Source: Candidatus Latescibacterota bacterium
GTDB taxonomy: Bacteria; Latescibacterota; UBA2968; UBA8231
Assembly (NCBI GenBank): GCA_965261395.1
Contig: OZ253462.1
Location: forward strand, 4,704,001 to 4,768,000
DNA length: 64,000 nucleotides
Reading direction: 5' to 3'
Part shown: one piece after another, positions 1-64,000 of the stretch
Numbering within the stretch: position 1 is the first letter of the stretch
Layout of the letters: each line of letters begins with the position of its first letter
The notes under the pieces: model-generated
Told to the model about the DNA's origin: nothing
Seen by the model: only the letters and a program-made list of their open reading frames with translations
Databases searched by the model: none
Program-made: the position numbers and the translations under genes

Positions 1-1
1 C

Positions 2-1892
<1,891 letters not shown>

Positions 1893-1894
<2 letters not shown>

Positions 1895-1922
1895 AAAAAC
1901 CGGCCCCCTCGCAAGGGCCGGT
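1893..1922 (-). terminator. Rho-independent terminator between convergent genes
   Basis: Stem ACCGGCCC/GGGCCGGT next to an A7 tract (U-tract on the minus strand). Confidence 0.7.
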
Positions 1923-1966
1923 CTATCCAGTCAAACACAGGGCCGGCACGGCCCCTCTTGCAGCCG

Positions 1967-2593
1967 CTAAAAAGACAGCTTCAGCCGCAGGGCGGGGACG
2001 GCAGCTTCGCGCCCGGGCAGAGCGCCCAACTCTACGCTCTTGGCCACCATGTTGATAGACTGGACTTGGTCGCGCAGATGGAACAGCGACGCGATCTTGA
2101 TCCACGCCGACAGCGGCACCCAACCGACCGCGGTATCCTCACCGGTCAGAAAAGCCGTCCCCACAGCCGTCACCGTCAAGCCCATGAGCGCGAGTCCCTG
2201 TTTGTGCTCTCCAATGTAGAAATAGCCCGCGCCCGGCACGGGTAGCTCCAACAGGAAGGCCAACAGCCCGGACTTTGACTGTTGGAACGCGGCGCGACGC
2301 GGCTGAATGCGATGCGTCCCCAGCGTGCGCAACGAGCGAAATTCAGCCAGTGCATACGCGGCCTGCCGCTCCTGCAAGGCACCGACGACCTCGACGACCG
2401 CCACCGAATCCGCCTCAATCTCCTCCACGCGCAACGAGCGCACCCGACCATCGGTAAACACGGCTTCGCCCCACGCCTCTTCGGCCTGCATCTTCTCCAG
2501 CAGGCCCCGCACCTGTTCTATCTCCATAGCCGCCTCGGCCCCGTGGGCCACCAGCAGGATCGCCGGCAGCCAAATCCATAGTATCCAACGCAT
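1967..2593 (-). CDS. Hypothetical exported/membrane protein with TM2/DUF5683-like segment
   Basis: N-terminal signal peptide, KSGLLAFLLELPVPGAGYFYIG motif, C-terminal LKLSF, and GAGG RBS upstream. Confidence 0.6.
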   Translation of the reverse strand: MRWILWIWLPAILLVAHGAEAAMEIEQVRGLLEKMQAEEAWGEAVFTDGRVRSLRVEEIEADSVAVVEVVGALQERQAAYALAEFRSLRTLGTHRIQPRRAAFQQSKSGLLAFLLELPVPGAGYFYIGEHKQGLALMGLTVTAVGTAFLTGEDTAVGWVPLSAWIKIASLFHLRDQVQSINMVAKSVELGALPGREAAVPALRLKLSF

Positions 2594-2630
2594 GTTCCAC
2601 CTCGTTTGAAATTGTCAATTCTGCCTTCTC

Positions 2631-2660
2631 AATCTACCCGACGCCTCTTCGTCTTGTCAA
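2631..2660 (-). promoter_or_regulatory. Putative sigma70 promoter for the 1967-2593 gene
   Basis: TTGACA-N18-TAGATT on the minus strand. Confidence 0.35.
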
Positions 2661-2725
2661 GCTGCCGTGGCCCGGCGCAGCCCATTGCTCCCCCCAACGC
2701 CAACCCCTATTTTCAAATCCTCATT

Positions 2726-3511
2726 ATGCAGGCTCAACTCCAACAAGCCATAGCAGCCACCCGCGAGGCCGGGGCGCTGACCTTGCAGTACTTCGGCGGG
2801 CCACTCAAGGTCGCCTACAAAGACAGAAATGACCCGCTGACTGCGGCGGATCTCCAAGCCGACGCCTATCTCAAAGAAGCTCTGCGGGATCTGCGCCCAG
2901 ACTGCGGCTGGCTCTCCGAAGAGACCATCGATGACCGCCAACGCCTTAAAAAAGATGCCGTGTGGATCGTCGATCCAATAGACGGCACCCGCGAGTTTGT
3001 CGCAGGCATTCCCGAATACGTGGTCGCCGTGGCCTTAGTCGAAGGCGACGAGCCAACCCTCGGGGTTATTTATAACCCCGCACAGGAGCAAGTCTTCGCC
3101 GCCGTGTCCGGCAGCGGCACCTTCCGCAACGGCCAGCGCGTCTTTTGCAGCGAGGTCCAATCCCTCAGCCAAGCCACGGCCGTCGTCAGCCGCAGTGAGA
3201 CCAAACGCAGCGAGATTGATCCCTTTCGCCCGCACCTCGGCGAAATCCGCCCCGTCGGCAGCGTCGCCTACAAGCTGGCCCTAGTCGCTGCAGGGGCCTG
3301 CGACCTCAACTTTAGCGTCCAAGGCAAAAACGAGTGGGATGTTTGCGCTGGCGACCTGTTGGTGCGCGAGGCCGGCGGCCTCATGCACACGTGCAGCCAT
3401 CAAGTGCGGCGTTATAACCAAGCCGATCCCCTTATCCCGGGTGGACTCGCCGCGGGCAACGCGTCGCTGGTGGCGCACATTCTCCACCTGATGCACGAGC
3501 AAAAGCAATGA
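2726..3511 (+). CDS. Inositol monophosphatase family / CysQ-like 3'(2'),5'-bisphosphate nucleotidase
   Basis: LSEE, WIVDPIDGTREF and EWDVCAG motifs. Start moved to ATG 2726. ATGA overlap with polX. Confidence 0.88.
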   Translation: MQAQLQQAIAATREAGALTLQYFGGPLKVAYKDRNDPLTAADLQADAYLKEALRDLRPDCGWLSEETIDDRQRLKKDAVWIVDPIDGTREFVAGIPEYVVAVALVEGDEPTLGVIYNPAQEQVFAAVSGSGTFRNGQRVFCSEVQSLSQATAVVSRSETKRSEIDPFRPHLGEIRPVGSVAYKLALVAAGACDLNFSVQGKNEWDVCAGDLLVREAGGLMHTCSHQVRRYNQADPLIPGGLAAGNASLVAHILHLMHEQKQ

Positions 3512-5202
3512 TAACGGCCCGCAACGCAGCAGATTTTGTCGAAGAGTACGCCACCCTCCTCGAACTCAGTGGGGCCTCCCCCTTCCGGGTCCGCGCCTAC
3601 GCCAACGCCGGGCGCGCCCTCGAAACCATAACGTCCCCTCTCGACGAACTCCTCGCCGCCGGGACCCTAACCGAGGTCAAAGGCATCGGCGACAGCGTGG
3701 CCGAGCTGGTCGCCGAGTTCGCCGACACCGGCACGGCCCAAGCCTATGAAAAGCTGCGGGCCGCAACGCCCGAGGGCCTGCTCGACATACTGCGGGTCCC
3801 CGGGTTGGGGCCGCGCAAGATCAACGCCATCCGCAAGGACCTCGGTATTGAGACCCTCGACGCCTTGGAGCAAGCCTGCCGCTCCGGCCAACTCGCCGCC
3901 CTCAAGGGGTTTGGTCCCAAGACCCAAGCAACCATCCTCAAGGGCGTCGAGTACATCCGCGCCCATGCGGGCCACTGCCACGCCGATGCCGCGCACCAAA
4001 GCGCTCACAGCCTGCTCGCAGCCCTGCGCTCCCACGCGCAGCGCCTCGCTGTCGCCGGAGAGTTGCGCCGAGCACGGGAGACGGTCCAACAGCTCGACTT
4101 CGTGCTCAGCACTACCGACGCCGATGCCGCGAGCGCGGCCTTTGCAGCTCACCCGGATATCGCCGCGGTCCTCGAGCCGAATGTAGGCCGGCTGTCCAAC
4201 GGACTGCAAGCCAACCTGCACATAGTCTCAGACGAAGCCTTCCCCGCGGCCCTACACTACTACACAGGCAGCGAGGAACACCGTTCCGCACTGTGCGCCA
4301 AGGCCGCCGAGCACGGGCTAGTCCTCGACGAACGCGGACTCTGGCGCGGCGACGAGCGCATCGAGTGCGCGAATGAAGCGGCTTTGTTCGCCACCTTGGG
4401 ACTCGCCTACATCCCGCCGGAACTGCGCGAGAACCAAGGCGAAGTTGAAGCCGCGGCCGCCGACGCGCTGCCCGAGTTGGTAACAGCCGCCGACATTCGC
4501 GGCATGCTCCACGTGCATTCGACCTATTCGGATGGAGCCGACAGCCTAGAGGCTATGGCCCGCGCCGTGCAAGAACGCGGCTTTGAGTACATGGGCATTG
4601 CCGACCACAGCCAGACCGCAGCCTACGCCGGGGGGCTTCGCGTTGCAGAGGTCCAGCGTCAGTGGGAGGAAATCGACCGGCTCAACGAGGAATTGGCCCC
4701 CTTCCGCATCTTCAAGGGCATCGAGTCGGATATCCTCGGCGACGGCTCGCTTGACTACGACGACGACCTGCTCGCCCAATTCGACTTCGTGGTCATCTCG
4801 GTCCATTCGCAGTTCAACCTGAGCCGCGACGCCATGACCGCCCGCATCGTCCGCGCCATCGAACATCCGGCTGCCACCATCGTCGGCCATCCAACCGGGC
4901 GCTTGCTCCTCAACCGCGAAGGCTACGCCGTCGATACCGAACAAATCATCGAAGCCGCCGCCCGCTGTGGGGTTGCCATTGAAATCAACGCCCATCCGTC
5001 GCGGCTCGACCTCGACTGGCGGCACGTCAAAAAGGCCCGTGACCGCGGCGTCCAAATCGCCGTCAACACCGACGCCCACAGCATCGCCGGCCTGGATCAT
5101 CTCGGCTACGGCATCGGCATCGCCCGCAAGGGCTGGCTCCGCGCCGCCGACATCCCCAACGCACTCGGCCGCGAAGCCATTGCCGCTTGGTTCCAAAGCT
5201 AA
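3508..5202 (+). CDS. polX: DNA polymerase X / PHP 3'-5' exonuclease (non-canonical polymerase site)
   Basis: N-terminal PFRVRAY, HhH motifs (VKGIG, VPGLGP, LKGFG) and YTGS. PHP metal motifs HVH, DHS, GIESD, GHP and NTDAH. Confidence 0.93.
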   Translation: MITARNAADFVEEYATLLELSGASPFRVRAYANAGRALETITSPLDELLAAGTLTEVKGIGDSVAELVAEFADTGTAQAYEKLRAATPEGLLDILRVPGLGPRKINAIRKDLGIETLDALEQACRSGQLAALKGFGPKTQATILKGVEYIRAHAGHCHADAAHQSAHSLLAALRSHAQRLAVAGELRRARETVQQLDFVLSTTDADAASAAFAAHPDIAAVLEPNVGRLSNGLQANLHIVSDEAFPAALHYYTGSEEHRSALCAKAAEHGLVLDERGLWRGDERIECANEAALFATLGLAYIPPELRENQGEVEAAAADALPELVTAADIRGMLHVHSTYSDGADSLEAMARAVQERGFEYMGIADHSQTAAYAGGLRVAEVQRQWEEIDRLNEELAPFRIFKGIESDILGDGSLDYDDDLLAQFDFVVISVHSQFNLSRDAMTARIVRAIEHPAATIVGHPTGRLLLNREGYAVDTEQIIEAAARCGVAIEINAHPSRLDLDWRHVKKARDRGVQIAVNTDAHSIAGLDHLGYGIGIARKGWLRAADIPNALGREAIAAWFQS

Positions 5203-5203
5203 A
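5191..5203 (+). repeat. Left copy of 13-bp direct repeat TTCCAAAGCTAAA (includes polX stop)
   Basis: Identical to 7378-7390. Confidence 0.9.
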
Positions 5204-5204
5204 C

Positions 5205-6368
5205 ATGACCCGTAGCGATTACCTCTCACAGCTTTTTCGGCGACTGCATACATTTCGTCAGGAAGCCCAACTTGAGCCTGAGCAGGTCGAAAGTAACCTT
5301 GTTTTGGGGCCAGGCTGGATCCATGCGTTCGAGAGCGGAGCGGCCCTCCCCGGTCTTGATGTGGTTATGTCTCTGCTCTCACTCTATGGCAAAACCCTGC
5401 GCGACCTTGCAGAAGGCATAGAAGGGAACGCTCCGTCCATAAAACGCTCAATTACCCCAGAAGAAGTCGACAATGATCTCATTCTTCACTTTACCTATGG
5501 TGAATACGACGCTACGTACCGCCTTGAAGGTGTTACCGTGGAGCAGTTCACAGAAATAGTTCTAACGTTGCGAAATGGGCTCGCTCAGCTTGCTAACTCT
5601 GGGATTGAAGACCAGCGAGTCGAGACGATTAAGATGGAAAGTGTGGCCAATGCATTCATGAAAGCCGTTGAACTCTGGCCCCAAGCTAACCCCTCCGATC
5701 TCTGGTGGTTTCTCGTATATCGCGCCTACTGTGACCCATACAACCATCCTGCCCAGTATGCTCGCTTAGACTTTGCGCAAAGCTGGAAACGAACTGCTGG
5801 TTGGGCCTTGGAGTTGGTTCTCGAAAAACATTACGGTGCTACCCTGGCGAAGCAAGGGATCAACATGGTACGTAAAGATTCCGAGCGTAAGGAGAGGATT
5901 CTTCACGGTATCAACGTTGGTCACCGCCTTGAAGCAGACAAAGTGGATATTATGCTAACGGTCGGCGAGGGCGCAAACGAACGGATGATTGGGGTCGTTC
6001 ACGTCAAGGCGAGTTTTGCGGAACGCCGGACAGACGATGTTCCTATGAGTCAAGCACTTGTTGATGCTAGCTACATTTCCCCACTATGGACGATGGACTG
6101 CAAGAGTTTCCCTGGTCCTGAGCCCATCAATCGCGGAGAATTGGGCAAAATCTTCACCGGAGAAGATCAGGATCAAAGGAACGCAAAGAGAAAAGACATA
6201 GAAAATGACGGCTTTTTCTCAGCGTGCTTTTCCTACAATAAGAACACTCATCCGACTCCTCCCGATACCCCCCTAGCAAAGGCACGGATTTATTCATGTG
6301 ACTTCATCGACCCAGACGATGCTTTCACTAGGTTCGTCGTTTCGGAGAGTCGCCGATTTCGGAAATAA
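5205..6368 (+). CDS. Putative type II restriction endonuclease (BsaWI-like) with N-terminal XRE-like HTH
   Basis: QSWKRTAGWALE and DKVD...HVKASFAER resemble PD-(D/E)XK CCGG-family endonucleases. The first ~75 aa resemble an XRE/C-protein HTH. Adjacent to a methyltransferase. Confidence 0.68.
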   Translation: MTRSDYLSQLFRRLHTFRQEAQLEPEQVESNLVLGPGWIHAFESGAALPGLDVVMSLLSLYGKTLRDLAEGIEGNAPSIKRSITPEEVDNDLILHFTYGEYDATYRLEGVTVEQFTEIVLTLRNGLAQLANSGIEDQRVETIKMESVANAFMKAVELWPQANPSDLWWFLVYRAYCDPYNHPAQYARLDFAQSWKRTAGWALELVLEKHYGATLAKQGINMVRKDSERKERILHGINVGHRLEADKVDIMLTVGEGANERMIGVVHVKASFAERRTDDVPMSQALVDASYISPLWTMDCKSFPGPEPINRGELGKIFTGEDQDQRNAKRKDIENDGFFSACFSYNKNTHPTPPDTPLAKARIYSCDFIDPDDAFTRFVVSESRRFRK

Positions 6369-7232
6369 TTCCAAATTTGGCCCTTCGCTTTCCTCCAAGC
6401 GTTTGTTGGAGGCCCGAACTTGCTCAGGGTCAACTTCAAATCCTATGTAGGAACAGCCAAGGGTCAACGCCGCGGTTCCTGTAGTGCCCGAGCCAGAGAA
6501 CGGGTCCAAGATCACGACGTCTTCTCCACAGGTTCCGTACGCCTTAATGCAGCGAATTGGCAATTCCTTTGGAAAGCGTGAGAAATGCTTGAGCCCGTCA
6601 ATTTTCTCGTTTGCGAACTCCCACACGCTCTTAATCGGAGGCGTTACGCGAAAATCATGCCGCTCGCTCTTTGTCAGCAAGTAAATCGATTCGTGTTGAC
6701 GATGCGGGCGTCGGCAACGGCCCTCTGGCATGGCATTTTTTTTTCGCCAGATCACTTCTCCCCGGAACAAGTAGCCCGCGTCGCAAAGAGAAATAATAAG
6801 ACGATATGGGAGCGCCAGAAGATTGCCATACTGAAGCCACGTTTCATCCTTGTCGATAAACGCTTTTCGTCGCGCCCGTGGTTTGGTGTATGCTGAATTG
6901 TCCTCCGAAAAACCTTGTTTTTTCTCACCTAGGGTGCTGAACTTCCACGCTTTTTGATTCCAGTTCACAGGGGTGTTGTAAGCGTCTCCCATATTAATCC
7001 AAAGAATCCCTTCCGGCCTCAACTTCGGTAAAATCTCTACAAAGGCTTTCGTGAGAAACCGTAGATAATCCCTCGGGTCTTTTTCGATACCGATCCCTTC
7101 TGAGTGCCTTTGCCCCCAATAGGGCGGACTTGTCACAACTATATTCACGGACTCGTCTGGAAGTTGCGGAATCAGTTCTAAACAATCGCCTTCGTGGGTC
7201 TTATTGATCGGGAAAGGCCCGATTTGGTTCAT
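6294..7232 (-). CDS. Site-specific DNA methyltransferase, beta class (probably N4-cytosine)
   Basis: Motif IV VTSPPY precedes motif I LDPFSGSGTTG, with the typical GDCLE N-terminus. Confidence 0.92.
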   Translation of the reverse strand: MNQIGPFPINKTHEGDCLELIPQLPDESVNIVVTSPPYWGQRHSEGIGIEKDPRDYLRFLTKAFVEILPKLRPEGILWINMGDAYNTPVNWNQKAWKFSTLGEKKQGFSEDNSAYTKPRARRKAFIDKDETWLQYGNLLALPYRLIISLCDAGYLFRGEVIWRKKNAMPEGRCRRPHRQHESIYLLTKSERHDFRVTPPIKSVWEFANEKIDGLKHFSRFPKELPIRCIKAYGTCGEDVVILDPFSGSGTTGTAALTLGCSYIGFEVDPEQVRASNKRLEESEGPNLELFPKSATLRNDEPSESIVWVDEVT

Positions 7233-7336
7233 TGGCTCTTCCTTTCTTCATAATTTTTTGAACACCAATGGGAGTGGGAATCGCGTCGGTGGAGGAATTA
7301 CACGCATCGGACCGTTCCCACAACCCTCTCTTTTTG

Positions 7337-7364
7337 AACTTATAGACGGTATCTTACGAGTCAA
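7337..7364 (-). promoter_or_regulatory. Putative promoter of the methyltransferase
   Basis: TTGACT-N16-TAAGTT on the minus strand, inside the islet. Confidence 0.3.
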
Positions 7365-7366
7365 GA

Positions 7367-7987
7367 ATGCAGCCCCATTCCAAAGCTAAAGGGCCGCCCC
7401 GCCTCATCGGCTTAGCCGGGCCATCCGGTGCCGGCAAGACCACGCTCGCCCACGCCCTCCAGACTCGCCTACCCGGCTCCGCGACCGTCCTCTCCCTAGA
7501 CGCGTACTACCGCGACTTAGCCGATCTCTCCCCAGTTGAAAGGGCCCGAGTAAACTTCGACGCACCCGAGGCCATGGACCACCAGCGCCTCGCCGCTGAC
7601 CTCCGCCAGCTCGCCGCCGGCCACCGCGTCGAAATTCCCGTGTACGACTTTGCCACCCACACGCGCCAAGCGACCCAACGCCACCTCACCCCCACCGACT
7701 TCCTGCTCGTCGAGGGCCTCTTTGCCCTCTACTGGCCCGACATCAACGCCCTCTACCACCTGCGCCTCTTCGTCGCCGCCGCCGACGCGCTCTGCTTGGA
7801 GCGCCGCCTCGCCCGCGACCGCGTCGAGCGCGACCGTTCCCCCGCCTCAATCCGCGCCCAGTACCAAGAGCAGGTCCGCCCAATGTACCGCCGCCACATC
7901 CAGCCCACCGCCCGCTACGCAGACCTGATCCTCGACGGCAGCACGCCCACCGAAGAACAGGTCGCGGCTGTTCTAGACGCTTTGTAG
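7367..7987 (+). CDS. udk: Uridine kinase
   Basis: IGLAGPSGAGKTT P-loop, LDAYY, NFDAPEA, PVYDF, VEG and RRLARD motifs. Confidence 0.88.
   Translation: MQPHSKAKGPPRLIGLAGPSGAGKTTLAHALQTRLPGSATVLSLDAYYRDLADLSPVERARVNFDAPEAMDHQRLAADLRQLAAGHRVEIPVYDFATHTRQATQRHLTPTDFLLVEGLFALYWPDINALYHLRLFVAAADALCLERRLARDRVERDRSPASIRAQYQEQVRPMYRRHIQPTARYADLILDGSTPTEEQVAAVLDAL
7378..7390 (+). repeat. Right copy of 13-bp direct repeat TTCCAAAGCTAAA
   Basis: Identical to 5191-5203. Confidence 0.9.
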
Positions 7988-8055
7988 GGGAAAGCCTTGT
8001 GGTTGCCCTCATGTCTGGCAAATAATTGTAGGGGCGACCGGCCGGTCGCCCCTAC
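7984..8055. repeat. REP-like GTAG palindromes (one degenerate, one perfect 28-bp)
   Basis: GTAGGGGCGACCGGCCGGTCGCCCCTAC at 8028-8055 is a perfect palindrome. GTAGGGGAAAGCCTTGTGGTTGCCCT at 7984-8009 is a degenerate relative. Confidence 0.7.
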
Positions 8056-9992
8056 TAAAACGGCCCGGCGTGGTGCGAAGGCTCGTTGGCGTAGCGCTGG
8101 GTCTCCAGATCGAGGGTGATTTCGCAATGGGGGGGTACAGTGATACTCAGGTGTTTGCCATCAACGGTTATTTGGCGCTCTTCGGTCTCCAAGGGCGGCG
8201 CTGCGTACGTGCCGGCGTAGCCACCCATCCAGCCCGGATACTCGCTGGTGCGGCTTTGATAGGTAGCCCGGCCAAAGCGGTGCTCGCCAAAGGCCCCGCC
8301 CTGAATGACCAGTTCCCGGCCCTCGTTGTGGTTCAAATTGACCAAGCGCACGACCGTGCGGTCCGCGGCGAGCTTTTCCACCAAGGCACCGACGTCTTCG
8401 GGTAGGCCGGGGCGGCGGCGCTGGGCGTCAAAGTAGCGCAGGCGGGCGTGCAGCAGGCCGCCGTTGTAGATAGGCTGTGGGCCGCCCATAGTTAGCTGGA
8501 TGAGCGCTTCAGAGGAGACCGGATTGCCCCATTGCCAGTGGTGTACGTGGTGGCGGGTACCCACGTCTTGGTCGACGCGCATTTGGGCCAAACGGCGGCC
8601 GGCCACTTGGTACGTGGCCTGCAACATTTGCTCTGGGTAGGTCGGGTTGGCTCCGGCCAGAAAGCGCACCCAAGGGGCCTCGTGGCCCGAGTCCTCTTTG
8701 TTGTGGAAGGGGAACACCGCGGCCCAGTCGAACGCTTCTTTTTGCCGAATGGCCTCCATGCGCTCCCAGTCGCCCTCGTCCATGGACAAATTCCACAGCG
8801 TCACCGAGTACACCGGACTCATGGGCTGCCAGTCGAACCAGCCAGCATCGCCGTAGCGGTAGGGCACCAAAAAGGTTTCGCGCTGTTCGCCCATAGCGGC
8901 AAATTGGCTTGCCCAGCGCTCGGCCACGCTCATGTACTGGTCGCGGATATCCTCCATGCGCCCTTGTTCCAAGATGCGGTCCATCTGCTGGCGCGGCAGG
9001 TCGAGATAGGCGCGGTCGCGGGTCAACAGGTAGGCGTTGGCCGCCGCGTCGAGGGTGGCTTTCTGCAAGGTCAAAAATCCGTGCGGAAAGGTCCAGCCGT
9101 AGCGCCCGCCGTACCAGTTGCCAGCGCAGTATTCGCCCACTTGGCCCGACAGGCCAACGTTGTCCGGCAACATGCCGTCGTTAGCCTGTGCCCGCTCCAC
9201 CCAAGCGTCGGTGTATTCTACGACCCAAGCGCGGTATTTTTCGTCGCCGGTGATCAGGAAGGCGTTGGTAGCCAGTGAGGTGACGGCCAAGTTGGTCGGG
9301 GTGTCGCCCTGACGCCAGCGGTCGAACAGGGTCTGCCCCATCAAGCGGGCTTTGGCCGGGTCGGCTAAGTCCTGCACGCAGGTGATGCCAGGCAAGTCGA
9401 AAAAGGGTAGGTTGTACACTTCCATGCTGCCGCCCAACGGATTGTAGCTTTGGTGGTCGCGCTCGGTTAGCGGGGCAAAATAGGGGCCGTGGCTGCCGTT
9501 GAGGCCCGAGCGCAGGATCTTGTGCTCGGGGTCGTAGTTTTGCGCTTCAGGGTCTTCGTTGAGGTAAAAGCCGGCAAAGCGGCGGGCCCGTTCGACGCGC
9601 CGGGGGGCGTTGGGGTGGGCCAAGCACAAATGGTAAAAGCAGATGTCGCTTTCGGCTTGGTGCATCTGGTCTTCGCGGATGCCGTATTCCTTGCTAACAG
9701 TGCCCAAGCGGGTCAGTTGGCGAGTGATGGCCTCCCATTGGCGGTCGGCCAAGTGCAACAGGTGCTCGCCGCCGCCCATCAGATAAACGAGCGGCCAGTT
9801 GAAAAATGGCTCGTAGAAATCGTCGGGGCTACCGCCGCCCCACTCGTCCTGCCAGATGAATTCGCCGTCCTCGCGAGTAAAGTGGTCGAGAAAGGGCTGC
9901 ACCGATTGGTCCAAGGCGTCGAAGAGGCGGCGCTGCCACACGGCCCAATGGGCCGGCGCGTTGAGCGGGGTATTGGCGGTCAAGCTTTTCAT
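8055..9992 (-). CDS. Hypothetical 645-aa soluble protein, unknown function
   Basis: Long ORF with host-like codon usage and AGGAG RBS. No family recognised. Confidence 0.8.
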   Translation of the reverse strand: MKSLTANTPLNAPAHWAVWQRRLFDALDQSVQPFLDHFTREDGEFIWQDEWGGGSPDDFYEPFFNWPLVYLMGGGEHLLHLADRQWEAITRQLTRLGTVSKEYGIREDQMHQAESDICFYHLCLAHPNAPRRVERARRFAGFYLNEDPEAQNYDPEHKILRSGLNGSHGPYFAPLTERDHQSYNPLGGSMEVYNLPFFDLPGITCVQDLADPAKARLMGQTLFDRWRQGDTPTNLAVTSLATNAFLITGDEKYRAWVVEYTDAWVERAQANDGMLPDNVGLSGQVGEYCAGNWYGGRYGWTFPHGFLTLQKATLDAAANAYLLTRDRAYLDLPRQQMDRILEQGRMEDIRDQYMSVAERWASQFAAMGEQRETFLVPYRYGDAGWFDWQPMSPVYSVTLWNLSMDEGDWERMEAIRQKEAFDWAAVFPFHNKEDSGHEAPWVRFLAGANPTYPEQMLQATYQVAGRRLAQMRVDQDVGTRHHVHHWQWGNPVSSEALIQLTMGGPQPIYNGGLLHARLRYFDAQRRRPGLPEDVGALVEKLAADRTVVRLVNLNHNEGRELVIQGGAFGEHRFGRATYQSRTSEYPGWMGGYAGTYAAPPLETEERQITVDGKHLSITVPPHCEITLDLETQRYANEPSHHAGPF

Positions 9993-10167
9993 GCGGTAGC
10001 GCTCCTGAGTAGTTGCGGCGGGGTTGCCACTTCTGCGCGGGTGATTTTAGGAAGATAAAGAGCGCGTGTAAAGCAGCTTGACGGAGCGGAACGAGGCGGT
10101 TTATTTGCGCCTTGCCGAGGTCGTCTTCCGAGTGGGCGACAAAAAACCGCTGATTGGAGAAGGGTGT

Positions 10168-10614
10168 ATGCGCCGCAGTATGGGAATTGCCCTGTGGAGC
10201 GTGGTCCTGTTGGGGGCGGCCGGTTGCACGCCCGACCTGCCCCCAGGACCGCTGCGCATCCAAGTCACCGGAGAAGAGTACATCTGGCAATTCCGCTACC
10301 CAGGCCCCGACGGTGCCTTGCAGACCGACGACGATATCATCAAGCCGGGAAAGGAGTTACATCTACCGCTTGGCATGTCGATTGAACTCGAACTGACCAG
10401 TCGAGACTACATCTACACCTTCGCCCTACCCCATCTCGACCTACATCAGGTCGCCGTGCCCGATTTGACCTTTCCGCTGACTTTCGTCCCACAGGCCACC
10501 GGCGTATTCGCCTTTGTCGGCGACCAAATGTGCGGCTTTGAACACGAGTCGCTCAACGGCCGCGTGGTAGTCGAGTCGCCAGCGGCTTTCGTCGATTGGT
10601 TGGAGAGGCCGTGA
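10168..10614 (+). CDS. Cytochrome c oxidase subunit II-like cupredoxin lipoprotein (degenerate CuA site)
   Basis: GGAGAAGG RBS and lipobox-like AAGC. WQFRYP, ELHLP and LTSRD...CG..H pattern of the COX2 periplasmic domain. Confidence 0.7.
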   Translation: MRRSMGIALWSVVLLGAAGCTPDLPPGPLRIQVTGEEYIWQFRYPGPDGALQTDDDIIKPGKELHLPLGMSIELELTSRDYIYTFALPHLDLHQVAVPDLTFPLTFVPQATGVFAFVGDQMCGFEHESLNGRVVVESPAAFVDWLERP

Positions 10615-10709
10615 TAGGTTTGGGGAAAATTCAGTAACCGTGACGAACAACTACTGTCCGAGTACGTCACAGCGTCGAAGCCTATCGGCAGAGGACGACA
10701 CGAGAAATT

Positions 10710-11315
10710 TTAAGACCGGCGCAGCGTGTCAATGAGCCGTCGCGCATGGCAAGAGGCTTCCACCACTTTACTCGGATCCAAGCATCCAAGAAGGTCAAAC
10801 GAATGCCGACCCTTCCGGTATGTTCCTTTACCTTTAGAGCACGACCTTGTCGCCTGTTTCAGCGCTGGTTCAAGGTCATCTTTTGCGATGGCCTCCACAT
10901 CGTCTCGCGCAGATAACGCGGCGGCGTTGAAATCCTTGCCAAAATAGTCACCCAAAGATTGCCGGTCTGCGACGAACCAGGCTTCCATGCACTGCACCAT
11001 GAGTTGTGCGCTGTCATCCACGGCGGCCGAGGGCTGGGTCCATTTATCGCGTTTCTTTAGGTGCTCCCAGGGGCTATCGCCGGCTGCGACTGCGGCCTCA
11101 CTATCTACCAAGAGAACGATAAAACTGTCGTCTTCGGCTTGACCAATAGCCGTACAAAATTGGTCGTATGCTCTTTGTCGGGAACCGCAAGCGATAACGC
11201 GCGGCATGCGGCCCTCAAGCCCGGCCTTGCTAAAAAACTCCCTGAAACCATTGCGACATTGTCTTCTTAATTGATTAGAGTCTCCACCACCCTCGACATA
11301 TACCTTGATGCTCAC
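10710..11315 (-). CDS. DUF4276-like TOPRIM-fold putative nuclease/effector
   Basis: VYVEGGGD, LLVDSE and MEAWF acidic motifs. GTGA overlap with the upstream ATPase. Confidence 0.75.
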   Translation of the reverse strand: MSIKVYVEGGGDSNQLRRQCRNGFREFFSKAGLEGRMPRVIACGSRQRAYDQFCTAIGQAEDDSFIVLLVDSEAAVAAGDSPWEHLKKRDKWTQPSAAVDDSAQLMVQCMEAWFVADRQSLGDYFGKDFNAAALSARDDVEAIAKDDLEPALKQATRSCSKGKGTYRKGRHSFDLLGCLDPSKVVEASCHARRLIDTLRRS

Positions 11316-12538
11316 CAAGGATTCCCCCCAATCTCGCCACTGCTCCAGAGGTCACCGAGCCGGTAGTTCTCCAACCAAGCGGCCATTTTCTTTTCGTCGA
11401 GACGGCGCATCACAGTCTGCCCGTCGCGCTTTTCACAAACCACGATACTCCACCATTCATTGGTCAGGGCATCGACGAGCATGTCCGAATGGGTCGTTAC
11501 AATTAACTGGCTGCGTTCGGACGCTTCAAGCAACAACTTGCTCACCGTCGGCAGTATGTCCGGATGCAGGCCCAGTTCGGGTTCCTCGATACAGATGAGG
11601 GGCGGCGGTTGCGGGTGGCAGAGCACGGCGAGCAAACAGAGGTACCGCAGCGTACCATCCGAAAGACGAGTAGCCGGTATGACCACGTCGCCTTCCTCTA
11701 AGAACAGTTGGACCGTACTACCCTCAATCTTGACGTGGAAATCGGTTATGCCTTCGTAGAATTTGCTTAAAGCGTCCAGCAGACGCCGCTTTACCGCTGG
11801 CTCGCCTTGGAACCTGTTCAACACCAAGGCTAAGTTTTTCCCGTCTTCTTGCAGGAAATCGTTGGGAAGGTCGGCCTTCTGCGGCAAACGCAGTGGGGAA
11901 TCGCGCCCAAGCGACCACTCGCGATAAATGCGAATGCGGCTCAATACCTCGCCGAGGTACGTCAGTTCGGGGTATTGGTCGGGATCTTTGCGTTGGGACA
12001 GAATGGACTGGTCCGGTTTAATCTCCTCGGGACGAAAGTCGTACCCCAGCCGAGGACGAACATGAGGGAACTTCGCCTTTACGGTAGCCAGTATCTCCGG
12101 ACTCAAGTCATCCTCATCCTTAAAAGTGAGAAACGCCCGCCCGCCCTTCTGATTGTAATAGATATACGGCTCCTCATGTCCTTCATCACTCTGTTCGTTC
12201 TCTATCCGCTCTTCGATCAGTTCAAATCGCTGGCCGCGCTCGGCAAAACCCAGCCGGTATCGCAACGCCTGCGGCCCTTGTGGGTTCTCCACAATGGCCT
12301 CGATATGGGCAGTACCCTCCGGTTTTCCCCGCCAGATCCAATCGTGGATACCCCCGCCCTCACGAATAGGTGCGGCCAAATCTCGCGGAGCCGACCGGAG
12401 GATATCGATGCTCTCTAGAAGATTGGACTTCCCCGAACCATTGGGGCCGATCAATACATTTAGCCGCTTGAGTTCGAGTCCTCTGGAGTCGGGGCCGAAT
12501 GAGAGCAGGTTGGTCTGTTTGATACGACGAATGAGCAT
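11312..12538 (-). CDS. ABC-type ATPase (AAA_15/AAA_21-like, non-transporter)
   Basis: Walker A GPNGSGKS, signature LSDGT, Walker B/D-loop IEEPELGLHP and H-loop TTHS. Confidence 0.9.
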   Translation of the reverse strand: MLIRRIKQTNLLSFGPDSRGLELKRLNVLIGPNGSGKSNLLESIDILRSAPRDLAAPIREGGGIHDWIWRGKPEGTAHIEAIVENPQGPQALRYRLGFAERGQRFELIEERIENEQSDEGHEEPYIYYNQKGGRAFLTFKDEDDLSPEILATVKAKFPHVRPRLGYDFRPEEIKPDQSILSQRKDPDQYPELTYLGEVLSRIRIYREWSLGRDSPLRLPQKADLPNDFLQEDGKNLALVLNRFQGEPAVKRRLLDALSKFYEGITDFHVKIEGSTVQLFLEEGDVVIPATRLSDGTLRYLCLLAVLCHPQPPPLICIEEPELGLHPDILPTVSKLLLEASERSQLIVTTHSDMLVDALTNEWWSIVVCEKRDGQTVMRRLDEKKMAAWLENYRLGDLWSSGEIGGNPW

Positions 12539-12563
12539 ATCCTACCTTCACAATCTCCAGTAG

Positions 12564-13214
12564 TTAAGAGCTTTGGCTACTGGGAAAGAACAACCGCTTC
12601 AGCCAATCAGCGAGAACATCTACTTCTGTAACACTGGGATCAAGGAAGCAGGCACTAATGGCCGTCCCGAAAGGCCGTCCCGGCTCTTCCTGCCAAGCAA
12701 GCCAAGTATGGATGACCGCCTTTGGCTCAGCTAGTTGCTTGAAACGCCGCTCGCCTTCAGGGATAGCTGCCACACTGGCCTTAGCATGGTCAAAAAGAAT
12801 ATTAGGTTGCGGAACAAGGAAGTGCAGGAAATCCTCCAAGATTCCACTTGTCTGGTTATTCGGCATAATCCAGACGCCCAATCGCGGTAGATAACTTCCT
12901 GCCGGAGGATCGAGGATCGTTCCGTCCGGGTCTGGTTGATCAGGCACATTTTGGTATCCGAAATCGGTGATTCGATCTCGTATCGACTGCCAACGGGCGC
13001 TTATGTCCGTATCGGCATCAATGACTACCCCAATAGCGTCGCCCTCCTGGATCAATAATGGGAGTCGGACCCCAAGGTTCTCAATGAGTTTTATGTCATT
13101 GCCACAGTTCTCCACTTCGTCGAGATGGGGAATACCGTGATTCCCACAGATATGCTTCAGGACGTGCTCGTCGTCGGTGCCCTCCACCAAGAGGATTTTC
13201 CTCCCATTTGCCAT
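12564..13214 (-). CDS. DUF3226-like TOPRIM-fold putative nuclease/effector
   Basis: LLVEGTDD, VVIDADTD (DxD) and WIMPNN...GILEDF. Starts 1 nt after the upstream ATPase stop. Confidence 0.75.
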   Translation of the reverse strand: MANGRKILLVEGTDDEHVLKHICGNHGIPHLDEVENCGNDIKLIENLGVRLPLLIQEGDAIGVVIDADTDISARWQSIRDRITDFGYQNVPDQPDPDGTILDPPAGSYLPRLGVWIMPNNQTSGILEDFLHFLVPQPNILFDHAKASVAAIPEGERRFKQLAEPKAVIHTWLAWQEEPGRPFGTAISACFLDPSVTEVDVLADWLKRLFFPSSQSS

Positions 13215-13215
13215 A

Positions 13216-14328
13216 TCAGCGCACCTCGATTTGGTCGCGGGTTGCTATGGCAAGTTCATCTTCTGATAGCACAGTGGGAATAATGTCCTCACCCCTGCGA
13301 GCCAAGCGTATAAGCACCCCCTCTTCAGGCGCTTCCGCCGCCGCTTTCTGAAACGCCTCGACCGCGTCCCAACTATGGGACGTCGCAAAGACTTGAATAT
13401 CGAGCTTTTGCGCCAACCGGAATATCGTGCGCCACACATCCAACTGCACGGTGTGATGCAGACCGTTTTCAAACTCATCCACCAGCAAAAGTCCCCCGCG
13501 AGCATTGACAAGCGAGAGAATGATTCCAAACAGCCGATTCAGTCCGTCGCCAAACGAGCGCAGTGGAATAGGCCGTGCGATATTGTCTGCTCGTACAATG
13601 GCGGTAAGCTTTCTGCGAGTGCTGCCAACCATGGAAACGGCAGAGATCTGAGGACTGATTATGTGCAACGCTTCAACGACATCCTTTTCCCTATCAGATA
13701 GCGCGATTTTATCCCACAATGGCCCCAACGCTCCTGTGCTTTCTCCGCTGTAGGGACTGACGAAGATACAGGACATCCGGGTTCCATTGGATGCTTCAAA
13801 ACGCGCTCTGTGCATCGGATGAAGGTATCTGCCAAAACGATCAAGCCGATGGGCTTTTTTTGTGTCTTGTGTCTCGACGATCAAAGCAGCTATACCGTCT
13901 GGTTCTAGTTTGCCAAGAGGGACCAACCGATATTGTCCGTCCGAGTCGGATTCCTCTGATAGCCAATCCAAGCATATTGTCATGCTTATTGGGCTCAACT
14001 TGCCACTAGTTGAAATAGCGATCGGCTTAGGGCTCTCTGAAAGCAGAGGGAATCCGTGGAACAGCCCAGAGACCTGAAGCAAGCTATCGGGGTCAGCGGG
14101 GTGTTCTTCTTCCTCTGCTCCCTCAATATTTTCTTCACGGTGTCTGACTATGTCGTAAATCACGTCAGGCGCGGCATTGTTTGCGAGAATACGCAGCCCT
14201 TCAAGAACAGATGATTTTCCGGCGCTGTTCTTTCCTGTAATCAGGTTCACGCGCCCCAAGCCACAGATGGTCAACTCGCGGAATACGCGGAATCGCTCCA
14301 GCGTTATGCTCTCAATTTTGAGGCTCAT
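13216..14328 (-). CDS. ABC-type ATPase (AAA_15/AAA_21-like, non-transporter)
   Basis: Walker A GKNSAGKS, signature SFGDG, Walker B LVDEFENGLH and H-loop ATSHS. Confidence 0.9.
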   Translation of the reverse strand: MSLKIESITLERFRVFRELTICGLGRVNLITGKNSAGKSSVLEGLRILANNAAPDVIYDIVRHREENIEGAEEEEHPADPDSLLQVSGLFHGFPLLSESPKPIAISTSGKLSPISMTICLDWLSEESDSDGQYRLVPLGKLEPDGIAALIVETQDTKKAHRLDRFGRYLHPMHRARFEASNGTRMSCIFVSPYSGESTGALGPLWDKIALSDREKDVVEALHIISPQISAVSMVGSTRRKLTAIVRADNIARPIPLRSFGDGLNRLFGIILSLVNARGGLLLVDEFENGLHHTVQLDVWRTIFRLAQKLDIQVFATSHSWDAVEAFQKAAAEAPEEGVLIRLARRGEDIIPTVLSEDELAIATRDQIEVR

Positions 14329-14366
14329 TGCATTCCCCTTTCACTAGGGTACTTCGTCCATTTCTT

Positions 14367-14421
14367 CATCTTGCGACAATATACGCGAACTGCTCGAACT
14401 GCTTCAACCGTCGCCAAGATG
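14367..14421 (-). promoter_or_regulatory. Putative promoter/operator of the ATPase-TOPRIM operon
   Basis: TTGAAG-N18-TATATT on the minus strand. The spacer is largely a 9-bp tandem repeat, bracketed by the inverted repeat CATCTTGCGAC/GTCGCCAAGATG. Confidence 0.4.
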
Positions 14422-14463
14422 GATGCGTTCATCCACTTCCCCGCCCTAGCCGTCACCCTCCCC

Positions 14464-15519
14464 TCAGTCCAGCCGTATCTCCCCGCCCGCTTCTTGGCTC
14501 CGATAGATCCCATCGAGGATTTTCATCACCTGTAAGGATTGTTCCGGCGGCACCGGCGAGGGCCGCCCTTGGGCGATCGCCGCGGCGAACTCCACGCATT
14601 CCTGCGCGTGGGCTTCGAGGCCGTCGTACATCAGCATGAGCTTGCGGTCGTACTGCTGGCGGGTCTCGTTGTTGCTCTCGCAAATCGAGCACTCGGGCCA
14701 ATGCGCCCCGCCGCGAGTGCCGTAGAGCCACATCTGCATGTCCTCGCCTTGGACATTGTGGTGCAAAAGCCAGCTCACCTCCAGCATGAGCGTTGCGCCG
14801 TTGTCAAAGCGCACAAAGGCCGCGGCAAAATCCTCGACATCGTAGTGAGATGGGATCGGCTGGCGGCCCCATTGGCTGAAAGCCCCTTCTTGGTGCGCCA
14901 ATTCAGCGCGGGCCACGCCCGAAATGGCCACCGGCTCGGGATGCCCCATAAACCACAAGGTCAGGTCGAGAATGTGAACCCCAATGTCGATGCAGGGGCC
15001 GCCGCCGCTGTGCTCCTTGAGAATAAACCCGCCGCCGACCGGCGCGCCGGCCCGGCGCAGCATCCAACTGCGGGCGTGGTAGATGTCGCCGAGCGCGCCT
15101 GTGTCCAACTCGGCCTTCAGCGCGCGGGACGAGCCTTGAAAGCGAAAGTGCTGCGCCGTCATCAGCTCCTTGCCCGAGGCATCGCGCGCCGCAATCATCT
15201 GGCGAACGTCCTCGGGCGTGGGGGCCAAAGGCTTTTCGCAGATCACGTGCTTGCCAGCCGACAGCGCGGCAATGGCCAACGGAGCGTGATACATATTGGG
15301 CGTGCAGATGTCGATAATGTCGATATCTGAATCGCTGAACAGCGCCTCCGGGTCGGTGTGCAGCTTGGTGACCCCGTTTTCTGCGCCAAAGTGCTGTAGC
15401 GCGTCCTCGCTAATATCGCTGCCGGCGATCAGTTCGGCCTCGCTAGAAGCCTGCCAGCCGGGGAGATGCGTGCGGGCGATCCCGCCAACGCCGACGATAC
15501 CTACTTTGAGCTTGCTCAT
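14464..15519 (-). CDS. Gfo/Idh/MocA family oxidoreductase
   Basis: KVGIVGVGGIA Rossmann motif, HVICEKP and GGGPCIDIGVH. Confidence 0.92.
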   Translation of the reverse strand: MSKLKVGIVGVGGIARTHLPGWQASSEAELIAGSDISEDALQHFGAENGVTKLHTDPEALFSDSDIDIIDICTPNMYHAPLAIAALSAGKHVICEKPLAPTPEDVRQMIAARDASGKELMTAQHFRFQGSSRALKAELDTGALGDIYHARSWMLRRAGAPVGGGFILKEHSGGGPCIDIGVHILDLTLWFMGHPEPVAISGVARAELAHQEGAFSQWGRQPIPSHYDVEDFAAAFVRFDNGATLMLEVSWLLHHNVQGEDMQMWLYGTRGGAHWPECSICESNNETRQQYDRKLMLMYDGLEAHAQECVEFAAAIAQGRPSPVPPEQSLQVMKILDGIYRSQEAGGEIRLD

Positions 15520-15574
15520 GGTTTATCCTTTTTTCGATTGTGGTTTGATATACAGCAAAAAGCTGTGTTTAGGT

Positions 15575-16327
15575 TCATATCCGCGTCAGGGCTTCCGCCG
15601 GCATCCAACCGCCGAGGCCGTTGGCCAGCCGCACCAGCATCCATTCCCCCTCCTGCCGCACCAAGCGCACCTTGGTGCCCTCGTGCGCGACAAAAACTTC
15701 CGTCTGCCCGAGGTCAGGGCCGGAGTGCGCGCGTGCCTCGACAACTGTGACGATGGCTTCGCTCGTCTGCGCCTGATGGCGCAGGCGCGTCCCCAGCCAC
15801 AGCGCGGATCCAACGCTCAGCCCCGCACAGAGCAAAACCCCGACTAGCCACAGCGCCCCGGGGCGCGTCTGCGCAAACAACCAACGCACCCCCAAGACAA
15901 AGACCGCGAAAAACGCCACGGCGAACAGCAGGCTGAGCTGGTTGAACGTAGGCCAAAAATAGGCGGCTACCAGTGCGGCTACCAGCGCGTTGAGGCCATC
16001 CTCGGTTTGTGGGTCGCGGTCCTGCTTCACGAGGTTGGCGAAGCGCAGATTGGCCTCGATGTCCTCGTCGTGCGGTAGCAAGCGCCGCGCCCGCTCATAC
16101 CAGAGAATCGCCTCGCCCAGCTTCCCGGACTTGAAGCAGGCATTGCCCAGATTGTAGTAGATCCGAGCGTCTTGCACCCCGGAATCCACCACCTCCAAGT
16201 AGCTGCGCCGCGCCGCCGCAAAATTCCCGTCCCGATAGAGTGCGTTGGCCTCGTTGTACTGCCCAGCCGTGGCCCCGGCGTGGAGTTGGGTGCCCAACAG
16301 GAGCAACAGCGCCAGTGTGCGCATCAT
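15575..16327 (-). CDS. BatE-like TPR + SH3 membrane protein
   Basis: YYNLGNA TPR, TM helices and C-terminal HEGTKV...GW SH3b. Last gene of the Bat cluster. Confidence 0.8.
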   Translation of the reverse strand: MMRTLALLLLLGTQLHAGATAGQYNEANALYRDGNFAAARRSYLEVVDSGVQDARIYYNLGNACFKSGKLGEAILWYERARRLLPHDEDIEANLRFANLVKQDRDPQTEDGLNALVAALVAAYFWPTFNQLSLLFAVAFFAVFVLGVRWLFAQTRPGALWLVGVLLCAGLSVGSALWLGTRLRHQAQTSEAIVTVVEARAHSGPDLGQTEVFVAHEGTKVRLVRQEGEWMLVRLANGLGGWMPAEALTRI

Positions 16328-18105
16328 ATGCGTTTCTCCAAACCCGCGATCACCTCCTCGGCCAAGCGCTGTGCGGCCGCCCGGTCCGTCGGCGGGCCGC
16401 CCGCGGGCGCAAAGCGCGCAAAGTCGCAGCGCGTCAGCAGGTCGCGCAACGCCGCAGTCGTCTCGGGCTCGACTTGGCGCGCCGTCAGGGCCTCGGTACA
16501 GACCTCAATGGTCAGGCCGGCGGCGGCGAGGTTGAGGCGGTCGGCCACGAACTCCAGCACCGCGGCGCGGACCTCGCCGTAGAACTCGGCCTCGGTGCCG
16601 GCCTCAAGCAAGTCATCGGCGCGGGCTAGGCGGCGTTCAGCCTCGCCTTTGGCCCGGCGCTGGCGCGCATACGCAACATCGCCCTGCAAGCGCCGCTGGT
16701 GGCGTTGCCACAAAAGCAGGGCCAAGAAGGCGATGGGCAGCACGCCCTGCAAGGTCCAAAACCAATAGCTGTTGTATAACATGGAGGCCGCGCCGAGGAC
16801 CTCGGCGTCGGGCTTGATGTAGCGGATGTCCTCCCCGACGACCTCGATGTCGCGCCGGCTCAACCCGTAGTTCACCCCTTCTTCCTCGGCACTCCCCTCG
16901 CTGTGAACGGTGATGGGCGCGGATTCGAGCACCTCGTAGCGCGCTTGGTGTGGGTCGAAGTATGCAAAGCGCAACGGCGGGATGTTTAGGGTGCCGCCCT
17001 GCTCGGGAATCAAGATGTACTCGAAGAGGCGGCGGCCCCCGTACACGCCGTTGGTGATCCGCTCTTCTTGTTCGACCTTGGGGTCGTAGAGCTTGACGCC
17101 AGCGGCGACATCGACTTGCAGAGGCTGCACCGCGGCCATGTTGCCCTCGCCCTCGATGAGGACTCGCAGCGTCACCGGATCCCCGACCGGAACTTGGGTC
17201 GGCTGGGCCGCGACGCTGAGTTGGAAGCGCCCGACCGCGCCGGTAAATTCCGCAGGGCGGCCCTGCTCTGGCAGCGGCAGGGTCTCGATTTGCAATTCCT
17301 CGCTTTGCAGGAGCACCGAGCGCGAGCGGCCAAAAAACGGATCGCCGGCGAAGAAATCGTCGAGCACTCCGCCGCGACGCGAGCGCTGTTGGGGAATGTC
17401 GCAGGAAACGGCCAACGTGCCGACGGCGTGGGTACCCGCACTGGTGGGGAAAAGGGCCACGCGCCGCAGCGGCGCGACGTTGAAGGACACGCCGCCGCGC
17501 ACCTCCTGATGGGCCTCCAGTTGTTGGGCGACAAAGAGGTCTTCGGTCCAGAACCCGACAAAGGTCGGCAGCTTGTTGAAGCTGACGTTGTGCGGTTGGA
17601 TGCGGTAGAACAGGTCGTAGGATACGGTGACCTGCTGCCCCACATACGCTCGCTCGTGGTCGGCGCGCGCTAATACGAATATGGGGGGGTCGTCTGTCTG
17701 GCCTGCTTGCGAGCGGCTGGTGCCGCGGACGATCTCGACGGTAATGGGCTTGGTCTCATAGCGCTCGTCGCCCATTTCCAGTTGGAGCGGACCGATTGTG
17801 AAGGTACCGGCCTGCTTGGCATAGAGGACGTACGTTAACTCGCGGGTGAAGCTGACGTTGGAGAAGTTGCTCATCTCCACCTGCGTGCTAGTCGCGGGCC
17901 CCTCAACGTGGAAATCCTTTAGGTTGAACGCTGGCGTCACCTGGCCCACTTGCTCGTCGGAGGTGATGCGGAGCGTCAGGCGAATCGGCTCGCCCTGACT
18001 AGCGCGCGTGCGATCGACGGACGCCTCAAACTGAATCGTCGCCGCCGCAACGCTGGATGCCGCAAGCACCCAGAGTACTAGCGGGATAGTCAGACGCGTG
18101 CTCAC
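16324..18105 (-). CDS. BatD family protein
   Basis: Signal peptide, FEASVD and PLP...FTGAVGRF...GEGN, with a C-terminal TM. Bat context. Confidence 0.85.
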   Translation of the reverse strand: MSTRLTIPLVLWVLAASSVAAATIQFEASVDRTRASQGEPIRLTLRITSDEQVGQVTPAFNLKDFHVEGPATSTQVEMSNFSNVSFTRELTYVLYAKQAGTFTIGPLQLEMGDERYETKPITVEIVRGTSRSQAGQTDDPPIFVLARADHERAYVGQQVTVSYDLFYRIQPHNVSFNKLPTFVGFWTEDLFVAQQLEAHQEVRGGVSFNVAPLRRVALFPTSAGTHAVGTLAVSCDIPQQRSRRGGVLDDFFAGDPFFGRSRSVLLQSEELQIETLPLPEQGRPAEFTGAVGRFQLSVAAQPTQVPVGDPVTLRVLIEGEGNMAAVQPLQVDVAAGVKLYDPKVEQEERITNGVYGGRRLFEYILIPEQGGTLNIPPLRFAYFDPHQARYEVLESAPITVHSEGSAEEEGVNYGLSRRDIEVVGEDIRYIKPDAEVLGAASMLYNSYWFWTLQGVLPIAFLALLLWQRHQRRLQGDVAYARQRRAKGEAERRLARADDLLEAGTEAEFYGEVRAAVLEFVADRLNLAAAGLTIEVCTEALTARQVEPETTAALRDLLTRCDFARFAPAGGPPTDRAAAQRLAEEVIAGLEKRI

Positions 18106-18836
18106 CAGTCTCTTGCCTGCGCTTTGCCAGTGGCGCGAAACCGGTGCTGCTGAGCTTCCAACTCGCGGTTCTTGAGGGCATCCATAAGCTGCTGCGCTTC
18201 CTCGGGACTAATGGACTGCTGCTCGGTGGGCTGTTCCTGCTGCTGTTGGTCTTGCTCTGAATCCTGCTGTTGATCCTGTTGATTTTGTTGCTGCTGTTGG
18301 TCCTGTTGATCCTGCTCTGAATTGTCCTGCTGTTCCTGTTGCTCTTGCTCCTGCTCCGAATCGTCCTGCTGATCTTGCTGATCCTGTTGCTCTTGCTGCT
18401 GCTGTTGCTGCTCCTGCAATTTCTCCAGCGCCAGCTCCAAGTTCACCTTTGCATCCTCGTCGGCGGCATCTAGCTCCAGCGCCTGCTTATACGCGGCGAC
18501 GGCCTGTTCAAACGCCTGCTGCTGAAAAAAGCTATTGCCCATGTTGTAATGGGCCTGCGCCTGGATTTTTTTCTCCTCGGCGCTGAGCACCCGCTCGAAT
18601 TCCCGCAGAGCTTGGTCGTATTCACCGCGCTTAAAAAGCGCGTCCCCAACGTTGAAGTGCAGCTCGGGCGCGTCGGGCCGGTCGAGGAGAGCGTCGCGGT
18701 AGAGCTGGAGGGCCTGATCGTACTCGCCGCGCTGATAGTGCTCCAAAGCCTCGGCGCTCTTGCTGGCCACGGGATCGCCCACGGTCGCCCCGCAGACGAC
18801 TAGCCAGATCCCCAAGACAACCCATAGTGTACCCAT
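18102..18836 (-). CDS. BatC-like TPR protein with Q/E/D-rich linker
   Basis: TPRs (HFNVGDA, HYNMGN, NLELAL), Q-rich tract and C-terminal RDW. TAATG overlap with batB. Confidence 0.82.
   Translation of the reverse strand: MGTLWVVLGIWLVVCGATVGDPVASKSAEALEHYQRGEYDQALQLYRDALLDRPDAPELHFNVGDALFKRGEYDQALREFERVLSAEEKKIQAQAHYNMGNSFFQQQAFEQAVAAYKQALELDAADEDAKVNLELALEKLQEQQQQQQEQQDQQDQQDDSEQEQEQQEQQDNSEQDQQDQQQQQNQQDQQQDSEQDQQQQEQPTEQQSISPEEAQQLMDALKNRELEAQQHRFRATGKAQARDW
18230..18416 (-). repeat. Low-complexity Gln-rich coding repeat
   Basis: Repeated CAG/CAA/GAT codons encoding QQDQQ/SEQ units. Confidence 0.7.
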
Positions 18837-19861
18837 TAGGCGAACCGCCCTTTCCACTCGCGGGCCTGTACCCGCGCATCGCCTAAGAAAACCTCGGCGA
18901 AGAAACAGCAAAGAGCTAATAGTAAGGGCCATTGGAAACGCTCCTGATAGCGGGTGAGGCGAGTCGAGCCGATTTCGCGCTGATCCATCTCGGCGATCTG
19001 GTCGTATAAGGCTGCTAACTCCGCGCCTCCCAAAGTGCTGCGAAAGTAATCGCCCCCCGTCTCCAGTGCCATATCCTGCAAAGTGCTCTCGTCGAGCCGG
19101 GTTTTGACGTATTGGCCGCGCTTGTCTTTGTGAAAGCTCACGCCCCCGTCCTCCTCTTCGGTAGGAATGAGTTCGCCGTCGGGCGTCCCCAGCCCCACGG
19201 CAAAAATGCGCACGCCCTGTCCGGCGGCGGCCTGCGCTGCCGCCAGCGGCTGCCCAATGTGATCCTCGCCATCGGTGAAGAGCACGATGGCTTTGTGCTG
19301 GCCCTCGCCTTCCTCAAACGAGCGCGTGGCCAGCCGTACAGCGTCGCCAATAGCCGTCCCCTGGACGGGTACAACCCCGGCGTCCAGTACATCGAGAAAC
19401 AGTTCCACGGCCCCGTAGTCGGTCGTCAGCGGGCATTGGACAAAGGCTTGGCCGGCAAAGACCACCAACCCGACCCGGTCGCCTTGGAGCAAGTCCAACA
19501 GGCTGCGAATTTGGTATTTGGCCCGCGCCAAGCGACTCGGCTTGACGTCCTCGGCCTGCATGCTGCGCGACACGTCGAGTACCAGCATCACGTCCACGCC
19601 CTTGCGCTGGGCCATTTCGAGTTGGGTGCCGAATTGGGGGCCGGTCAGCGCGAGGATCGCAAAGAAGGTTCCCAGTCCCAAGAGGACGTACTTGCCCATC
19701 TGGCGACCCCGGCTCAGGTTGCGGGTCAGCTTCTCGGCCAGAGCGCTACGGGCAAAACGCGCCAAGGCGCGGCGGCGTGCCCAGAGCGCCCAAGCAAAAA
19801 AGGCCGCCAAAAAGGGCAATAGCAACAGCAGCCAAAAATTGTACAAGTTCGCAAAGCGCAT
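18836..19861 (-). CDS. BatB-like VWA domain protein
   Basis: MIDAS DVSRSM, PSRL, QCPLTTDY and TDGE. Confidence 0.88.
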   Translation of the reverse strand: MRFANLYNFWLLLLLPFLAAFFAWALWARRRALARFARSALAEKLTRNLSRGRQMGKYVLLGLGTFFAILALTGPQFGTQLEMAQRKGVDVMLVLDVSRSMQAEDVKPSRLARAKYQIRSLLDLLQGDRVGLVVFAGQAFVQCPLTTDYGAVELFLDVLDAGVVPVQGTAIGDAVRLATRSFEEGEGQHKAIVLFTDGEDHIGQPLAAAQAAAGQGVRIFAVGLGTPDGELIPTEEEDGGVSFHKDKRGQYVKTRLDESTLQDMALETGGDYFRSTLGGAELAALYDQIAEMDQREIGSTRLTRYQERFQWPLLLALCCFFAEVFLGDARVQAREWKGRFA

Positions 19862-19867
19862 AAAAAC

Positions 19868-20872
19868 TCAGGGCAGGGAGCGGAAGCGGGTATGGGCCAA
19901 CAGCATCTCCACCAACAGCAGGCCCAAGCCCACGTAAAGAAAATAGGCGAAGCGCTCCGAGTAGTTCAGGTGGATTGAGGATTTGATCTCGGTTGCCTCT
20001 AACTCGCCGATTTCGCTATAGATGGCCTCTAGCTTTTCCTCGCTGGTCGCCCGAAAGTACTGGCCGCCGGTGCGCGCAGCTACCTCTTGTAAGGTCTCCT
20101 CGTCGATCTCCACCTGGACGGTCTGATAGCGGGTGCCGAAAATCCCGCGCACGGGCCGGCGAATCTCCCCGTCGCTGCCCACGCCAATCGTATAGACCCG
20201 AATGCCCACGGCTGCGGCCACCTCGGCCGCGGTCAACGGCTCGACCTCGCCGGCGTTGTTCACGCCATCGGTCAGCAGGATAATCACCCGGCTTTCGGCG
20301 TCCGAGTCGCGCAGGCGATTGCAGGCGTTGATCAGCGCCATGCCAATGGCCGTGCCATCCCATTCCTCGCCGGCGATTTCCACGCCTTCGAGAAACTCCA
20401 ACAGCACTCGATAGTCGAGGGTCAGCGGGCACTGCGTGAAGCTTTCGCCGGCAAAGACGACCATGCCGATGCGGTCGCTGTGACGGCCGGAGATAAAGTC
20501 GGCCACCACTTCCTTGGCCACCTGTAAGCGGTTCTTCTGGCCCTCGGCTAGGTCATTCAGCTCCATGCTCGACGAGATGTCTAAGGTCAGCATGATGTCG
20601 ATGCCCTCGCCCGATATTTCCCGCACCTCGCGCCCGGCTTGCGGGCGGGCCATCGCCGCGATGAGGCAGCCCAAGCCGAGCATCTTCAAAACGAGGAGGC
20701 CGTGCCGGAGCTTGGTCCACAGCGACGCTGTGGCGCGGCGCAACACGCCGAGATCGGAAAACTGCACGCTGCTCTGGCGGCCTCGGTGCGCGCGCACATA
20801 GCTGTAGAGCAGAACGGGCAACAGCAGGAGTAGCAACAGCCACTCGGGGTTCTCAAACCGGATGTTCTGCAT
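19868..20872 (-). CDS. BatA-like VWA domain protein
   Basis: RFENPEWL N-terminus, ARPQ, MIDAS DISSSM, GTAIG and LLTDG. Start moved to ATG 20872. Confidence 0.88.
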   Translation of the reverse strand: MQNIRFENPEWLLLLLLLPVLLYSYVRAHRGRQSSVQFSDLGVLRRATASLWTKLRHGLLVLKMLGLGCLIAAMARPQAGREVREISGEGIDIMLTLDISSSMELNDLAEGQKNRLQVAKEVVADFISGRHSDRIGMVVFAGESFTQCPLTLDYRVLLEFLEGVEIAGEEWDGTAIGMALINACNRLRDSDAESRVIILLTDGVNNAGEVEPLTAAEVAAAVGIRVYTIGVGSDGEIRRPVRGIFGTRYQTVQVEIDEETLQEVAARTGGQYFRATSEEKLEAIYSEIGELEATEIKSSIHLNYSERFAYFLYVGLGLLLVEMLLAHTRFRSLP

Positions 20873-21785
20873 GAGTCTCAGCAGCGCGGGTTGCGATCGC
20901 TTCCTCAATAGCACGCAATATGGCGAGGCCGACATCCGGTGCGCGCCGGGCCGCGTCCAGCGCCGGATGGAAGCGGGCGAACTTCACCAAGTCGGCCTCG
21001 CCCAAATAGTCGAGTATCCGCTGCCTAAGAGCGGCATCGACCTCGGCCTCCCGCAGCGCGTCCGCCAGCTCGGACGTGGTCTGCTCCATCGCCTCAATGG
21101 TCAGGCTCTGCTCCAAGAAGCGGCGCAGATTTTCCGCCAGCAGCGAGTAGTATGTTTTGAACTCACCGCGCTCCAACAGGCCGCTCTCGGCGATGCGCGC
21201 GAATTCAGCCGCGTAGTCTATCGGCTCGGGCGGGGGCGGAGGCTCCAGGGTGCGGGTGCGACGACGCCAGAGCCAAACGCCGCCGAGCGCGCAAAGCACC
21301 AACGCCAGCAGGCCGATTACTACGACCACCCACAACGGCACCCCGCCGACGACGATTACGGGCGGTTTGATGTCGCGCGGTTGGTCCTCCCCTTCGCTCC
21401 GGGCGCTGATGACCTCTATGGCTAAGGGTTGAGTCGCGCGCAGGAGCGTGTCGCCCGCAGCGGTGACAAAGGGCACGGCCACGGCCGGCACCTCGTGTAG
21501 CCCCAGCTCGTAGAGACGCAGTTCGCATTCTTGCGCCAGCTCGAAGCCAGTCGCGACCTCGCGTTGGTTCCAGCCGGCGCAGCGGGGGGCAAAATCCCGG
21601 AGGATCTGGGACAGGTCCGGGGCCTCGGGACGCGCGGTGGCGTCGTGGTGAAGGGTCAACGTCAGGCGGATGGGATCGCCGACCCGAGCCGCCGCGGTGT
21701 CCAAGGTCGCCTCGGCCCGAGGGATTTGGGCGTGCAGCCCCTCGGCGAGAACGACCAGCGCGGCGAACAGACCGCCGATATACAT
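20853..21785 (-). CDS. Bat-associated membrane protein (DUF4381/BatD-like)
   Basis: Signal peptide, RDIKPP, single TM, MEQTTSE and ADLVKFA. Lies directly upstream of batA. Confidence 0.7.
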   Translation of the reverse strand: MYIGGLFAALVVLAEGLHAQIPRAEATLDTAAARVGDPIRLTLTLHHDATARPEAPDLSQILRDFAPRCAGWNQREVATGFELAQECELRLYELGLHEVPAVAVPFVTAAGDTLLRATQPLAIEVISARSEGEDQPRDIKPPVIVVGGVPLWVVVVIGLLALVLCALGGVWLWRRRTRTLEPPPPPEPIDYAAEFARIAESGLLERGEFKTYYSLLAENLRRFLEQSLTIEAMEQTTSELADALREAEVDAALRQRILDYLGEADLVKFARFHPALDAARRAPDVGLAILRAIEEAIATRAAETHAEHPV

Positions 21786-23197
21786 TACGGACTGTCAGCG
21801 CCGCCGTCGTTGGGGTCTTCGCTACTGGCGGCGGGTGCAGCCGGCTTTTTGGGAGCTTGCGCCACGTCGTCTAGGCCCAAATCCAACTCGGCGAGGTCGT
21901 CGACACTCACGACGTACACCGCGTCGTCGCCTTCTTGTTGCAGGTACGAGGTCCCGGCGGCTTGGCTGAAGCGAGCGGTCAGCAGGGCTTGCTCTCCGCC
22001 GCTAAGCTCGATACTAAAGGCGGGCGCGGCCTCGGCAGGTAGCTCGGCGGCAAAACCCTCGACTTCGAGTTGCTCCAAGTCGCTCAGGAGGCTGTTGAGC
22101 TTCCACGATTTGGCGTCGCGCCCCACCGGCTCGGACAAATGCCACACCCCGCTGGTGTCCTTGTCGGCCGCAAACGCGGGCGCAGCTCCGCGAATCAGGA
22201 CGATGTGCTCGACCTGCTCGCGCGCAAAGCGCAAGGGCTTTTTGTCGCGCAGGTCGGAAATGTCCTTGGTAAGCTCTTGCACCAGCGTCGAATCAACCAA
22301 GAAAACTTGCGGCCGGCTGGCGTCGCGCGCGTACCAACGGCCCTGTTGGTCCACGCCGCCAATGGCCAAGCGCTTCTCGGCCCGGTCTTCGCCGACGAGC
22401 AGGGCGATCTCCACCTGCGGAGCGCTCCCCAAGCCATAGGTGGCCAAGGCGTCGGCGTCTGGATCTTCGGCGACAAAAGCCTCGATCTCGGCTTGGTCGA
22501 GTTTGTCGAGTAGGCCGCCCACCGCGTCGGCGTCGGCCCGGGCAGCTACCGGCTCGCGCAATTGCCAGCCAAGCTCGGCCCGCGCCAGCATAGCTGCGCC
22601 GCCCGCACCCCACCGCTGCACCTGCATCACCTCGTCTTTGGCAAAGGCCAGCACCCGGCGGTCGCGTAGGTCAAAAGCGCGCTTGTCGAAGTTGTCGAAG
22701 CGCCAAGCGCGCATCACAAAGATCTCGGGATTGTCGCCTTGTAGTTGGGCGTAGGTGAAGCGGTCGGTGGGGCTGTCCGCTCCGAAAGCCACCACCTGCT
22801 CGGCGCCGTCCTCGGTTTGCAGCCGCACTTTGAGCCTCGGTGCGTCAAGCCCGTATTGGGCAGCTTCCTCGGCGCTCGCCGCCGCGCTATCGACGACCAC
22901 CTTTTCCCGCTCGCACTCGCGCAAATTGCGCAAGTAGCGCTCCACGGCCTCTTGGTCTGCACCGTCGGTCATGGGTGCGCTCAGGTTCCAGCCGCTCGCC
23001 CCCTTGTCCAACGCCAAGGCATCGCTGCCGCGCAACAGCTCGAGCCGCTGTGCGTCGCCGTCTTGGAAGGCGAATAGCTGCTTGGATTTTTCGGCTTCTT
23101 CGCGGCGCTCCTCGCCGCCTTTGATCTCGTAGAAATAGACAAAGGCCAACAGCGCCAAGAAGACTGCACCAATTACGGCATTGGTCTTGAATTTCAT
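21785..23197 (-). CDS. DUF4340 domain protein (Gld-type ABC accessory)
   Basis: N-terminal anchor, repeated W-L--P...AD and YGL--P units, and DLRD repeats. ATGA overlap with the upstream gene. Confidence 0.75.
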   Translation of the reverse strand: MKFKTNAVIGAVFLALLAFVYFYEIKGGEERREEAEKSKQLFAFQDGDAQRLELLRGSDALALDKGASGWNLSAPMTDGADQEAVERYLRNLRECEREKVVVDSAAASAEEAAQYGLDAPRLKVRLQTEDGAEQVVAFGADSPTDRFTYAQLQGDNPEIFVMRAWRFDNFDKRAFDLRDRRVLAFAKDEVMQVQRWGAGGAAMLARAELGWQLREPVAARADADAVGGLLDKLDQAEIEAFVAEDPDADALATYGLGSAPQVEIALLVGEDRAEKRLAIGGVDQQGRWYARDASRPQVFLVDSTLVQELTKDISDLRDKKPLRFAREQVEHIVLIRGAAPAFAADKDTSGVWHLSEPVGRDAKSWKLNSLLSDLEQLEVEGFAAELPAEAAPAFSIELSGGEQALLTARFSQAAGTSYLQQEGDDAVYVVSVDDLAELDLGLDDVAQAPKKPAAPAASSEDPNDGGADSP

Positions 23198-26100
23198 GCT
23201 AGCTCCTCTTGTACAAAGACCTTTTTGATCCACACGAGAATCGCCGCGTTGACCACGAAGACCGCGGCGTAAAGCAACTGGACCGTCTCGTTGGGAATCA
23301 GCGAGAAACCAAAGCTGGCGCCAGTGAAAATCGTCAGGGCGACCACGCCGGCGCACAACACGGAAAACACCAAGCCGGACTGCCAAGCCCACGCCGCGTG
23401 CCGATAGAGACCGTAGCCAATGGCCGCCGAGGCCAAGGCCGCGATCAATTTGACCTCGCCTTCAAAGATCGTCCCCTCGCTGGTGGCAATGATACCGCTG
23501 ATGAAGAAGAACATCGCATTGCCCCAAAAGATGTACACCAGCCACGAGACAAAGCCGTCGGCATAGGTCTGATAGCCGCGCCGGAGCACCATGACCATGC
23601 CCGACAAAGCGACTGCAAAGGGCAGCATGAACACCGAAACCCAGAGAATGACCGAGCCCTGATTGCCAATCAGGTTAATGGGATTAAAGGCGGGTTGCTT
23701 GTCGGCGATGGCTAGGCGGTCTTCGCCCTCGGTGAGCCAGCCGACGCTGCCGACCAACAACTCGCCATTGGCCTGCTGGGCAAAGTACTGGTTGGAGGCA
23801 AAATCCGCGTCGCCGATAACCACCAGTCGCGTCCGTCCCTCGGACGCCAAGCTGGTATCAGCCGCCGCGGAGACCGCCACGCCCAGCGGCACCGGGCCGC
23901 GCATATCCATTTCCGGGTCGAACTCCACCTCGCCGCCCTCGCCCACTATCGGCGCTAAGTCGGTTTCGCCCCAACTGCTTTTGTGGGTGTACGCCAATGC
24001 GGCGATGTCTGGCTCCTTGAGCCGATGCTCGGTGAGCTGCACCGAGCGCGCCAGCGGGAAGAAGCTCATCGTGCCAGCGGATAGCTTTTGGGTGATCGGA
24101 TGATCGCCGTAGTTGATGACCACCGGCACCGAGACATCCGCGCCAAAGAGCTGGCCCAAGCCGCTCAGATCGACGACAAAGTCCTGCCCTAGCTCAACCG
24201 AGTATTCGTTCAACAGCGCTTCGAGCCCGGTCGGCTGGCCTGGATCGAGCAAAAACAGCGCACTGCCCCCGCCGGCCAAGTATTGCCGCAGCACTTCGGC
24301 GTCGGCCGCAGCAAAGCGCTCCTTTGGCCCCAAAACCACCACTAATGTGGCGTCGTCGGGCACCGGCTCAGCGAGCGTCAGCCCTCCCTCGACCGCGAAG
24401 TTTAGCTCCTTGAGGCGGCCTTTGAGGGTGGAATAACCCTGCTCATCGACTTGGTCCAGCTCGGCCTCGCCGTGGCCGCTGGTGAAATAGGCCCTTAGCT
24501 CGCGGCCTTTGAGCGCCTTGAGAATGGCATTGCTCAACGCCTCTTCGCTCTGGGCGGTAATGCGCTCGCTGCGCACCTGCCCTTCCTCGATCACTTCAAT
24601 AATCGAGGTCCCGCGCTCGCGGATGTTGTTCTGCTCAACGCGCAGCCGGTTCTTCTGCGGGTCCAACAGCTCGTAGTCGAAGTTGGACGACAGATAGCTG
24701 TACTCCTTTAAGAGGTCCTCAAAGCGCACGTTCTCCATCTCGCCCATGAAGGTCTTGACGCTGACGTACTGGCCGTTGTCTTCGAGCGGCGCGAGGAGCC
24801 TGTGGGTGTCGTCGGAGAGGGTAAAGAGCGCGTCGGCGGTCATGTCCTTGCGGAGGTGGTAGCGGTCGCCGAGGAAGTTGACCAGCGCGGCAATGCCGAG
24901 CGAAATCACAATGCCCAACCCGGCCGCGCTCAAGTCGGCCAAGCTCCAGCGCCCCTTGCGCGAGACGACCACAATGCCGACCAAGGCGATCAGCCCCGGA
25001 TAGAGCACCACGCTGAGCCAGAAAATCCACTCGCTGTCGCTCTCGGTCAGGGCGATGGGATTGTGGCCTGGCTCGCGGGGGCGAATCGAGATCAGGGCTT
25101 CGTCCTCGGCCAGCCAGCTCAGGGCATTGAGGGCCAAGTCGCCGTTGCCCTGGACGCCGAAGTATTGGTTGGTGGCAAAGTCCGAATCCCCAAAGACCAC
25201 CAAGCGACCCCCGGCCTCGGTGTCTAGGACGGCGACGGCCAAGGACACCGGCCCGGGCTGATCGACGCCCTCGTCGAGTTTGACCGTCTGATTGCCCTCG
25301 CTGGTGAGCACGCTCAAGTCGGTCTCGGCCCAACCGGCCTCCGATGTCTGGACTAGGGCGGTCCCCTCGCGGCCGCTGCGCTCGTCAAAGCGCACCGAGC
25401 GCCCGAGTTGGAAGAAGGTCATCATGCCTTGGTGCTTGCGCGTGACTGGGTGGTCGCCGTAGGAGAGGGCAACCGGCGTGGTAAAGTCGAGGCCAAAGAG
25501 CGAGCCAATGCCGCTGGTGTCGATGACAAAGTCGTCGCCGACCGCCACGCCCCACTCGCCCAACAGCTCTTCTAGGCCGCTGTCGGCGAGGGGGTCCAAG
25601 AGCAACAGCAGGGCACCGCCTGCTGCTAGGTAGGAGCGGATGGCCTCGACCTCCACCGGGAAGAAAGGCGTGCGCGGGCCAGCTATGACCAGCACGGCGC
25701 AATTTTCGGGCACCACTCCCTCGCGAGCGAGGAACAGCGAATCCTCGACCGCGTAGTCGATTTCCACCAATTGGGCCTGTAGCTGTTCTAGTCCCTCGGG
25801 TTGGTTGACGAGCCGGCGCTCGCCGTGCCCCACCGTCAAGTAGATCCGGTCTTGGCGCTCTCGCGTTAGCTTGAGTAGCGAGTTGACGATCTCGCGCTCT
25901 TCGAGTTCGGTGATTTGCTGTTGTTTGTCGCCGCTTTCCAACACCAGCGTGTCGTAGCGGCGGATGCCGTATTCCTCAGTGCGAAGCGGGTCGCGGTCCG
26001 GGTCGATAAACTCGTAGCTGAAGCGAGTGTTGTACGTCTCCAACTCGGCCAGCAGCAGTTTGAGTCCGGCGTTCTCCCCCCCCTCCATAAAGGCGAGGGC

Positions 26101-26445
26101 GTGGACATCCCTGTCCAAAGCCTTGAGCGTCTCCACCGTCAGGTCGGAGAGGCTGTGTAGCTGGCCCTCGGTCAGGTCGAAGCGCTCGGGATAGCGGTTG
26201 CCCAAAAAATTGATCATGGCCACAATGCCGAAGACCATGATGCCGCCCCAAAAGGCGTTGAGCCAGCGGCCGTACTGGCGGAAGAGCGTCGGGTTGAGCA
26301 GCCCAGCCGCGGCCACCATCAGGGCACCGAGTGCCAAGTTGAAAAGCCCGATTGAGCCGCTTTCGGCGTTGAGCAGATAGGCCGAGCCACCCGCGACCAT
26401 CAGCGCCGCGCCGACCAGCCCCAAGGGAGTGGTATATGCCTTCAT
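23194..26445 (-). CDS. GldG-like ABC auxiliary protein, internally duplicated, with extra C-terminal TM helices
   Basis: Two copies each of DxT...LS..T, Y.T.GHGE and GD.DFA.NQYF...N..L. Confidence 0.82.
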   Translation of the reverse strand: MKAYTTPLGLVGAALMVAGGSAYLLNAESGSIGLFNLALGALMVAAAGLLNPTLFRQYGRWLNAFWGGIMVFGIVAMINFLGNRYPERFDLTEGQLHSLSDLTVETLKALDRDVHALAFMEGGENAGLKLLLAELETYNTRFSYEFIDPDRDPLRTEEYGIRRYDTLVLESGDKQQQITELEEREIVNSLLKLTRERQDRIYLTVGHGERRLVNQPEGLEQLQAQLVEIDYAVEDSLFLAREGVVPENCAVLVIAGPRTPFFPVEVEAIRSYLAAGGALLLLLDPLADSGLEELLGEWGVAVGDDFVIDTSGIGSLFGLDFTTPVALSYGDHPVTRKHQGMMTFFQLGRSVRFDERSGREGTALVQTSEAGWAETDLSVLTSEGNQTVKLDEGVDQPGPVSLAVAVLDTEAGGRLVVFGDSDFATNQYFGVQGNGDLALNALSWLAEDEALISIRPREPGHNPIALTESDSEWIFWLSVVLYPGLIALVGIVVVSRKGRWSLADLSAAGLGIVISLGIAALVNFLGDRYHLRKDMTADALFTLSDDTHRLLAPLEDNGQYVSVKTFMGEMENVRFEDLLKEYSYLSSNFDYELLDPQKNRLRVEQNNIRERGTSIIEVIEEGQVRSERITAQSEEALSNAILKALKGRELRAYFTSGHGEAELDQVDEQGYSTLKGRLKELNFAVEGGLTLAEPVPDDATLVVVLGPKERFAAADAEVLRQYLAGGGSALFLLDPGQPTGLEALLNEYSVELGQDFVVDLSGLGQLFGADVSVPVVINYGDHPITQKLSAGTMSFFPLARSVQLTEHRLKEPDIAALAYTHKSSWGETDLAPIVGEGGEVEFDPEMDMRGPVPLGVAVSAAADTSLASEGRTRLVVIGDADFASNQYFAQQANGELLVGSVGWLTEGEDRLAIADKQPAFNPINLIGNQGSVILWVSVFMLPFAVALSGMVMVLRRGYQTYADGFVSWLVYIFWGNAMFFFISGIIATSEGTIFEGEVKLIAALASAAIGYGLYRHAAWAWQSGLVFSVLCAGVVALTIFTGASFGFSLIPNETVQLLYAAVFVVNAAILVWIKKVFVQEELA

Positions 26446-26447
26446 GC

Positions 26448-27230
26448 TCAGCGCCTCCATCTCCGTGATTCAATGACGCGCGTGGTCAAAAACAAGCAGA
26501 AAAAGGTAAAGCTTAGATAAAACACCACGTCCTTGGTGTCGATGACTCCGCGCTGGAAATCTTCGAGGTGATCTATAAAGGAGAGGTACTGCAGGATTTT
26601 GGCGGCCGTCGGGCCGGCAAAGCTAGCCGACCAGTCGATGAGCCAAAAAAGGAGCAACATGCCAAAGGTCAACAGCACGGCGACGATCTGGTTTTCAGTC
26701 AGCGCCGAGGCTAGGATGCCCACGGAGATAAAGGTCGCGCCGAGGAACAAGTAGCCGAGATAGCCGGAAAAAATCGGCCCCCAGTCGGGCGAACCGTACA
26801 CTTCGAGGATGACAAAGTAAATCAGTGTCAGGCTGACGATGATGCAGTAGAGCGAAAAGCAGGCCAAGAACTTGCCCAGCATCACTTCGATGGTGCGCAG
26901 CGGCGAGGTCATCAGCAATTCAATGGTGCCGGATTTCTTCTCCTCGGCAAAGAGCCGCATGGTCAGCATCGGGATGACCAAGAGCCAGATGAAGTCCATG
27001 ACCGCGAAGAATTGGGTGACGACCATCTCGTTGAGATTGAGCGCTGGCATCCCCCCCATGCCCATCTGCGCCCGCTGGCCAAACTGCAAGCACCAGAGGT
27101 TGAACTGCATCAGGATATTGCGAAACAGATAGCCCGAGAGAAACAGGAACACGCCGGCGATCACATAGGCGACCGGCGAAACAAAATAGGAGCGCATCTC
27201 CTTGGTGTACACGGCGGCAAAATTGCGCAT
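26448..27230 (-). CDS. ABC-2 type permease (GldF-like)
   Basis: KEMRSYFVSPVAY, TMRLFAEEKKSGTIELLMTSP and TENQIVA. Confidence 0.88.
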   Translation of the reverse strand: MRNFAAVYTKEMRSYFVSPVAYVIAGVFLFLSGYLFRNILMQFNLWCLQFGQRAQMGMGGMPALNLNEMVVTQFFAVMDFIWLLVIPMLTMRLFAEEKKSGTIELLMTSPLRTIEVMLGKFLACFSLYCIIVSLTLIYFVILEVYGSPDWGPIFSGYLGYLFLGATFISVGILASALTENQIVAVLLTFGMLLLFWLIDWSASFAGPTAAKILQYLSFIDHLEDFQRGVIDTKDVVFYLSFTFFCLFLTTRVIESRRWRR

Positions 27231-27231
27231 T

Positions 27232-28164
27232 TTAAGCTGCTACCTCCTCGCTAGTCAGGCTCAGGAAAATGTCTTCGAGGGTCATGTCGAGCGGCCGCAA
27301 TTCGCGGAGGCTGAAGCCGCTTTCCACGACCTTGCGGGTCAGGTCGTCGCGCACGTCGGATCCGGGCGCGCTCGTTACCACGTACGTGCCCTCCTCGCCA
27401 CTGGTTTCCACCTCCAGCACGCCCTCTAGCTGGCCGATCATGCCCAGCACCTGCTCGCTGGGGCCGTCTATGTGGGCGCGCAGCACTTCGCCCTCCTTGA
27501 GCTGGGCCATGAGGCTTTCGGGCGTGCCCTGGCCGGCGATGCGGCCGTTGTGGATGATCGCCAATTGCCCGCAGGTCATGCTGACCTCCGGCAGGATGTG
27601 GGTGCTGAGAATGACCGTGTGGTCGCCCCCCAGCCCCTTGATGACCTCGCGGATCTCGATGATCTGCTTGGGGTCGAGGCCCACAGTCGGCTCGTCGAGG
27701 ATCAGCACCTCCGGCTCGTGGACGAGGGCCTGGGCCAAGCCGACGCGCTGCCGGTAGCCCTTGGACAGGTGGCCGATCACCGTGTGGCGGTGGTCGGCGA
27801 TGCCGGTTTTTTCCATGGTGTCGTCGATCCGGCTGTTGAGCGCCGCGCTGGGCACGCCCTTGATTTTGGCCACGAAGCGCAGATAGGCGTTTATCGTCAT
27901 ATCGTGGTAGAGCGGCGGCTGCTCGGGCAGGTAGCCAATGCGCTTGCGCACCTCCATGGACTCTTCGATGATGTCGAAACCAGCGACTTTGGCTTCGCCC
28001 TGCGAAGGCGGCAAATAACAGGTAAGCATGCGCATCGTCGTGGTCTTGCCCGCGCCATTCGGCCCGAGGAACCCGAGGATGACGCCCTTCTCAACGCTGA
28101 AGGACACATTCTCCACGGCGACTACATCTCCGTAGTGTTTGGACAGTTCGCGTACTTCAATCAC
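27232..28164 (-). CDS. ABC transporter ATP-binding protein (GldA-like)
   Basis: GPNGAGKTT, LSKGYRQRVG and ILDEPTVGLDP. AAGGAGG RBS. Confidence 0.92.
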   Translation of the reverse strand: MIEVRELSKHYGDVVAVENVSFSVEKGVILGFLGPNGAGKTTTMRMLTCYLPPSQGEAKVAGFDIIEESMEVRKRIGYLPEQPPLYHDMTINAYLRFVAKIKGVPSAALNSRIDDTMEKTGIADHRHTVIGHLSKGYRQRVGLAQALVHEPEVLILDEPTVGLDPKQIIEIREVIKGLGGDHTVILSTHILPEVSMTCGQLAIIHNGRIAGQGTPESLMAQLKEGEVLRAHIDGPSEQVLGMIGQLEGVLEVETSGEEGTYVVTSAPGSDVRDDLTRKVVESGFSLRELRPLDMTLEDIFLSLTSEEVAA

Positions 28165-28176
28165 GGTACTTCCTCC

Positions 28177-29052
28177 TTAGTGTCGCTGCATCCGCGCGCG
28201 AAAAAAGTGAATAAGGGGTTCGACATAAGGGCGCGACAGATCAATCGCGATTTCGTCGACGCCCGCTTTGTGCAATAGAGTACTGCGGCGCTCGGCGGCG
28301 GCCTGTTGTTCGGCAGCGAAAAACGCGCGCACGCCCTCGTGGCCGCTATCGACGAGCACCTGTTGGCCGGTCTCGGCATCTTGTAGGTTGATAAAACCAA
28401 CATCGGGTAGCTCCCACTCGCGCGGGTCGCTCACCACCACGGCGATCAAGTCGTGGCGCTGGCTCAAGTGCCGCAGCGCTGGCTCGTAGCCTTGGTCGAG
28501 AAAGTCGGAGATGACAAAAATCACGCTGCGGCGGTGCAGGACGCGGCTGAGGTATTCCAAGGCCCCGGCGATGGAGGTCTTGCGCCCCTGCGGCTGAAAG
28601 TACAGCAACTCGCGCAGGACGCGTAGCACGTGCTTGCGTCCCTTTTTCGGCGGCACGAAAACTTCGACCTCGTCGGTGAAGATGAGCAGGCCCACTCGGT
28701 CGTTGTTCTCAATCGCGCTAAAGGCCAACAGCGCCGAGACCTCAACCCCAATTTCCCCCTTCATTTGCAGCTGGGAGCCAAAGGCCCCGGACGCGCTGGC
28801 ATCTACTACCAGCACGGCAGTCAGTTCGCGCTCCTCGTCGAATATTTTGATGAACGGCGTGCCCACCCGTGCCGTCACGTTCCAGTCGATGTGGCGCACG
28901 TCGTCGCCGGGCTGATATTCACGCGCCTCGGCAAACTCCATCCCCCGCCCCTTGAACGCCGAGTGGTATTCGCCGGCGAAGAGATTGTTCACCATGCTGC
29001 GGGTGTGGATCTCGATCAGGCGAACTTTGTCGAGTATTTCTTTGGGAATCAC
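28177..29052 (-). CDS. DUF58 domain protein (MoxR-associated)
   Basis: GMEFAEAREYQPGDDVRHIDWNVTAR and ISDF. GTG start at 29052. Confidence 0.9.
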   Translation of the reverse strand: MIPKEILDKVRLIEIHTRSMVNNLFAGEYHSAFKGRGMEFAEAREYQPGDDVRHIDWNVTARVGTPFIKIFDEERELTAVLVVDASASGAFGSQLQMKGEIGVEVSALLAFSAIENNDRVGLLIFTDEVEVFVPPKKGRKHVLRVLRELLYFQPQGRKTSIAGALEYLSRVLHRRSVIFVISDFLDQGYEPALRHLSQRHDLIAVVVSDPREWELPDVGFINLQDAETGQQVLVDSGHEGVRAFFAAEQQAAAERRSTLLHKAGVDEIAIDLSRPYVEPLIHFFRARMQRH

Positions 29053-29071
29053 GGCTCGGCTCGCCTTGGCT

Positions 29072-30070
29072 TTAGGGAACTTCGATGTGGTCGAAGAGCT
29101 GCTGCACGATGTGGTCGCTGTCGATTTCCTCGGCCTCGGCCTCGTACGAGGTGATGATCCGATGCCTGAGCACATCGGCTCCCACGGCCTTGACATCTTC
29201 CGGGGTGACGTAGCCGCGCCGCTGGATGAAGGCGTGGGCGCGCGCCGTGCGGACGAGGAAAATAGCAGCCCGCGGCGAGGCCCCGTACTCGATCAGCGGT
29301 GCCATGTCGGCTAGCCCGTAGTCGGCCGGTCGCCGGGTGGCCTGGACGAGATCGACGACGTAATCCTTGATCTTGTCGTCGATATAGACGATCTCCACCA
29401 CCTCGCGCAGGCGGCGTATTTCGTCGATGCTGACGGTTTGCTCCACCTCGATCGGATTGTCGTTGGCCATGCGGTCCAAGATCAGCCGCTCCTCGGCGCG
29501 CGACGGGTAATCGACTTTCACTTTGAGCATGAAGCGATCGACTTGGGCCTCGGGCAGTGGGTAGGTCCCCTCTTGATCAATCGGATTCTGAGTGGCCATG
29601 ACCAAAAACGGGTCGTCGAGTGCATAGGTTTCCTCGCCGATAGTAACCTGCCGCTCCTGCATGCACTCCAAGAGCGCGCTCTGCACTTTGGCTGGTGCTC
29701 GGTTGATCTCGTCAGCCAAAATCAAATGGGCGAAGATCGGGCCTTTTTTGGGTATGAACACCCCTTGGTGCTGGTTGTAGATGGTGGTACCGGTCAGATC
29801 GGCGGGCAAAAGATCGGGGGTAAACTGGATCCGCTTGAAACGAGCGGCCACAATCCTCGCCAGCGTCGCCACCGTCAGGGTTTTGGCTAGTCCGGGCACC
29901 CCTTCGAGGAGGATGTGGCCATTGCACAACAAACCCATCAGGATCCGCTCCACCATGGCGCGTTGGCCGACGATGACCCGGTCCATCTCCTGCAAAATGC
30001 GCTCCACCACCGTGCTCTCGCGCTGCACCTGCTCGCTAATGGCGTGGATGTCTATTGTCGTTTGCGTCAT
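29072..30070 (-). CDS. moxR: MoxR family AAA+ ATPase
   Basis: LEGVPGLAKT, RIQFTPDLLPAD, LADEINRAPAKVQSALL and ATQNP. Confidence 0.94.
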   Translation of the reverse strand: MTQTTIDIHAISEQVQRESTVVERILQEMDRVIVGQRAMVERILMGLLCNGHILLEGVPGLAKTLTVATLARIVAARFKRIQFTPDLLPADLTGTTIYNQHQGVFIPKKGPIFAHLILADEINRAPAKVQSALLECMQERQVTIGEETYALDDPFLVMATQNPIDQEGTYPLPEAQVDRFMLKVKVDYPSRAEERLILDRMANDNPIEVEQTVSIDEIRRLREVVEIVYIDDKIKDYVVDLVQATRRPADYGLADMAPLIEYGASPRAAIFLVRTARAHAFIQRRGYVTPEDVKAVGADVLRHRIITSYEAEAEEIDSDHIVQQLFDHIEVP

Positions 30071-30104
30071 CGGATGTACTCTCTACATGCTCTGAGCCTC
30101 AGCC

Positions 30105-30136
30105 AATAAAAAACCGCCCTGCGGATTCGCAAGCGG
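30105..30136 (-). terminator. Putative Rho-independent terminator/attenuator upstream of moxR
   Basis: Imperfect CCGC..TGCG/CGCA.GCGG hairpin followed by a T-tract on the minus strand. Confidence 0.5.
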
Positions 30137-30179
30137 CTGGGGCCATCTGCCTCAAACCTCTATGGCAACTTTTAATGTG

Positions 30180-30671
30180 TTAAGGAGCGGCAACTTCATC
30201 CTGAAATTGAACCCATTCCTGGGGAGTGCGTCCGACATTGGGCAACAGGTGCCGGGCGCTGACCGCGAGTTCGGAATCAGGGTAGTGATCAATTACGCGC
30301 TGATAGGCCCGTCGCGCTTGCTCTAGATCGCGGATGTACTCCTCGTATATAAAGGCGATCATAAATTGGGCTTCGTCGCCGTGCTCGCTAGCGGGATATT
30401 CGGCTAGCACGCGCTCGTAATAACCAATGGCCTCCTGCATCTTCCCTTGCTGTTGGGCCAATCCGGCGAGTTTTCTCAGCGCCTCCGGGGCTTTGGGAGA
30501 TCCGGCAAAGCGCTCGAGAAAGGCCGTAAAATGCGCGACCGCTTGGTCGGCTGTGGCGGGGTCGGCCGCAGCGGCTTCACCGGCCGCGAACAGCGCTTCA
30601 GCACTTTGCTGGCCGCAACCTCCCCACCAAAATCCGGCGACAAAAATTCCTAGTAGTATCCTCGACCACAT
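30180..30671 (-). CDS. TPR lipoprotein (BamD/CpoB-like repeats)
   Basis: Signal with GGC and repeated Y..V...YP.S TPR ends. Confidence 0.7.
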   Translation of the reverse strand: MWSRILLGIFVAGFWWGGCGQQSAEALFAAGEAAAADPATADQAVAHFTAFLERFAGSPKAPEALRKLAGLAQQQGKMQEAIGYYERVLAEYPASEHGDEAQFMIAFIYEEYIRDLEQARRAYQRVIDHYPDSELAVSARHLLPNVGRTPQEWVQFQDEVAAP

Positions 30672-30710
30672 CTATATTTAATTTAACCGCGCATCGCGTG
30701 GGAAAGTTCC

Positions 30711-31007
30711 TCAATCGGCTTTGGCGGTATCCTTTTTGCCGCTGTCCTTTTTGCCGCTGTCCTTTTTGTCGCCCGCCTTGCCGCTGTCTTTGTCGGCCTT
30801 AGCCGCCTTCTGATATCCGTCGCTGCGATAGTCAGTTATGTAAAAACCCGACCCCTTGAAGAGCAGACCACCGCCCGTGCCGATGAGCCGCTTGACCGGG
30901 CCTTTACATTCTACTTCCGGACAGGTCTGGCGCGGCTCGGCCGTGATGCTCTGAAACTCTTCAAATCGGTGGCCGCACTGCTGGCATTCGTATTCGTATG
31001 TGGGCAT
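30711..31007 (-). CDS. FmdB-family zinc-ribbon protein
   Basis: [11 protein letters not shown]...CPxxxC and [11 protein letters not shown], with a KDSGK repeat tail. Confidence 0.88.
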
Positions 31008-31046
31008 GGCGTTGGCTCTCGTTATAATTAAAAATACAAGCCTGTT

Positions 31047-31075
31047 AATATAAATTCGGTTAGATAGAGGCGCAA
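31047..31075 (-). promoter_or_regulatory. Putative sigma70 promoter
   Basis: TTGCGC-N17-TATATT in an AT-rich intergenic region. Confidence 0.5.
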
Positions 31076-31096
31076 TACTTGGCGACGCGCTGAGGG

Positions 31097-33067
31097 CTAC
31101 TCGGCGACGCCCATTTTCGGGAGATCGCCCGTGCTGAGGGAGCGCACCTTGTCGCGCTCGATTTTGAGCAAGGTCAGCGCGCTATTGGAGCGCACATCCG
31201 GCGACAAGGAGATGACGCCCGAGGCTCCTTGGTAGAAACGGACCGTGGTCAACCACTCGACCAGCGCAGTCGGATCGCGGTGTCCTTGCTCCCATCCGTC
31301 GATGAGCAAGCGGGCACCGTCATAGCCAGCCGCCGCGTAGAGCGGGTCGCGGCGGAATTGTTTGCGAAAGGCGCTGACAAACGACCGCGAAGCCGCGGAC
31401 TCGGCTTGCCGCGCGGAAACAAAAATGACTCCGTCGAAATTCTTGCGCTCGCCCGGGCCCATTTGCTGAATGGCTTCGGGATCCCACCAAAAATCGTTGC
31501 CGAGGACTTGGGTCTGCAAGCGGTGAAAATGCACCTGCGGCGCAATCGTCTTGGCATCCGCAAAGCTCTCGACCACTACCACCACCCCGTCGATGGTGTC
31601 GATAAACATATCCGCTTCTAGCTTTTCCTCGACTACTTCAAGCGTATCTGGGGGGGGCGGCCTCAGCGCAAAACCGGCCTCGCGGATCTCCTCGAAGACG
31701 CGGCGAAAATCCCTCGTCTCGTTGGGGACATACCAATCGCTGTGCGCGATCTGGCCGCCGTTGCGCTCGGCAATGTGGGTAAACTCGCGCGCGAAATCCC
31801 AGCCGTAGTCGCTGAGGGGAGAGATAATCGCTAAGTGCTCCAAACCAAGGACGAGGGTCGCGTACTCGCCCAAGAGACGCGCCTGCGTTTTCGGGACCGT
31901 GTTCAACTGGAAGACGCTGTGGCCGAGCGAATCCAAGCCGCTCTGTTGGGCCAGCGGCACCAGCAGGGGAACGCCGGCGCGCGCGGCGACCGTGGCCGCC
32001 ACTACGCTAGAGCTGCTAAAGAGAGGACCGACGATGGCCACGACCCCTTGGTCCAGTAGCTGCTGGACGCCGTACGCCACGCGCAACAAACCGCTGGCCG
32101 GGCTTTCGCTAAGGTCGCTGCCGAGATCGGTACCGATGGGCAAATTCCCATAGTCAACCCCGGTGTCGGCGACTACGAGTTCGAAGGGATTGCCGGCTTC
32201 CCTATTGGCCAATTGCACCCCCTCGCGGAGTTCCTCGCCGATCCGGTGGTACGGCCCCGTCACCGGCAGCAGCAAGCCCAACCGGGGCGATCCCGAGCCA
32301 ATGCGTGAGCGCTGTGCGGGCTGTCCCCCCCAGACGGCGGCTAACGGAGCGAATATGCCGTTGGCAACGCTATCGCGATAGGCCTGCATCGCCTGGGCGG
32401 CTTCCTCTCCCCAGCCGAGGCGCTGGTACCAGCGCACCCGGCCGTAAAACAGGGCCTCGCGCAGACGCCCGGCCCCTACGGCCTGACGCAGACGCGTCAG
32501 CTCTTGTTCTTTTACCTGTCCGTTCCAGGCCATGGCCGCCAACCGCTCGGCTGCTTGAGCTTGGATGCCAAGAGGGGCCTGCGTGGCCAACAAACGGCCG
32601 TACTGGGACGCGGCCTCGGCGCGATGCTTGCTTTTGAAAAACGAATCGCCGATCAACAGCCGGGCATTGGGCAGGTAGCGGCTCGTGGGAAACCTGCGCT
32701 GCAAGGCCAAGGCCGCGTCGATGGCTTCGGCAAAGTGCCCTAGGCGGTACAGGGCTCTGCCCAAGAGGAACTGACCGGCGCTGGACCGCTGGTTGAGCGG
32801 AAACTCCGCCAGCTGCCGCAGGTGGTTGAGCGCCTCGTCGAAACGCCCCTGTTGATATGCCGCAAGCCCGTTGCCAAAGATCTTTTCGGCGGCGGCCGAG
32901 TACGGCCACGTGCGCACCTGCCCTTCTACAAAGTTCGGTACCAGCACCGCCGCGAGGACCACGCATACGTAGCGAGCAATGCGCTGTACGGCAGCAGGCC
33001 GGGAAAAGGCACGGGGCCTAGGTTGTCCATATCTGAGGGGGCGAGTATATTTTTTGCGCCACTGCAT
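31097..33067 (-). CDS. TPR + periplasmic binding protein type 1 (LppC/LpoA-like) envelope protein
   Basis: N-terminal TPRs, [14 protein letters not shown] and AAAGYDGA. Start uncertain. Confidence 0.72.
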
Positions 33068-33068
33068 T

Positions 33069-33096
33069 TCCAACCTCTCCTATCCAACCTCTCCTA
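33069..33096. repeat. 14-bp tandem duplication TCCAACCTCTCCTA x2
   Basis: Two exact adjacent copies, each with AGGAGAGG on the minus strand. Confidence 0.85.
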
Positions 33097-33104
33097 GGTA
33101 ATAT

Positions 33105-34610
33105 ATGCAACCGCGTGCTGAAAAATTGGAGATCGACCCAGAAAAACTGCGCCGTCTCCTAGCTAGACAAATCGAAGAACAAGAGCAAGCACCAGCCCAG
33201 CCCGAGGCTTCCTCCACCGAGGGCGAAGGTACGCAGACTGCCGAGTCCGAGGCCTTCCACTTCGACCTCAAGCCGGAAGAATTAGAGGCCTATCTCGATC
33301 AATACGTCATCAAGCAGCAAGACGCCAAGGCCATTCTCGCCACCAAGATCTGCACGCACTTTAACCGCCTGAAACTGCCCCCGGAGGAAGACGAGGGGCT
33401 CGTCGGCAACATTAAGAACAACGTGCTGATGGTCGGCCCTACCGGCGTGGGCAAAACCTATCTAATTCGCCTCATCGCCCGCAAAATCGGCGTCCCTTTT
33501 GTCAAGGGCGACGCCACCAAATTCAGCGAGACCGGCTATGTCGGCGGCGATGTCGAAGACTTGGTCCGCGACCTAGTCCGCGAGGCCAACGGCGATATTG
33601 AACGCGCCCAGTGCGGCATCATATACATCGACGAAATCGACAAAATCGCCTCCGCGCAGGGAGTGCACGGCCCGGATGTCTCGCGCTCTGGCGTCCAGCG
33701 CAACCTGCTCAAGCTGATGGAGGAAACCGACGTCGACCTCAAGGCCCCGCACGACATTGCCTCGCAGATGGAATCAGTCATCCAAATGCAGCAGACAGGC
33801 AAGATAGAACGACAGAAGGTCAATACTCGCAACATCCTCTTTATCGTTAGCGGAGCCTTTGGCGGGCTTGACGAAATTATCGGCCGCCGGCTCAACAAAG
33901 GCACCATGGGGTTCCGCTCCCAAGCCGACCCGGCGCACCTCGACGCCGATCAGCTTCTGTCCCACGTGCGAGCTGAGGACCTGATCGAATACGGATTCGA
34001 GTCCGAATTCATCGGCCGCTTGCCCGTCATCGCCGTTCTGCACGACCTCGGCCCCGAAGATCTCCTCGAAATCCTCCGCAATCCCAAAAGCAGCGTCATC
34101 CTGTCCAAGAAGCGAGACTTCCGCGCCTATGACATTGAGGTCGAATTTGTCGACGAGGCCCTAGCCCTTTTAGCCGAGCGCGCCCACACCGAGCACATCG
34201 GTGCCCGCGGCTTGGTCAGCGCCATTGAAAAGGTGTTGCTCAACTACGAAAAAAAGCTCCCCTCCGTCGGCGTCGAGCGCTTTACGGTCGACGCCGATAC
34301 CGTACTCACCCCTGCGGCCGGCCTAGAGCGCTTGCTGCAAGACACCTCGCTGCGCCGCTTTCTCGACAATTTCCAACGCGAACACGACATCGCCTTGGAG
34401 ATCACGCCGGAAGCCTCCGCGCAAATCGAGTCCCTAGCCAGTACGCGAGACATGGCACCCGGCGAACTGTGCGAAGAAATGTTCAGCGACTACGGACACG
34501 GCCTCAAGCTGGCCGGATTGAGCCAGTTCTGCATTGACGCGGATGTGGTCGCCGCGCCCCAAGAGGCACTCAACGCGCTCGTCAAATACCACTACAATCA
34601 ACGCAGCTAA
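33105..34610 (+). CDS. ClpX-like AAA+ unfoldase paralogue
   Basis: GPTGVGKT, GYVGGDVE, IYIDEIDKI and EFIGRLP. No N-terminal Cys zinc domain. C-terminal extension. Confidence 0.85.
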   Translation: MQPRAEKLEIDPEKLRRLLARQIEEQEQAPAQPEASSTEGEGTQTAESEAFHFDLKPEELEAYLDQYVIKQQDAKAILATKICTHFNRLKLPPEEDEGLVGNIKNNVLMVGPTGVGKTYLIRLIARKIGVPFVKGDATKFSETGYVGGDVEDLVRDLVREANGDIERAQCGIIYIDEIDKIASAQGVHGPDVSRSGVQRNLLKLMEETDVDLKAPHDIASQMESVIQMQQTGKIERQKVNTRNILFIVSGAFGGLDEIIGRRLNKGTMGFRSQADPAHLDADQLLSHVRAEDLIEYGFESEFIGRLPVIAVLHDLGPEDLLEILRNPKSSVILSKKRDFRAYDIEVEFVDEALALLAERAHTEHIGARGLVSAIEKVLLNYEKKLPSVGVERFTVDADTVLTPAAGLERLLQDTSLRRFLDNFQREHDIALEITPEASAQIESLASTRDMAPGELCEEMFSDYGHGLKLAGLSQFCIDADVVAAPQEALNALVKYHYNQRS

Positions 34611-35977
34611 ATCTCGCCGTATTGCTTTACCTTGCGGTAGAGCGTACTGAGGCCGATTTGCAGGATTTCGGCCGCCCGCCGCCGGTCGTCGCCAACGGCC
34701 TTCAAGGTCTCGGCAATGGCCATCTGTTCGATCTCGGCCATGCTCATGCCAACGCGAAAACCCAACCCGGGAAAGACGCGCTCTTGGCGGTTGATGTAGC
34801 GCGGGATGTCCCCGACCTCGAGCACGCCTTCGCGGGAGCACATGACGACCATGCCCTCGATGCAGTTTTTCAATTCTCGCACATTGCCCGGCCAATCGTA
34901 ATCGCGCAACACGTCTAAGGCTCGCGGTCGAATGCCCTCGATGCGCTTGTTGTTCTCGGCGGCGAACTGCCGGATGAACGCGTCGGCCAGAATGGGTATA
35001 TCCTCCCGGCACTCGCGCAGCGACGGCACTTCGATCTTGATCACGTTGAGCCGATAGAAGAGATCCGCCCGGAAGGTGCCCTCCCGCACCATAGCTTCGA
35101 GATCGCGGTGCGTCGCCGCGATCAAGCGCACATCGGCGCTCCGGGTCTGGGTGCCGCCGATCCGCTCAAAGCGGCCGTCCTGAATCACCCTCAGCAGCTT
35201 TACTTGCGTCGGCAGGGGAATGTCCCCGACTTCGTCGAGGAACAAGGTGCCTTGATCGGCCAGTTCAAAGCGCCCTTTGCGCGCTGCTCCGGCCCCGGTA
35301 TAGGCCCCTTTTTCGTGGCCGAAAAGCTCGTTTTCGACCAAGCTCTCCGGCAGGGCACCGCAGTTTATTTCGACGAAGGCGTTTTCCCGCCGTCGGCTCC
35401 GTTGGTGGATGGCCTTTGCCACCTCGCCCTTGCCCGTGCCGGTCTCGCCGGCAATCAGAACGCTGGTGCGCGATTGGGCTACCTGTTCGATCTGGAGGTA
35501 AATGCGCTGCCAAGGCGATGAGCGGCGGGCGATGTCGTCAAAGCGGTAGCGCTCGTCCAAGCGGCGCTGTAGATCCGAGACCTCCCCCACTAGCTGCTGG
35601 TAGCGCAGGCCCTTTTCCAACACCGCGCCGACCTTGGCCAAATTCAGCGGCTGTAGCTGAAAGTCGTAGGCCCCTTGGCGCATCGCTTCGACCCCCAACT
35701 CAATGTCTTCGGGCCCGGCGATGGCAATCGCGCAAATGGCTGAATTTCGCTTGTGGGCCAGTTGCTGGATCCGCAACCCGTCGATGCGCTTCTCGCGCAG
35801 GGCATAGATCAGTGCGTCAACCGCATCTGCGTCGAGTATGTCATACGCGCTCTGCCCCTCGTGCGCCCAGAGCACTTCGTACGCTCGCTGTTCTAGGTAG
35901 AAAATCAGCGCCCGGGCTTGCTGGGATTCGGGCAACACGACCAACAGCCGCGGCTGCGTATGGCGCTTCTCGCTCAC
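34607..35977 (-). CDS. Sigma-54-dependent transcriptional activator with atypical receiver domain
   Basis: GETGTGK, ENELFGHEKGAYTGA, LFLDEV, WPGNVREL and a Fis HTH. GTGA overlap with rlmD. Confidence 0.9.
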   Translation of the reverse strand: MSEKRHTQPRLLVVLPESQQARALIFYLEQRAYEVLWAHEGQSAYDILDADAVDALIYALREKRIDGLRIQQLAHKRNSAICAIAIAGPEDIELGVEAMRQGAYDFQLQPLNLAKVGAVLEKGLRYQQLVGEVSDLQRRLDERYRFDDIARRSSPWQRIYLQIEQVAQSRTSVLIAGETGTGKGEVAKAIHQRSRRRENAFVEINCGALPESLVENELFGHEKGAYTGAGAARKGRFELADQGTLFLDEVGDIPLPTQVKLLRVIQDGRFERIGGTQTRSADVRLIAATHRDLEAMVREGTFRADLFYRLNVIKIEVPSLRECREDIPILADAFIRQFAAENNKRIEGIRPRALDVLRDYDWPGNVRELKNCIEGMVVMCSREGVLEVGDIPRYINRQERVFPGLGFRVGMSMAEIEQMAIAETLKAVGDDRRRAAEILQIGLSTLYRKVKQYGEI

Positions 35978-37332
35978 GGGGCGACCTGCTTGCACAACCC
36001 GACGACCACTTCGCAGTGCGGCGTTTGGGGAAACATATCTACGGGCTGCACGCTGCGGACGCCGTAGCCAGCCTCGCCCAAGGCGCACAAATCGCCGGCT
36101 AGCGTGTGGACATTACAAGAGACGTAAATGATGCGCGGCGGCGCCAATGCACATAGACCAGCCAGCGCCTTTTTGTGGATCCCGGGCCGCGGTGGATCGA
36201 CGACGGCCAAGTCAAAATGCCGGCCTTGTGCTGCCAATTCTCCCAGTATACCCTCGACTGCGCCGACCATAAACTCGCAGTGTTCTATCCGATTGCGCAC
36301 GGCGTTGCGTCTGGCGTCCTCCACCGCTTCAGCGACCACTTCGATGCCCAACACGAACTGGGACTGACGCGCCAAAAGCAGGCTAATGCTGCCCGTGCCG
36401 CAGTACAAATCCAGCACCGCCTTTTGCGGTCCGGCCACGCGGGCTATGACCTCGTAGAGCCGCTCGGCTTGCAGCGAATTCGTCTGAAAAAAGGATTGGG
36501 GAGAAATGTCGAATTCGAGGCCAGCGCACACTTCAGAGATGCGCCCGCTTCCCTTGAGCACAAACTCGCGCTCCCCGGCTGCTACTTGGGCCTTACCGGT
36601 GTGTAAGGTGACGAGCAAGACGTCGATTTCAGGTACGGCATCCAATAGTTGCTCGGCGAGCTGTTGGACGCCTAGGTCGGGATACGAGGACACGACGAGG
36701 TTGACCATCACTTCCCCGCTCCGCTTACCCTCGCGGACGACCAAGAAGCGCAGCAGCCCTTGGTGCCGCTTCAGGTCGTAAACACTGAGGCCCAACGCTT
36801 GGCTGATGCGGCGAGCCGCTCCGACGATGCGGTTGGAAGTGCGCGACTGTAAGTGGCACTCTTCGACGTCGAAGATCCAATTGAAACGCCCGCGTACGTG
36901 CAAGCCCAGTTGCAGCAGCCCCTCGCGATCCGTGCCAAAGGAAAATTCCATCTTGTTGCGATAAAAAAAGGGGGTCGGGCTGGGCAAAATTGGGGCTGCG
37001 ATCGGCAACGCCAGCCCACTAGTCGCCAATGCGCTAGCGACCATCTGCTCCTTGACGGCGAGCTGGGCCGCGTAGGGCAATTCCTGCCAGCGACAGCCAC
37101 CGCAAAGTCCAAAATGGGCACAGCGGGGATCCTCGCGCTTGTAGCTCTCTGCGAGGAACTCCTCCACCTCGGCCTCGAAGCGCCCTTTGCGCTTCTTGAC
37201 GACCCGGGCGGCGACCCGGTCCCCGGGAACGGACTGACGTACGACGACCTCGCGCTGCCCGACATAGGCCAACCCGTCGCCCTTGGCAGTGAGGGCGGCG
37301 ACCTCGACCTCAATGCGATCTCCTCGTTTCAC
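35974..37332 (-). CDS. rlmD: 23S rRNA (uracil-1939-C5)-methyltransferase
   Basis: TRAM domain, C..FGLCGGC, YRNKMEF, SFFQTN, DPPR, YVSC and DMFPQT. Confidence 0.9.
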   Translation of the reverse strand: MKRGDRIEVEVAALTAKGDGLAYVGQREVVVRQSVPGDRVAARVVKKRKGRFEAEVEEFLAESYKREDPRCAHFGLCGGCRWQELPYAAQLAVKEQMVASALATSGLALPIAAPILPSPTPFFYRNKMEFSFGTDREGLLQLGLHVRGRFNWIFDVEECHLQSRTSNRIVGAARRISQALGLSVYDLKRHQGLLRFLVVREGKRSGEVMVNLVVSSYPDLGVQQLAEQLLDAVPEIDVLLVTLHTGKAQVAAGEREFVLKGSGRISEVCAGLEFDISPQSFFQTNSLQAERLYEVIARVAGPQKAVLDLYCGTGSISLLLARQSQFVLGIEVVAEAVEDARRNAVRNRIEHCEFMVGAVEGILGELAAQGRHFDLAVVDPPRPGIHKKALAGLCALAPPRIIYVSCNVHTLAGDLCALGEAGYGVRSVQPVDMFPQTPHCEVVVGLCKQVAP

Positions 37333-37354
37333 GTGCTCCCTATCTACAATGCAA

Positions 37355-37385
37355 ACGGGGCAAGATGGTCATCATCTTGCCCCGT
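37355..37385 (-). terminator. Terminator of the ribosomal protein superoperon
   Basis: 13-bp perfect stem ACGGGGCAAGATG/CATCTTGCCCCGT just after the rplQ stop, with a short U-tract. Confidence 0.7.
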
Positions 37386-37408
37386 CGCTACTACCTTGGA
37401 CGCCCACC

Positions 37409-37831
37409 TTATTCTTCGGCCTGCTGAACCTCTTTTGCAGCCGGGGCCTCCTGGGTCTCTTCTGCGGTCACCCCGGGGCGATCCACGAGTTCGACGATGC
37501 TCATAAATGCCCCGTCGCCGCGACGCGGCCCCAACTTGATCATGCGAGTATAGCCTCCGTTGCGGCTTTTGTAGCGCGGGCCTAGTTCGTCAAAGAGCTT
37601 GGCGACCACCTGCTTGTCGGCTATGACGCGCAACACTTGACGCCGGGAGTGCAAGTCGCCTTTCTTGGCGCAGGTCAACACCCGCTCGGCCGTGCGCTTG
37701 AGCTCTTTGGCGCGCGTCTGGGTGGTGGTGACGCGCTCGTTGGTAAACAGCGAGGTCATCATGTTGGACAACATGGCCTTGCGGTGCGGGGCCGTGCGCC
37801 CCAGCTTGGCTATTTTTTTGCCGTGTCTCAT
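37409..37831 (-). CDS. rplQ: 50S ribosomal protein L17
   Basis: MRHGKK..KLGR and RNGGYTR. Confidence 0.97.
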
Positions 37832-37832
37832 G

Positions 37833-38849
37833 CTAGAATTCTTCCGCCAGTGGATTGTCCGCTTTTTGGTCGATCTCAATGTCGGCGTACGGACTCAGGT
37901 CCATGCCCCAGCTAAGATTGTTCTCCTCGAGTATTTTTTCCAACTCGTTGAGCGATTTGCGGCCGAAGTTGCGATACTGAAGCATCTCGGCCTCCGTGCG
38001 CGATACCAAGTCCCTGAGATGGGTGATCCCTGCGGCTTTGAGGCAGTTGGCCGAGCGCACCGTCAACTCAATCTCTTCGACGGGCGTTTGCAAGAGCTGG
38101 GCTATTTTCTTGGCCTCCTCGTCAACTTCCTTTTCCTCGATGCCTTCGGGCTCTTCTATAAAATGAATAAAAAGGCTCAGGTGTTCGGTCAGGATCCGAG
38201 CGGCCTGGGACATGGCGTCTTCGGGATGCACGGAGCCATCGGTCCAGACTTCCATAATCAACTTGTCGTAGTCGGTTCGCCGTCCGACGCGTGCGTTCTC
38301 GATCTCGTAGTGGACCTTGAGGATCGGCGAATAGTTCGTATCGAGCGGAACAGCGCCTATAGGCTGATCGGGGATTTTGTTCTCCTCGGCGAACTGGTAG
38401 CCGCGACCGCAGCCAACCATCAGTTCCATTTTCAGGGAGGCCCCTTTATCCAAGGTGGCGATGTGCTGGTCGGGATTCATCACCTCGACGCTGGAGTCCA
38501 CTTCTAGGTCCTTGGCCACCAAGGCTCCTTCTGTCGTGCGCTCGACGCGCAAGACGCGATCCTCCTCGCCACTATAGCGGATCGCCACTTCCTTGAAGTT
38601 GCGCACGATCTCCGGCACGTCCTCGCGCACCCCGACAATCGTGGAAAACTCGTGATGCACGCCTTCGATATTGACTTGCTTGATCGCCGCTCCTTGGATA
38701 AAGGACGACAATACGCGGCGCAGCGCGTGCCCTATAGAGACGCCAAAACCGCGCTCGAGCGGCTGGACGATAAACATGCCATACGTCTCGCTGAGACTTT
38801 CTTTTTCGACCTCGGCCAGTCTCGGCATCTGGAGACCTTCTAATTTCAT
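37833..38849 (-). CDS. rpoA: RNA polymerase alpha subunit
   Basis: [27 protein letters not shown] and NFGRKSL. Confidence 0.98.
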
Positions 38850-38892
38850 ACTTTAGCCTCTTGCCCCTTGATTGATTGGGCGGAGTAAAACT

Positions 38893-39519
38893 TCAAACGC
38901 GAGAATAAAACTCGATGACCAGTTGTTCTTCGGCGACCGTGGGAATGTCTTCGCGTCCGGGGATCTCTGCTACGGTCCCAGTCAAATTGACCTTGTCTAT
39001 GGCCAGCCAAGGCACGATCTCCCGCGAACGCCGCAGTGATTCGTGAATGGCCTCTAGCTGGCGACTGCGCTCGGCGACCTGTACCACATCGCCCATCCGG
39101 GTCAGGTAGGAAGGGATATTGACCCGTTTGCCATTTACCACGATGTGATTGTGGCGCACTAACTGACGCGCGGCCTTGCGCGACGGCGCGAAGCCGAGCC
39201 GATAGACAATGTTGTCGAGGCGACGCTCCAACAGGCGCAACAGATTTTCGCCACTGATGCCCGGCACTCGCGACGCTTCCTTGTAATAGCCCCTGAACTG
39301 GCCTTCGCGGATTCCGTAGAGCCGAGCTAACTTCTGCTTGGCCCGTAGCTGCACGCTGTAGTCGGACTGCTTGCGCCGCAAGCCTTGGCCGTGTTGTCCT
39401 GGGGCATAGCTACGCCGCTCAAAGGAACATTTTTCGAGGTTGCAGCGCTCGCCCTTCAGGAAGAGTTTGGCTCCTTCCCGGCGACAGAAGCGACAATTGG
39501 GACCTGTATGCCTGCTCAT
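38893..39519 (-). CDS. rpsD: 30S ribosomal protein S4 (Zn-binding type)
   Basis: CRFCRREG, LERRLDN and ARQLV. Confidence 0.98.
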   Translation of the reverse strand: MSRHTGPNCRFCRREGAKLFLKGERCNLEKCSFERRSYAPGQHGQGLRRKQSDYSVQLRAKQKLARLYGIREGQFRGYYKEASRVPGISGENLLRLLERRLDNIVYRLGFAPSRKAARQLVRHNHIVVNGKRVNIPSYLTRMGDVVQVAERSRQLEAIHESLRRSREIVPWLAIDKVNLTGTVAEIPGREDIPTVAEEQLVIEFYSRV

Positions 39520-39535
39520 AACGTGATTAGCTCCT

Positions 39536-39925
39536 CTAAACGCGGCGACGCTTGGGCGGCCGACAGCCGTTGTGCGGCATGGGCGTCACGTCGCGGATTG
39601 CAGAAATCTCGAGCCCGGCGTTTTGCAGAGCGCGGATTGCGGACTCGCGCCCCACCCCTGGCCCCTTGACCCAGACCTCCACGCGGCGCAACCCCATATT
39701 CATGGCTTCTTGGGCGGCCTTTTCAGCGGCGAGCTGGCCGGCAAAGGGCGTAGATTTGCGACTGCCCTTGATACTCATTTTCCCTGGGGTCGCCCAAGAA
39801 ATCACATTGCCACTAGTATCGGTAAGCGTGATAATCGTATTGTTGAACGTGGCCAGAATGTGGGCCACGCCCACAGCTTCTACCTGTTTTGCTTTTTTGT
39901 GTTTCTTGCGTCTTTCGGGCGGCAA
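39536..39925 (-). CDS. rpsK: 30S ribosomal protein S11
   Basis: ATFNNT, RKSTPFA and [16 protein letters not shown] start. Confidence 0.98.
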
Positions 39926-39951
39926 AGGTCAATCCTCTCCGTTTGGGTTAT

Positions 39952-40332
39952 CTACTTGACGGGGGCCTTTTTCTTACCGGCAATGGCTCGCCGCGGCCCC
40001 TTGCGCGTACGGGCATTGGTCTTGGTGCGCTGGCCGTTGGCCGGCAGCCCGCGGCGATGCCGCAAACCCCGATAGCAGCCGATATCCATCAGCCGCTTGA
40101 CATTCATGGTGGTTTCGCCGCGCAGACTACCTTCGACCTTGTGGCTGACCTCAATGATCGAGCGCAAACTGTTGACTTGGTCTTCGCTCAACTCGTTGAT
40201 CCGAGTCTGAGAGTCAATCCTCGCCTGGGCAGCGATGCGATTGGCCATCGTGTGCCCAATGCCAAAGATATAGGTCAATGCGATGGCGACCCGCTTGTCG
40301 CGGGGTAAATCTACACCTGCTATGCGCGCCAT
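39952..40332 (-). CDS. rpsM: 30S ribosomal protein S13
   Basis: [10 protein letters not shown] and [13 protein letters not shown]. Confidence 0.98.
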
Positions 40333-40343
40333 AGGGTTATTCC

Positions 40344-40460
40344 TCAGCCTTGTCTCTGCTTGTGGCGGGGATTGCGCTTGCATATAACGCGCACGACCCC
40401 TTGCCGACGGACGATCTTGCACTCGTTACAGCGCTTGCTGACGGATGCTCTAACTTTCAC
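40344..40460 (-). CDS. rpmJ: 50S ribosomal protein L36 (not in the ORF track)
   Basis: Manual translation gives [41 protein letters not shown] start with GGAG RBS. Confidence 0.96.
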
Positions 40461-40492
40461 GGTACTCGCTCCAAATGGGGTTGAAGTTCGCC

Positions 40493-41836
40493 CTAGCCGC
40501 GGCGTCCCTGGATCTTGCCCCGCTTCATAAATCCCTCGTAGTGGCGAGTCATTAGCTGGGACTCCAACTGCTGCAAGGTGTCTAAAGCCACGCCGACGAC
40601 GATCAAAAGCCCTGTACCACCAAAAAATTGGGCAAAAGAAGGAGCCACGTTGAATTGCCTCGTGATGAAGAAGGGAAAAATCGCCACCATAGCGAGGGCA
40701 ATAGAACCCGGCAGGGTAATGCGCGTCATAATGCCATCAATGTACTGGGCGGTCCGGGGACCGGGGCGGACGCCCGGGATGAATCCCCCGTGCTTTTTCA
40801 TGTTGTCAGAGAGCTGATTGGGATCCATGACGATGGCAGTATAAAAATAACAAAAGAAGATGATCATTAGCCCATAGACGAACCAATAAAACATGGATTC
40901 GGTCGAGAAAAACGAACCAATCGCCAGCATGAATTCATGGCCTGGGAACATCTGAGTGATCGTGCCGGGCAGAAACATGATCGACTGGGCAAATATGATC
41001 GGAATCACGCCCGCCGTGTTGATCCGCAGCGGAATGTGCGTGGTCTGGCCGCCGTAAACCCGCCGCCCGACGACGCGCTTGGCGTACTGAACGGGAATTT
41101 TGCGCAAGCCCTGGGTCAGCAAGATCACAAAGGCCACTACGGCGAACATTAGCGCGACGAGGAAGATCTCTTCAATGATGTTTTTGCTGAAACCGCGATT
41201 GATGATAAAGAGCTTGTATTCCTGATTGATCGCATAGGGCAACTCGGCGATGATACCGATGAATATGATCAGGGAAATGCCGTTGCCAATGCCGCGCTCC
41301 GTGATCTGCTCACCCAACCACATAATAAAGATCGTACCAGTGGTGATCGTCAGCATAGTCGCCAGCGTAAAGCCAATGCCCGGGTCGGCAACGGCCGGCT
41401 GACCCGAGTACGGGGCCTTGATGCTGGTAATGAAGAAACTGACGCCGTAGGACTGAGCGGCCGCTAAAAAGACTGTGCCATAGCGCGTGTACTGAGTGAT
41501 TTTCTTGCGTCCCTCTTCGCCTTCGCGCTGCAGTTTCTGGAAGTGGGGAATAACCGCGCCCAGCAACTGCAAAATAATCGAGGCGCTGATATAGGGCATG
41601 ATGCCCAAAGCGAAGATCGTCCCGCGGGTAAAGGCACCACCCACAAACATGTCGTACAGCCCAAAAAGGGTGTTGCCGGCGCTTTCAAAGTACTCTTTGA
41701 GCACGACCAACTCGACGCCGGGGACCGTGATCTGACCACCGATGCGATAGACGATCAAAAGCCCTAAGGTGAAGAGGATGCGACGCCGCAAATCGGGAAT
41801 TTTGAAGCAGTTTTGAAAACTCTGCAGCAATTGCAT
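40493..41836 (-). CDS. secY: Preprotein translocase SecY
   Basis: [19 protein letters not shown] and [10 protein letters not shown]. Confidence 0.98.
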
Positions 41837-42285
41837 CAAATTACCTCGGCCTGACCGCCCGCTTTGGCGATTTTCTCTGCTGCCGTAGCGGAGAATTTGT
41901 GCGCTTTGACCGTCAGGGACTGACTCAGTTCCCCTTCGCCTAGGACCTTCAGCAGTCCCGATGGCTTGGCGATTAAGCCGGCAGCAGCCATTTCCTCTGG
42001 CCCGACTTCTCCGCTGAGTCCCCTCTCTGCCAGATCTCGCAGATTGACAATCTGATAGATGGTTTTGAATTTGTGGTTGGAAAAACCCACCTTGGGAATG
42101 TGGCGGAACAGTGGTAGCGTACCGCCAGTGAACCCGATGCGGTTACCGCGCCTAGCACCGGACCTAGCCCGCTGACCTTTATGGCCTTTGCCCGCGGTTT
42201 TGCCCGTTCCCGAACCCGGTCCTTGCCCCAACCGCTTGCGGTCCCGCTTAGACCCCGGAGGGCATTTTATATTTTCTAGACGCAT
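41836..42285 (-). CDS. rplO: 50S ribosomal protein L15
   Basis: GSGTGKTAGKGHKGQRARSG. Confidence 0.97.
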   Translation of the reverse strand: MRLENIKCPPGSKRDRKRLGQGPGSGTGKTAGKGHKGQRARSGARRGNRIGFTGGTLPLFRHIPKVGFSNHKFKTIYQIVNLRDLAERGLSGEVGPEEMAAAGLIAKPSGLLKVLGEGELSQSLTVKAHKFSATAAEKIAKAGGQAEVI

Positions 42286-42298
42286 GATACGCTCTCGC

Positions 42299-42481
42299 TT
42301 ACTTTTCTACTTCCTCAACTGCGACCAAATGCTTGACTTTGGCGATCATACCCCGGATCTGGGGGGTGTCGTCGTGTACGATCTGTTGATATAGGCGCTT
42401 GATGCCCAAAGCCGCGATCGTCGCCTTTTGACCTTTTGCCCGACCGATGGCACTGCGCCGCTGTGTAATGACCAGTTTCAT
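42299..42481 (-). CDS. rpmD: 50S ribosomal protein L30
   Basis: RSAIG and IRGMI.KV.HL, plus position in the operon. Confidence 0.95.
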   Translation of the reverse strand: MKLVITQRRSAIGRAKGQKATIAALGIKRLYQQIVHDDTPQIRGMIAKVKHLVAVEEVEK

Positions 42482-42487
42482 TGGCTG

Positions 42488-43066
42488 TTAATCCCAAGCG
42501 CGGAGCGATTCCACCGGCACGCCGCGATCCCGAGCGATCATCTCGGCACTGCGCAATTGGGACAGTGCTTTGACGGTCGCCTTCACTGAATTCTGCACGT
42601 TGTTGGAGCCGAGGGATTTGGTCAGAATATCATGGACGCCGGCTAGCTCCAGCACGATGCGGGTACCACCGCTGGCGATGATGCCAGTTCCCGGGGTAGC
42701 TGGCTTAAAAAGTACCTTAGCCGCGCCAAAGACCCCGACGATCTCATGCGGTATGGTCCCGTCGGTCACTGGAACCTCGACGACGTTCTTTTTGGCCGCC
42801 TCGGCCCCCTTGCGGATGGCCTCGGCGATCTCGCCGGCCTTGCCAGCGCCAAACCCCACGCGGCCATTGCGGTCGCCAACTACGACCATCGCGCTGAAGC
42901 TGAAACGCCGACCGCCCTTGCGCACGTGCGAAACTCGCTTGATGCTGTTTTGGACGACAACTTCGCTCAGTTCCGTACCGCTGGGATCGGATCTCGCTCT
43001 GTCGGATCTCGCTCTGTCGGATCTCGCTCTGTCGGATCTCGCTCTGCTAGTATCTGCTTTCGCCAC
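42488..43066 (-). CDS. rpsE: 30S ribosomal protein S5 with repeat-containing N-terminus
   Basis: [18 protein letters not shown] and KSLGS. Confidence 0.97.
42987..43046. repeat. 15-bp tandem repeat x4 (TCGGATCTCGCTCTG) in rpsE
   Basis: Four exact copies encoding (RARSD)4. Confidence 0.92.
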
Positions 43067-43077
43067 GCCGTTCTCCC

Positions 43078-43452
43078 TTAGAAATTCAAGCCAGCTTCCC
43101 GCGCCCCGTCGGCCACGGCTTTGATTACCCCGTGATAGAGAAAGCCGCCGCGATCAAAGACGACCTGCTCAATGCCTTGTTCGCGCGCCTTAGCGGCAAC
43201 TATCTTACCTATCTCGTGCCCCTGCACCACCCGATTGTCAAACTGCCGCTCCCTTAGCTCCTGAGACTGAGTGGAAAGGCCTAAAAGGGAATGGCCCGCC
43301 ACGTCGTCGACGAGCTGCACCTCGATATGGCGCAGGGAACGATGCACCACCATGCGCGGTCGAGCGGACGTACCGGAGACAATCTTGCGCAGCCGGTGCC
43401 GCCGCCGCTGCCGCCGCTGGCGGTTTTCGACTAGGTGTTTTTTGTCTTTCAT
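43078..43452 (-). CDS. rplR: 50S ribosomal protein L18
   Basis: [12 protein letters not shown] and ARE.GL.F. Confidence 0.97.
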
Positions 43453-44006
43453 TCGCCTGCCGTCTTGCCCTGTTTCCAGTGAATAGTCTCGTTCTCATAG
43501 CGGATCCCCTTGCCCTTGTAAGGCTCCGGGCGGCGCTTGAAGCGAATATTGGCGGCCACTTGCCCCACGAGTTGCTTGTCGATGCCCCGGACGACAATGC
43601 GGGCTTGTGCCCCTCCAGCGCCCGCGGACACTTCGACTTGGATCTCCTCGGGCATTTCGTAGATCACCGGATGCGAATAGCCCACGTGGAGCACGAGCTG
43701 TCTGCCCTGAACCTCGGCCCGATACCCTACGCCGAATAGATCCAAGTTCTTAAAAAAACCCTCGGAGACCCCCGCGACCGCATTGGCGATCAAGGTGCGG
43801 GTCAATCCATGTAGGGAGCGAGCCTGTTTGCTCTCGCCTTTGCGCGTCACCGTTAAAGCGCTGTCTTGCTGAGCCACCGCGAGGTGCTCGGCGATAAACG
43901 GCACCTGTAACTGGCCCTTTGGCCCTTTTACGGAAACCTCGGCAGGGGCCAACGCGACTTCAACGCCCTGTGGTAGGGGAAGGGGTTTACTACCTATGCG
44001 CGACAA
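43449..44006 (-). CDS. rplF: 50S ribosomal protein L6
   Basis: SRIG, VKGPKG and PEPYKGKGI. Confidence 0.97.
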   Translation of the reverse strand: MSRIGSKPLPLPQGVEVALAPAEVSVKGPKGQLQVPFIAEHLAVAQQDSALTVTRKGESKQARSLHGLTRTLIANAVAGVSEGFFKNLDLFGVGYRAEVQGRQLVLHVGYSHPVIYEMPEEIQVEVSAGAGGAQARIVVRGIDKQLVGQVAANIRFKRRPEPYKGKGIRYENETIHWKQGKTAGE

Positions 44007-44031
44007 TCTAGCATTCTCCTAGTGACTTCAT

Positions 44032-44430
44032 TTACCAGACGCTACAGAGGATTTCGCCGCCTACGCCGCTCATCCTCGCTTGTTTATCCGTCATCACTCC
44101 CTTAGAGGTGGAGATGATGGCGATGCCCAGCCCGCGGAGCACGCGCGGAATACCGGCTTTGCCCGAATATTGGCGCAAGCCAGGCTTGCTGACGCGCGCT
44201 ATCCCGCGAATGATGCTGTTTTCATTCTTATCGTAGCGCAGATAGAGCCGCAAAATGCCCTGCTTGCTGTCTTCGATAAAGGCGAAGTTGTCGATAAAAC
44301 GGGACTCGGCCAATACGCGGGCCACTTCTCGCTTCAGTCTAGAGGCGGGCACGTCAACTCTCGAGTGCTTGACACTGGAGGCGTTGCGAATGCGGGTCAA
44401 CATATCCGCTATGGGATCCGTCATACTCAT
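44032..44430 (-). CDS. rpsH: 30S ribosomal protein S8
   Basis: DPIADMLTRIRNA and SKPGLR. Confidence 0.98.
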   Translation of the reverse strand: MSMTDPIADMLTRIRNASSVKHSRVDVPASRLKREVARVLAESRFIDNFAFIEDSKQGILRLYLRYDKNENSIIRGIARVSKPGLRQYSGKAGIPRVLRGLGIAIISTSKGVMTDKQARMSGVGGEILCSVW

Positions 44431-44448
44431 ATTGATTTCTCCAACCCG

Positions 44449-44634
44449 CTACCAGCTCGCCTTGCGAACGCCCGGAATCTCGCCCCGGAGGGCCAACTCG
44501 CGGAAACAGATGCGACACAGGCCGAACTTGCGATATACGGCACGCGGGCGTCCACAGCGGTGGCAGCGAGTATAGGCTTGCGAGGAAAACTTGGGTTTGC
44601 GCTGCGCTTTGGCTATCAGGCATTTCTTTGGCAT
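44449..44634 (-). CDS. rpsN: 30S ribosomal protein S14 (type Z, Zn-binding)
   Basis: RCHRCGR...LCRICFR and PGVRKASW. Confidence 0.97.
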
Positions 44635-44654
44635 TAGCAGGTTCTTTCTTAGCT

Positions 44655-45200
44655 CTATTGACTGAAGGGCATGCCCAACAACCGGAGCAGTTCTTGGCCT
44701 TCATCGTCGCTTTTAGCCGAGGTGACGATGGTGATATTCATACCCCGGACTTGGTCGATCATGTCGTAGTTGATCTCGGGGAATATGATCTGTTCCTTAA
44801 TGCCCAGATTGTAGTTGCCGCGTCCGTCGAAGCTCTTGGGAGAAACCCCGCGAAAATCTCGCACCTGCGGCAAGGCGAAACTGATCAAGCGGTCGAGGAA
44901 CTCGTACATGTGGGTGCCCCGCAAGGTGACCATGCAGCCGATGGGAATGCCGGCGCGCAACTTGAAGTTTGAGATCGCCTTCTTGGCCTGGCGGATGGCA
45001 GGCTTTTGGCCGGTGATCGCCGTCAATTCGGATACCGCACCTTCGAGCACCTTGGGCTCCTGCACCGCCTCGCCAACGCCCATGTTGACGACGACCTTCT
45101 CCAAGCGCGGCACCTGCATGTCGTTCTTAAACGAGAAGCGGGCCTTGAGCTGAGGCATTGCCTCTTCTTTGTATTGTCTTTTTAGTCTGGCTTCGTACAT
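44655..45200 (-). CDS. rplE: 50S ribosomal protein L5
   Basis: NMGVG, ITGQKP and FDGRGNY. Confidence 0.98.
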
Positions 45201-45203
45201 AGC

Positions 45204-45521
45204 TTATTCTGGGTCGATCATTTCGCCACTGCGAATAGAGACGCGCACGCATTTGCCGTTGTCGAGCTTCTTGTGCCCTATGCGCGTTGGTTGGTCGGTC
45301 TTGGGGCAAACGATCATGACATTGGAAACGTGGATCGGGGCCTCGCGCTCAACGATACCCCCCTGGGGATCGCGCGATGTGGGACGGGTGTGATGCTTGC
45401 GCATATTCACACCTTCGACGATGACTCGCCCCCGATCTTTAAACACGCTGAGCACCTTCGAGCGCCGCCCTTTGTCGTTGCCGCTCATGACCTGTATTGT
45501 ATCATCTTTGCGAATATCCAT
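45204..45521 (-). CDS. rplX: 50S ribosomal protein L24
   Basis: GNDKG, VEGVN and EAPIHVSNV. Confidence 0.97.
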   Translation of the reverse strand: MDIRKDDTIQVMSGNDKGRRSKVLSVFKDRGRVIVEGVNMRKHHTRPTSRDPQGGIVEREAPIHVSNVMIVCPKTDQPTRIGHKKLDNGKCVRVSIRSGEMIDPE

Positions 45522-45532
45522 TGCGCTCTTCC

Positions 45533-45901
45533 TCAGACTACCTCGGGTGCCAGCGAGACAATGCGCATGTATTGCTTTTCGCGCAACTCGCGGGCCACAG
45601 GACCGAATATGCGAGTACCTGTTGGCTCCTTGTCGTCGTTGACCAATACAGCGGCATTGTCGTCAAAGCGGATATAGGATCCATCTGGACGACGATATTC
45701 CTTCTTGGTCCGCACGACTACGGCCTTGACGACTTGCCCTTCTTCTAAAGGCCCTTTTGGTGCTACGCCGTGGACGGCAACTACGATCAGGTCGCCAATG
45801 CTGGCATAGCGCTTGCGGGAGCCGCCGAGTACGCGAATGCAGCGGCCTGTGCGGGCCCCGGCATTATCCGCCATTTTTACTACGCTGTATTCCCGAATCA
45901 T
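45533..45901 (-). CDS. rplN: 50S ribosomal protein L14
   Basis: [15 protein letters not shown] and SLAPEV. Confidence 0.98.
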
Positions 45902-45929
45902 TTCGTTCCTAACAAGCCTAAGTTTTGAT

Positions 45930-46187
45930 TTACTGCCGCTCTAATACATCGACGAGTCGCCAGCGCTTGGTCTTGCTCATGGGTCGACATTCTTCAATGC
46001 GCACCAAATCGCCAACCTGCGACTCTTCCCGCTCGTCGTGGGCGACGAACTTAGCAGTGCGGCGGATGATCCGGCCGTACAGGGCATGCGGGATGCGCTG
46101 TTCAATCGCCACAATCCGCGTTTTGACGTTGTTGGCCTTGAGCACTCGACCTTCGACCTGACGCCGGCCTCTTTTTTGTTTAGCCAT
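45930..46187 (-). CDS. rpsQ: 30S ribosomal protein S17
   Basis: AHDE and [15 protein letters not shown]. Confidence 0.97.
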
Positions 46188-46192
46188 TTCCT

Positions 46193-46408
46193 TTATTTCC
46201 CACCGGCCAAGGGACGCACCCCGAGGGCGTGCTCTTTGAGCACGGTGTGCGCCTTGGCAATGTCGCGCCGCACTTGCCGCAAGCGAATGGGGCTAGTCAA
46301 CTGGCCGGCTACGTGCTGAAAACGCAGATTGAAGAATTCCTCGTGTAGTTCTTCCAACCTGTTTTGCACTTCCTCTGAACTCATCTCGCGCAATTCGCTG
46401 ACCTTCAT
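46193..46408 (-). CDS. rpmC: 50S ribosomal protein L29
   Basis: ELR, FNLRFQ and VRRDIA. Confidence 0.96.
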   Translation of the reverse strand: MKVSELREMSSEEVQNRLEELHEEFFNLRFQHVAGQLTSPIRLRQVRRDIAKAHTVLKEHALGVRPLAGGK

Positions 46409-46412
46409 AACT

Positions 46413-46823
46413 TCATGCAACTCTTTTGACGACCTTGGTCTTGATGGGCAGTTTGTGGCCGGCGCGGCGGAATGCCTCGCGGGCCATGTCTTCGGGCACC
46501 CCTGAAAGCTCAACCATCACCCGCCCGGGTTTGACCACCGCAACCCATCCCTCGGGCGGACCCTTGCCTTTGCCCATGCGGGTTTCGGCCGGTTTCTTGG
46601 TGATCGGTTTATCGGGAAAAATGCGGATCCACATCTTACCTGTGCGGCTCATCGCCCGACTAATCGTCACGCGCATAGCCTCGATCTGGCGGCTGGTGAC
46701 CCAACAAGGCTCGAGGGCTTTGAGGCCGTATTCGCCGAAGGAGACCATGTCCCCACCTTTGGTCTGGCCGCGCATGCGGCCCCGCGCCTGCTTCCTCCAC
46801 TTGGACTTCTTGGGCATTAACAT
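46413..46823 (-). CDS. rplP: 50S ribosomal protein L16
   Basis: [13 protein letters not shown]. Confidence 0.98.
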
Positions 46824-46841
46824 GAGAGTGCCTCGCTGTAA

Positions 46842-47498
46842 TTAGACCGCCCGAGCGGTCCCTTCTTCCTCGGCTACGACTTCGCCGAGGCAAATCCAAA
46901 CTTTTACGCCCACAGTCCCCGAAACGGTATAAGCCGTCGCCATGGCGTAGTCGATATCGGCGCGCAGCGTGTGCAAGGGGACCCGACCGGCTGGCTCGGA
47001 ACGCTCGCGCCGCCCCATTTCCAAACCACCGATGCGCCCGGAGCAAACGATGCGAATGCCCTCGGCCCCCATGCGCATCGACGAGGCGACGGATTTCTTC
47101 ATAGCCCGGCGAAAAGAGACGCGCTGCTCTAGCTGGCGGGCGAGATTGTCAGCCACTAGTTGAGCGTCCAGCTCGGGCTTTTTGATCTCTTGGATATTGA
47201 GCGACACATCTTTGCCAGTCAGTGCCTTGAGCTCGTCGCGAATCTTGTCGACTTCGGCCCCACGGCGACCAATGGCAATACCAGGACGAGCCGTATGTAC
47301 TTCAACGGTAACTCGCTTGGGCTGGCGCTCGATGTTGATCTGGGACACGCCGGCTCGCTGTAGGCGCTGGCGCACATAGCGCCGCAGCATGAGGTCTTCT
47401 TTCAGCAACTCGGAAAAATCCTTTTCGGCGAACCAATTTGAACGCCAAGGCTTGATGACCCCGAGCCGGAAGCCGTATGGATGTGTTTTCTGTCCCAA
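46842..47498 (-). CDS. rpsC: 30S ribosomal protein S3
   Basis: [12 protein letters not shown] and [14 protein letters not shown]. Confidence 0.98.
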
Positions 47499-47508
47499 GC
47501 TGTCCCCC

Positions 47509-47856
47509 TTAGTTGGTCTCGTCGCTGACGACGACCGTGAGATTGCAGTGGCGCTTGCGGATGCGATCAGCCGAGCCGCGGGCCCGCGGACGAATGCGCT
47601 TGAGATCGCGTCCTTCGTCGGCGAAGACGCTAGTTACGCAGAGATCATCGGCGTCGACCGGATTTTCTTCATCCTGATTGATCCCATTGGATATGGCCGA
47701 ACGCAGGGTCTTTTCGACCAGCTTGGCCACCGGGCGCGACGAAAACCGAAGAATAGTGAGGGCCTCAGCGACTGGCTTACCGCGAATCAGGTCGATGAGC
47801 TGGCGCACCTTAGTGGCCGGTACGCCGATTTGTTTGAGGACGGCTTGGGCTTCCAT
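47509..47856 (-). CDS. rplV: 50S ribosomal protein L22
   Basis: KVR...DLIRGK and PRARG. Start moved to ATG 47856. Confidence 0.96.
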
Positions 47857-47858
47857 GC

Positions 47859-48146
47859 TTATTGAATCCTCGTGCCGCGCTCGGTCAATCGGCCTCCGTG
47901 ACCGCGGAAGGTGCGGGTCGGCGCAAACTCGCCGAGCTTGTGCCCGACCATGTTCTCTGTGATGTACACCGGAATGAATTTGTTGCCGTTGTAAACCGCC
48001 AACGTATGGCCGACGAAGTCGGGCGTAATGGTTGAGCGCCGCGACCAAGTCCGCACGACCTGTTTGTCGCCCGTGCGATTGAGGTACTCGACTTTTTTTG
48101 CTAAATGCCCGTCGATAAAAGGGCCTTTTTTGATCGATCTTGCCAT
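47859..48146 (-). CDS. rpsS: 30S ribosomal protein S19
   Basis: RSIKKGPF and [11 protein letters not shown]. Confidence 0.98.
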
Positions 48147-48155
48147 AATTCCTCG

Positions 48156-48989
48156 CTACTGCGCCTTCCGTCGGCGTATGATCCACTGATTGCTTTGGTT
48201 TTTGCGCTTGCGCGTCTTGTACCCCTTGGTGGGCTTGCCCCAAGGAGTGACCGGGTGCCGTCCGCCCGAAGATCGGCCTTCGCCACCCCCATGCGGGTGG
48301 TCAACCGGATTCATAACTACGCCTCGCACCTTGGGCCTGCGCCCCAACCAACGGGAGCGACCAGCCTTGCCGACGACGATATTGGCGTGTTCTATATTAC
48401 CCACCTGCCCCAAGGTCGCCATGCACTGGACCAGCACTTCGCGATTCTCCCCCGAAGGCAGTCGCAACTGCGCCCGCCCGCTATCACGGCCGAGAAGCTG
48501 CACTTCAGCGCCCGCGCTGCGTGCTAGCTGACCGCCGCGGCCAGGATTGAGCTCGACATTATGAACCGTCGCTCCTAAGGGAATATTGGCCAACGGCAAG
48601 GCGTTGCCAACTTGGATTGGGGCATTGGGACCTGCGGAGATCTCGGCTCCGACCTTCAGGCCCAGAGGCGCGAGAATGTAGCGCTTGTCTCCATCGGCAT
48701 AGACGACAAGGGCAATAAATGCCGAGCGGTTGGGATCGTATTCGATCTCGGCGACCCGACCCGGTACACCGAGTTTGGTACGCTTGAAGTCGATGACGCG
48801 ATAGCGCCTCTTATGTCCCCCTCCGCGCCGACGCATGGTCATGCGGCCCTGATTGTTGCGCCCGCCCGACTTGCCAACGGCAGCAGCGAGCAAGGACTTC
48901 TCGGGCTTGCTGCGCGTTAGCTCCTCAAAGGAGTTGACCGTCTTGTAGCGCAACGTCGGGGTTGTGGGGCGAAATTTCTTGACTGCCAT
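48156..48989 (-). CDS. rplB: 50S ribosomal protein L2
   Basis: IEYDPNRSA and [13 protein letters not shown]. Confidence 0.98.
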
Positions 48990-49005
48990 CTCAAGTCCAG
49001 TTTAG

Positions 49006-49290
49006 CTAGATATTTTCAGCAAATTCAATGGAGTCGCCGGCCCGGAGCGTCACATAGGCCTTTTTCCAACCGGCACGCCGCCCTAGGTACATCCCTTGCC
49101 GCTTGGGCTTACTGGGGACTTTGATGGTGCGGACGGATTCAACCTTGACCGAAAAAATGGATTCTACTGCCTGGCGGATCTGGAGTTTGTTGGCCTTGGG
49201 ATGGACGCGAAAGGCGTATTTGTTGCCCTCGCGCAACATGGAGGCTTTTTCGGTAATCACTGGCTCCTGAATAATTGCTCGCGGGTTCAT
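49006..49290 (-). CDS. rplW: 50S ribosomal protein L23
   Basis: PVITEK, ANK.QI and WKKAYVTL. Confidence 0.96.
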   Translation of the reverse strand: MNPRAIIQEPVITEKASMLREGNKYAFRVHPKANKLQIRQAVESIFSVKVESVRTIKVPSKPKRQGMYLGRRAGWKKAYVTLRAGDSIEFAENI

Positions 49291-49294
49291 CTTC

Positions 49295-49933
49295 TCAGCC
49301 CCTTTGGCCATGGGTTTCTACGAGCCGATCAAAGGCTTGGCGAGTAAACAAGACCACATCCGTTGCTAGCAAGTCATAGGTAGCTAGCGAACCGAGATGG
49401 GCAATTTTCACCTGGGGCAGATTGCGGCTCGATTTGATCAACACTGGGGAGCTTTCCACCGTGACGAACAGGACCTTGTGGTCTTTGAGACCGCACGCTT
49501 CAATAACCTTCTGAAAGGAACGGGTGCTGGGAGCGGGAAAGTCGAAGTCGGTGACGACCTTGATCTGCCCCTCCGTGCCTTTGAGCGTCAGTGCCGAGCG
49601 AAATGCCAGACGCTTGAGGGACTTGGGCACCTTGGAAGAATAAGAGCGGGGACGGGGACCAAAGGCCACGCCGCCACCGCGCACCAAAGGCGAGCGCAAC
49701 GAACCCCGACGCGCCCAACCCGTGCCTTTCTGGCGGTGGTGCTTCTTGCTCGTGCGGGCTATCTCGGACCGGGTCTTGGCCGAGGCCGTCCCCTGCCGCT
49801 GATTCGTTTGGTGGGCGACAACCGCTCGGTAGAGGGCGTATTCCGAAACCGCAGTACCGAACAAATCCTCGGGCAATTCGACTGAGCCGTTTGCTTGCCC
49901 TTCGCTGTTTAGCACTTCTACCTGCGCACCCAT
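49295..49933 (-). CDS. rplD: 50S ribosomal protein L4
   Basis: RQGT..KTRSE, RQKGTG.AR.G and GGG..FGP.PR. Confidence 0.97.
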   Translation of the reverse strand: MGAQVEVLNSEGQANGSVELPEDLFGTAVSEYALYRAVVAHQTNQRQGTASAKTRSEIARTSKKHHRQKGTGWARRGSLRSPLVRGGGVAFGPRPRSYSSKVPKSLKRLAFRSALTLKGTEGQIKVVTDFDFPAPSTRSFQKVIEACGLKDHKVLFVTVESSPVLIKSSRNLPQVKIAHLGSLATYDLLATDVVLFTRQAFDRLVETHGQRG

Positions 49934-49940
49934 GGTCCAA

Positions 49941-50249
49941 TCAAACCTTTATGTCAATGCCGATGCCCGCAGGCAAATCGAGCTTCATCAGTGCGTCCAC
50001 GGTCTGCGGCGTCGAATCGTAAATGTCGATGAGCCGCTTGTGGATGCGCGTCTCGAACTGCTCGCGCGATTTCTTGTCCACGTGTGGGGATCGCAGCACG
50101 GTGTATATGGTGCGAGCCGTCGGTAGCGGCACCGGGCCGGCGATGCGGGCCCCGCTCCGCTTGACCGTCTGGACTATCTCATCCACAGATTTGTCCAAAG
50201 CCATGTGGTCGTAGGCTTTGAGGCGAATGCGTATTCTGTCAACTGCCAC
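49941..50249 (-). CDS. rpsJ: 30S ribosomal protein S10
   Basis: [17 protein letters not shown] and SREQFE. Confidence 0.98.
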
Positions 50250-50279
50250 TGGCTCACATCTCCCTAAATGCGGATGCCC

Positions 50280-51470
<1,191 letters not shown>

Positions 51471-51517
51471 TTCCTTAATCCTCTCCTTTCCTTATCCCTG
51501 GGAAGGCGATTACAGCT

Positions 51518-53596
51518 TTAACTTTGAGTGTTATCGACGATTTCTTCGGTGATGTGTTTTGGGACGGCTTGGTACTTGGCAAACTGCATGGTAAAAAGCG
51601 CCCGTCCTTGGGTCAGCGAACGCAGACGAGTGGCATAGCCAAAAGTCTCGCTCAGCGGCACGAAGGCCTTGACGACTTGGGCATCGGAACGGGGATTGAT
51701 GCCTTGTATCTCGCCGCGGTGCGAATTGAGATCGCCCATTACGTCGCCCAAATATTGCTCGGGGACGACGACCTCCAACTCCATAATCGGCTCCATGAGA
51801 TAGGGAGCCGCCTTCAGAGCACCGTCTTTGAAGGCCATGGTCCCGGCGACCTTGAAGGCGACTTCCGATGAGTCAACCTCGTGATACGACCCATCTATCA
51901 GCACAACCTTAACATCCTCGATCGGATAACCGGCAACGGGGCCGGTAGTCATCGCTTCAATGATGCCCTCACGCACTGGATTGATGTATTCCTTGGGGAT
52001 GTTGCCACCGACAATTTTCGACTCGAAGACCAGCCCACTACCCGGCTCGCCTGGCTCGATCTCCAGCTCGACGTGCCCGTACTGGCCACGGCCGCCTGTC
52101 TGTCGTACGAACCGGCCCGTGCTCTCGACAGCCTTGCGCAGGCCTTCTTTGTAGGCCACTTGGGGCTTGCCGACATTGGCCTCGACCTTGAACTCGCGGA
52201 AGAGGCGGTCAATGAGTATTTCTAGATGCAGTTCGCCCATGCCCGACATGATCGTCTGACCAGTCTCGTCGTCAAGCTTAATCTGAAAGGTCGGGTCTTC
52301 CTCGCTGAGTTTGGACAGGGCAATGTATAGCTGCTCCTGATCGGCTCGCGTCTTGGGCTCAATGGCCACATGGACCACCGGCTCGGCAAATTCGATTTTT
52401 TCCAAGACGATAGGATGCTGCTCGTCGCAAAGCGTATCGCCAGTAGTTGTGTTTTTGAGGCCGACCACAGCGACTATATCACCGGCATAGGCGTGAGGCA
52501 GCTCGGTGCGGTCGTTGGCGTGCATCTCCAGCAAGCGCGCGGTCCGCTCGCGGCGCTCAGTAGTCACATTGTATAGATAGGTGCCCGAGCTTAACACGCC
52601 TGAATAGACGCGAACAAAGGTGAGACGCCCGACAAAGGGGTCCGTCATAACCTTAAAAGCCAACCCGGCAAAAGGCGCATCGTCGAGGGCAGGACGCACC
52701 TCTTCCGCGCTGGAATGGGGCAGCAGGCCCTTGATTTCGCCGACGTCGGCTGGGGACGGAAGATAGTGTAACACCGTGTCGAGCAAGCGCTGGACGCCTT
52801 TGTATTTGTACGCACTACCGCACGTTACGGGCACAGCCTTCAGCGCGATGGTGGCCTGGCGCAGTGCAGCTCGGATTTCGTCGGGGTGAATTTCCTCCCC
52901 GTCAAGGAATTTTTCGAGCAGTCCATCGTCGAATTCAGCCACCGACTCGAGCAGTTTTTCGCGGTGTTGCAAGGCATTCTCCAGCAAATCCGCGGGGATC
53001 TCGTCCTCGAAAAACTTGACGCCCTGGCTGGCCTCTTCGTAGGTAATGGCCTTCATCTCGATCAAGTCGATCAAACCGTTGAACGTCTCGCCGACGCCGA
53101 TGGGCAACTGGACGGGCACGAAATTGCTGTTCAACCGCTCTTTGAGCATGCTCAGGACCTGAAAAAAATCAGCCCCATTGCGATCCATCTTGTTGACAAA
53201 AGCAATGCGCGGAACCCCGTATTTGTCGGCTTGGCGCCAGACGGTCTCGGACTGCGGTTCAACTCCGCCGACCGCACAGAAGACGCCTATGGCACCGTCG
53301 AGGACGCGCAGCGAACGCTCGACCTCGGCGGTAAAATCCACGTGGCCGGGCGTGTCGATGATGTTGATGCGGTGATCCTTCCACTCGCAAGCGGTAGCCG
53401 CAGAGGTAATGGTAATTCCGCGCTCGCGCTCTTGCTCCATCCAGTCCATCGTCGCCGTACCGTCGTGGACCTCTCCCATGCGGTGAACTCGGCCCGTATA
53501 GTAGAGAATCCGCTCGGTCGTAGTGGTCTTGCCGGCGTCGATATGAGCCGCAATCCCGATATTGCGCGTGTCTTGTTGGGTAAACTGTCGTGCCAT
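51518..53596 (-). CDS. fusA: Elongation factor G
   Basis: [17 protein letters not shown] and GMGELHL. Start moved to ATG 53596. Confidence 0.98.
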
Positions 53597-53612
53597 TTCG
53601 CTTGAGAACTCC

Positions 53613-54083
53613 CTAAAATCTGTAGTGGGCAAAAGCCTTGTTCGCCTCGGCCATGCGGTGGACGTCTTCCTTCATGCGCACAGCCCCACCTTCCCCCCTT
53701 GACGCCGCGATAAATTCATTGGCCAACCGCTCGGCCATGGTGCGCTCAGAGCGCTCGCGAGCGAAGCGAATCAACCAGCGAATCGAACGCGCCGTGCGCT
53801 CGTCTGGCCGCATTTCGACCGGCACCTGATACGTTTGGCCACCGACTCGACGCGATTTAACCATGACGATGGGCTTGGCATTTTCCAGTGCCTTCTGAAA
53901 GACATCGATCCCGTCTTGGCCACTGCGCTCGGCAGCCAAGTCAATCGAGTCGTAGAATATGCGCTCGGCCACGCTCTTTTTGCCTTGTTTCATCAGCGAA
54001 TTTACGAACCTTGCCGCCAAGACGTTGTGGAACTTCGGGTCCGGTAGCAGCTTGCGTTTTATTGCTCTTTTACGCCGCGACAT
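53613..54083 (-). CDS. rpsG: 30S ribosomal protein S7
   Basis: RRVGG.TYQVP and [14 protein letters not shown]. Confidence 0.98.
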
Positions 54084-54094
54084 TGCTTGTACTC

Positions 54095-54466
54095 TTAGGT
54101 TGGCCGCCGGGTGCCATACTTGGAGCGACTCTGGCGGCGGTCGGCCACGCCCGTCGCATCGAGGACGCCGCGCACGATGTGGTAGCGCACGCCGGGGCAG
54201 TCCTTGATCCGGCCCCCGCGCACCAAAACGATGGAGTGCTCCTGAAGCGTGTGGCCCTCGCCTGGAACATAAGCCGTGACTTCAATCCCCGTAGTCAAAC
54301 GCACGCGGGCCATCTTGCGCAGAGCCGAATTGGGCTTCTTAGGCGTCTGGGTGTAAACGCGCGTACAAACGCCGCGCCGCTGAGGACAACCTCTCAGTGC
54401 TGGAGAGTCCGTCTTTTTTAGTGATTTTTGCCGGCTCTTGCGGACCAGCTGGCTAACCGTTGGCAA
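54095..54466 (-). CDS. rpsL: 30S ribosomal protein S12
   Basis: [11 protein letters not shown] and RSKYG. TTG start with GAGGAG RBS. Confidence 0.98.
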
Positions 54467-54509
54467 GCGCTATTTCTCCTCGCGATTCCGTAATAAACAG
54501 CAAGCTCAT

Positions 54510-54538
54510 AACTTAAATACAAATTCTATAACTGTCAA
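54510..54538 (-). promoter_or_regulatory. Sigma70 promoter of the str operon
   Basis: TTGACA-N17-TAAGTT in the AT-rich rpoC-rpsL spacer. Confidence 0.7.
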
Positions 54539-54540
54539 TA

Positions 54541-57500
54541 CTACTCGCCTAAAATACCCATTTCCGCAGCCGCAACTTCAGGCAATTCGGCTTTGCCATT
54601 GTCTTCTGGCTCCAAGCTCTCATAGGTGATATCTTGGTTGGACTTATCACCCGTACCGGCTGGGATCAAGCGGCCGATGATGACGTTTTCTTTAAGGCCG
54701 CGCAAATGGTCTATCTTGCCTTGCACGGCCGCCTCGGTCAACACGCGCGTCGTCTCTTGAAAGGAAGCGGCAGAGATAAAGCTGTCCGTGCGCAGTGAGG
54801 CGCGGGTAATGCCCAGCAGGATCGGCTGGCAGGTAGCCGGGTCCCCTCCCTCGTAGATGACTTTGTCATTTTCCCTGTTGAAGCGGATCTTATCCACTTC
54901 CTCTCCTTCGAGAAAATTCGTGTCGCCCGGGTCGATGATGCGCACCTTCTGCAGCATCTGCTTGACGATTACCTCAATGTGCTTGTCGTTGATCTCCACA
55001 GCCTGCAGGCGATAGACATCCTGAATCTCGTTGACCAAGTACTCCTGTACCTTATTCACGCCTTGGACCCGCAAAATATCGTGCGGATTGACCGAACCCT
55101 CGGAGAGGCGCTCGCCGGCTTCGACCCGGTCGCCTTCGTGTACGCGCAGATGCTTACCGTAGGGCACCGAGTATTTCTTTTTTTCACCGTCTAGCGGGGT
55201 AACGAACAATTCGCGGTTACCGCGCACTAGGCCGCCAAAACTGACAGTGCCGTCGATTTCCGATATTACCGCAGGTTCCTTGGGCCGGCGTGCCTCGAAG
55301 AGTTCGGCAACGCGCGGCAAGCCGCCGGTGATATCGCGCGTCTTGGAACGCTCACGTGGGATCTTGACCAACACCTGCCCCGGTGCGACTTGATCGCCGT
55401 CTTGGACCAAAAGACGAGCACCGACCGGAATGATATTGGAACGGAGCCCATGTTCCTCGCTCTCGATCTCGATCTGCGGGCTCAGCGAGCGGTCGCGCTG
55501 TTCGACGATGCCGCGGACGCTCATGCCCGTGCTTTCGTCAAACTCCTCGCGCATAGTTACCCCGGCAATGATATCGTTGAACTTAATTTTGCCCGGGCGG
55601 TCGGTGAGGATCACAGTATTGTATGGATCCCATTCGTACAGCACCTGGTCCATCTCGACTTGCTCGCCGTCTTCGACCTTGAGCACCGCGCCGTAAGGGG
55701 CGATTTGTCGCACCCGCACTCGATTCTGTTCGTCGAGCAGCTCGATTTCGCCGTTGCGTCCGATGACCGTGACGCCGGTTGTCGGGTTGTGCACCGTATC
55801 GACGTTGGAAAATTGGACGAGGCCGGCCCGGCGCGCGGTGATCTGCGACTGCTCGGCGATGCGGCTGGCCGTACCGCCGATGTGAAACGTGCGCAACGTT
55901 AGCTGAGTACCTGGCTCGCCAATGCTCTGCGCGGCCACGACCCCAACCGCCTCGCCGACATTGATCTCGCGGCCAGTACCCATGTTGCGCCCGTAGCACT
56001 TGATGCACACACCGCGTTCGGACTCACATGTGAGCACCGAGCGGATGAGCACTTCTTCAATGCCGGCTTGGGCAATGCGATTGGCGTCTTCATCTTCCAA
56101 CAGGACGCCGGTTTGGGCGACCACATTGTCGTCGTCGTCGCGGGCGTCCTCTTGTAATACGCGGCCGACGATGCGGTCGGCCAGCGGCTCGATTACCTCC
56201 TCGCCATCCTTGAGAGCGCTAATATGCAGCCCTTGGCTGGTCATGCAGTCCTCTTCGCTAATCACCACATCTTGGGCCACATCAACCATCCGACGAGTCA
56301 GATATCCGGCTTCGGCCGTCTTTAGAGCCGTATCGGCCAAACCCTTGCGTGCCCCGTGGGTCGAGATGAAGTACTCGAGCACCGACAGCCCCTCTTTGAA
56401 AGAGGCGATAATCGGCGTTTCGATAATTTCGCCGACGGCACCGGTCAGCTTTTTCTGCGGCTTGTTCATTAGGCCACGCATGCCGCCTAGCTGTTTGATC
56501 TGATCCTCACTGCCGCGCGCGCCGGAATCCTTCATAATGTAAACCGAGTTAAATCCCTCTTCGGCTTCCTCGAGCGCGCCCTGCACAGCGCGCGAGACCG
56601 TAGATGTGGTATGCATCCAGATGTCGATGATCTTGTTATAGCGCTCGCCGTCAGTGATGATGCCGTTGGCGTACTGATCGCGGACTTTCTCCACTTCCTT
56701 GAGTGCCCCGTCAATGAGCTTGGTTTTAGTATCGGGTACGACTACGTCATCAACGGCAATGGATACACCAGACAGCGTCGCGTAGTGGTAGCCCATGTTT
56801 TTGAGCTGATCCACGAACTCGGCTGTGCGTCTGTTGCCCAATAGGCGATGCACCTCAGAGGTAATTTTCTTAATATCGCCCTTGTCGACCGTGCGGTTGA
56901 TGAAGCCGATTTCCTCCGGGAGCACCTCGTTGAAGAGCAAGCGACCGACGGTCGTATTCACCATCTCGCCATCGATGCGCACCACAATCGGCTGGTGCAA
57001 GGTAATGCGGCCCGATTCAAAGGCCGCAACCGCCTCGATCTTATTGGCAAAGCTGCGCTCGACTCCACCGGCTTCGCTAAAGCGCACCTTGGTCAGGTAG
57101 TAACTGCCGAGTACGATGTCCTGAGGATTATCCATAATCACCGGCTCGCCATCGGCCGGTTTGAGGATGTTGTTGGTAGAGAGCATTAGGAGCCGCGCCT
57201 CGATCTGGGACTCGAACGAGAGCGGGACATGCACAGCCATCTGGTCGCCGTCGAAGTCGGCGTTAAAGGCGGCGCAGACCAGCGGGTGTAGGCGAATGGC
57301 CTTACCCTCGACGAGAATGGGCTGAAAAGCCTGAATGCCCAACTTGTGCAACGTCGGCGCCCGATTGAGCAATACGCAGTGGTCGCGAATGATCTCCTCG
57401 AGAATGTCCCAGACCTCCGAGCGCTCGCGCTCGACCAACTTCTTGGCGCTTTTGACGGTTTGCACCAGCCCTTTTTCTTCTAATTTTTTGATCACAAAGG

Positions 57501-58629
57501 GCTTAAACAGCTCTAGTGCCATGCCCTTGGGCAGGCCACACTGGTACAATTTGAGTTCTGGACCGACGACGATGACTGAACGGCCCGAATAGTCGACGCG
57601 CTTACCCAGCAAGTTTTGGCGAAAACGGCCCTGCTTACCCTTGAGCAAATCGCTGAGTGACTTGAGCGAGCGATTGCCGTCACCGCGTACAGCCCGCGAG
57701 CGACGCCCGTTGTCGAAGAGGGCGTCAACGGCTTCTTGGAGCATCCTCTTCTCGTTGCGCAGAATGACCTCGGGAGCCTTGATGTTGATTAGCTTCTTCA
57801 AGCGGTTGTTACGGTTAATGACTCGGCGGTAGAGGTCGTTGAGGTCGGAAGTGGCAAAGCGACCGCCCTCTAGGGGCACCAAGGGACGCAGATCCGGCGG
57901 AATGACTGGGATGTTGTCGAGAATCATCCACTCGGGCCGGTTTTCGGACTGGCGGAAGGCCTCGACGACCTTGAGCCGCTTGAGCGCCTCTTGCTTGCGC
58001 TGGATCGAACTCTCCATCCTGACCAAGGTTCGCAATTCGGCCGAGAGCTCTTCGATATCGATCTGCTCTAAGAGTCGCCTGACCGCTGGTGCTCCCATAT
58101 CAACATCGGGATCGCCACCCTCTTCCCCTACCTCAAAGAGCTCCTCCTCAGTCAAAAGCTGCAACTTCTCCACAAGTGCACCCCGCGGATCGATGACGAC
58201 ATAGGACTCGTAATAGAGGATGCGCTCGAGGTTGCGCATCGAGATGTCGAGCAGAGCACCGATGCGCGAAGGCAGCGACTTAAAATACCAAATGTGTGAG
58301 ACTTGGACGGCTAGCTCAATGTGGCCAAGACGCTCACGGCGCACCTTGACCTGCGTGACCTCAACGCCGCAACGGTCGCATACTACGCCGCGATAGCGGA
58401 TGCCCTTGTACTTGCCACAGTGGCAGTTCCAGTCCTTGACCGGACCGAAAATGCGTTCGCAGAACAACCCGTCGCGCTCCGGTTTGAAGGAGCGGTAGTT
58501 GATCGTCTCGGGTTTGGTGACCTCACCTTGAGACCAAGCGCGGATGGTCTCAGGAGAAGCGAGCTGAATGCGAATGGAATCGAAATCAGTCGGTTTGCGC
58601 GATGCATTGGCAATCTGTAACACTGGCAC
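54541..58629 (-). CDS. rpoC: RNA polymerase beta' subunit
   Basis: [20 protein letters not shown] and SAASFQETT. Confidence 0.99.
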
Positions 58630-58661
58630 CCCCTTTGCGCTTTATGCGAATGCTCTGCGAT

Positions 58662-62441
<3,780 letters not shown>

Positions 62442-62476
62442 AGTCCAACTCCTCAACTGGTGGTTTAAGGCAAATG

Positions 62477-62508
62477 CTCATGGAGCTATCGACCAATAGC
62501 TCCATGAG
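62477..62508 (-). terminator. Hairpin (attenuator-like) between rplL and rpoB
   Basis: 13-bp perfect stem CTCATGGAGCTAT/ATAGCTCCATGAG with a weak U-tract. Confidence 0.55.
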
Positions 62509-62565
62509 TGCGCACTGCAGAAAAGCAGGTACGAATAGATGAACTACTGTGTCCGCAGCAGTTCC

Positions 62566-62967
62566 CTATTGAAGTTCTACCGTGGCTCCGGCGTCCTGCA
62601 ACCGGCTCTGGATTTCTTCAGCTTCTTCCTTGGTCGCTCCTTCCTTGACGGGCTTGGGTGCCTCGTCGACGAGAGCTTTGGCCTCTTTCAGCCCCAAGCT
62701 GGTAATCTCGCGGACGACCTTGATGACTTGAATTTTCTTCTCGCCGACACTAGTGAGCACGACGTCAAAGGAATCCTTCTCCTCAGCGGCCTCTTCGCCG
62801 CCATCGCTGGGCATTGCGCCAGCCATCATCACCGGTGCTGCGGCCGACACACCGAACTTGTCTTCAAGGGCTTTGACCAACTCGGCCAGCTCTAGGACAG
62901 TCAGGCCGCCGATGGTCTCAATGATTTCGCCTACCTTGCTGGTGGTGGCAGTGGTTTCTTCGGTCAT
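62566..62967 (-). CDS. rplL: 50S ribosomal protein L7/L12
   Basis: FGVSAAA, KI.VIK.VR and LGLKEAK. Confidence 0.98.
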
Positions 62968-63032
62968 GGGATACAGCCTCCTGTATATCCTTTGAGTTTG
63001 TTAAAAGATGTTATTAAAGAAACAAATGGGAG

Positions 63033-63566
63033 TCAGGCGTTTTCCCTGCCTTCTCCCCGTTGCTTTTCGATGGCCGACAACGCGCCGACCAAGCCTCTGA
63101 GCAACCCACTCAAGACGCCGCTCAGCCCATAGAGCGGGCTCTGGACGCCGGCAGCTACCTGACCTAGCAATTCTTCCTTAGAGGGCAGCTTGGCCAACGC
63201 CTCGACTTTATCGGTGGCGAGGATCTCGCCTTCCATAAAGCCGGTCCTGATATGAATTTTTCCACCGTCGGCGACGAAGTCTTGCAGAATTTTAGCCGGT
63301 GCGATGGGATCTTCTTTTGAGTAGGCTATGGCCGTAGGCCCGGCGAAATACTCTTTGAGACCGGCGATGCCCGCTTCCTCGGCTGCGCGAATAGCTAGGC
63401 GATTTTTGATCACTTGGTATTGGACGTCGGCATCGCGCAGCTTGTTGCGCAGTTCGGTCACTGCAGCTACGTCAATACCCGTAAAATCGGCCAGATAAAA
63501 GCCCTTAGCCTCGGCCATAATGGCCTTCAATTCTTCTACTTTTGCCTCTTTCTCTACCGTCGCCAT
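63033..63566 (-). CDS. rplJ: 50S ribosomal protein L10
   Basis: V.KN.L, GPTAIA and LA.LPSKEEL. Confidence 0.97.
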   Translation of the reverse strand: MATVEKEAKVEELKAIMAEAKGFYLADFTGIDVAAVTELRNKLRDADVQYQVIKNRLAIRAAEEAGIAGLKEYFAGPTAIAYSKEDPIAPAKILQDFVADGGKIHIRTGFMEGEILATDKVEALAKLPSKEELLGQVAAGVQSPLYGLSGVLSGLLRGLVGALSAIEKQRGEGRENA

Positions 63567-63581
63567 AGTACAGAGCTTCCT

Positions 63582-64000
63582 TTACGCAGCGAACTGGGCG
63601 CGGTCAATCTTTATGCCCGGCCCGATTGCCGACGAGAGGACTAACTTGCGGATGTACTGCCCTTTCGACGCGGCCGGCTTGGCGCGCAAAATGGCATCCG
63701 TAAACGCTTGGGCGTTTTCGATAAGTGCCTGATCGGCAAAGGACAGCTTGCCGATAGGGCCTTGGGCATTGTTGCCGGACTTGCTGTCGGCGCGGTATTC
63801 TATGCGGCCGGCCTTGGCCTCGCGGACGGCCTGGGCTACTTCGCGCGTCACCGTACCGGTCTTGGGATTGGGCATCAAGCCCCGAGGTCCTAAGATCCTC
63901 CCCAGCTTACCTACCTGCCCCATCATATCTGGAGAGGCGATGACTATGTCGAAATTGAGCCAACCGCCCTGGATTTTCTCGGCCATATCGGCCCCGCCGA
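63582..64000 (-). CDS. rplA: 50S ribosomal protein L1, 5' part outside the window
   Basis: [19 protein letters not shown]. Confidence 0.97.

Follow-up and report, generated by a model that had tools for sequence, protein, structure and literature searches.

The minimal mobile element is defined in PMC3787668, as far as its accessible text goes. Among restriction-modification (R-M) systems, insertions with a long target duplication are recognised by a duplication of >30 bp, and transposon-like R-M units carry near-perfect inverted repeats of 26-65 bp, both according to the accessible part of PMC2853133. Esp1396I-type regulation, in which a controller (C) protein takes part, is described in PMC3488213, of which a portion was available. 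A search of the literature outside subscription journals, supplements and REBASE found nothing on the locus described here, on the HTH-AgeI family or on R-M insertions that resolve a gene overlap.

The locus lies in a window of 64,000 nucleotides, the whole stretch of DNA analysed, from a Candidatus Latescibacterota bacterium. It is judged quite probable from sequence comparison that an intact two-gene Type II R-M cassette, encoding a predicted ACCGGT cutter and a methyltransferase, was likely inserted once, long ago, at the polX-udk junction, and has likely been passed on, lost and exchanged by host homologous recombination without machinery of its own. The cassette documents a known process in detail and reveals neither a new mobile element nor a new mobility mechanism. 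For a single R-M insertion in an uncultured phylum, its life history is unusually fully preserved, from the empty ancestor through whole copies, decay in five separate cases and replacement to a likely precise loss and a recent transfer across species.

The polX-udk junction

The host flanks, the insert and the repeats are arranged as follows.

2606..3511, + strand: inositol-monophosphatase-family (IMPase) gene (PF00459, E 2e-55; ORF list)
3508..5202, + strand: polX-PHP gene, 564 aa, host left flank (PF14791, PF14716, PF02811)
5179..5190, + strand: polX Ile558 codon ATT and the next G, containing TTG 5180-5182
5191..5203, + strand: left 13-bp copy, the native polX end, with the stop at 5200-5202
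5204..5215, + strand: left insert end, 9 of 12 bases complementary to 7354-7365, a weak hint of a terminal inverted repeat
5205..6368, + strand: Type IIP restriction endonuclease (R), 387 aa, N-terminal XRE-HTH and AgeI-like CCGG-family nuclease (PF13560, PF18643; PADLOC REase_II, E 6e-41; AgeI 5dwa, E 5e-39)
6294..7232, - strand: beta-class amino-methyltransferase (M), 312 aa, SPPY before DPFSGSGT (PF01555, E 1e-35; PADLOC MTase_II; M.PvuII, E 1e-15)
7330..7366, no strand assigned: conserved segment containing one degenerate C-box (7337-7347), resembling the box upstream of M in homologs
7367..7377, + strand: cassette-side ATG and udk codons 2-4, in exact register (offset 2187) with TTG 5180
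7367..7987, + strand: uridine kinase gene udk, 206 aa, host right flank (PF00485, E 8e-36)
7378..7390, + strand: right 13-bp copy, within the udk reading frame

The 13-mer TTCCAAAGCTAAA stands at 5191-5203 and again at 7378-7390, flanking the insert. No third copy was found in the window at up to two mismatches, nor a third exact copy across the 6.55-Mb genome; by chance, 100-nt windows 2187 bp apart shared an exact 13-mer in 720 of 200,000 genome pairs (0.36%). GC is 0.50 in the insert, compared with 0.66 in polX and 0.69 in udk, and the gene content is limited to two genes, neither of which is an integrase or transposase. These measurements bear out a sequence-only reading of this DNA, which had described a 13-mer pair bounding a lower-GC two-gene block, the last polX codons and stop within the left copy, and the lack of a mobility gene inside. 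Its description of the repeats was exact in the positions of both copies but overlooked that the right one is not intergenic: it is part of udk codons 4-8, and the udk ATG (7367) lies within the insert. Its proposal that the polX 3' end had been restored, as by an integrative element, is not supported, because the left copy is the native polX end and what was rebuilt is the udk 5' end.

The last 4 nt of the IMPase gene coincide with the start of polX, the two likely forming one operon. The ancestral udk likely started at TTG 5180-5182, overlapping polX by 23 nt. In the present genome this TTG opens no more than an 11-codon frame. In 16 of 16 empty alleles with readable udk, a TTG precedes GKT by 22 codons in the udk frame. 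Furthermore, polX Ile558 is ATT in 30 of 30 genomes and forms the sole invariant-ATT column among 25 Ile columns, three others being mostly ATT as well. The cassette likely gave udk a new start codon. Of nine carriers retaining udk, eight keep the ATG and one (G025) has another in frame 7 codons upstream, so all nine have either the cassette-side start or a replacement for it. In G003, G006, G004 and G016, udk is missing or disrupted, so that selection to keep it is not absolute.

Since the presumed ancestral TTG and the cassette ATG stand in register, the original duplication may have been ~25 bp. A mechanism was proposed in which an insertion sparing both genes would have had to duplicate the 23-nt overlap or bring a new start, and in which the 13-mer would likely be the still-matching core of a ~25-bp duplication whose right copy changed from TTG to ATG. 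The short target duplication would then be explicable by survival, as only events duplicating the gene overlap or bringing a start spare both genes. Alternatively, the duplication was always 13 bp, produced by microhomology-mediated illegitimate insertion, and ATG 7367 is donor DNA that was in frame by chance and kept by selection; this is possible, if on the doubtful side. Similarity upstream of the 13-mer amounts to just 6 of 12 (P 0.055), M-promoter-like sequence runs to ~7364 so that donor DNA nearly reaches the ATG, and in G008, whose cargo is unrelated, the corresponding codon is likewise ATG, within dissimilar sequence. A chance start is harder to reconcile with the exact register of the ATG and the ancestral TTG, with repeat similarity that stops at the base before the udk start codon, and with an inverted-end boundary at the same place.

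The two predicted enzymes and their likely regulation

The endonuclease is predicted to recognise ACCGGT. The AgeI active-site residues E97, D142, K168 and D178 correspond to E203, D248, K268 and D278 here, in all five whole copies and in 120 of 120 homologs listed, and the recognition residues Q86, R90, E173, R174, K200, E214 and K224 are all kept, as is D177. Of 71 homologous loci, 14 have ACCGGT ahead of M, many of them kin, where ~1 would be expected. Site avoidance was discarded as proof of specificity: ACCGGT has an observed/expected ratio of 0.64 in the genome and ranks 26th of 64 palindromes, which is not diagnostic. The methyltransferase, judged by its motifs, is likely of the N4-cytosine type. 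It is convergent with R, the 3' ends overlapping by 75 nt; the same convergent M is found in 87 of 89 homologous loci, and the SPPY and FxGxG motifs are present, with no stops, in 5 of 5 whole copies. Upstream of M, divergence among seven carriers is 3% in 7330-7366 versus 18% in 7233-7329, and a single C-box precedes M in 37 of 71 homologous loci. The segment 7330..7366 is likely the M operator/promoter, and possibly now serves udk as well.

A C controller is found at 65 of 89 homologous loci, as a separate gene just upstream in 61 and fused in 4. Copies lacking C are not rare among homologous loci (18 of 89). The cassette contains no C gene and no C-box upstream of R, the best score on a matrix of 46 family boxes being -6.8 versus 14-57 for real boxes, and no close C ortholog was found elsewhere in the genome (best identity 30-35%). 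The HTH of the endonuclease was ruled out as controller, since a separate C gene exists at 61 of the 89 loci. The insertion likely left the C gene behind. With the family C-box and C gene absent, R is likely expressed as part of the host IMPase-polX operon: its start lies 2 nt past the polX stop, a layout from which R would be expressed by translational coupling, M retaining its own promoter region. An endonuclease without a controller may be timed in this way by the host operon. A promoter scan passed nothing upstream of R, M or udk (2 matches versus 1.9 expected, none relevant). Six RNA runs contained 9-17% of words, which gives no indication of expression or habitat. At 7337-7362, a C-box-like 26-mer matching 13 of 18 positions of the consensus in PMC2175313 points into the udk ATG. 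A permuted C-R-M circle, conceived from this box, was rejected, as the 26-mer scores -6.8 versus 14-57 on the family matrix and homologs carry a single box in the same orientation upstream of M (37/71).

Alleles and their probable exchange and loss in related genomes

Among 30 other genomes of the genus, 18 are empty, with polX joined to udk via one copy, 4 carry the whole cassette, 5 have deleted remnants, 2 have non-defence cargo and 1 is unreadable. The one-copy junction occurs letter for letter in 10 of the 18 empty relatives. Because empty sites include all five distant species, the cassette is an insertion, and the ancestral state is the one these alleles show, polX joined to udk through one copy. 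The claim of an insertion at a joined polX-udk junction with a duplicated target had been open to refutation by the lack of single-copy empty relatives, and it held. Four allele classes in 30 readable genomes give variable content between conserved flanking genes, and the junctions are identical in all cassette-bearing alleles. A search with the R protein found the endonuclease in 6 of 168 phylum genomes, always at the polX-udk site, and no second chromosomal site in the 168. Of the two non-defence cargos, one is a leucine-rich-repeat protein and the other a membrane protein without a Pfam match, and two unknown genes lie inside one remnant. Two candidate defence pairs lie 2.7 kb beyond the junction.

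That the junction is a hotspot cycling through defence systems, as had been suggested, is very improbable. Three insert kinds at one junction in 31 genomes and the nearby defence pairs could be taken that way, but a single defence system is seen at the junction itself, the remaining contents being the two cargos and the unknown genes just named.

The fourfold-site distances of whole copies, leaving aside the pair G000/G022, are 0.13-0.22 in R and M, 0.16-0.20 in polX and 0.17-0.34 in core genes; distances like those of polX and the core indicate that the insertion is old. Both genes are under purifying selection, given amino-acid differences of 3-12% among these copies and no stops. In a core tree built from three genes of 30 genomes, the carriers are not monophyletic (7 changes; AU p 3e-52). 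Remnants, each with its own deletions, are found in two of three main subclades, and every one of the three contains whole copies. Support for the cassette tree is poor, so that gain and loss are not polarisable branch by branch. Cassette distances fall a little short of core distances, as would equally be expected if entry came after the radiation had begun. A late entry into one lineage, followed by at least five separate gains via homologous recombination with most empty alleles never having held the cassette, is unlikely. Besides these mostly lower distances, it draws on G012, which matches its empty sister G001 by 96-98% in the polX flank and 87-91% in the udk flank, as if cassette and udk had been imported; however, the spread of remnants and whole copies over the subclades, with deletions that differ per remnant, speaks against it, and several empty alleles themselves look imported (G009; also G004, G011 and G021, which share a junction variant).

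Exchange between species is suggested by G000 and G022, which differ at 6 of 2174 cassette bases, versus 130 of 1683 in polX (Fisher p 3e-40) and 15 of 597 in udk (p 1e-6). A near-identical cassette in species of 95% core identity points to homologous exchange. Their nearest flanking differences, at 5145 and 7414, lie a short way outside the cassette, a pattern also compatible with integration of a circle. In G009, the initial 200 bases of udk are 98% identical to G028 and 91.5% to its core sister G029, which indicates that the flanks themselves recombine. Exchange would have proceeded by homologous recombination in the flanks, circle integration being also possible for G000/G022. The whole, remnant, replaced and empty alleles scattered over the species tree, together with the near-identical pair, would then reflect allele exchange via the flanking genes.

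Precise loss through the repeats has likely happened on occasion. G006 is empty, yet has the derived left-copy variant of its carrier sister G018, and is likely a past precise loss. Active excision of the unit via its repeats is not supported by the read data: no circle joint was found in 4 of 4 runs searched, in which contigs drop rare forms, and the one empty joint (run X5) co-occurs with a second haplotype, 6-13% different and at the same depth. In run X11, the cassette contig has a depth of 16.7 and the flanking contigs 24-80, a difference that a same-species empty allele might produce.

The inverted ends match at 9 of 12 positions ungapped (P ~0.01 over 19 boundaries) and not significantly in gapped alignment (P 0.15-0.20). 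No recombinase was found inside or beside the unit, and three tyrosine recombinases above cut-off lie in the genome, none within the window. Direct repeats around five distant genome homologs were of chance length or REP-like only, phage records gave no match, and one plasmid match of divergent layout and 2 viral contigs were recorded; a first metagenome scan gave none, and an alignment-based scan kept 80 of 134.

A non-autonomous mobile element, still excising as a circle and re-integrating via an integrase or transposase in trans (through an att-like 13-mer, or through 12-bp imperfect inverted repeats with a 25-bp duplication), is improbable. Its best inverted match falls at 7365, the boundary given by the start-codon register, and the G000/G022 tract ends, the allele of G006 and the recombinases outside the window are compatible with it. 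Yet there is no second site in 168 genomes and no circle joint in the four runs; the left copy differs from the right by 3-5 bases in 5 of 10 carriers; no tRNA target was found; the inverted ends do not covary across 4 further whole copies, and nowhere else in the genome is there a pair with these ends; and the letters that match belong to the R start codon and a likely -35 element. Similarly improbable is a one-step domestication, in which a transposase-like event in trans (12-bp inverted ends, 25-bp duplication) would have unpicked the polX/udk overlap, dropped C, and put R under the DNA-repair (polX) operon and udk downstream of the methylase promoter region. In this reading the unit would still cycle via its repeats and cross species as a promoter-less endonuclease silent until integrated. 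If true, it would be a C-free solution to the establishment problem.

Comparison with known systems

M.AgeI is a C5 enzyme, while the partner of the cassette endonuclease is a beta-class amino-methyltransferase. According to the accessible account of R.AgeI (PDB 5dwa; PMC5389614), the two endonucleases share four active-site residues, seven recognition residues and D177; the cassette enzyme has ~100 extra N-terminal residues with the XRE-HTH, and the S138/D223 dimer contact is replaced by Ala/Ala. The cassette draws attention to an extensive AgeI-like family (1059 matches), most of it unnamed, with Esp1396I-type regulation. As in the available description of that type (PMC3488213), C-R and M converge in the family, C being preceded by a double C-box and M by a single one, whereas this copy is without C and the double box, and R abuts a host gene. 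An HTH is fused to the endonuclease here as in C-REase fusions of the PvuII family, as portrayed in part of PMC3850674, but it is not the controller; true C-R fusions occur in 4 of 89 homologous loci.

With the transposon-like units of PMC2853133, in its accessible text, the cassette shares direct repeats that are short and ends that match weakly in inverted orientation, and differs in that the match is 9/12, not significant when gapped, and in having a single target site in 168 genomes. The resemblance to long-target-duplication insertions in the same text covers R and M alone, a size <20 kb, lower GC, a unique duplicated target overlapping a gene end, an empty site in relatives and no mobility gene; the duplication, 13 bp perfect and at most ~25 bp as proposed, falls short of 30 bp. 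As the consulted portion of PMC3787668 describes the minimal mobile element, both have variable genes between two conserved flanking genes, a layout the same in distant genomes and different in close ones, and R-M cargo that decays; exchange by homologous recombination in the flanks, part of that description, is likely here too. The present case differs in involving separate GTDB species of Ca. Latescibacterota, in flanking genes that probably had an overlap, and in a downstream start that comes from the cargo.

Content and coding of the insert

The cassette between polX and udk is bounded by a 13-bp direct repeat at 5191-5203 and 7378-7390, with no other copy in the window or the whole genome, and the 2174 bases between the copies have a GC content of 50% vs 66-69% in the flanking genes. 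The duplication at the edges of a lower-GC two-gene block, correctly spotted by the sequence-only reading, is real; the chance of a common 13-mer between random window pairs at this spacing is 0.36%. Only two genes lie inside, their 3' ends overlapping by 75 nt:

5205-6368, + strand: R protein (endonuclease), 387 aa
7232-6294, - strand: M protein (methyltransferase), 312 aa

R matches AgeI (E 5e-39) and bears an XRE-HTH at its N-terminus. The AgeI active-site and recognition residues named in an excerpt of PMC5389614 are all kept in 5/5 whole copies, as in 119-120 of 120 among the homologs listed, so that ACCGGT is the predicted target of R. This prediction is supported by the region upstream of M: among 71 homologous loci, 14 (partly kin) have ACCGGT there at a distance of up to 135 nt, vs about 1 expected; the genome-wide avoidance of ACCGGT (0.64) is not diagnostic. 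M is a beta-class methyltransferase with an SPPY motif and a likely N4-cytosine specificity. Both reading frames are without stops and, judged by sequence comparison, under purifying selection. The AgeI dimer-contact pair S138/D223 corresponds to R residues 244 and 327, which are Ala in 104/120 and 118/120 homologs; dimerisation may be left to the fused HTH.

Elsewhere, the genome is rich in restriction-modification history, with strongly avoided palindromes (CAGCTG 0.10, GTCGAC 0.17, GGCGCC 0.17, CTCGAG 0.26, CCWGG 0.47) and 21 N6/N4-methylase matches. A candidate small defence cluster lies at 10710-14328, 2.7 kb beyond udk, where GC is lower: two adjoining pairs, each an ATPase with its partner, match the PADLOC candidates HEC-01A/B and PDC-M38A/B.

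Alleles of the junction and their probable exchange

The junction was compared in 30 other genomes of the genus. The empty site with one repeat copy, on which the sequence-only reading had staked its claim of insertion, was found in 18 of them, where polX joins udk through a single 13-mer (exact in 10). In sixteen of these the spacing is unchanged and udk can still be recognised; udk is decayed in G016 and deleted after about 40 bases in G006, where the deletion ends within the REP-like palindrome that lies at 8028-8055 in the window. That element, a perfect 28-nt palindrome after udk, has very high summed depth in 4/4 sequencing runs. The whole cassette occurs in four relatives (G022, G029, G012, G025) and remnants with differing internal deletions in five (G027, G018, G007, G030, G003); in G008 the junction carries a leucine-rich-repeat protein instead, in G026 a membrane protein of 657 aa with no Pfam hit, and in G019 it falls at a contig break. 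Since the junction is empty in all five distant species (flank identity 70-81%), the empty state is ancestral.

The G030 remnant (locus L034, 2978-4909) contains an insert of two genes, related to each other and encoding about 310 aa each, that end in the same 13-residue motif; a Pfam scan of one gave no hit. In G026 (L022, about 3163-3185), 5 of the 7 bases past the left copy agree with the start of the cassette, so its cargo may have replaced a cassette; its core sister, G030, holds a remnant.

For a core tree, 30 genomes were compared by rpoB, gyrA and a class-I tRNA-synthetase gene (G017, lacking these genes, excluded); the scattered carriers require no fewer than 7 changes on it, and a single carrier clade is rejected (p 3e-52). 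R was found in 6/168 phylum genomes, at the polX-udk site every time. The cassette has diverged about as much as polX and somewhat less than core genes, which suggests that it was present through most of the history of this radiation. The genome under study and G022 differ at 6/2174 bases of the cassette, against 130/1683 in polX and 5% of sites in core genes, which by sequence marks a recent transfer with tract ends near the cassette ends. Trees of the flanks conflict with that of the core genes, and among the empty alleles some look imported. G006 is empty, yet its repeat copy has the derived form found in the left copy of its sister G018, a carrier. This pattern fits precise loss via the repeats, but the variant reproduces a 6-mer from directly upstream and might have arisen twice.

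Excision between the repeats, as the sequence-only reading had envisaged, was sought in four of 24 listed runs, all compared as contigs. Run X1, perhaps the sample that the genome came from, gives a single contig over 5000-7399 with zero differences and depth 78, similar to the flanks; in X11 cassette depth is low relative to flanks. X5 contains an empty joint (5190-7378) at depth 10.1 alongside the cassette at 11.3, but it also has a second haplotype of depth 8-11 differing by 6-13%; the empty joint is therefore best assigned to a different strain or species. Circle closure was seen in 0/10 listed joints across the four runs, a weak result as contigs drop rare forms. X1 and X5 also share a contig (depth 122 in X1), absent from the genome under study, in which two short R and M gene pieces, 5989-6049 and 6598-6629, are joined amid unrelated DNA. 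This may be a decayed copy that sits at a different site in some other organism.

The udk start and the length of the duplication

The right 13-mer copy falls within the udk reading frame. Wherever udk is readable in an empty allele (16/16), a TTG stands 22 codons before the GKT motif, giving a 23-nt polX overlap; it arises from a polX ATT codon invariant in 30/30 genomes. Other polX Ile codons are ATT in 197/899 cases, and three further columns are mostly ATT, so the invariance supports the TTG start short of proof. On the cassette side, an ATG at 7367 lies in exact register with that TTG and is retained in 8 of 9 carriers having udk; the G018 deletion stops right at this ATG and still keeps it, and G025 has lost it, with an in-frame ATG 7 codons upstream. 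The 12 bases preceding the 13-mer copies match at 6 (P 0.055), and the left copy is altered in its 3' half in five carriers. From such alignments, the original duplication is read as about 25 bp, spanning the polX/udk overlap and later eroded from both outer sides. That the ATG was merely a lucky one from the donor, its register being coincidental, is doubtful though a serious contender. Loss or breakage of udk in 4/31 genomes argues against strong selection for udk.

Controller loss and comparison with known systems

The 89 homologous loci comprise 6 genomes, 80 metagenome, 2 viral and 1 plasmid; convergent M in the same layout occurs in 87, a separate C gene directly before R in 61 and C fused to R in 4, while 18 lack C and 6 are too short to tell. 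Ahead of C lies a double C-box of the type in an excerpt of PMC2175313, and M is preceded by a single C-box in 37/71, the layout of Esp1396I (PMC3488213, excerpt). True AgeI-type C-REase fusions occur at L046, L047, L048 and L050 (about 3900-5080), with a DRSY-helix controller fused to the nuclease and a C-box-like motif upstream. C-REase fusions are described in an excerpt of PMC3850674. In L174, L182-L186, L191, L192, L195, L202, L204, L205, L217 and L229, the M promoter region has ACCGGT next to its single C-box, which suggests methylation feedback in addition to C repression. On a Gordonia plasmid (L236, 1501-4110), the same M and HTH-R are divergent and adjoin a toxin-antitoxin pair and an IS3.

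The cassette under study is without the C gene and its C-box, and a search of the rest of the genome gave no close C. R starts 2 nt past the polX stop, a position taken up in homologs by the end of C, so R is likely expressed from the host IMPase-polX operon. A degenerate single box remains (7337-7347); the segment that holds it shows six-fold higher conservation than the remaining intergenic DNA. What merits bench work here is the lost controller, together with the rebuilding of the udk start.

The proposed mechanism starts from a single illegitimate insertion long ago, likely into a double-strand break, as an excerpt of PMC2853133 proposes for such events. The insertion would have survived because polX and udk both stayed whole; the cassette would then be exchanged between genomes by homologous recombination, and decay after R inactivation. 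A trans-mobilised element is improbable; it is retained because an inverted 9/12 match coincides with the boundary of the start-codon register. Symbiont restriction-modification genes without flanking repeats appear in an excerpt of PMC4760077. The cassette differs from long-target-duplication insertions, its duplication falling short of their 30 bp, and from integrative elements, to which the sequence-only reading had likened it, in having no recombinase. It behaves as a minimal mobile element, for which exchange by homologous recombination is described in an excerpt of PMC3787668, with an AgeI-like restriction-modification system, a kind already known.

Follow-up and report, generated by a model that had tools for sequence, protein, structure and literature searches.

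Two ATPase–TOPRIM gene pairs matching PDC-M38 and HEC-01, probably independent modules stacked in a variable chromosomal slot

The block of four genes on the minus strand at 14328–10710 of the window (the whole stretch of DNA that was analysed, 64,000 nucleotides) quite likely consists of two independent modules, each an ATPase sensor with a TOPRIM nuclease, stacked in a replaceable chromosomal slot and probably under one promoter. Judged by profile matches, pair 1 is PDC-M38 and pair 2 is HEC-01, both already catalogued as two-gene anti-phage candidates; the preliminary description had proposed an undescribed four-gene system, and this proposal gives way to a named PADLOC candidate for each pair. 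Across phyla, the genes of each pair stay together as a unit, which those of the four-gene stack do not.

Results

Gene layout and composition

Four open reading frames follow one another on the minus strand: ATPase 1 (PDC-M38A, an AAA_21-type ABC ATPase of 370 aa, 13216–14328), nuclease 1 (PDC-M38B, a DUF3226 TOPRIM-fold protein of 216 aa, 12564–13214), ATPase 2 (HEC-01A, likewise an AAA_21-type ABC ATPase, 408 aa, 11312–12538) and nuclease 2 (HEC-01B, a DUF4276 TOPRIM-fold protein, 10710–11318, 202 aa, or 201 aa from an alternative start at 11315). The co-oriented, tightly packed arrangement of the preliminary description was reproduced, with gaps of 1 nt and then 25 nt, and with a GTGA overlap at the ATPase 2/nuclease 2 junction provided that nuclease 2 starts at GTG. 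The lower GC content that it reported is real but modest (0.535, against 0.593 on average in the genome, sd 0.036; a value this low occurs in 7% of 3.6-kb windows).

Purifying selection acts on each of the four genes (dN/dS 0.20–0.30; broken genes were excluded from the dN/dS and tree sets), and because their synonymous divergence (0.29–0.39) equals that of the flanks (0.31–0.39) they are taken to be old residents. The two ATPases share short, motif-level similarity only (the best BLASTP segment matches at 12 of 25 residues) and the match between the DUF3226 and DUF4276 profiles of the partners is weak (hhalign probability 40%); a recent duplication is therefore ruled out, as the high divergence of the pairs had already suggested. 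Cargo of a prophage or transposon was likewise rejected: viral contigs held no relatives, flanking repeats did not go beyond chance, and inspection of the window's ORFs of at least 150 aa found no integrase.

Each pair matches a catalogued candidate

Pfam assigned both ATPases to AAA_21 (2.4e-20 for ATPase 1, 4e-38 for ATPase 2) and the partners to DUF3226 (nuclease 1, 1.4e-67) and DUF4276 (nuclease 2, 2.6e-17). Against PADLOC, where the comparison is with profile models, a named match was found for all four proteins, near full-length for each pair. ATPase 1 matched PDC-M38A at 1.9e-87 over model positions 2–383 of 383 (the best of 101 models), and the sole two PADLOC matches of nuclease 1 were to PDC-M38B (7.2e-49 and 6e-39); ATPase 2 matched HEC-01A at 1.7e-174 over positions 3–393 of 393 (the best of 124 models), and nuclease 2 matched HEC-01B at 3.6e-80. 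PDC-M38/DUF3226 is widespread, with 466 confirmed stretches. A literature search that reached a minority of subscription papers and bioRxiv supplements returned no occurrence of DUF3226, PF11536 or PDC-M38 and no description of the four-gene layout.

The Walker A lysine (K38 in ATPase 1, K37 in ATPase 2), the signature (SFGDG and LSDGT), Walker B (DE and EE) and the H-loop histidine (H318 and H350) show little or no variation across 67 and 60 homologues, respectively, as expected from the motif set first read from the two proteins; the C-terminal consensus sequences of the two ATPases are unrelated to each other. The source genome encodes about 25 diverse, paralogous ATPases of this kind with swapped nuclease partners (HNH, PIN, RloB, DUF4276, DUF3226), for many of which the partner is missing or broken; 21 of the 23 others scanned match PADLOC defence models.

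Predicted TOPRIM folds and the ATPase 1–nuclease 1 complex

The predicted structure of nuclease 1 (pLDDT 93) aligned with PH0156 (VIA Z 11.6, rmsd 3.5, 186 aligned), Bp OLD (Z 9.8, rmsd 4.7, 167 aligned) and AriB (Z 6.8), and that of nuclease 2 (pLDDT 94.5) with Bp OLD (Z 9.6, rmsd 4.4, 169 aligned) and AriB (Z 7.6, rmsd 4.5, 165 aligned). By these VIA-align comparisons of models, from which the fold assignments come, both nucleases share the fold of the OLD-type TOPRIM nucleases. Foldseek returned nothing at E ≤ 0.001 for either model, although OLD ranked first, and PDB sequence searches with both nucleases gave no significant match. The acidic residues are E11/D15/D66/D68/E127 in nuclease 1 (E11, D15 and D66 invariant in 87/87 homologues) and E9/D13/D72/E74/E112 in nuclease 2 (D72, E74 and E112 in 91/91, E9 in 90/91); each set of five parallels, by motif pattern, the E26/D30/D88/E90/E122 given for AriB in PMC11464382. 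Profiles, fold and acids together bear out the earlier reading of TOPRIM-type acidic motifs in both small partners, and of two ABC-ATPase + TOPRIM pairs with PARIS-like logic.

Complex modelling covered the cognate pair 1. An ATPase 1 dimer with nuclease 1 scored 0.69 (best of three controls, 0.00), a mark reached by 116/157 solved pairs and 2/215 mismatched pairs; our job differs from this calibration set, and its alignments were our own. The runs agreed in at least 93% of contacts, with a partner pLDDT of at least 85, and ATPase 1 residues 341–369 touch nuclease 1 in the model; resemblance to PARIS or Septu complexes of solved structure may account for the passing score. For PDC-M38/DUF3226, the predicted fold, the candidate catalytic acids and the modelled interface with the ATPase are new with respect to the literature searched.

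A variable slot within the genus

The block occupies a variable defence slot (10615–14463) between a conserved GFO oxidoreductase gene (14464–15519) and a COX2-like gene (10078–10614). Across the genus this slot measures 32 bp when empty and reaches about 14 kb, with differing defence cargo; it was resolved in 24 of 31 genomes (unresolvable in G003, G006, G014–G017 and G023). All four genes are intact in 4/24 resolved slots, pair 1 is intact without an intact pair 2 in three, pair 2 is intact alone in five, and four slots are empty; both ATPases are kept, in the same order, in seven. The remaining slots contain one pair only, pairs with broken genes or different defence genes, or are empty, and the cargo in other species includes restriction genes of types I and III, a cytosine methylase alongside a HATPase-nuclease, an RT gene and an ATPase of Menshen-like type. 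Slot states are dispersed over the tree of the flank genes, where G005, which has pair 2 only, and G011, which has both pairs, are sisters at 0.99, while the pair-2-only ATPase alleles cluster together at 0.91. In the G027 allele, 98 nt from the 3' end of GFO are duplicated around pair 1.

Five pair-2-only alleles share a leader of about 130 nt; similarity to it in the four-gene alleles is confined to the final ~22 nt of the spacer, and G028 retains an intermediate piece. The 25-nt spacer (12539–12563, minus strand) is read as the remnant of a longer leader belonging to pair 2, and the loss of that leader in the stack is a new observation. A putative sigma-70 promoter for the block lies at 14378–14407 on the minus strand (9/12 consensus matches), and its -10 hexamer is kept in 9/10 pair-1 leaders; the scan found 2 sites vs. 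2.4 expected by chance, and a scan of the pair-2 leader found none. Judged by their spacing and the leader loss, the four genes are probably co-transcribed. The RNA-library run X16 comprised contigs of a relative and gives no information on whether the genes are transcribed or share a transcript.

Nucleases decay before ATPases

Within the slots, seven lesions disrupt a nuclease whose neighbouring ATPase is intact, and the opposite case does not occur (p = 6e-4 if lesions fell in proportion to gene length), so that nucleases decay before ATPases in this slot, which is also new; the seven are not fully independent (two genomes contribute two lesions each), 3'-flank deletions reach nuclease 2 first by position, and the frameshifts are possibly assembly errors. 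Cassette deletions in public contigs also fall within nuclease genes (4/4). On the other side, contigs in run X6 have loose ends within ATPase 1, and there is one counter-case, locus L114, where ATPase 1 is interrupted by an insertion close to its 3' end and nuclease 1 is intact. ATPases with a broken partner retain all motifs, and a low-power test detected no relaxed selection in them (dN/dS 0.19–0.26 vs. 0.22–0.27).

The two pairs do not travel together outside the genus

Outside the genus, ATPase 1 adjoins nuclease 1 in 67/68 informative loci and ATPase 2 adjoins nuclease 2 in 54/55. Pair 2 was present at 0/72 outside pair-1 loci, 58 of which extend 2 kb or more downstream, and pair 1 at 0/80 outside pair-2 loci, 39 of which extend 2 kb or more upstream. 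At the level of whole genomes, for which 50 of the 72 loci were used (those dropped were mostly short contigs), 39/50 genomes with DUF3226 also have DUF4276, 19 on a shared contig and 20 not, and the nearest same-contig distance between the families was 25 kb. The four-gene order, whose recurrence had been put forward as a check, was thus not found elsewhere, and a single four-gene system is rejected on these counts together with the 4/24 genus slots that hold all four genes intact. At one outside locus, L153, the order is reversed: a HEC-01-like ATPase, whose partner is truncated to 47 aa, lies directly upstream of a PDC-M38 pair. The profile scan of outside loci, built from close relatives, missed this distant truncated partner, which was recognised on inspection.

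The preliminary description had left the choice between a two-sensor, two-effector system and two stacked modules; the evidence supports the stacked modules and does not support the joint system, the pairs being apart outside the genus and each found intact without the other within it. A narrower form of coupling, peculiar to this lineage, would have leader loss bring the pairs under co-regulation, with, for example, mixed ATPase oligomers or one sensor activating both nucleases. We think this improbable. It would fit the 7/24 slots that keep both ATPases in order, the long residence of the four genes, the pair-2 leader reduced to ~22 nt, the intact motifs and absent relaxation in ATPases with a broken partner, and the arrangement at L153; against it, either pair occurs intact by itself in sister species and at every informative outside locus, the ATPases share almost no sequence and differ in the C-termini where the pair-1 model places nuclease binding, and the absence of relaxed selection is equally compatible with recent lesions. 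Just as unlikely is the wider conjecture that leader loss fused two unrelated ATPase–TOPRIM modules into a coupled two-sensor operon and that partner-less ATPases, still selected, guard or trigger the nucleases of other modules, making the ~25 ATPases a cross-wired network.

Discussion

If the block is two independent modules, as we favour, the ATPase dimer of each would bind its own nuclease, as modelled for pair 1, where strands and a helix at the ATPase C-terminus lie against the region of the first nuclease helix, and as we infer for pair 2. By analogy with PARIS, the ATPase would sense a phage product and its ATP cycle would free or activate the nuclease; a two-metal TOPRIM site might then cleave nucleic acid of the host, with tRNA, the target of AriB, as the likeliest substrate and DNA as a possible one, bringing the infected cell to a halt. 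The nuclease may be lost first because it is the costly half; strict antitoxin logic is, however, not assured, since the PARIS nuclease alone is described as only mildly toxic (PMC11464382). The slot itself would be swapped between species through recombination in its conserved flanks, and the stack would provide two separate sensing specificities and no joint machine.

Selfish addiction modules of the toxin-antitoxin kind, devoid of an anti-phage role and kept since loss of the ATPase frees the nuclease, would also yield the 7:0 pattern of decay and the many ATPases of the source genome with a missing or broken partner, and Payne et al. (bioRxiv 10.1101/2024.01.29.577857) saw no protection from the single HEC-01 that they tested by plating. 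A different HEC-01 is reported to have protected against at least one of three phages. Against addiction stand also the restriction, methylase/HATPase-nuclease, RT and Menshen-like genes that fill the slot in other species, the original definition of both families through nesting inside defence systems, and the frequency with which the slot is simply empty (4/24). We give addiction little chance. That the pairs are DNA-repair or housekeeping nucleases (OLD/Rad50-like) with no role in conflict is very improbable, for although the ATPase profiles match RecF, Rad50 and SMC structures at motif level, presence is patchy, loss frequent and GC lower, the ~25 diverse paralogous ATPases have swapped nuclease partners, and the slot is one shared with restriction systems.

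The discovery is modest, in that both modules already bear catalogue names. Its use is in opening PDC-M38/DUF3226, a widespread candidate, to direct testing through the predicted fold, candidate catalytic residues and modelled interface; in offering a clean natural series of close species in which modules are gained and swapped, a leader is lost and nucleases decay first; and in a caution for genome scans, where four tightly packed defence genes need not be one system.

Comparison with known systems

OLD TOPRIM domains, as in the OLD nucleases and GajA of Gabija, are among the top structural matches of both partners, but there ATPase and TOPRIM are fused, and here and in relatives they are separate ORFs; no UvrD helicase adjoins the genes here, unlike Gabija. 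DUF4276 is the family of Mad4 in MADS (PMC12065111); ATPase 2, however, reaches 96 bits against NCBIfam MAD3 (cut-off 420), and the block is flanked by metabolic genes (GFO, COX2-like) and by no multi-gene methylation operon. ATPase 1 matches AbiLi of AbiL at 3.2e-62, but PDC-M38A scores higher and nuclease 1 has no AbiLii or RloB match in Pfam or PADLOC. HEC-01 (Payne et al.; PADLOC-DB) corresponds to pair 2, an ABC ATPase and then a TOPRIM gene with near full-length matches, differing in that pair 2 here lies outside any Hma operon, downstream of a PDC-M38 pair, and has lost its own leader. PDC-M38, a phage defence candidate of PADLOC-DB v2, corresponds to pair 1 (PDC-M38A, then PDC-M38B), and profile matching found no difference. 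PARIS (AriA/AriB; PMC11464382) resembles both pairs in its separate ABC ATPase and TOPRIM genes, five-acid pattern and related fold, and is itself marked by an ATPase hexamer, release on a trigger and cleavage of tRNA-Lys; the partners here are shorter (202–216 aa vs. ~305 aa for AriB), as are the ATPases (370–408 aa vs. 464 aa), and neither partner matches DUF4435, the AriB family, in Pfam or the AriB model in PADLOC. By analogy, PARIS would be the best mechanistic model for both pairs.

Gene organization and identity

The four genes are ORFs on the minus strand of the window and form two pairs: ATPase 1 (14328-13216; Pfam AAA_21; PADLOC PDC-M38A, 1.9e-87) with partner 1 (13214-12564; DUF3226; PDC-M38B, 7.2e-49), followed by ATPase 2 (12538-11312; AAA_21; HEC-01A, 1.7e-174) with partner 2 (11318/11315-10710; DUF4276; HEC-01B, 3.6e-80). 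The co-oriented, packed arrangement of the preliminary description was confirmed (junctions: 1-nt gap, 25-nt gap and GTGA overlap), along with its lower-GC block (GC 0.535 vs 0.593 genome-wide, a level that 7% of same-sized windows reach) and its complete ATPase motifs, invariant or near-invariant across 67 homologues of ATPase 1 and 60 of ATPase 2. Since dN/dS among congeners is 0.20-0.30 (ATPase 1, 0.26; partner 1, 0.27; ATPase 2, 0.20; partner 2, 0.30), the four genes are real and under selection. The proposal of an undescribed system was not supported: the PADLOC profile search puts names on both pairs, and the sequence features examined place pair 1 in PDC-M38 and pair 2 in HEC-01. Membership tests for PARIS, AbiL, MADS and OLD qualified neither pair.

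Occurrence of the pairs outside the genus

Of the 80 top-ranking genome loci for partner 1, 72 fall outside the genus and span many phyla; among named relatives, the nearest are Candidatus Latescibacterota. ATPase 1 adjoins partner 1 in 67 of 68 informative outside-genus loci, and a profile search found partner 2 near none of the 72 (58 extend at least 2 kb downstream, 50 on both sides). ATPase 2 adjoins partner 2 in 54 of 55 informative loci among 80 metagenome loci, and partner 1 was found in 0/80, with at least 2 kb of upstream sequence in 39. ATPase gene and partner gene are paired. Because the first profiles derived from close relatives, the test was repeated with Pfam families on whole genomes, which covered 50 of the 72 loci: DUF3226 and DUF4276 were both present in 39 genomes, on the same contig in 19 and on separate contigs in 20, and the nearest distance among the 19 was 25 kb. 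At locus L153, a partial exception, the order is reversed: immediately upstream of a PDC-M38 pair come a HEC-01-like ATPase and its partner, truncated to 47 aa. The block had been read either as one four-gene system, whose order should recur elsewhere, or as two stacked modules; these counts removed the former and left the latter, the pairs occurring apart. We consider it likely that the block is two independent PARIS-like modules. At locus L129 (4868-11191) a 990-aa methylase-like gene separates two PDC-M38-type pairs, which are divergent and lie about 3 kb from each other.

States of the slot within the genus

A GFO oxidoreductase gene and a COX2-like gene border the slot that the block occupies, and this slot could be resolved in 24 of the genus's 31 genomes. 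Four slots have the complete set of intact genes (the source genome G000, G011, G012, G028); three keep both ATPases but have one or both nucleases broken (G001, G010, G022); three hold pair 1, with pair 2 absent or as remnants only (G027, G030 and G018, the last with nuclease 1 broken); six hold pair 2 without pair 1 (five intact, G026 with its nuclease deleted); four hold remnants or other cargo; and four are empty. On the flank-gene tree these states are dispersed, whereas the five intact ATPase alleles from pair-2-only slots form a cluster (0.91), a pattern in keeping with recombinational exchange of slot alleles, the trees being FastTree trees of short genes with many weak nodes. Synonymous divergence of the pairs equals that of the flanking genes, so the pairs are old residents of the lineage.

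Five pair-2-only alleles share a leader of about 130 nt ahead of ATPase 2; in the window just its last ~22 nt are left, joined to the partner 1 stop, and G028 keeps a piece of intermediate length. With its own leader so cut, pair 2 probably relies on the pair-1 promoter in the window; both promoter scans stayed at chance level. Such shared transcription is what a genus-specific unit of four coupled genes could draw upon, and the slots with one pair alone are what it would have to accommodate; we regard that reading as very improbable, and keep to two independent modules.

Slot lesions comprised seven with a broken nuclease and intact ATPase vs none of the reverse (p = 6e-4 under gene-length-proportional lesions, which is overstated because the lesions are non-independent and 3' deletions strike partner 2 first). 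Related strains added four cassette deletions, all within nuclease genes, in their public contigs (placed at 92% likeness, some with short sides at the deletion joints): the entire partner 1 (contig sets X2, X6), 219 nt of partner 1 and 533 nt of partner 2 (both X16), and the partner 2 3' end (X2, X8). Against nuclease-first decay stand an insertion in ATPase 1 with its partner intact (L114), loose contig ends inside ATPase 1 (X6), and the statement, in PMC11464382, that AriB by itself is only mildly toxic.

Several slots have features of their own. In that of G026 (L166:1685-8979) the nuclease-less pair 2 is followed by the Mod and Res genes of a type III restriction system, which enclose a Menshen-like/NsnB-like ATPase together with its 181-aa partner, the latter without family match. 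The G008 slot, one of the four with remnants or other cargo, is a 14-kb defence island (L069:2363-16041) of a C5 (cytosine) methylase with a HATPase-PD-(D/E)XK nuclease, a 604-aa RT whose C-terminal extension is TOPRIM-like by eye, an HTH-IrrE peptidase with a small partner, and type I restriction genes with fused methylase-specificity subunit. In G027 a 98-nt direct repeat (93% identical) of the GFO 3' end surrounds pair 1 (L080:2956-3053 and 4898-4995) and resembles an integration or duplication scar. G019 and G020 have a 138-aa ORF, without Pfam or PADLOC match, at pair 1's place upstream of pair 2 (L076:2223-2639, L077:2159-2575).

Other ATPases and features of the source genome

Besides ATPases 1 and 2, 23 further AAA_21-like ATPases of G000 were scanned, and 21 matched PADLOC at E <= 1e-30: six HEC-01-type, one more with a DUF3226 partner, three AbiLi, three PtuA with PtuB, four NsnB, and one each of HEC-03, HEC-02, PDC-M07 and PD-T4-4. 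Stacking is habitual in G000, since two different pairs are also stacked at C1:3216672-3219993 (NsnB-like ATPase and PIN gene, then HEC-01 ATPase and truncated partner). The larger region (L251; C1:3216672-3225744) packs three ATPase modules into 9 kb, with a broken methylase-like region among them; two are NsnB-like ATPases, each having a small partner (one being Pfam PIN), and the third is the HEC-01 ATPase with its truncated partner. Elsewhere (L253:1092-3189; C1:423592-425689) the ORF overlapping a HEC-03B-type ATPase downstream matches Pfam RNA_ligase (1e-17), not PIN.

Within the window, 5187-7232 is a second variable slot, of whose content L085 and L063 keep just remnants, and holds a convergent type II restriction-modification pair of N4/N6 methylase and nuclease, the latter with a fused N-terminal HTH domain (HTH_31 + BsaWI-like; PADLOC REase_II 5.9e-41). 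A highly conserved 645-aa protein (8055-9992; dN/dS 0.05) had no Pfam match; a DNA search found additional stretches similar to it in G000 and related genomes. By translation inspection 15575-29196 and 37833-63566 hold ordinary core genes (Bat-like vWA/TPR operon, ABC transporter set, and a cluster of ribosomal protein, EF-Tu/EF-G and RNA polymerase genes).

Predicted structures

Both partners were predicted confidently (pLDDT 93 for partner 1, 94.5 for partner 2). The partner 1 model matched PH0156 best (Z 11.6, rmsd 3.5, 186 aligned), then Bp OLD (Z 9.8, rmsd 4.7, 167 aligned), Ts OLD (Z 9.3, rmsd 3.2, 128 aligned) and retron Eco2 (Z 8.1). Partner 2 matched Bp OLD (Z 9.6, rmsd 4.4, 169 aligned), Ts OLD (8.0), AriB (7.6) and GajA (6.8), far exceeding background (Z 4.8 and below). 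For two ATPase 1 chains plus partner 1 the predicted complex reached a score of 0.69 (best control 0.00), a mark attained by 116/157 solved pairs vs 2/215 mismatched pairs, counts that hold only roughly here because the job had three chains and relied on custom alignments. Runs agreed in at least 93% of contacts, with partner 1 pLDDT at least 85; the pass may stem from resemblance to solved complexes. The modelled interface sets ATPase 1 residues 341-369 against partner 1 residues 35-57 and 108, with conservation higher than average on the ATPase side (0.75 vs 0.65) and lower on the partner side (0.43 vs 0.61).

Comparison with known systems

Payne et al. (10.1101/2024.01.29.577857) list HEC-01 as a candidate made of an ATPase and a TOPRIM protein; the one copy that they tested protected against no phage, and the PDCs are 145 untested candidates from the same paper. 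A cold-seep study (10.1101/2024.09.26.614923) reports protection by another HEC-01 against one or more of T7, T5 and T4. DUF4276 is described in PMC12065111 as a Mad4-related TOPRIM family; among the papers listed by literature searches, none mentioned DUF3226, PF11536 or PDC-M38. The TOPRIM-type acidic motifs earlier ascribed to both partners were borne out by the OLD-like predicted folds and by a five-acid pattern: the AriB set (E26, D30, D88, E90, E122, as listed in PMC11464382) is mirrored by E11, D15, D66, D68 and E127 in partner 1 and by E9, D13, D72, E74 and E112 in partner 2. Both pairs probably work like PARIS, the mechanism of which is also reviewed in PMC13064643: each ATPase would hold its own TOPRIM nuclease, as modelled for pair 1, would sense a phage product, and would then set the nuclease on host nucleic acid, with trigger, release and target inferred from PARIS.
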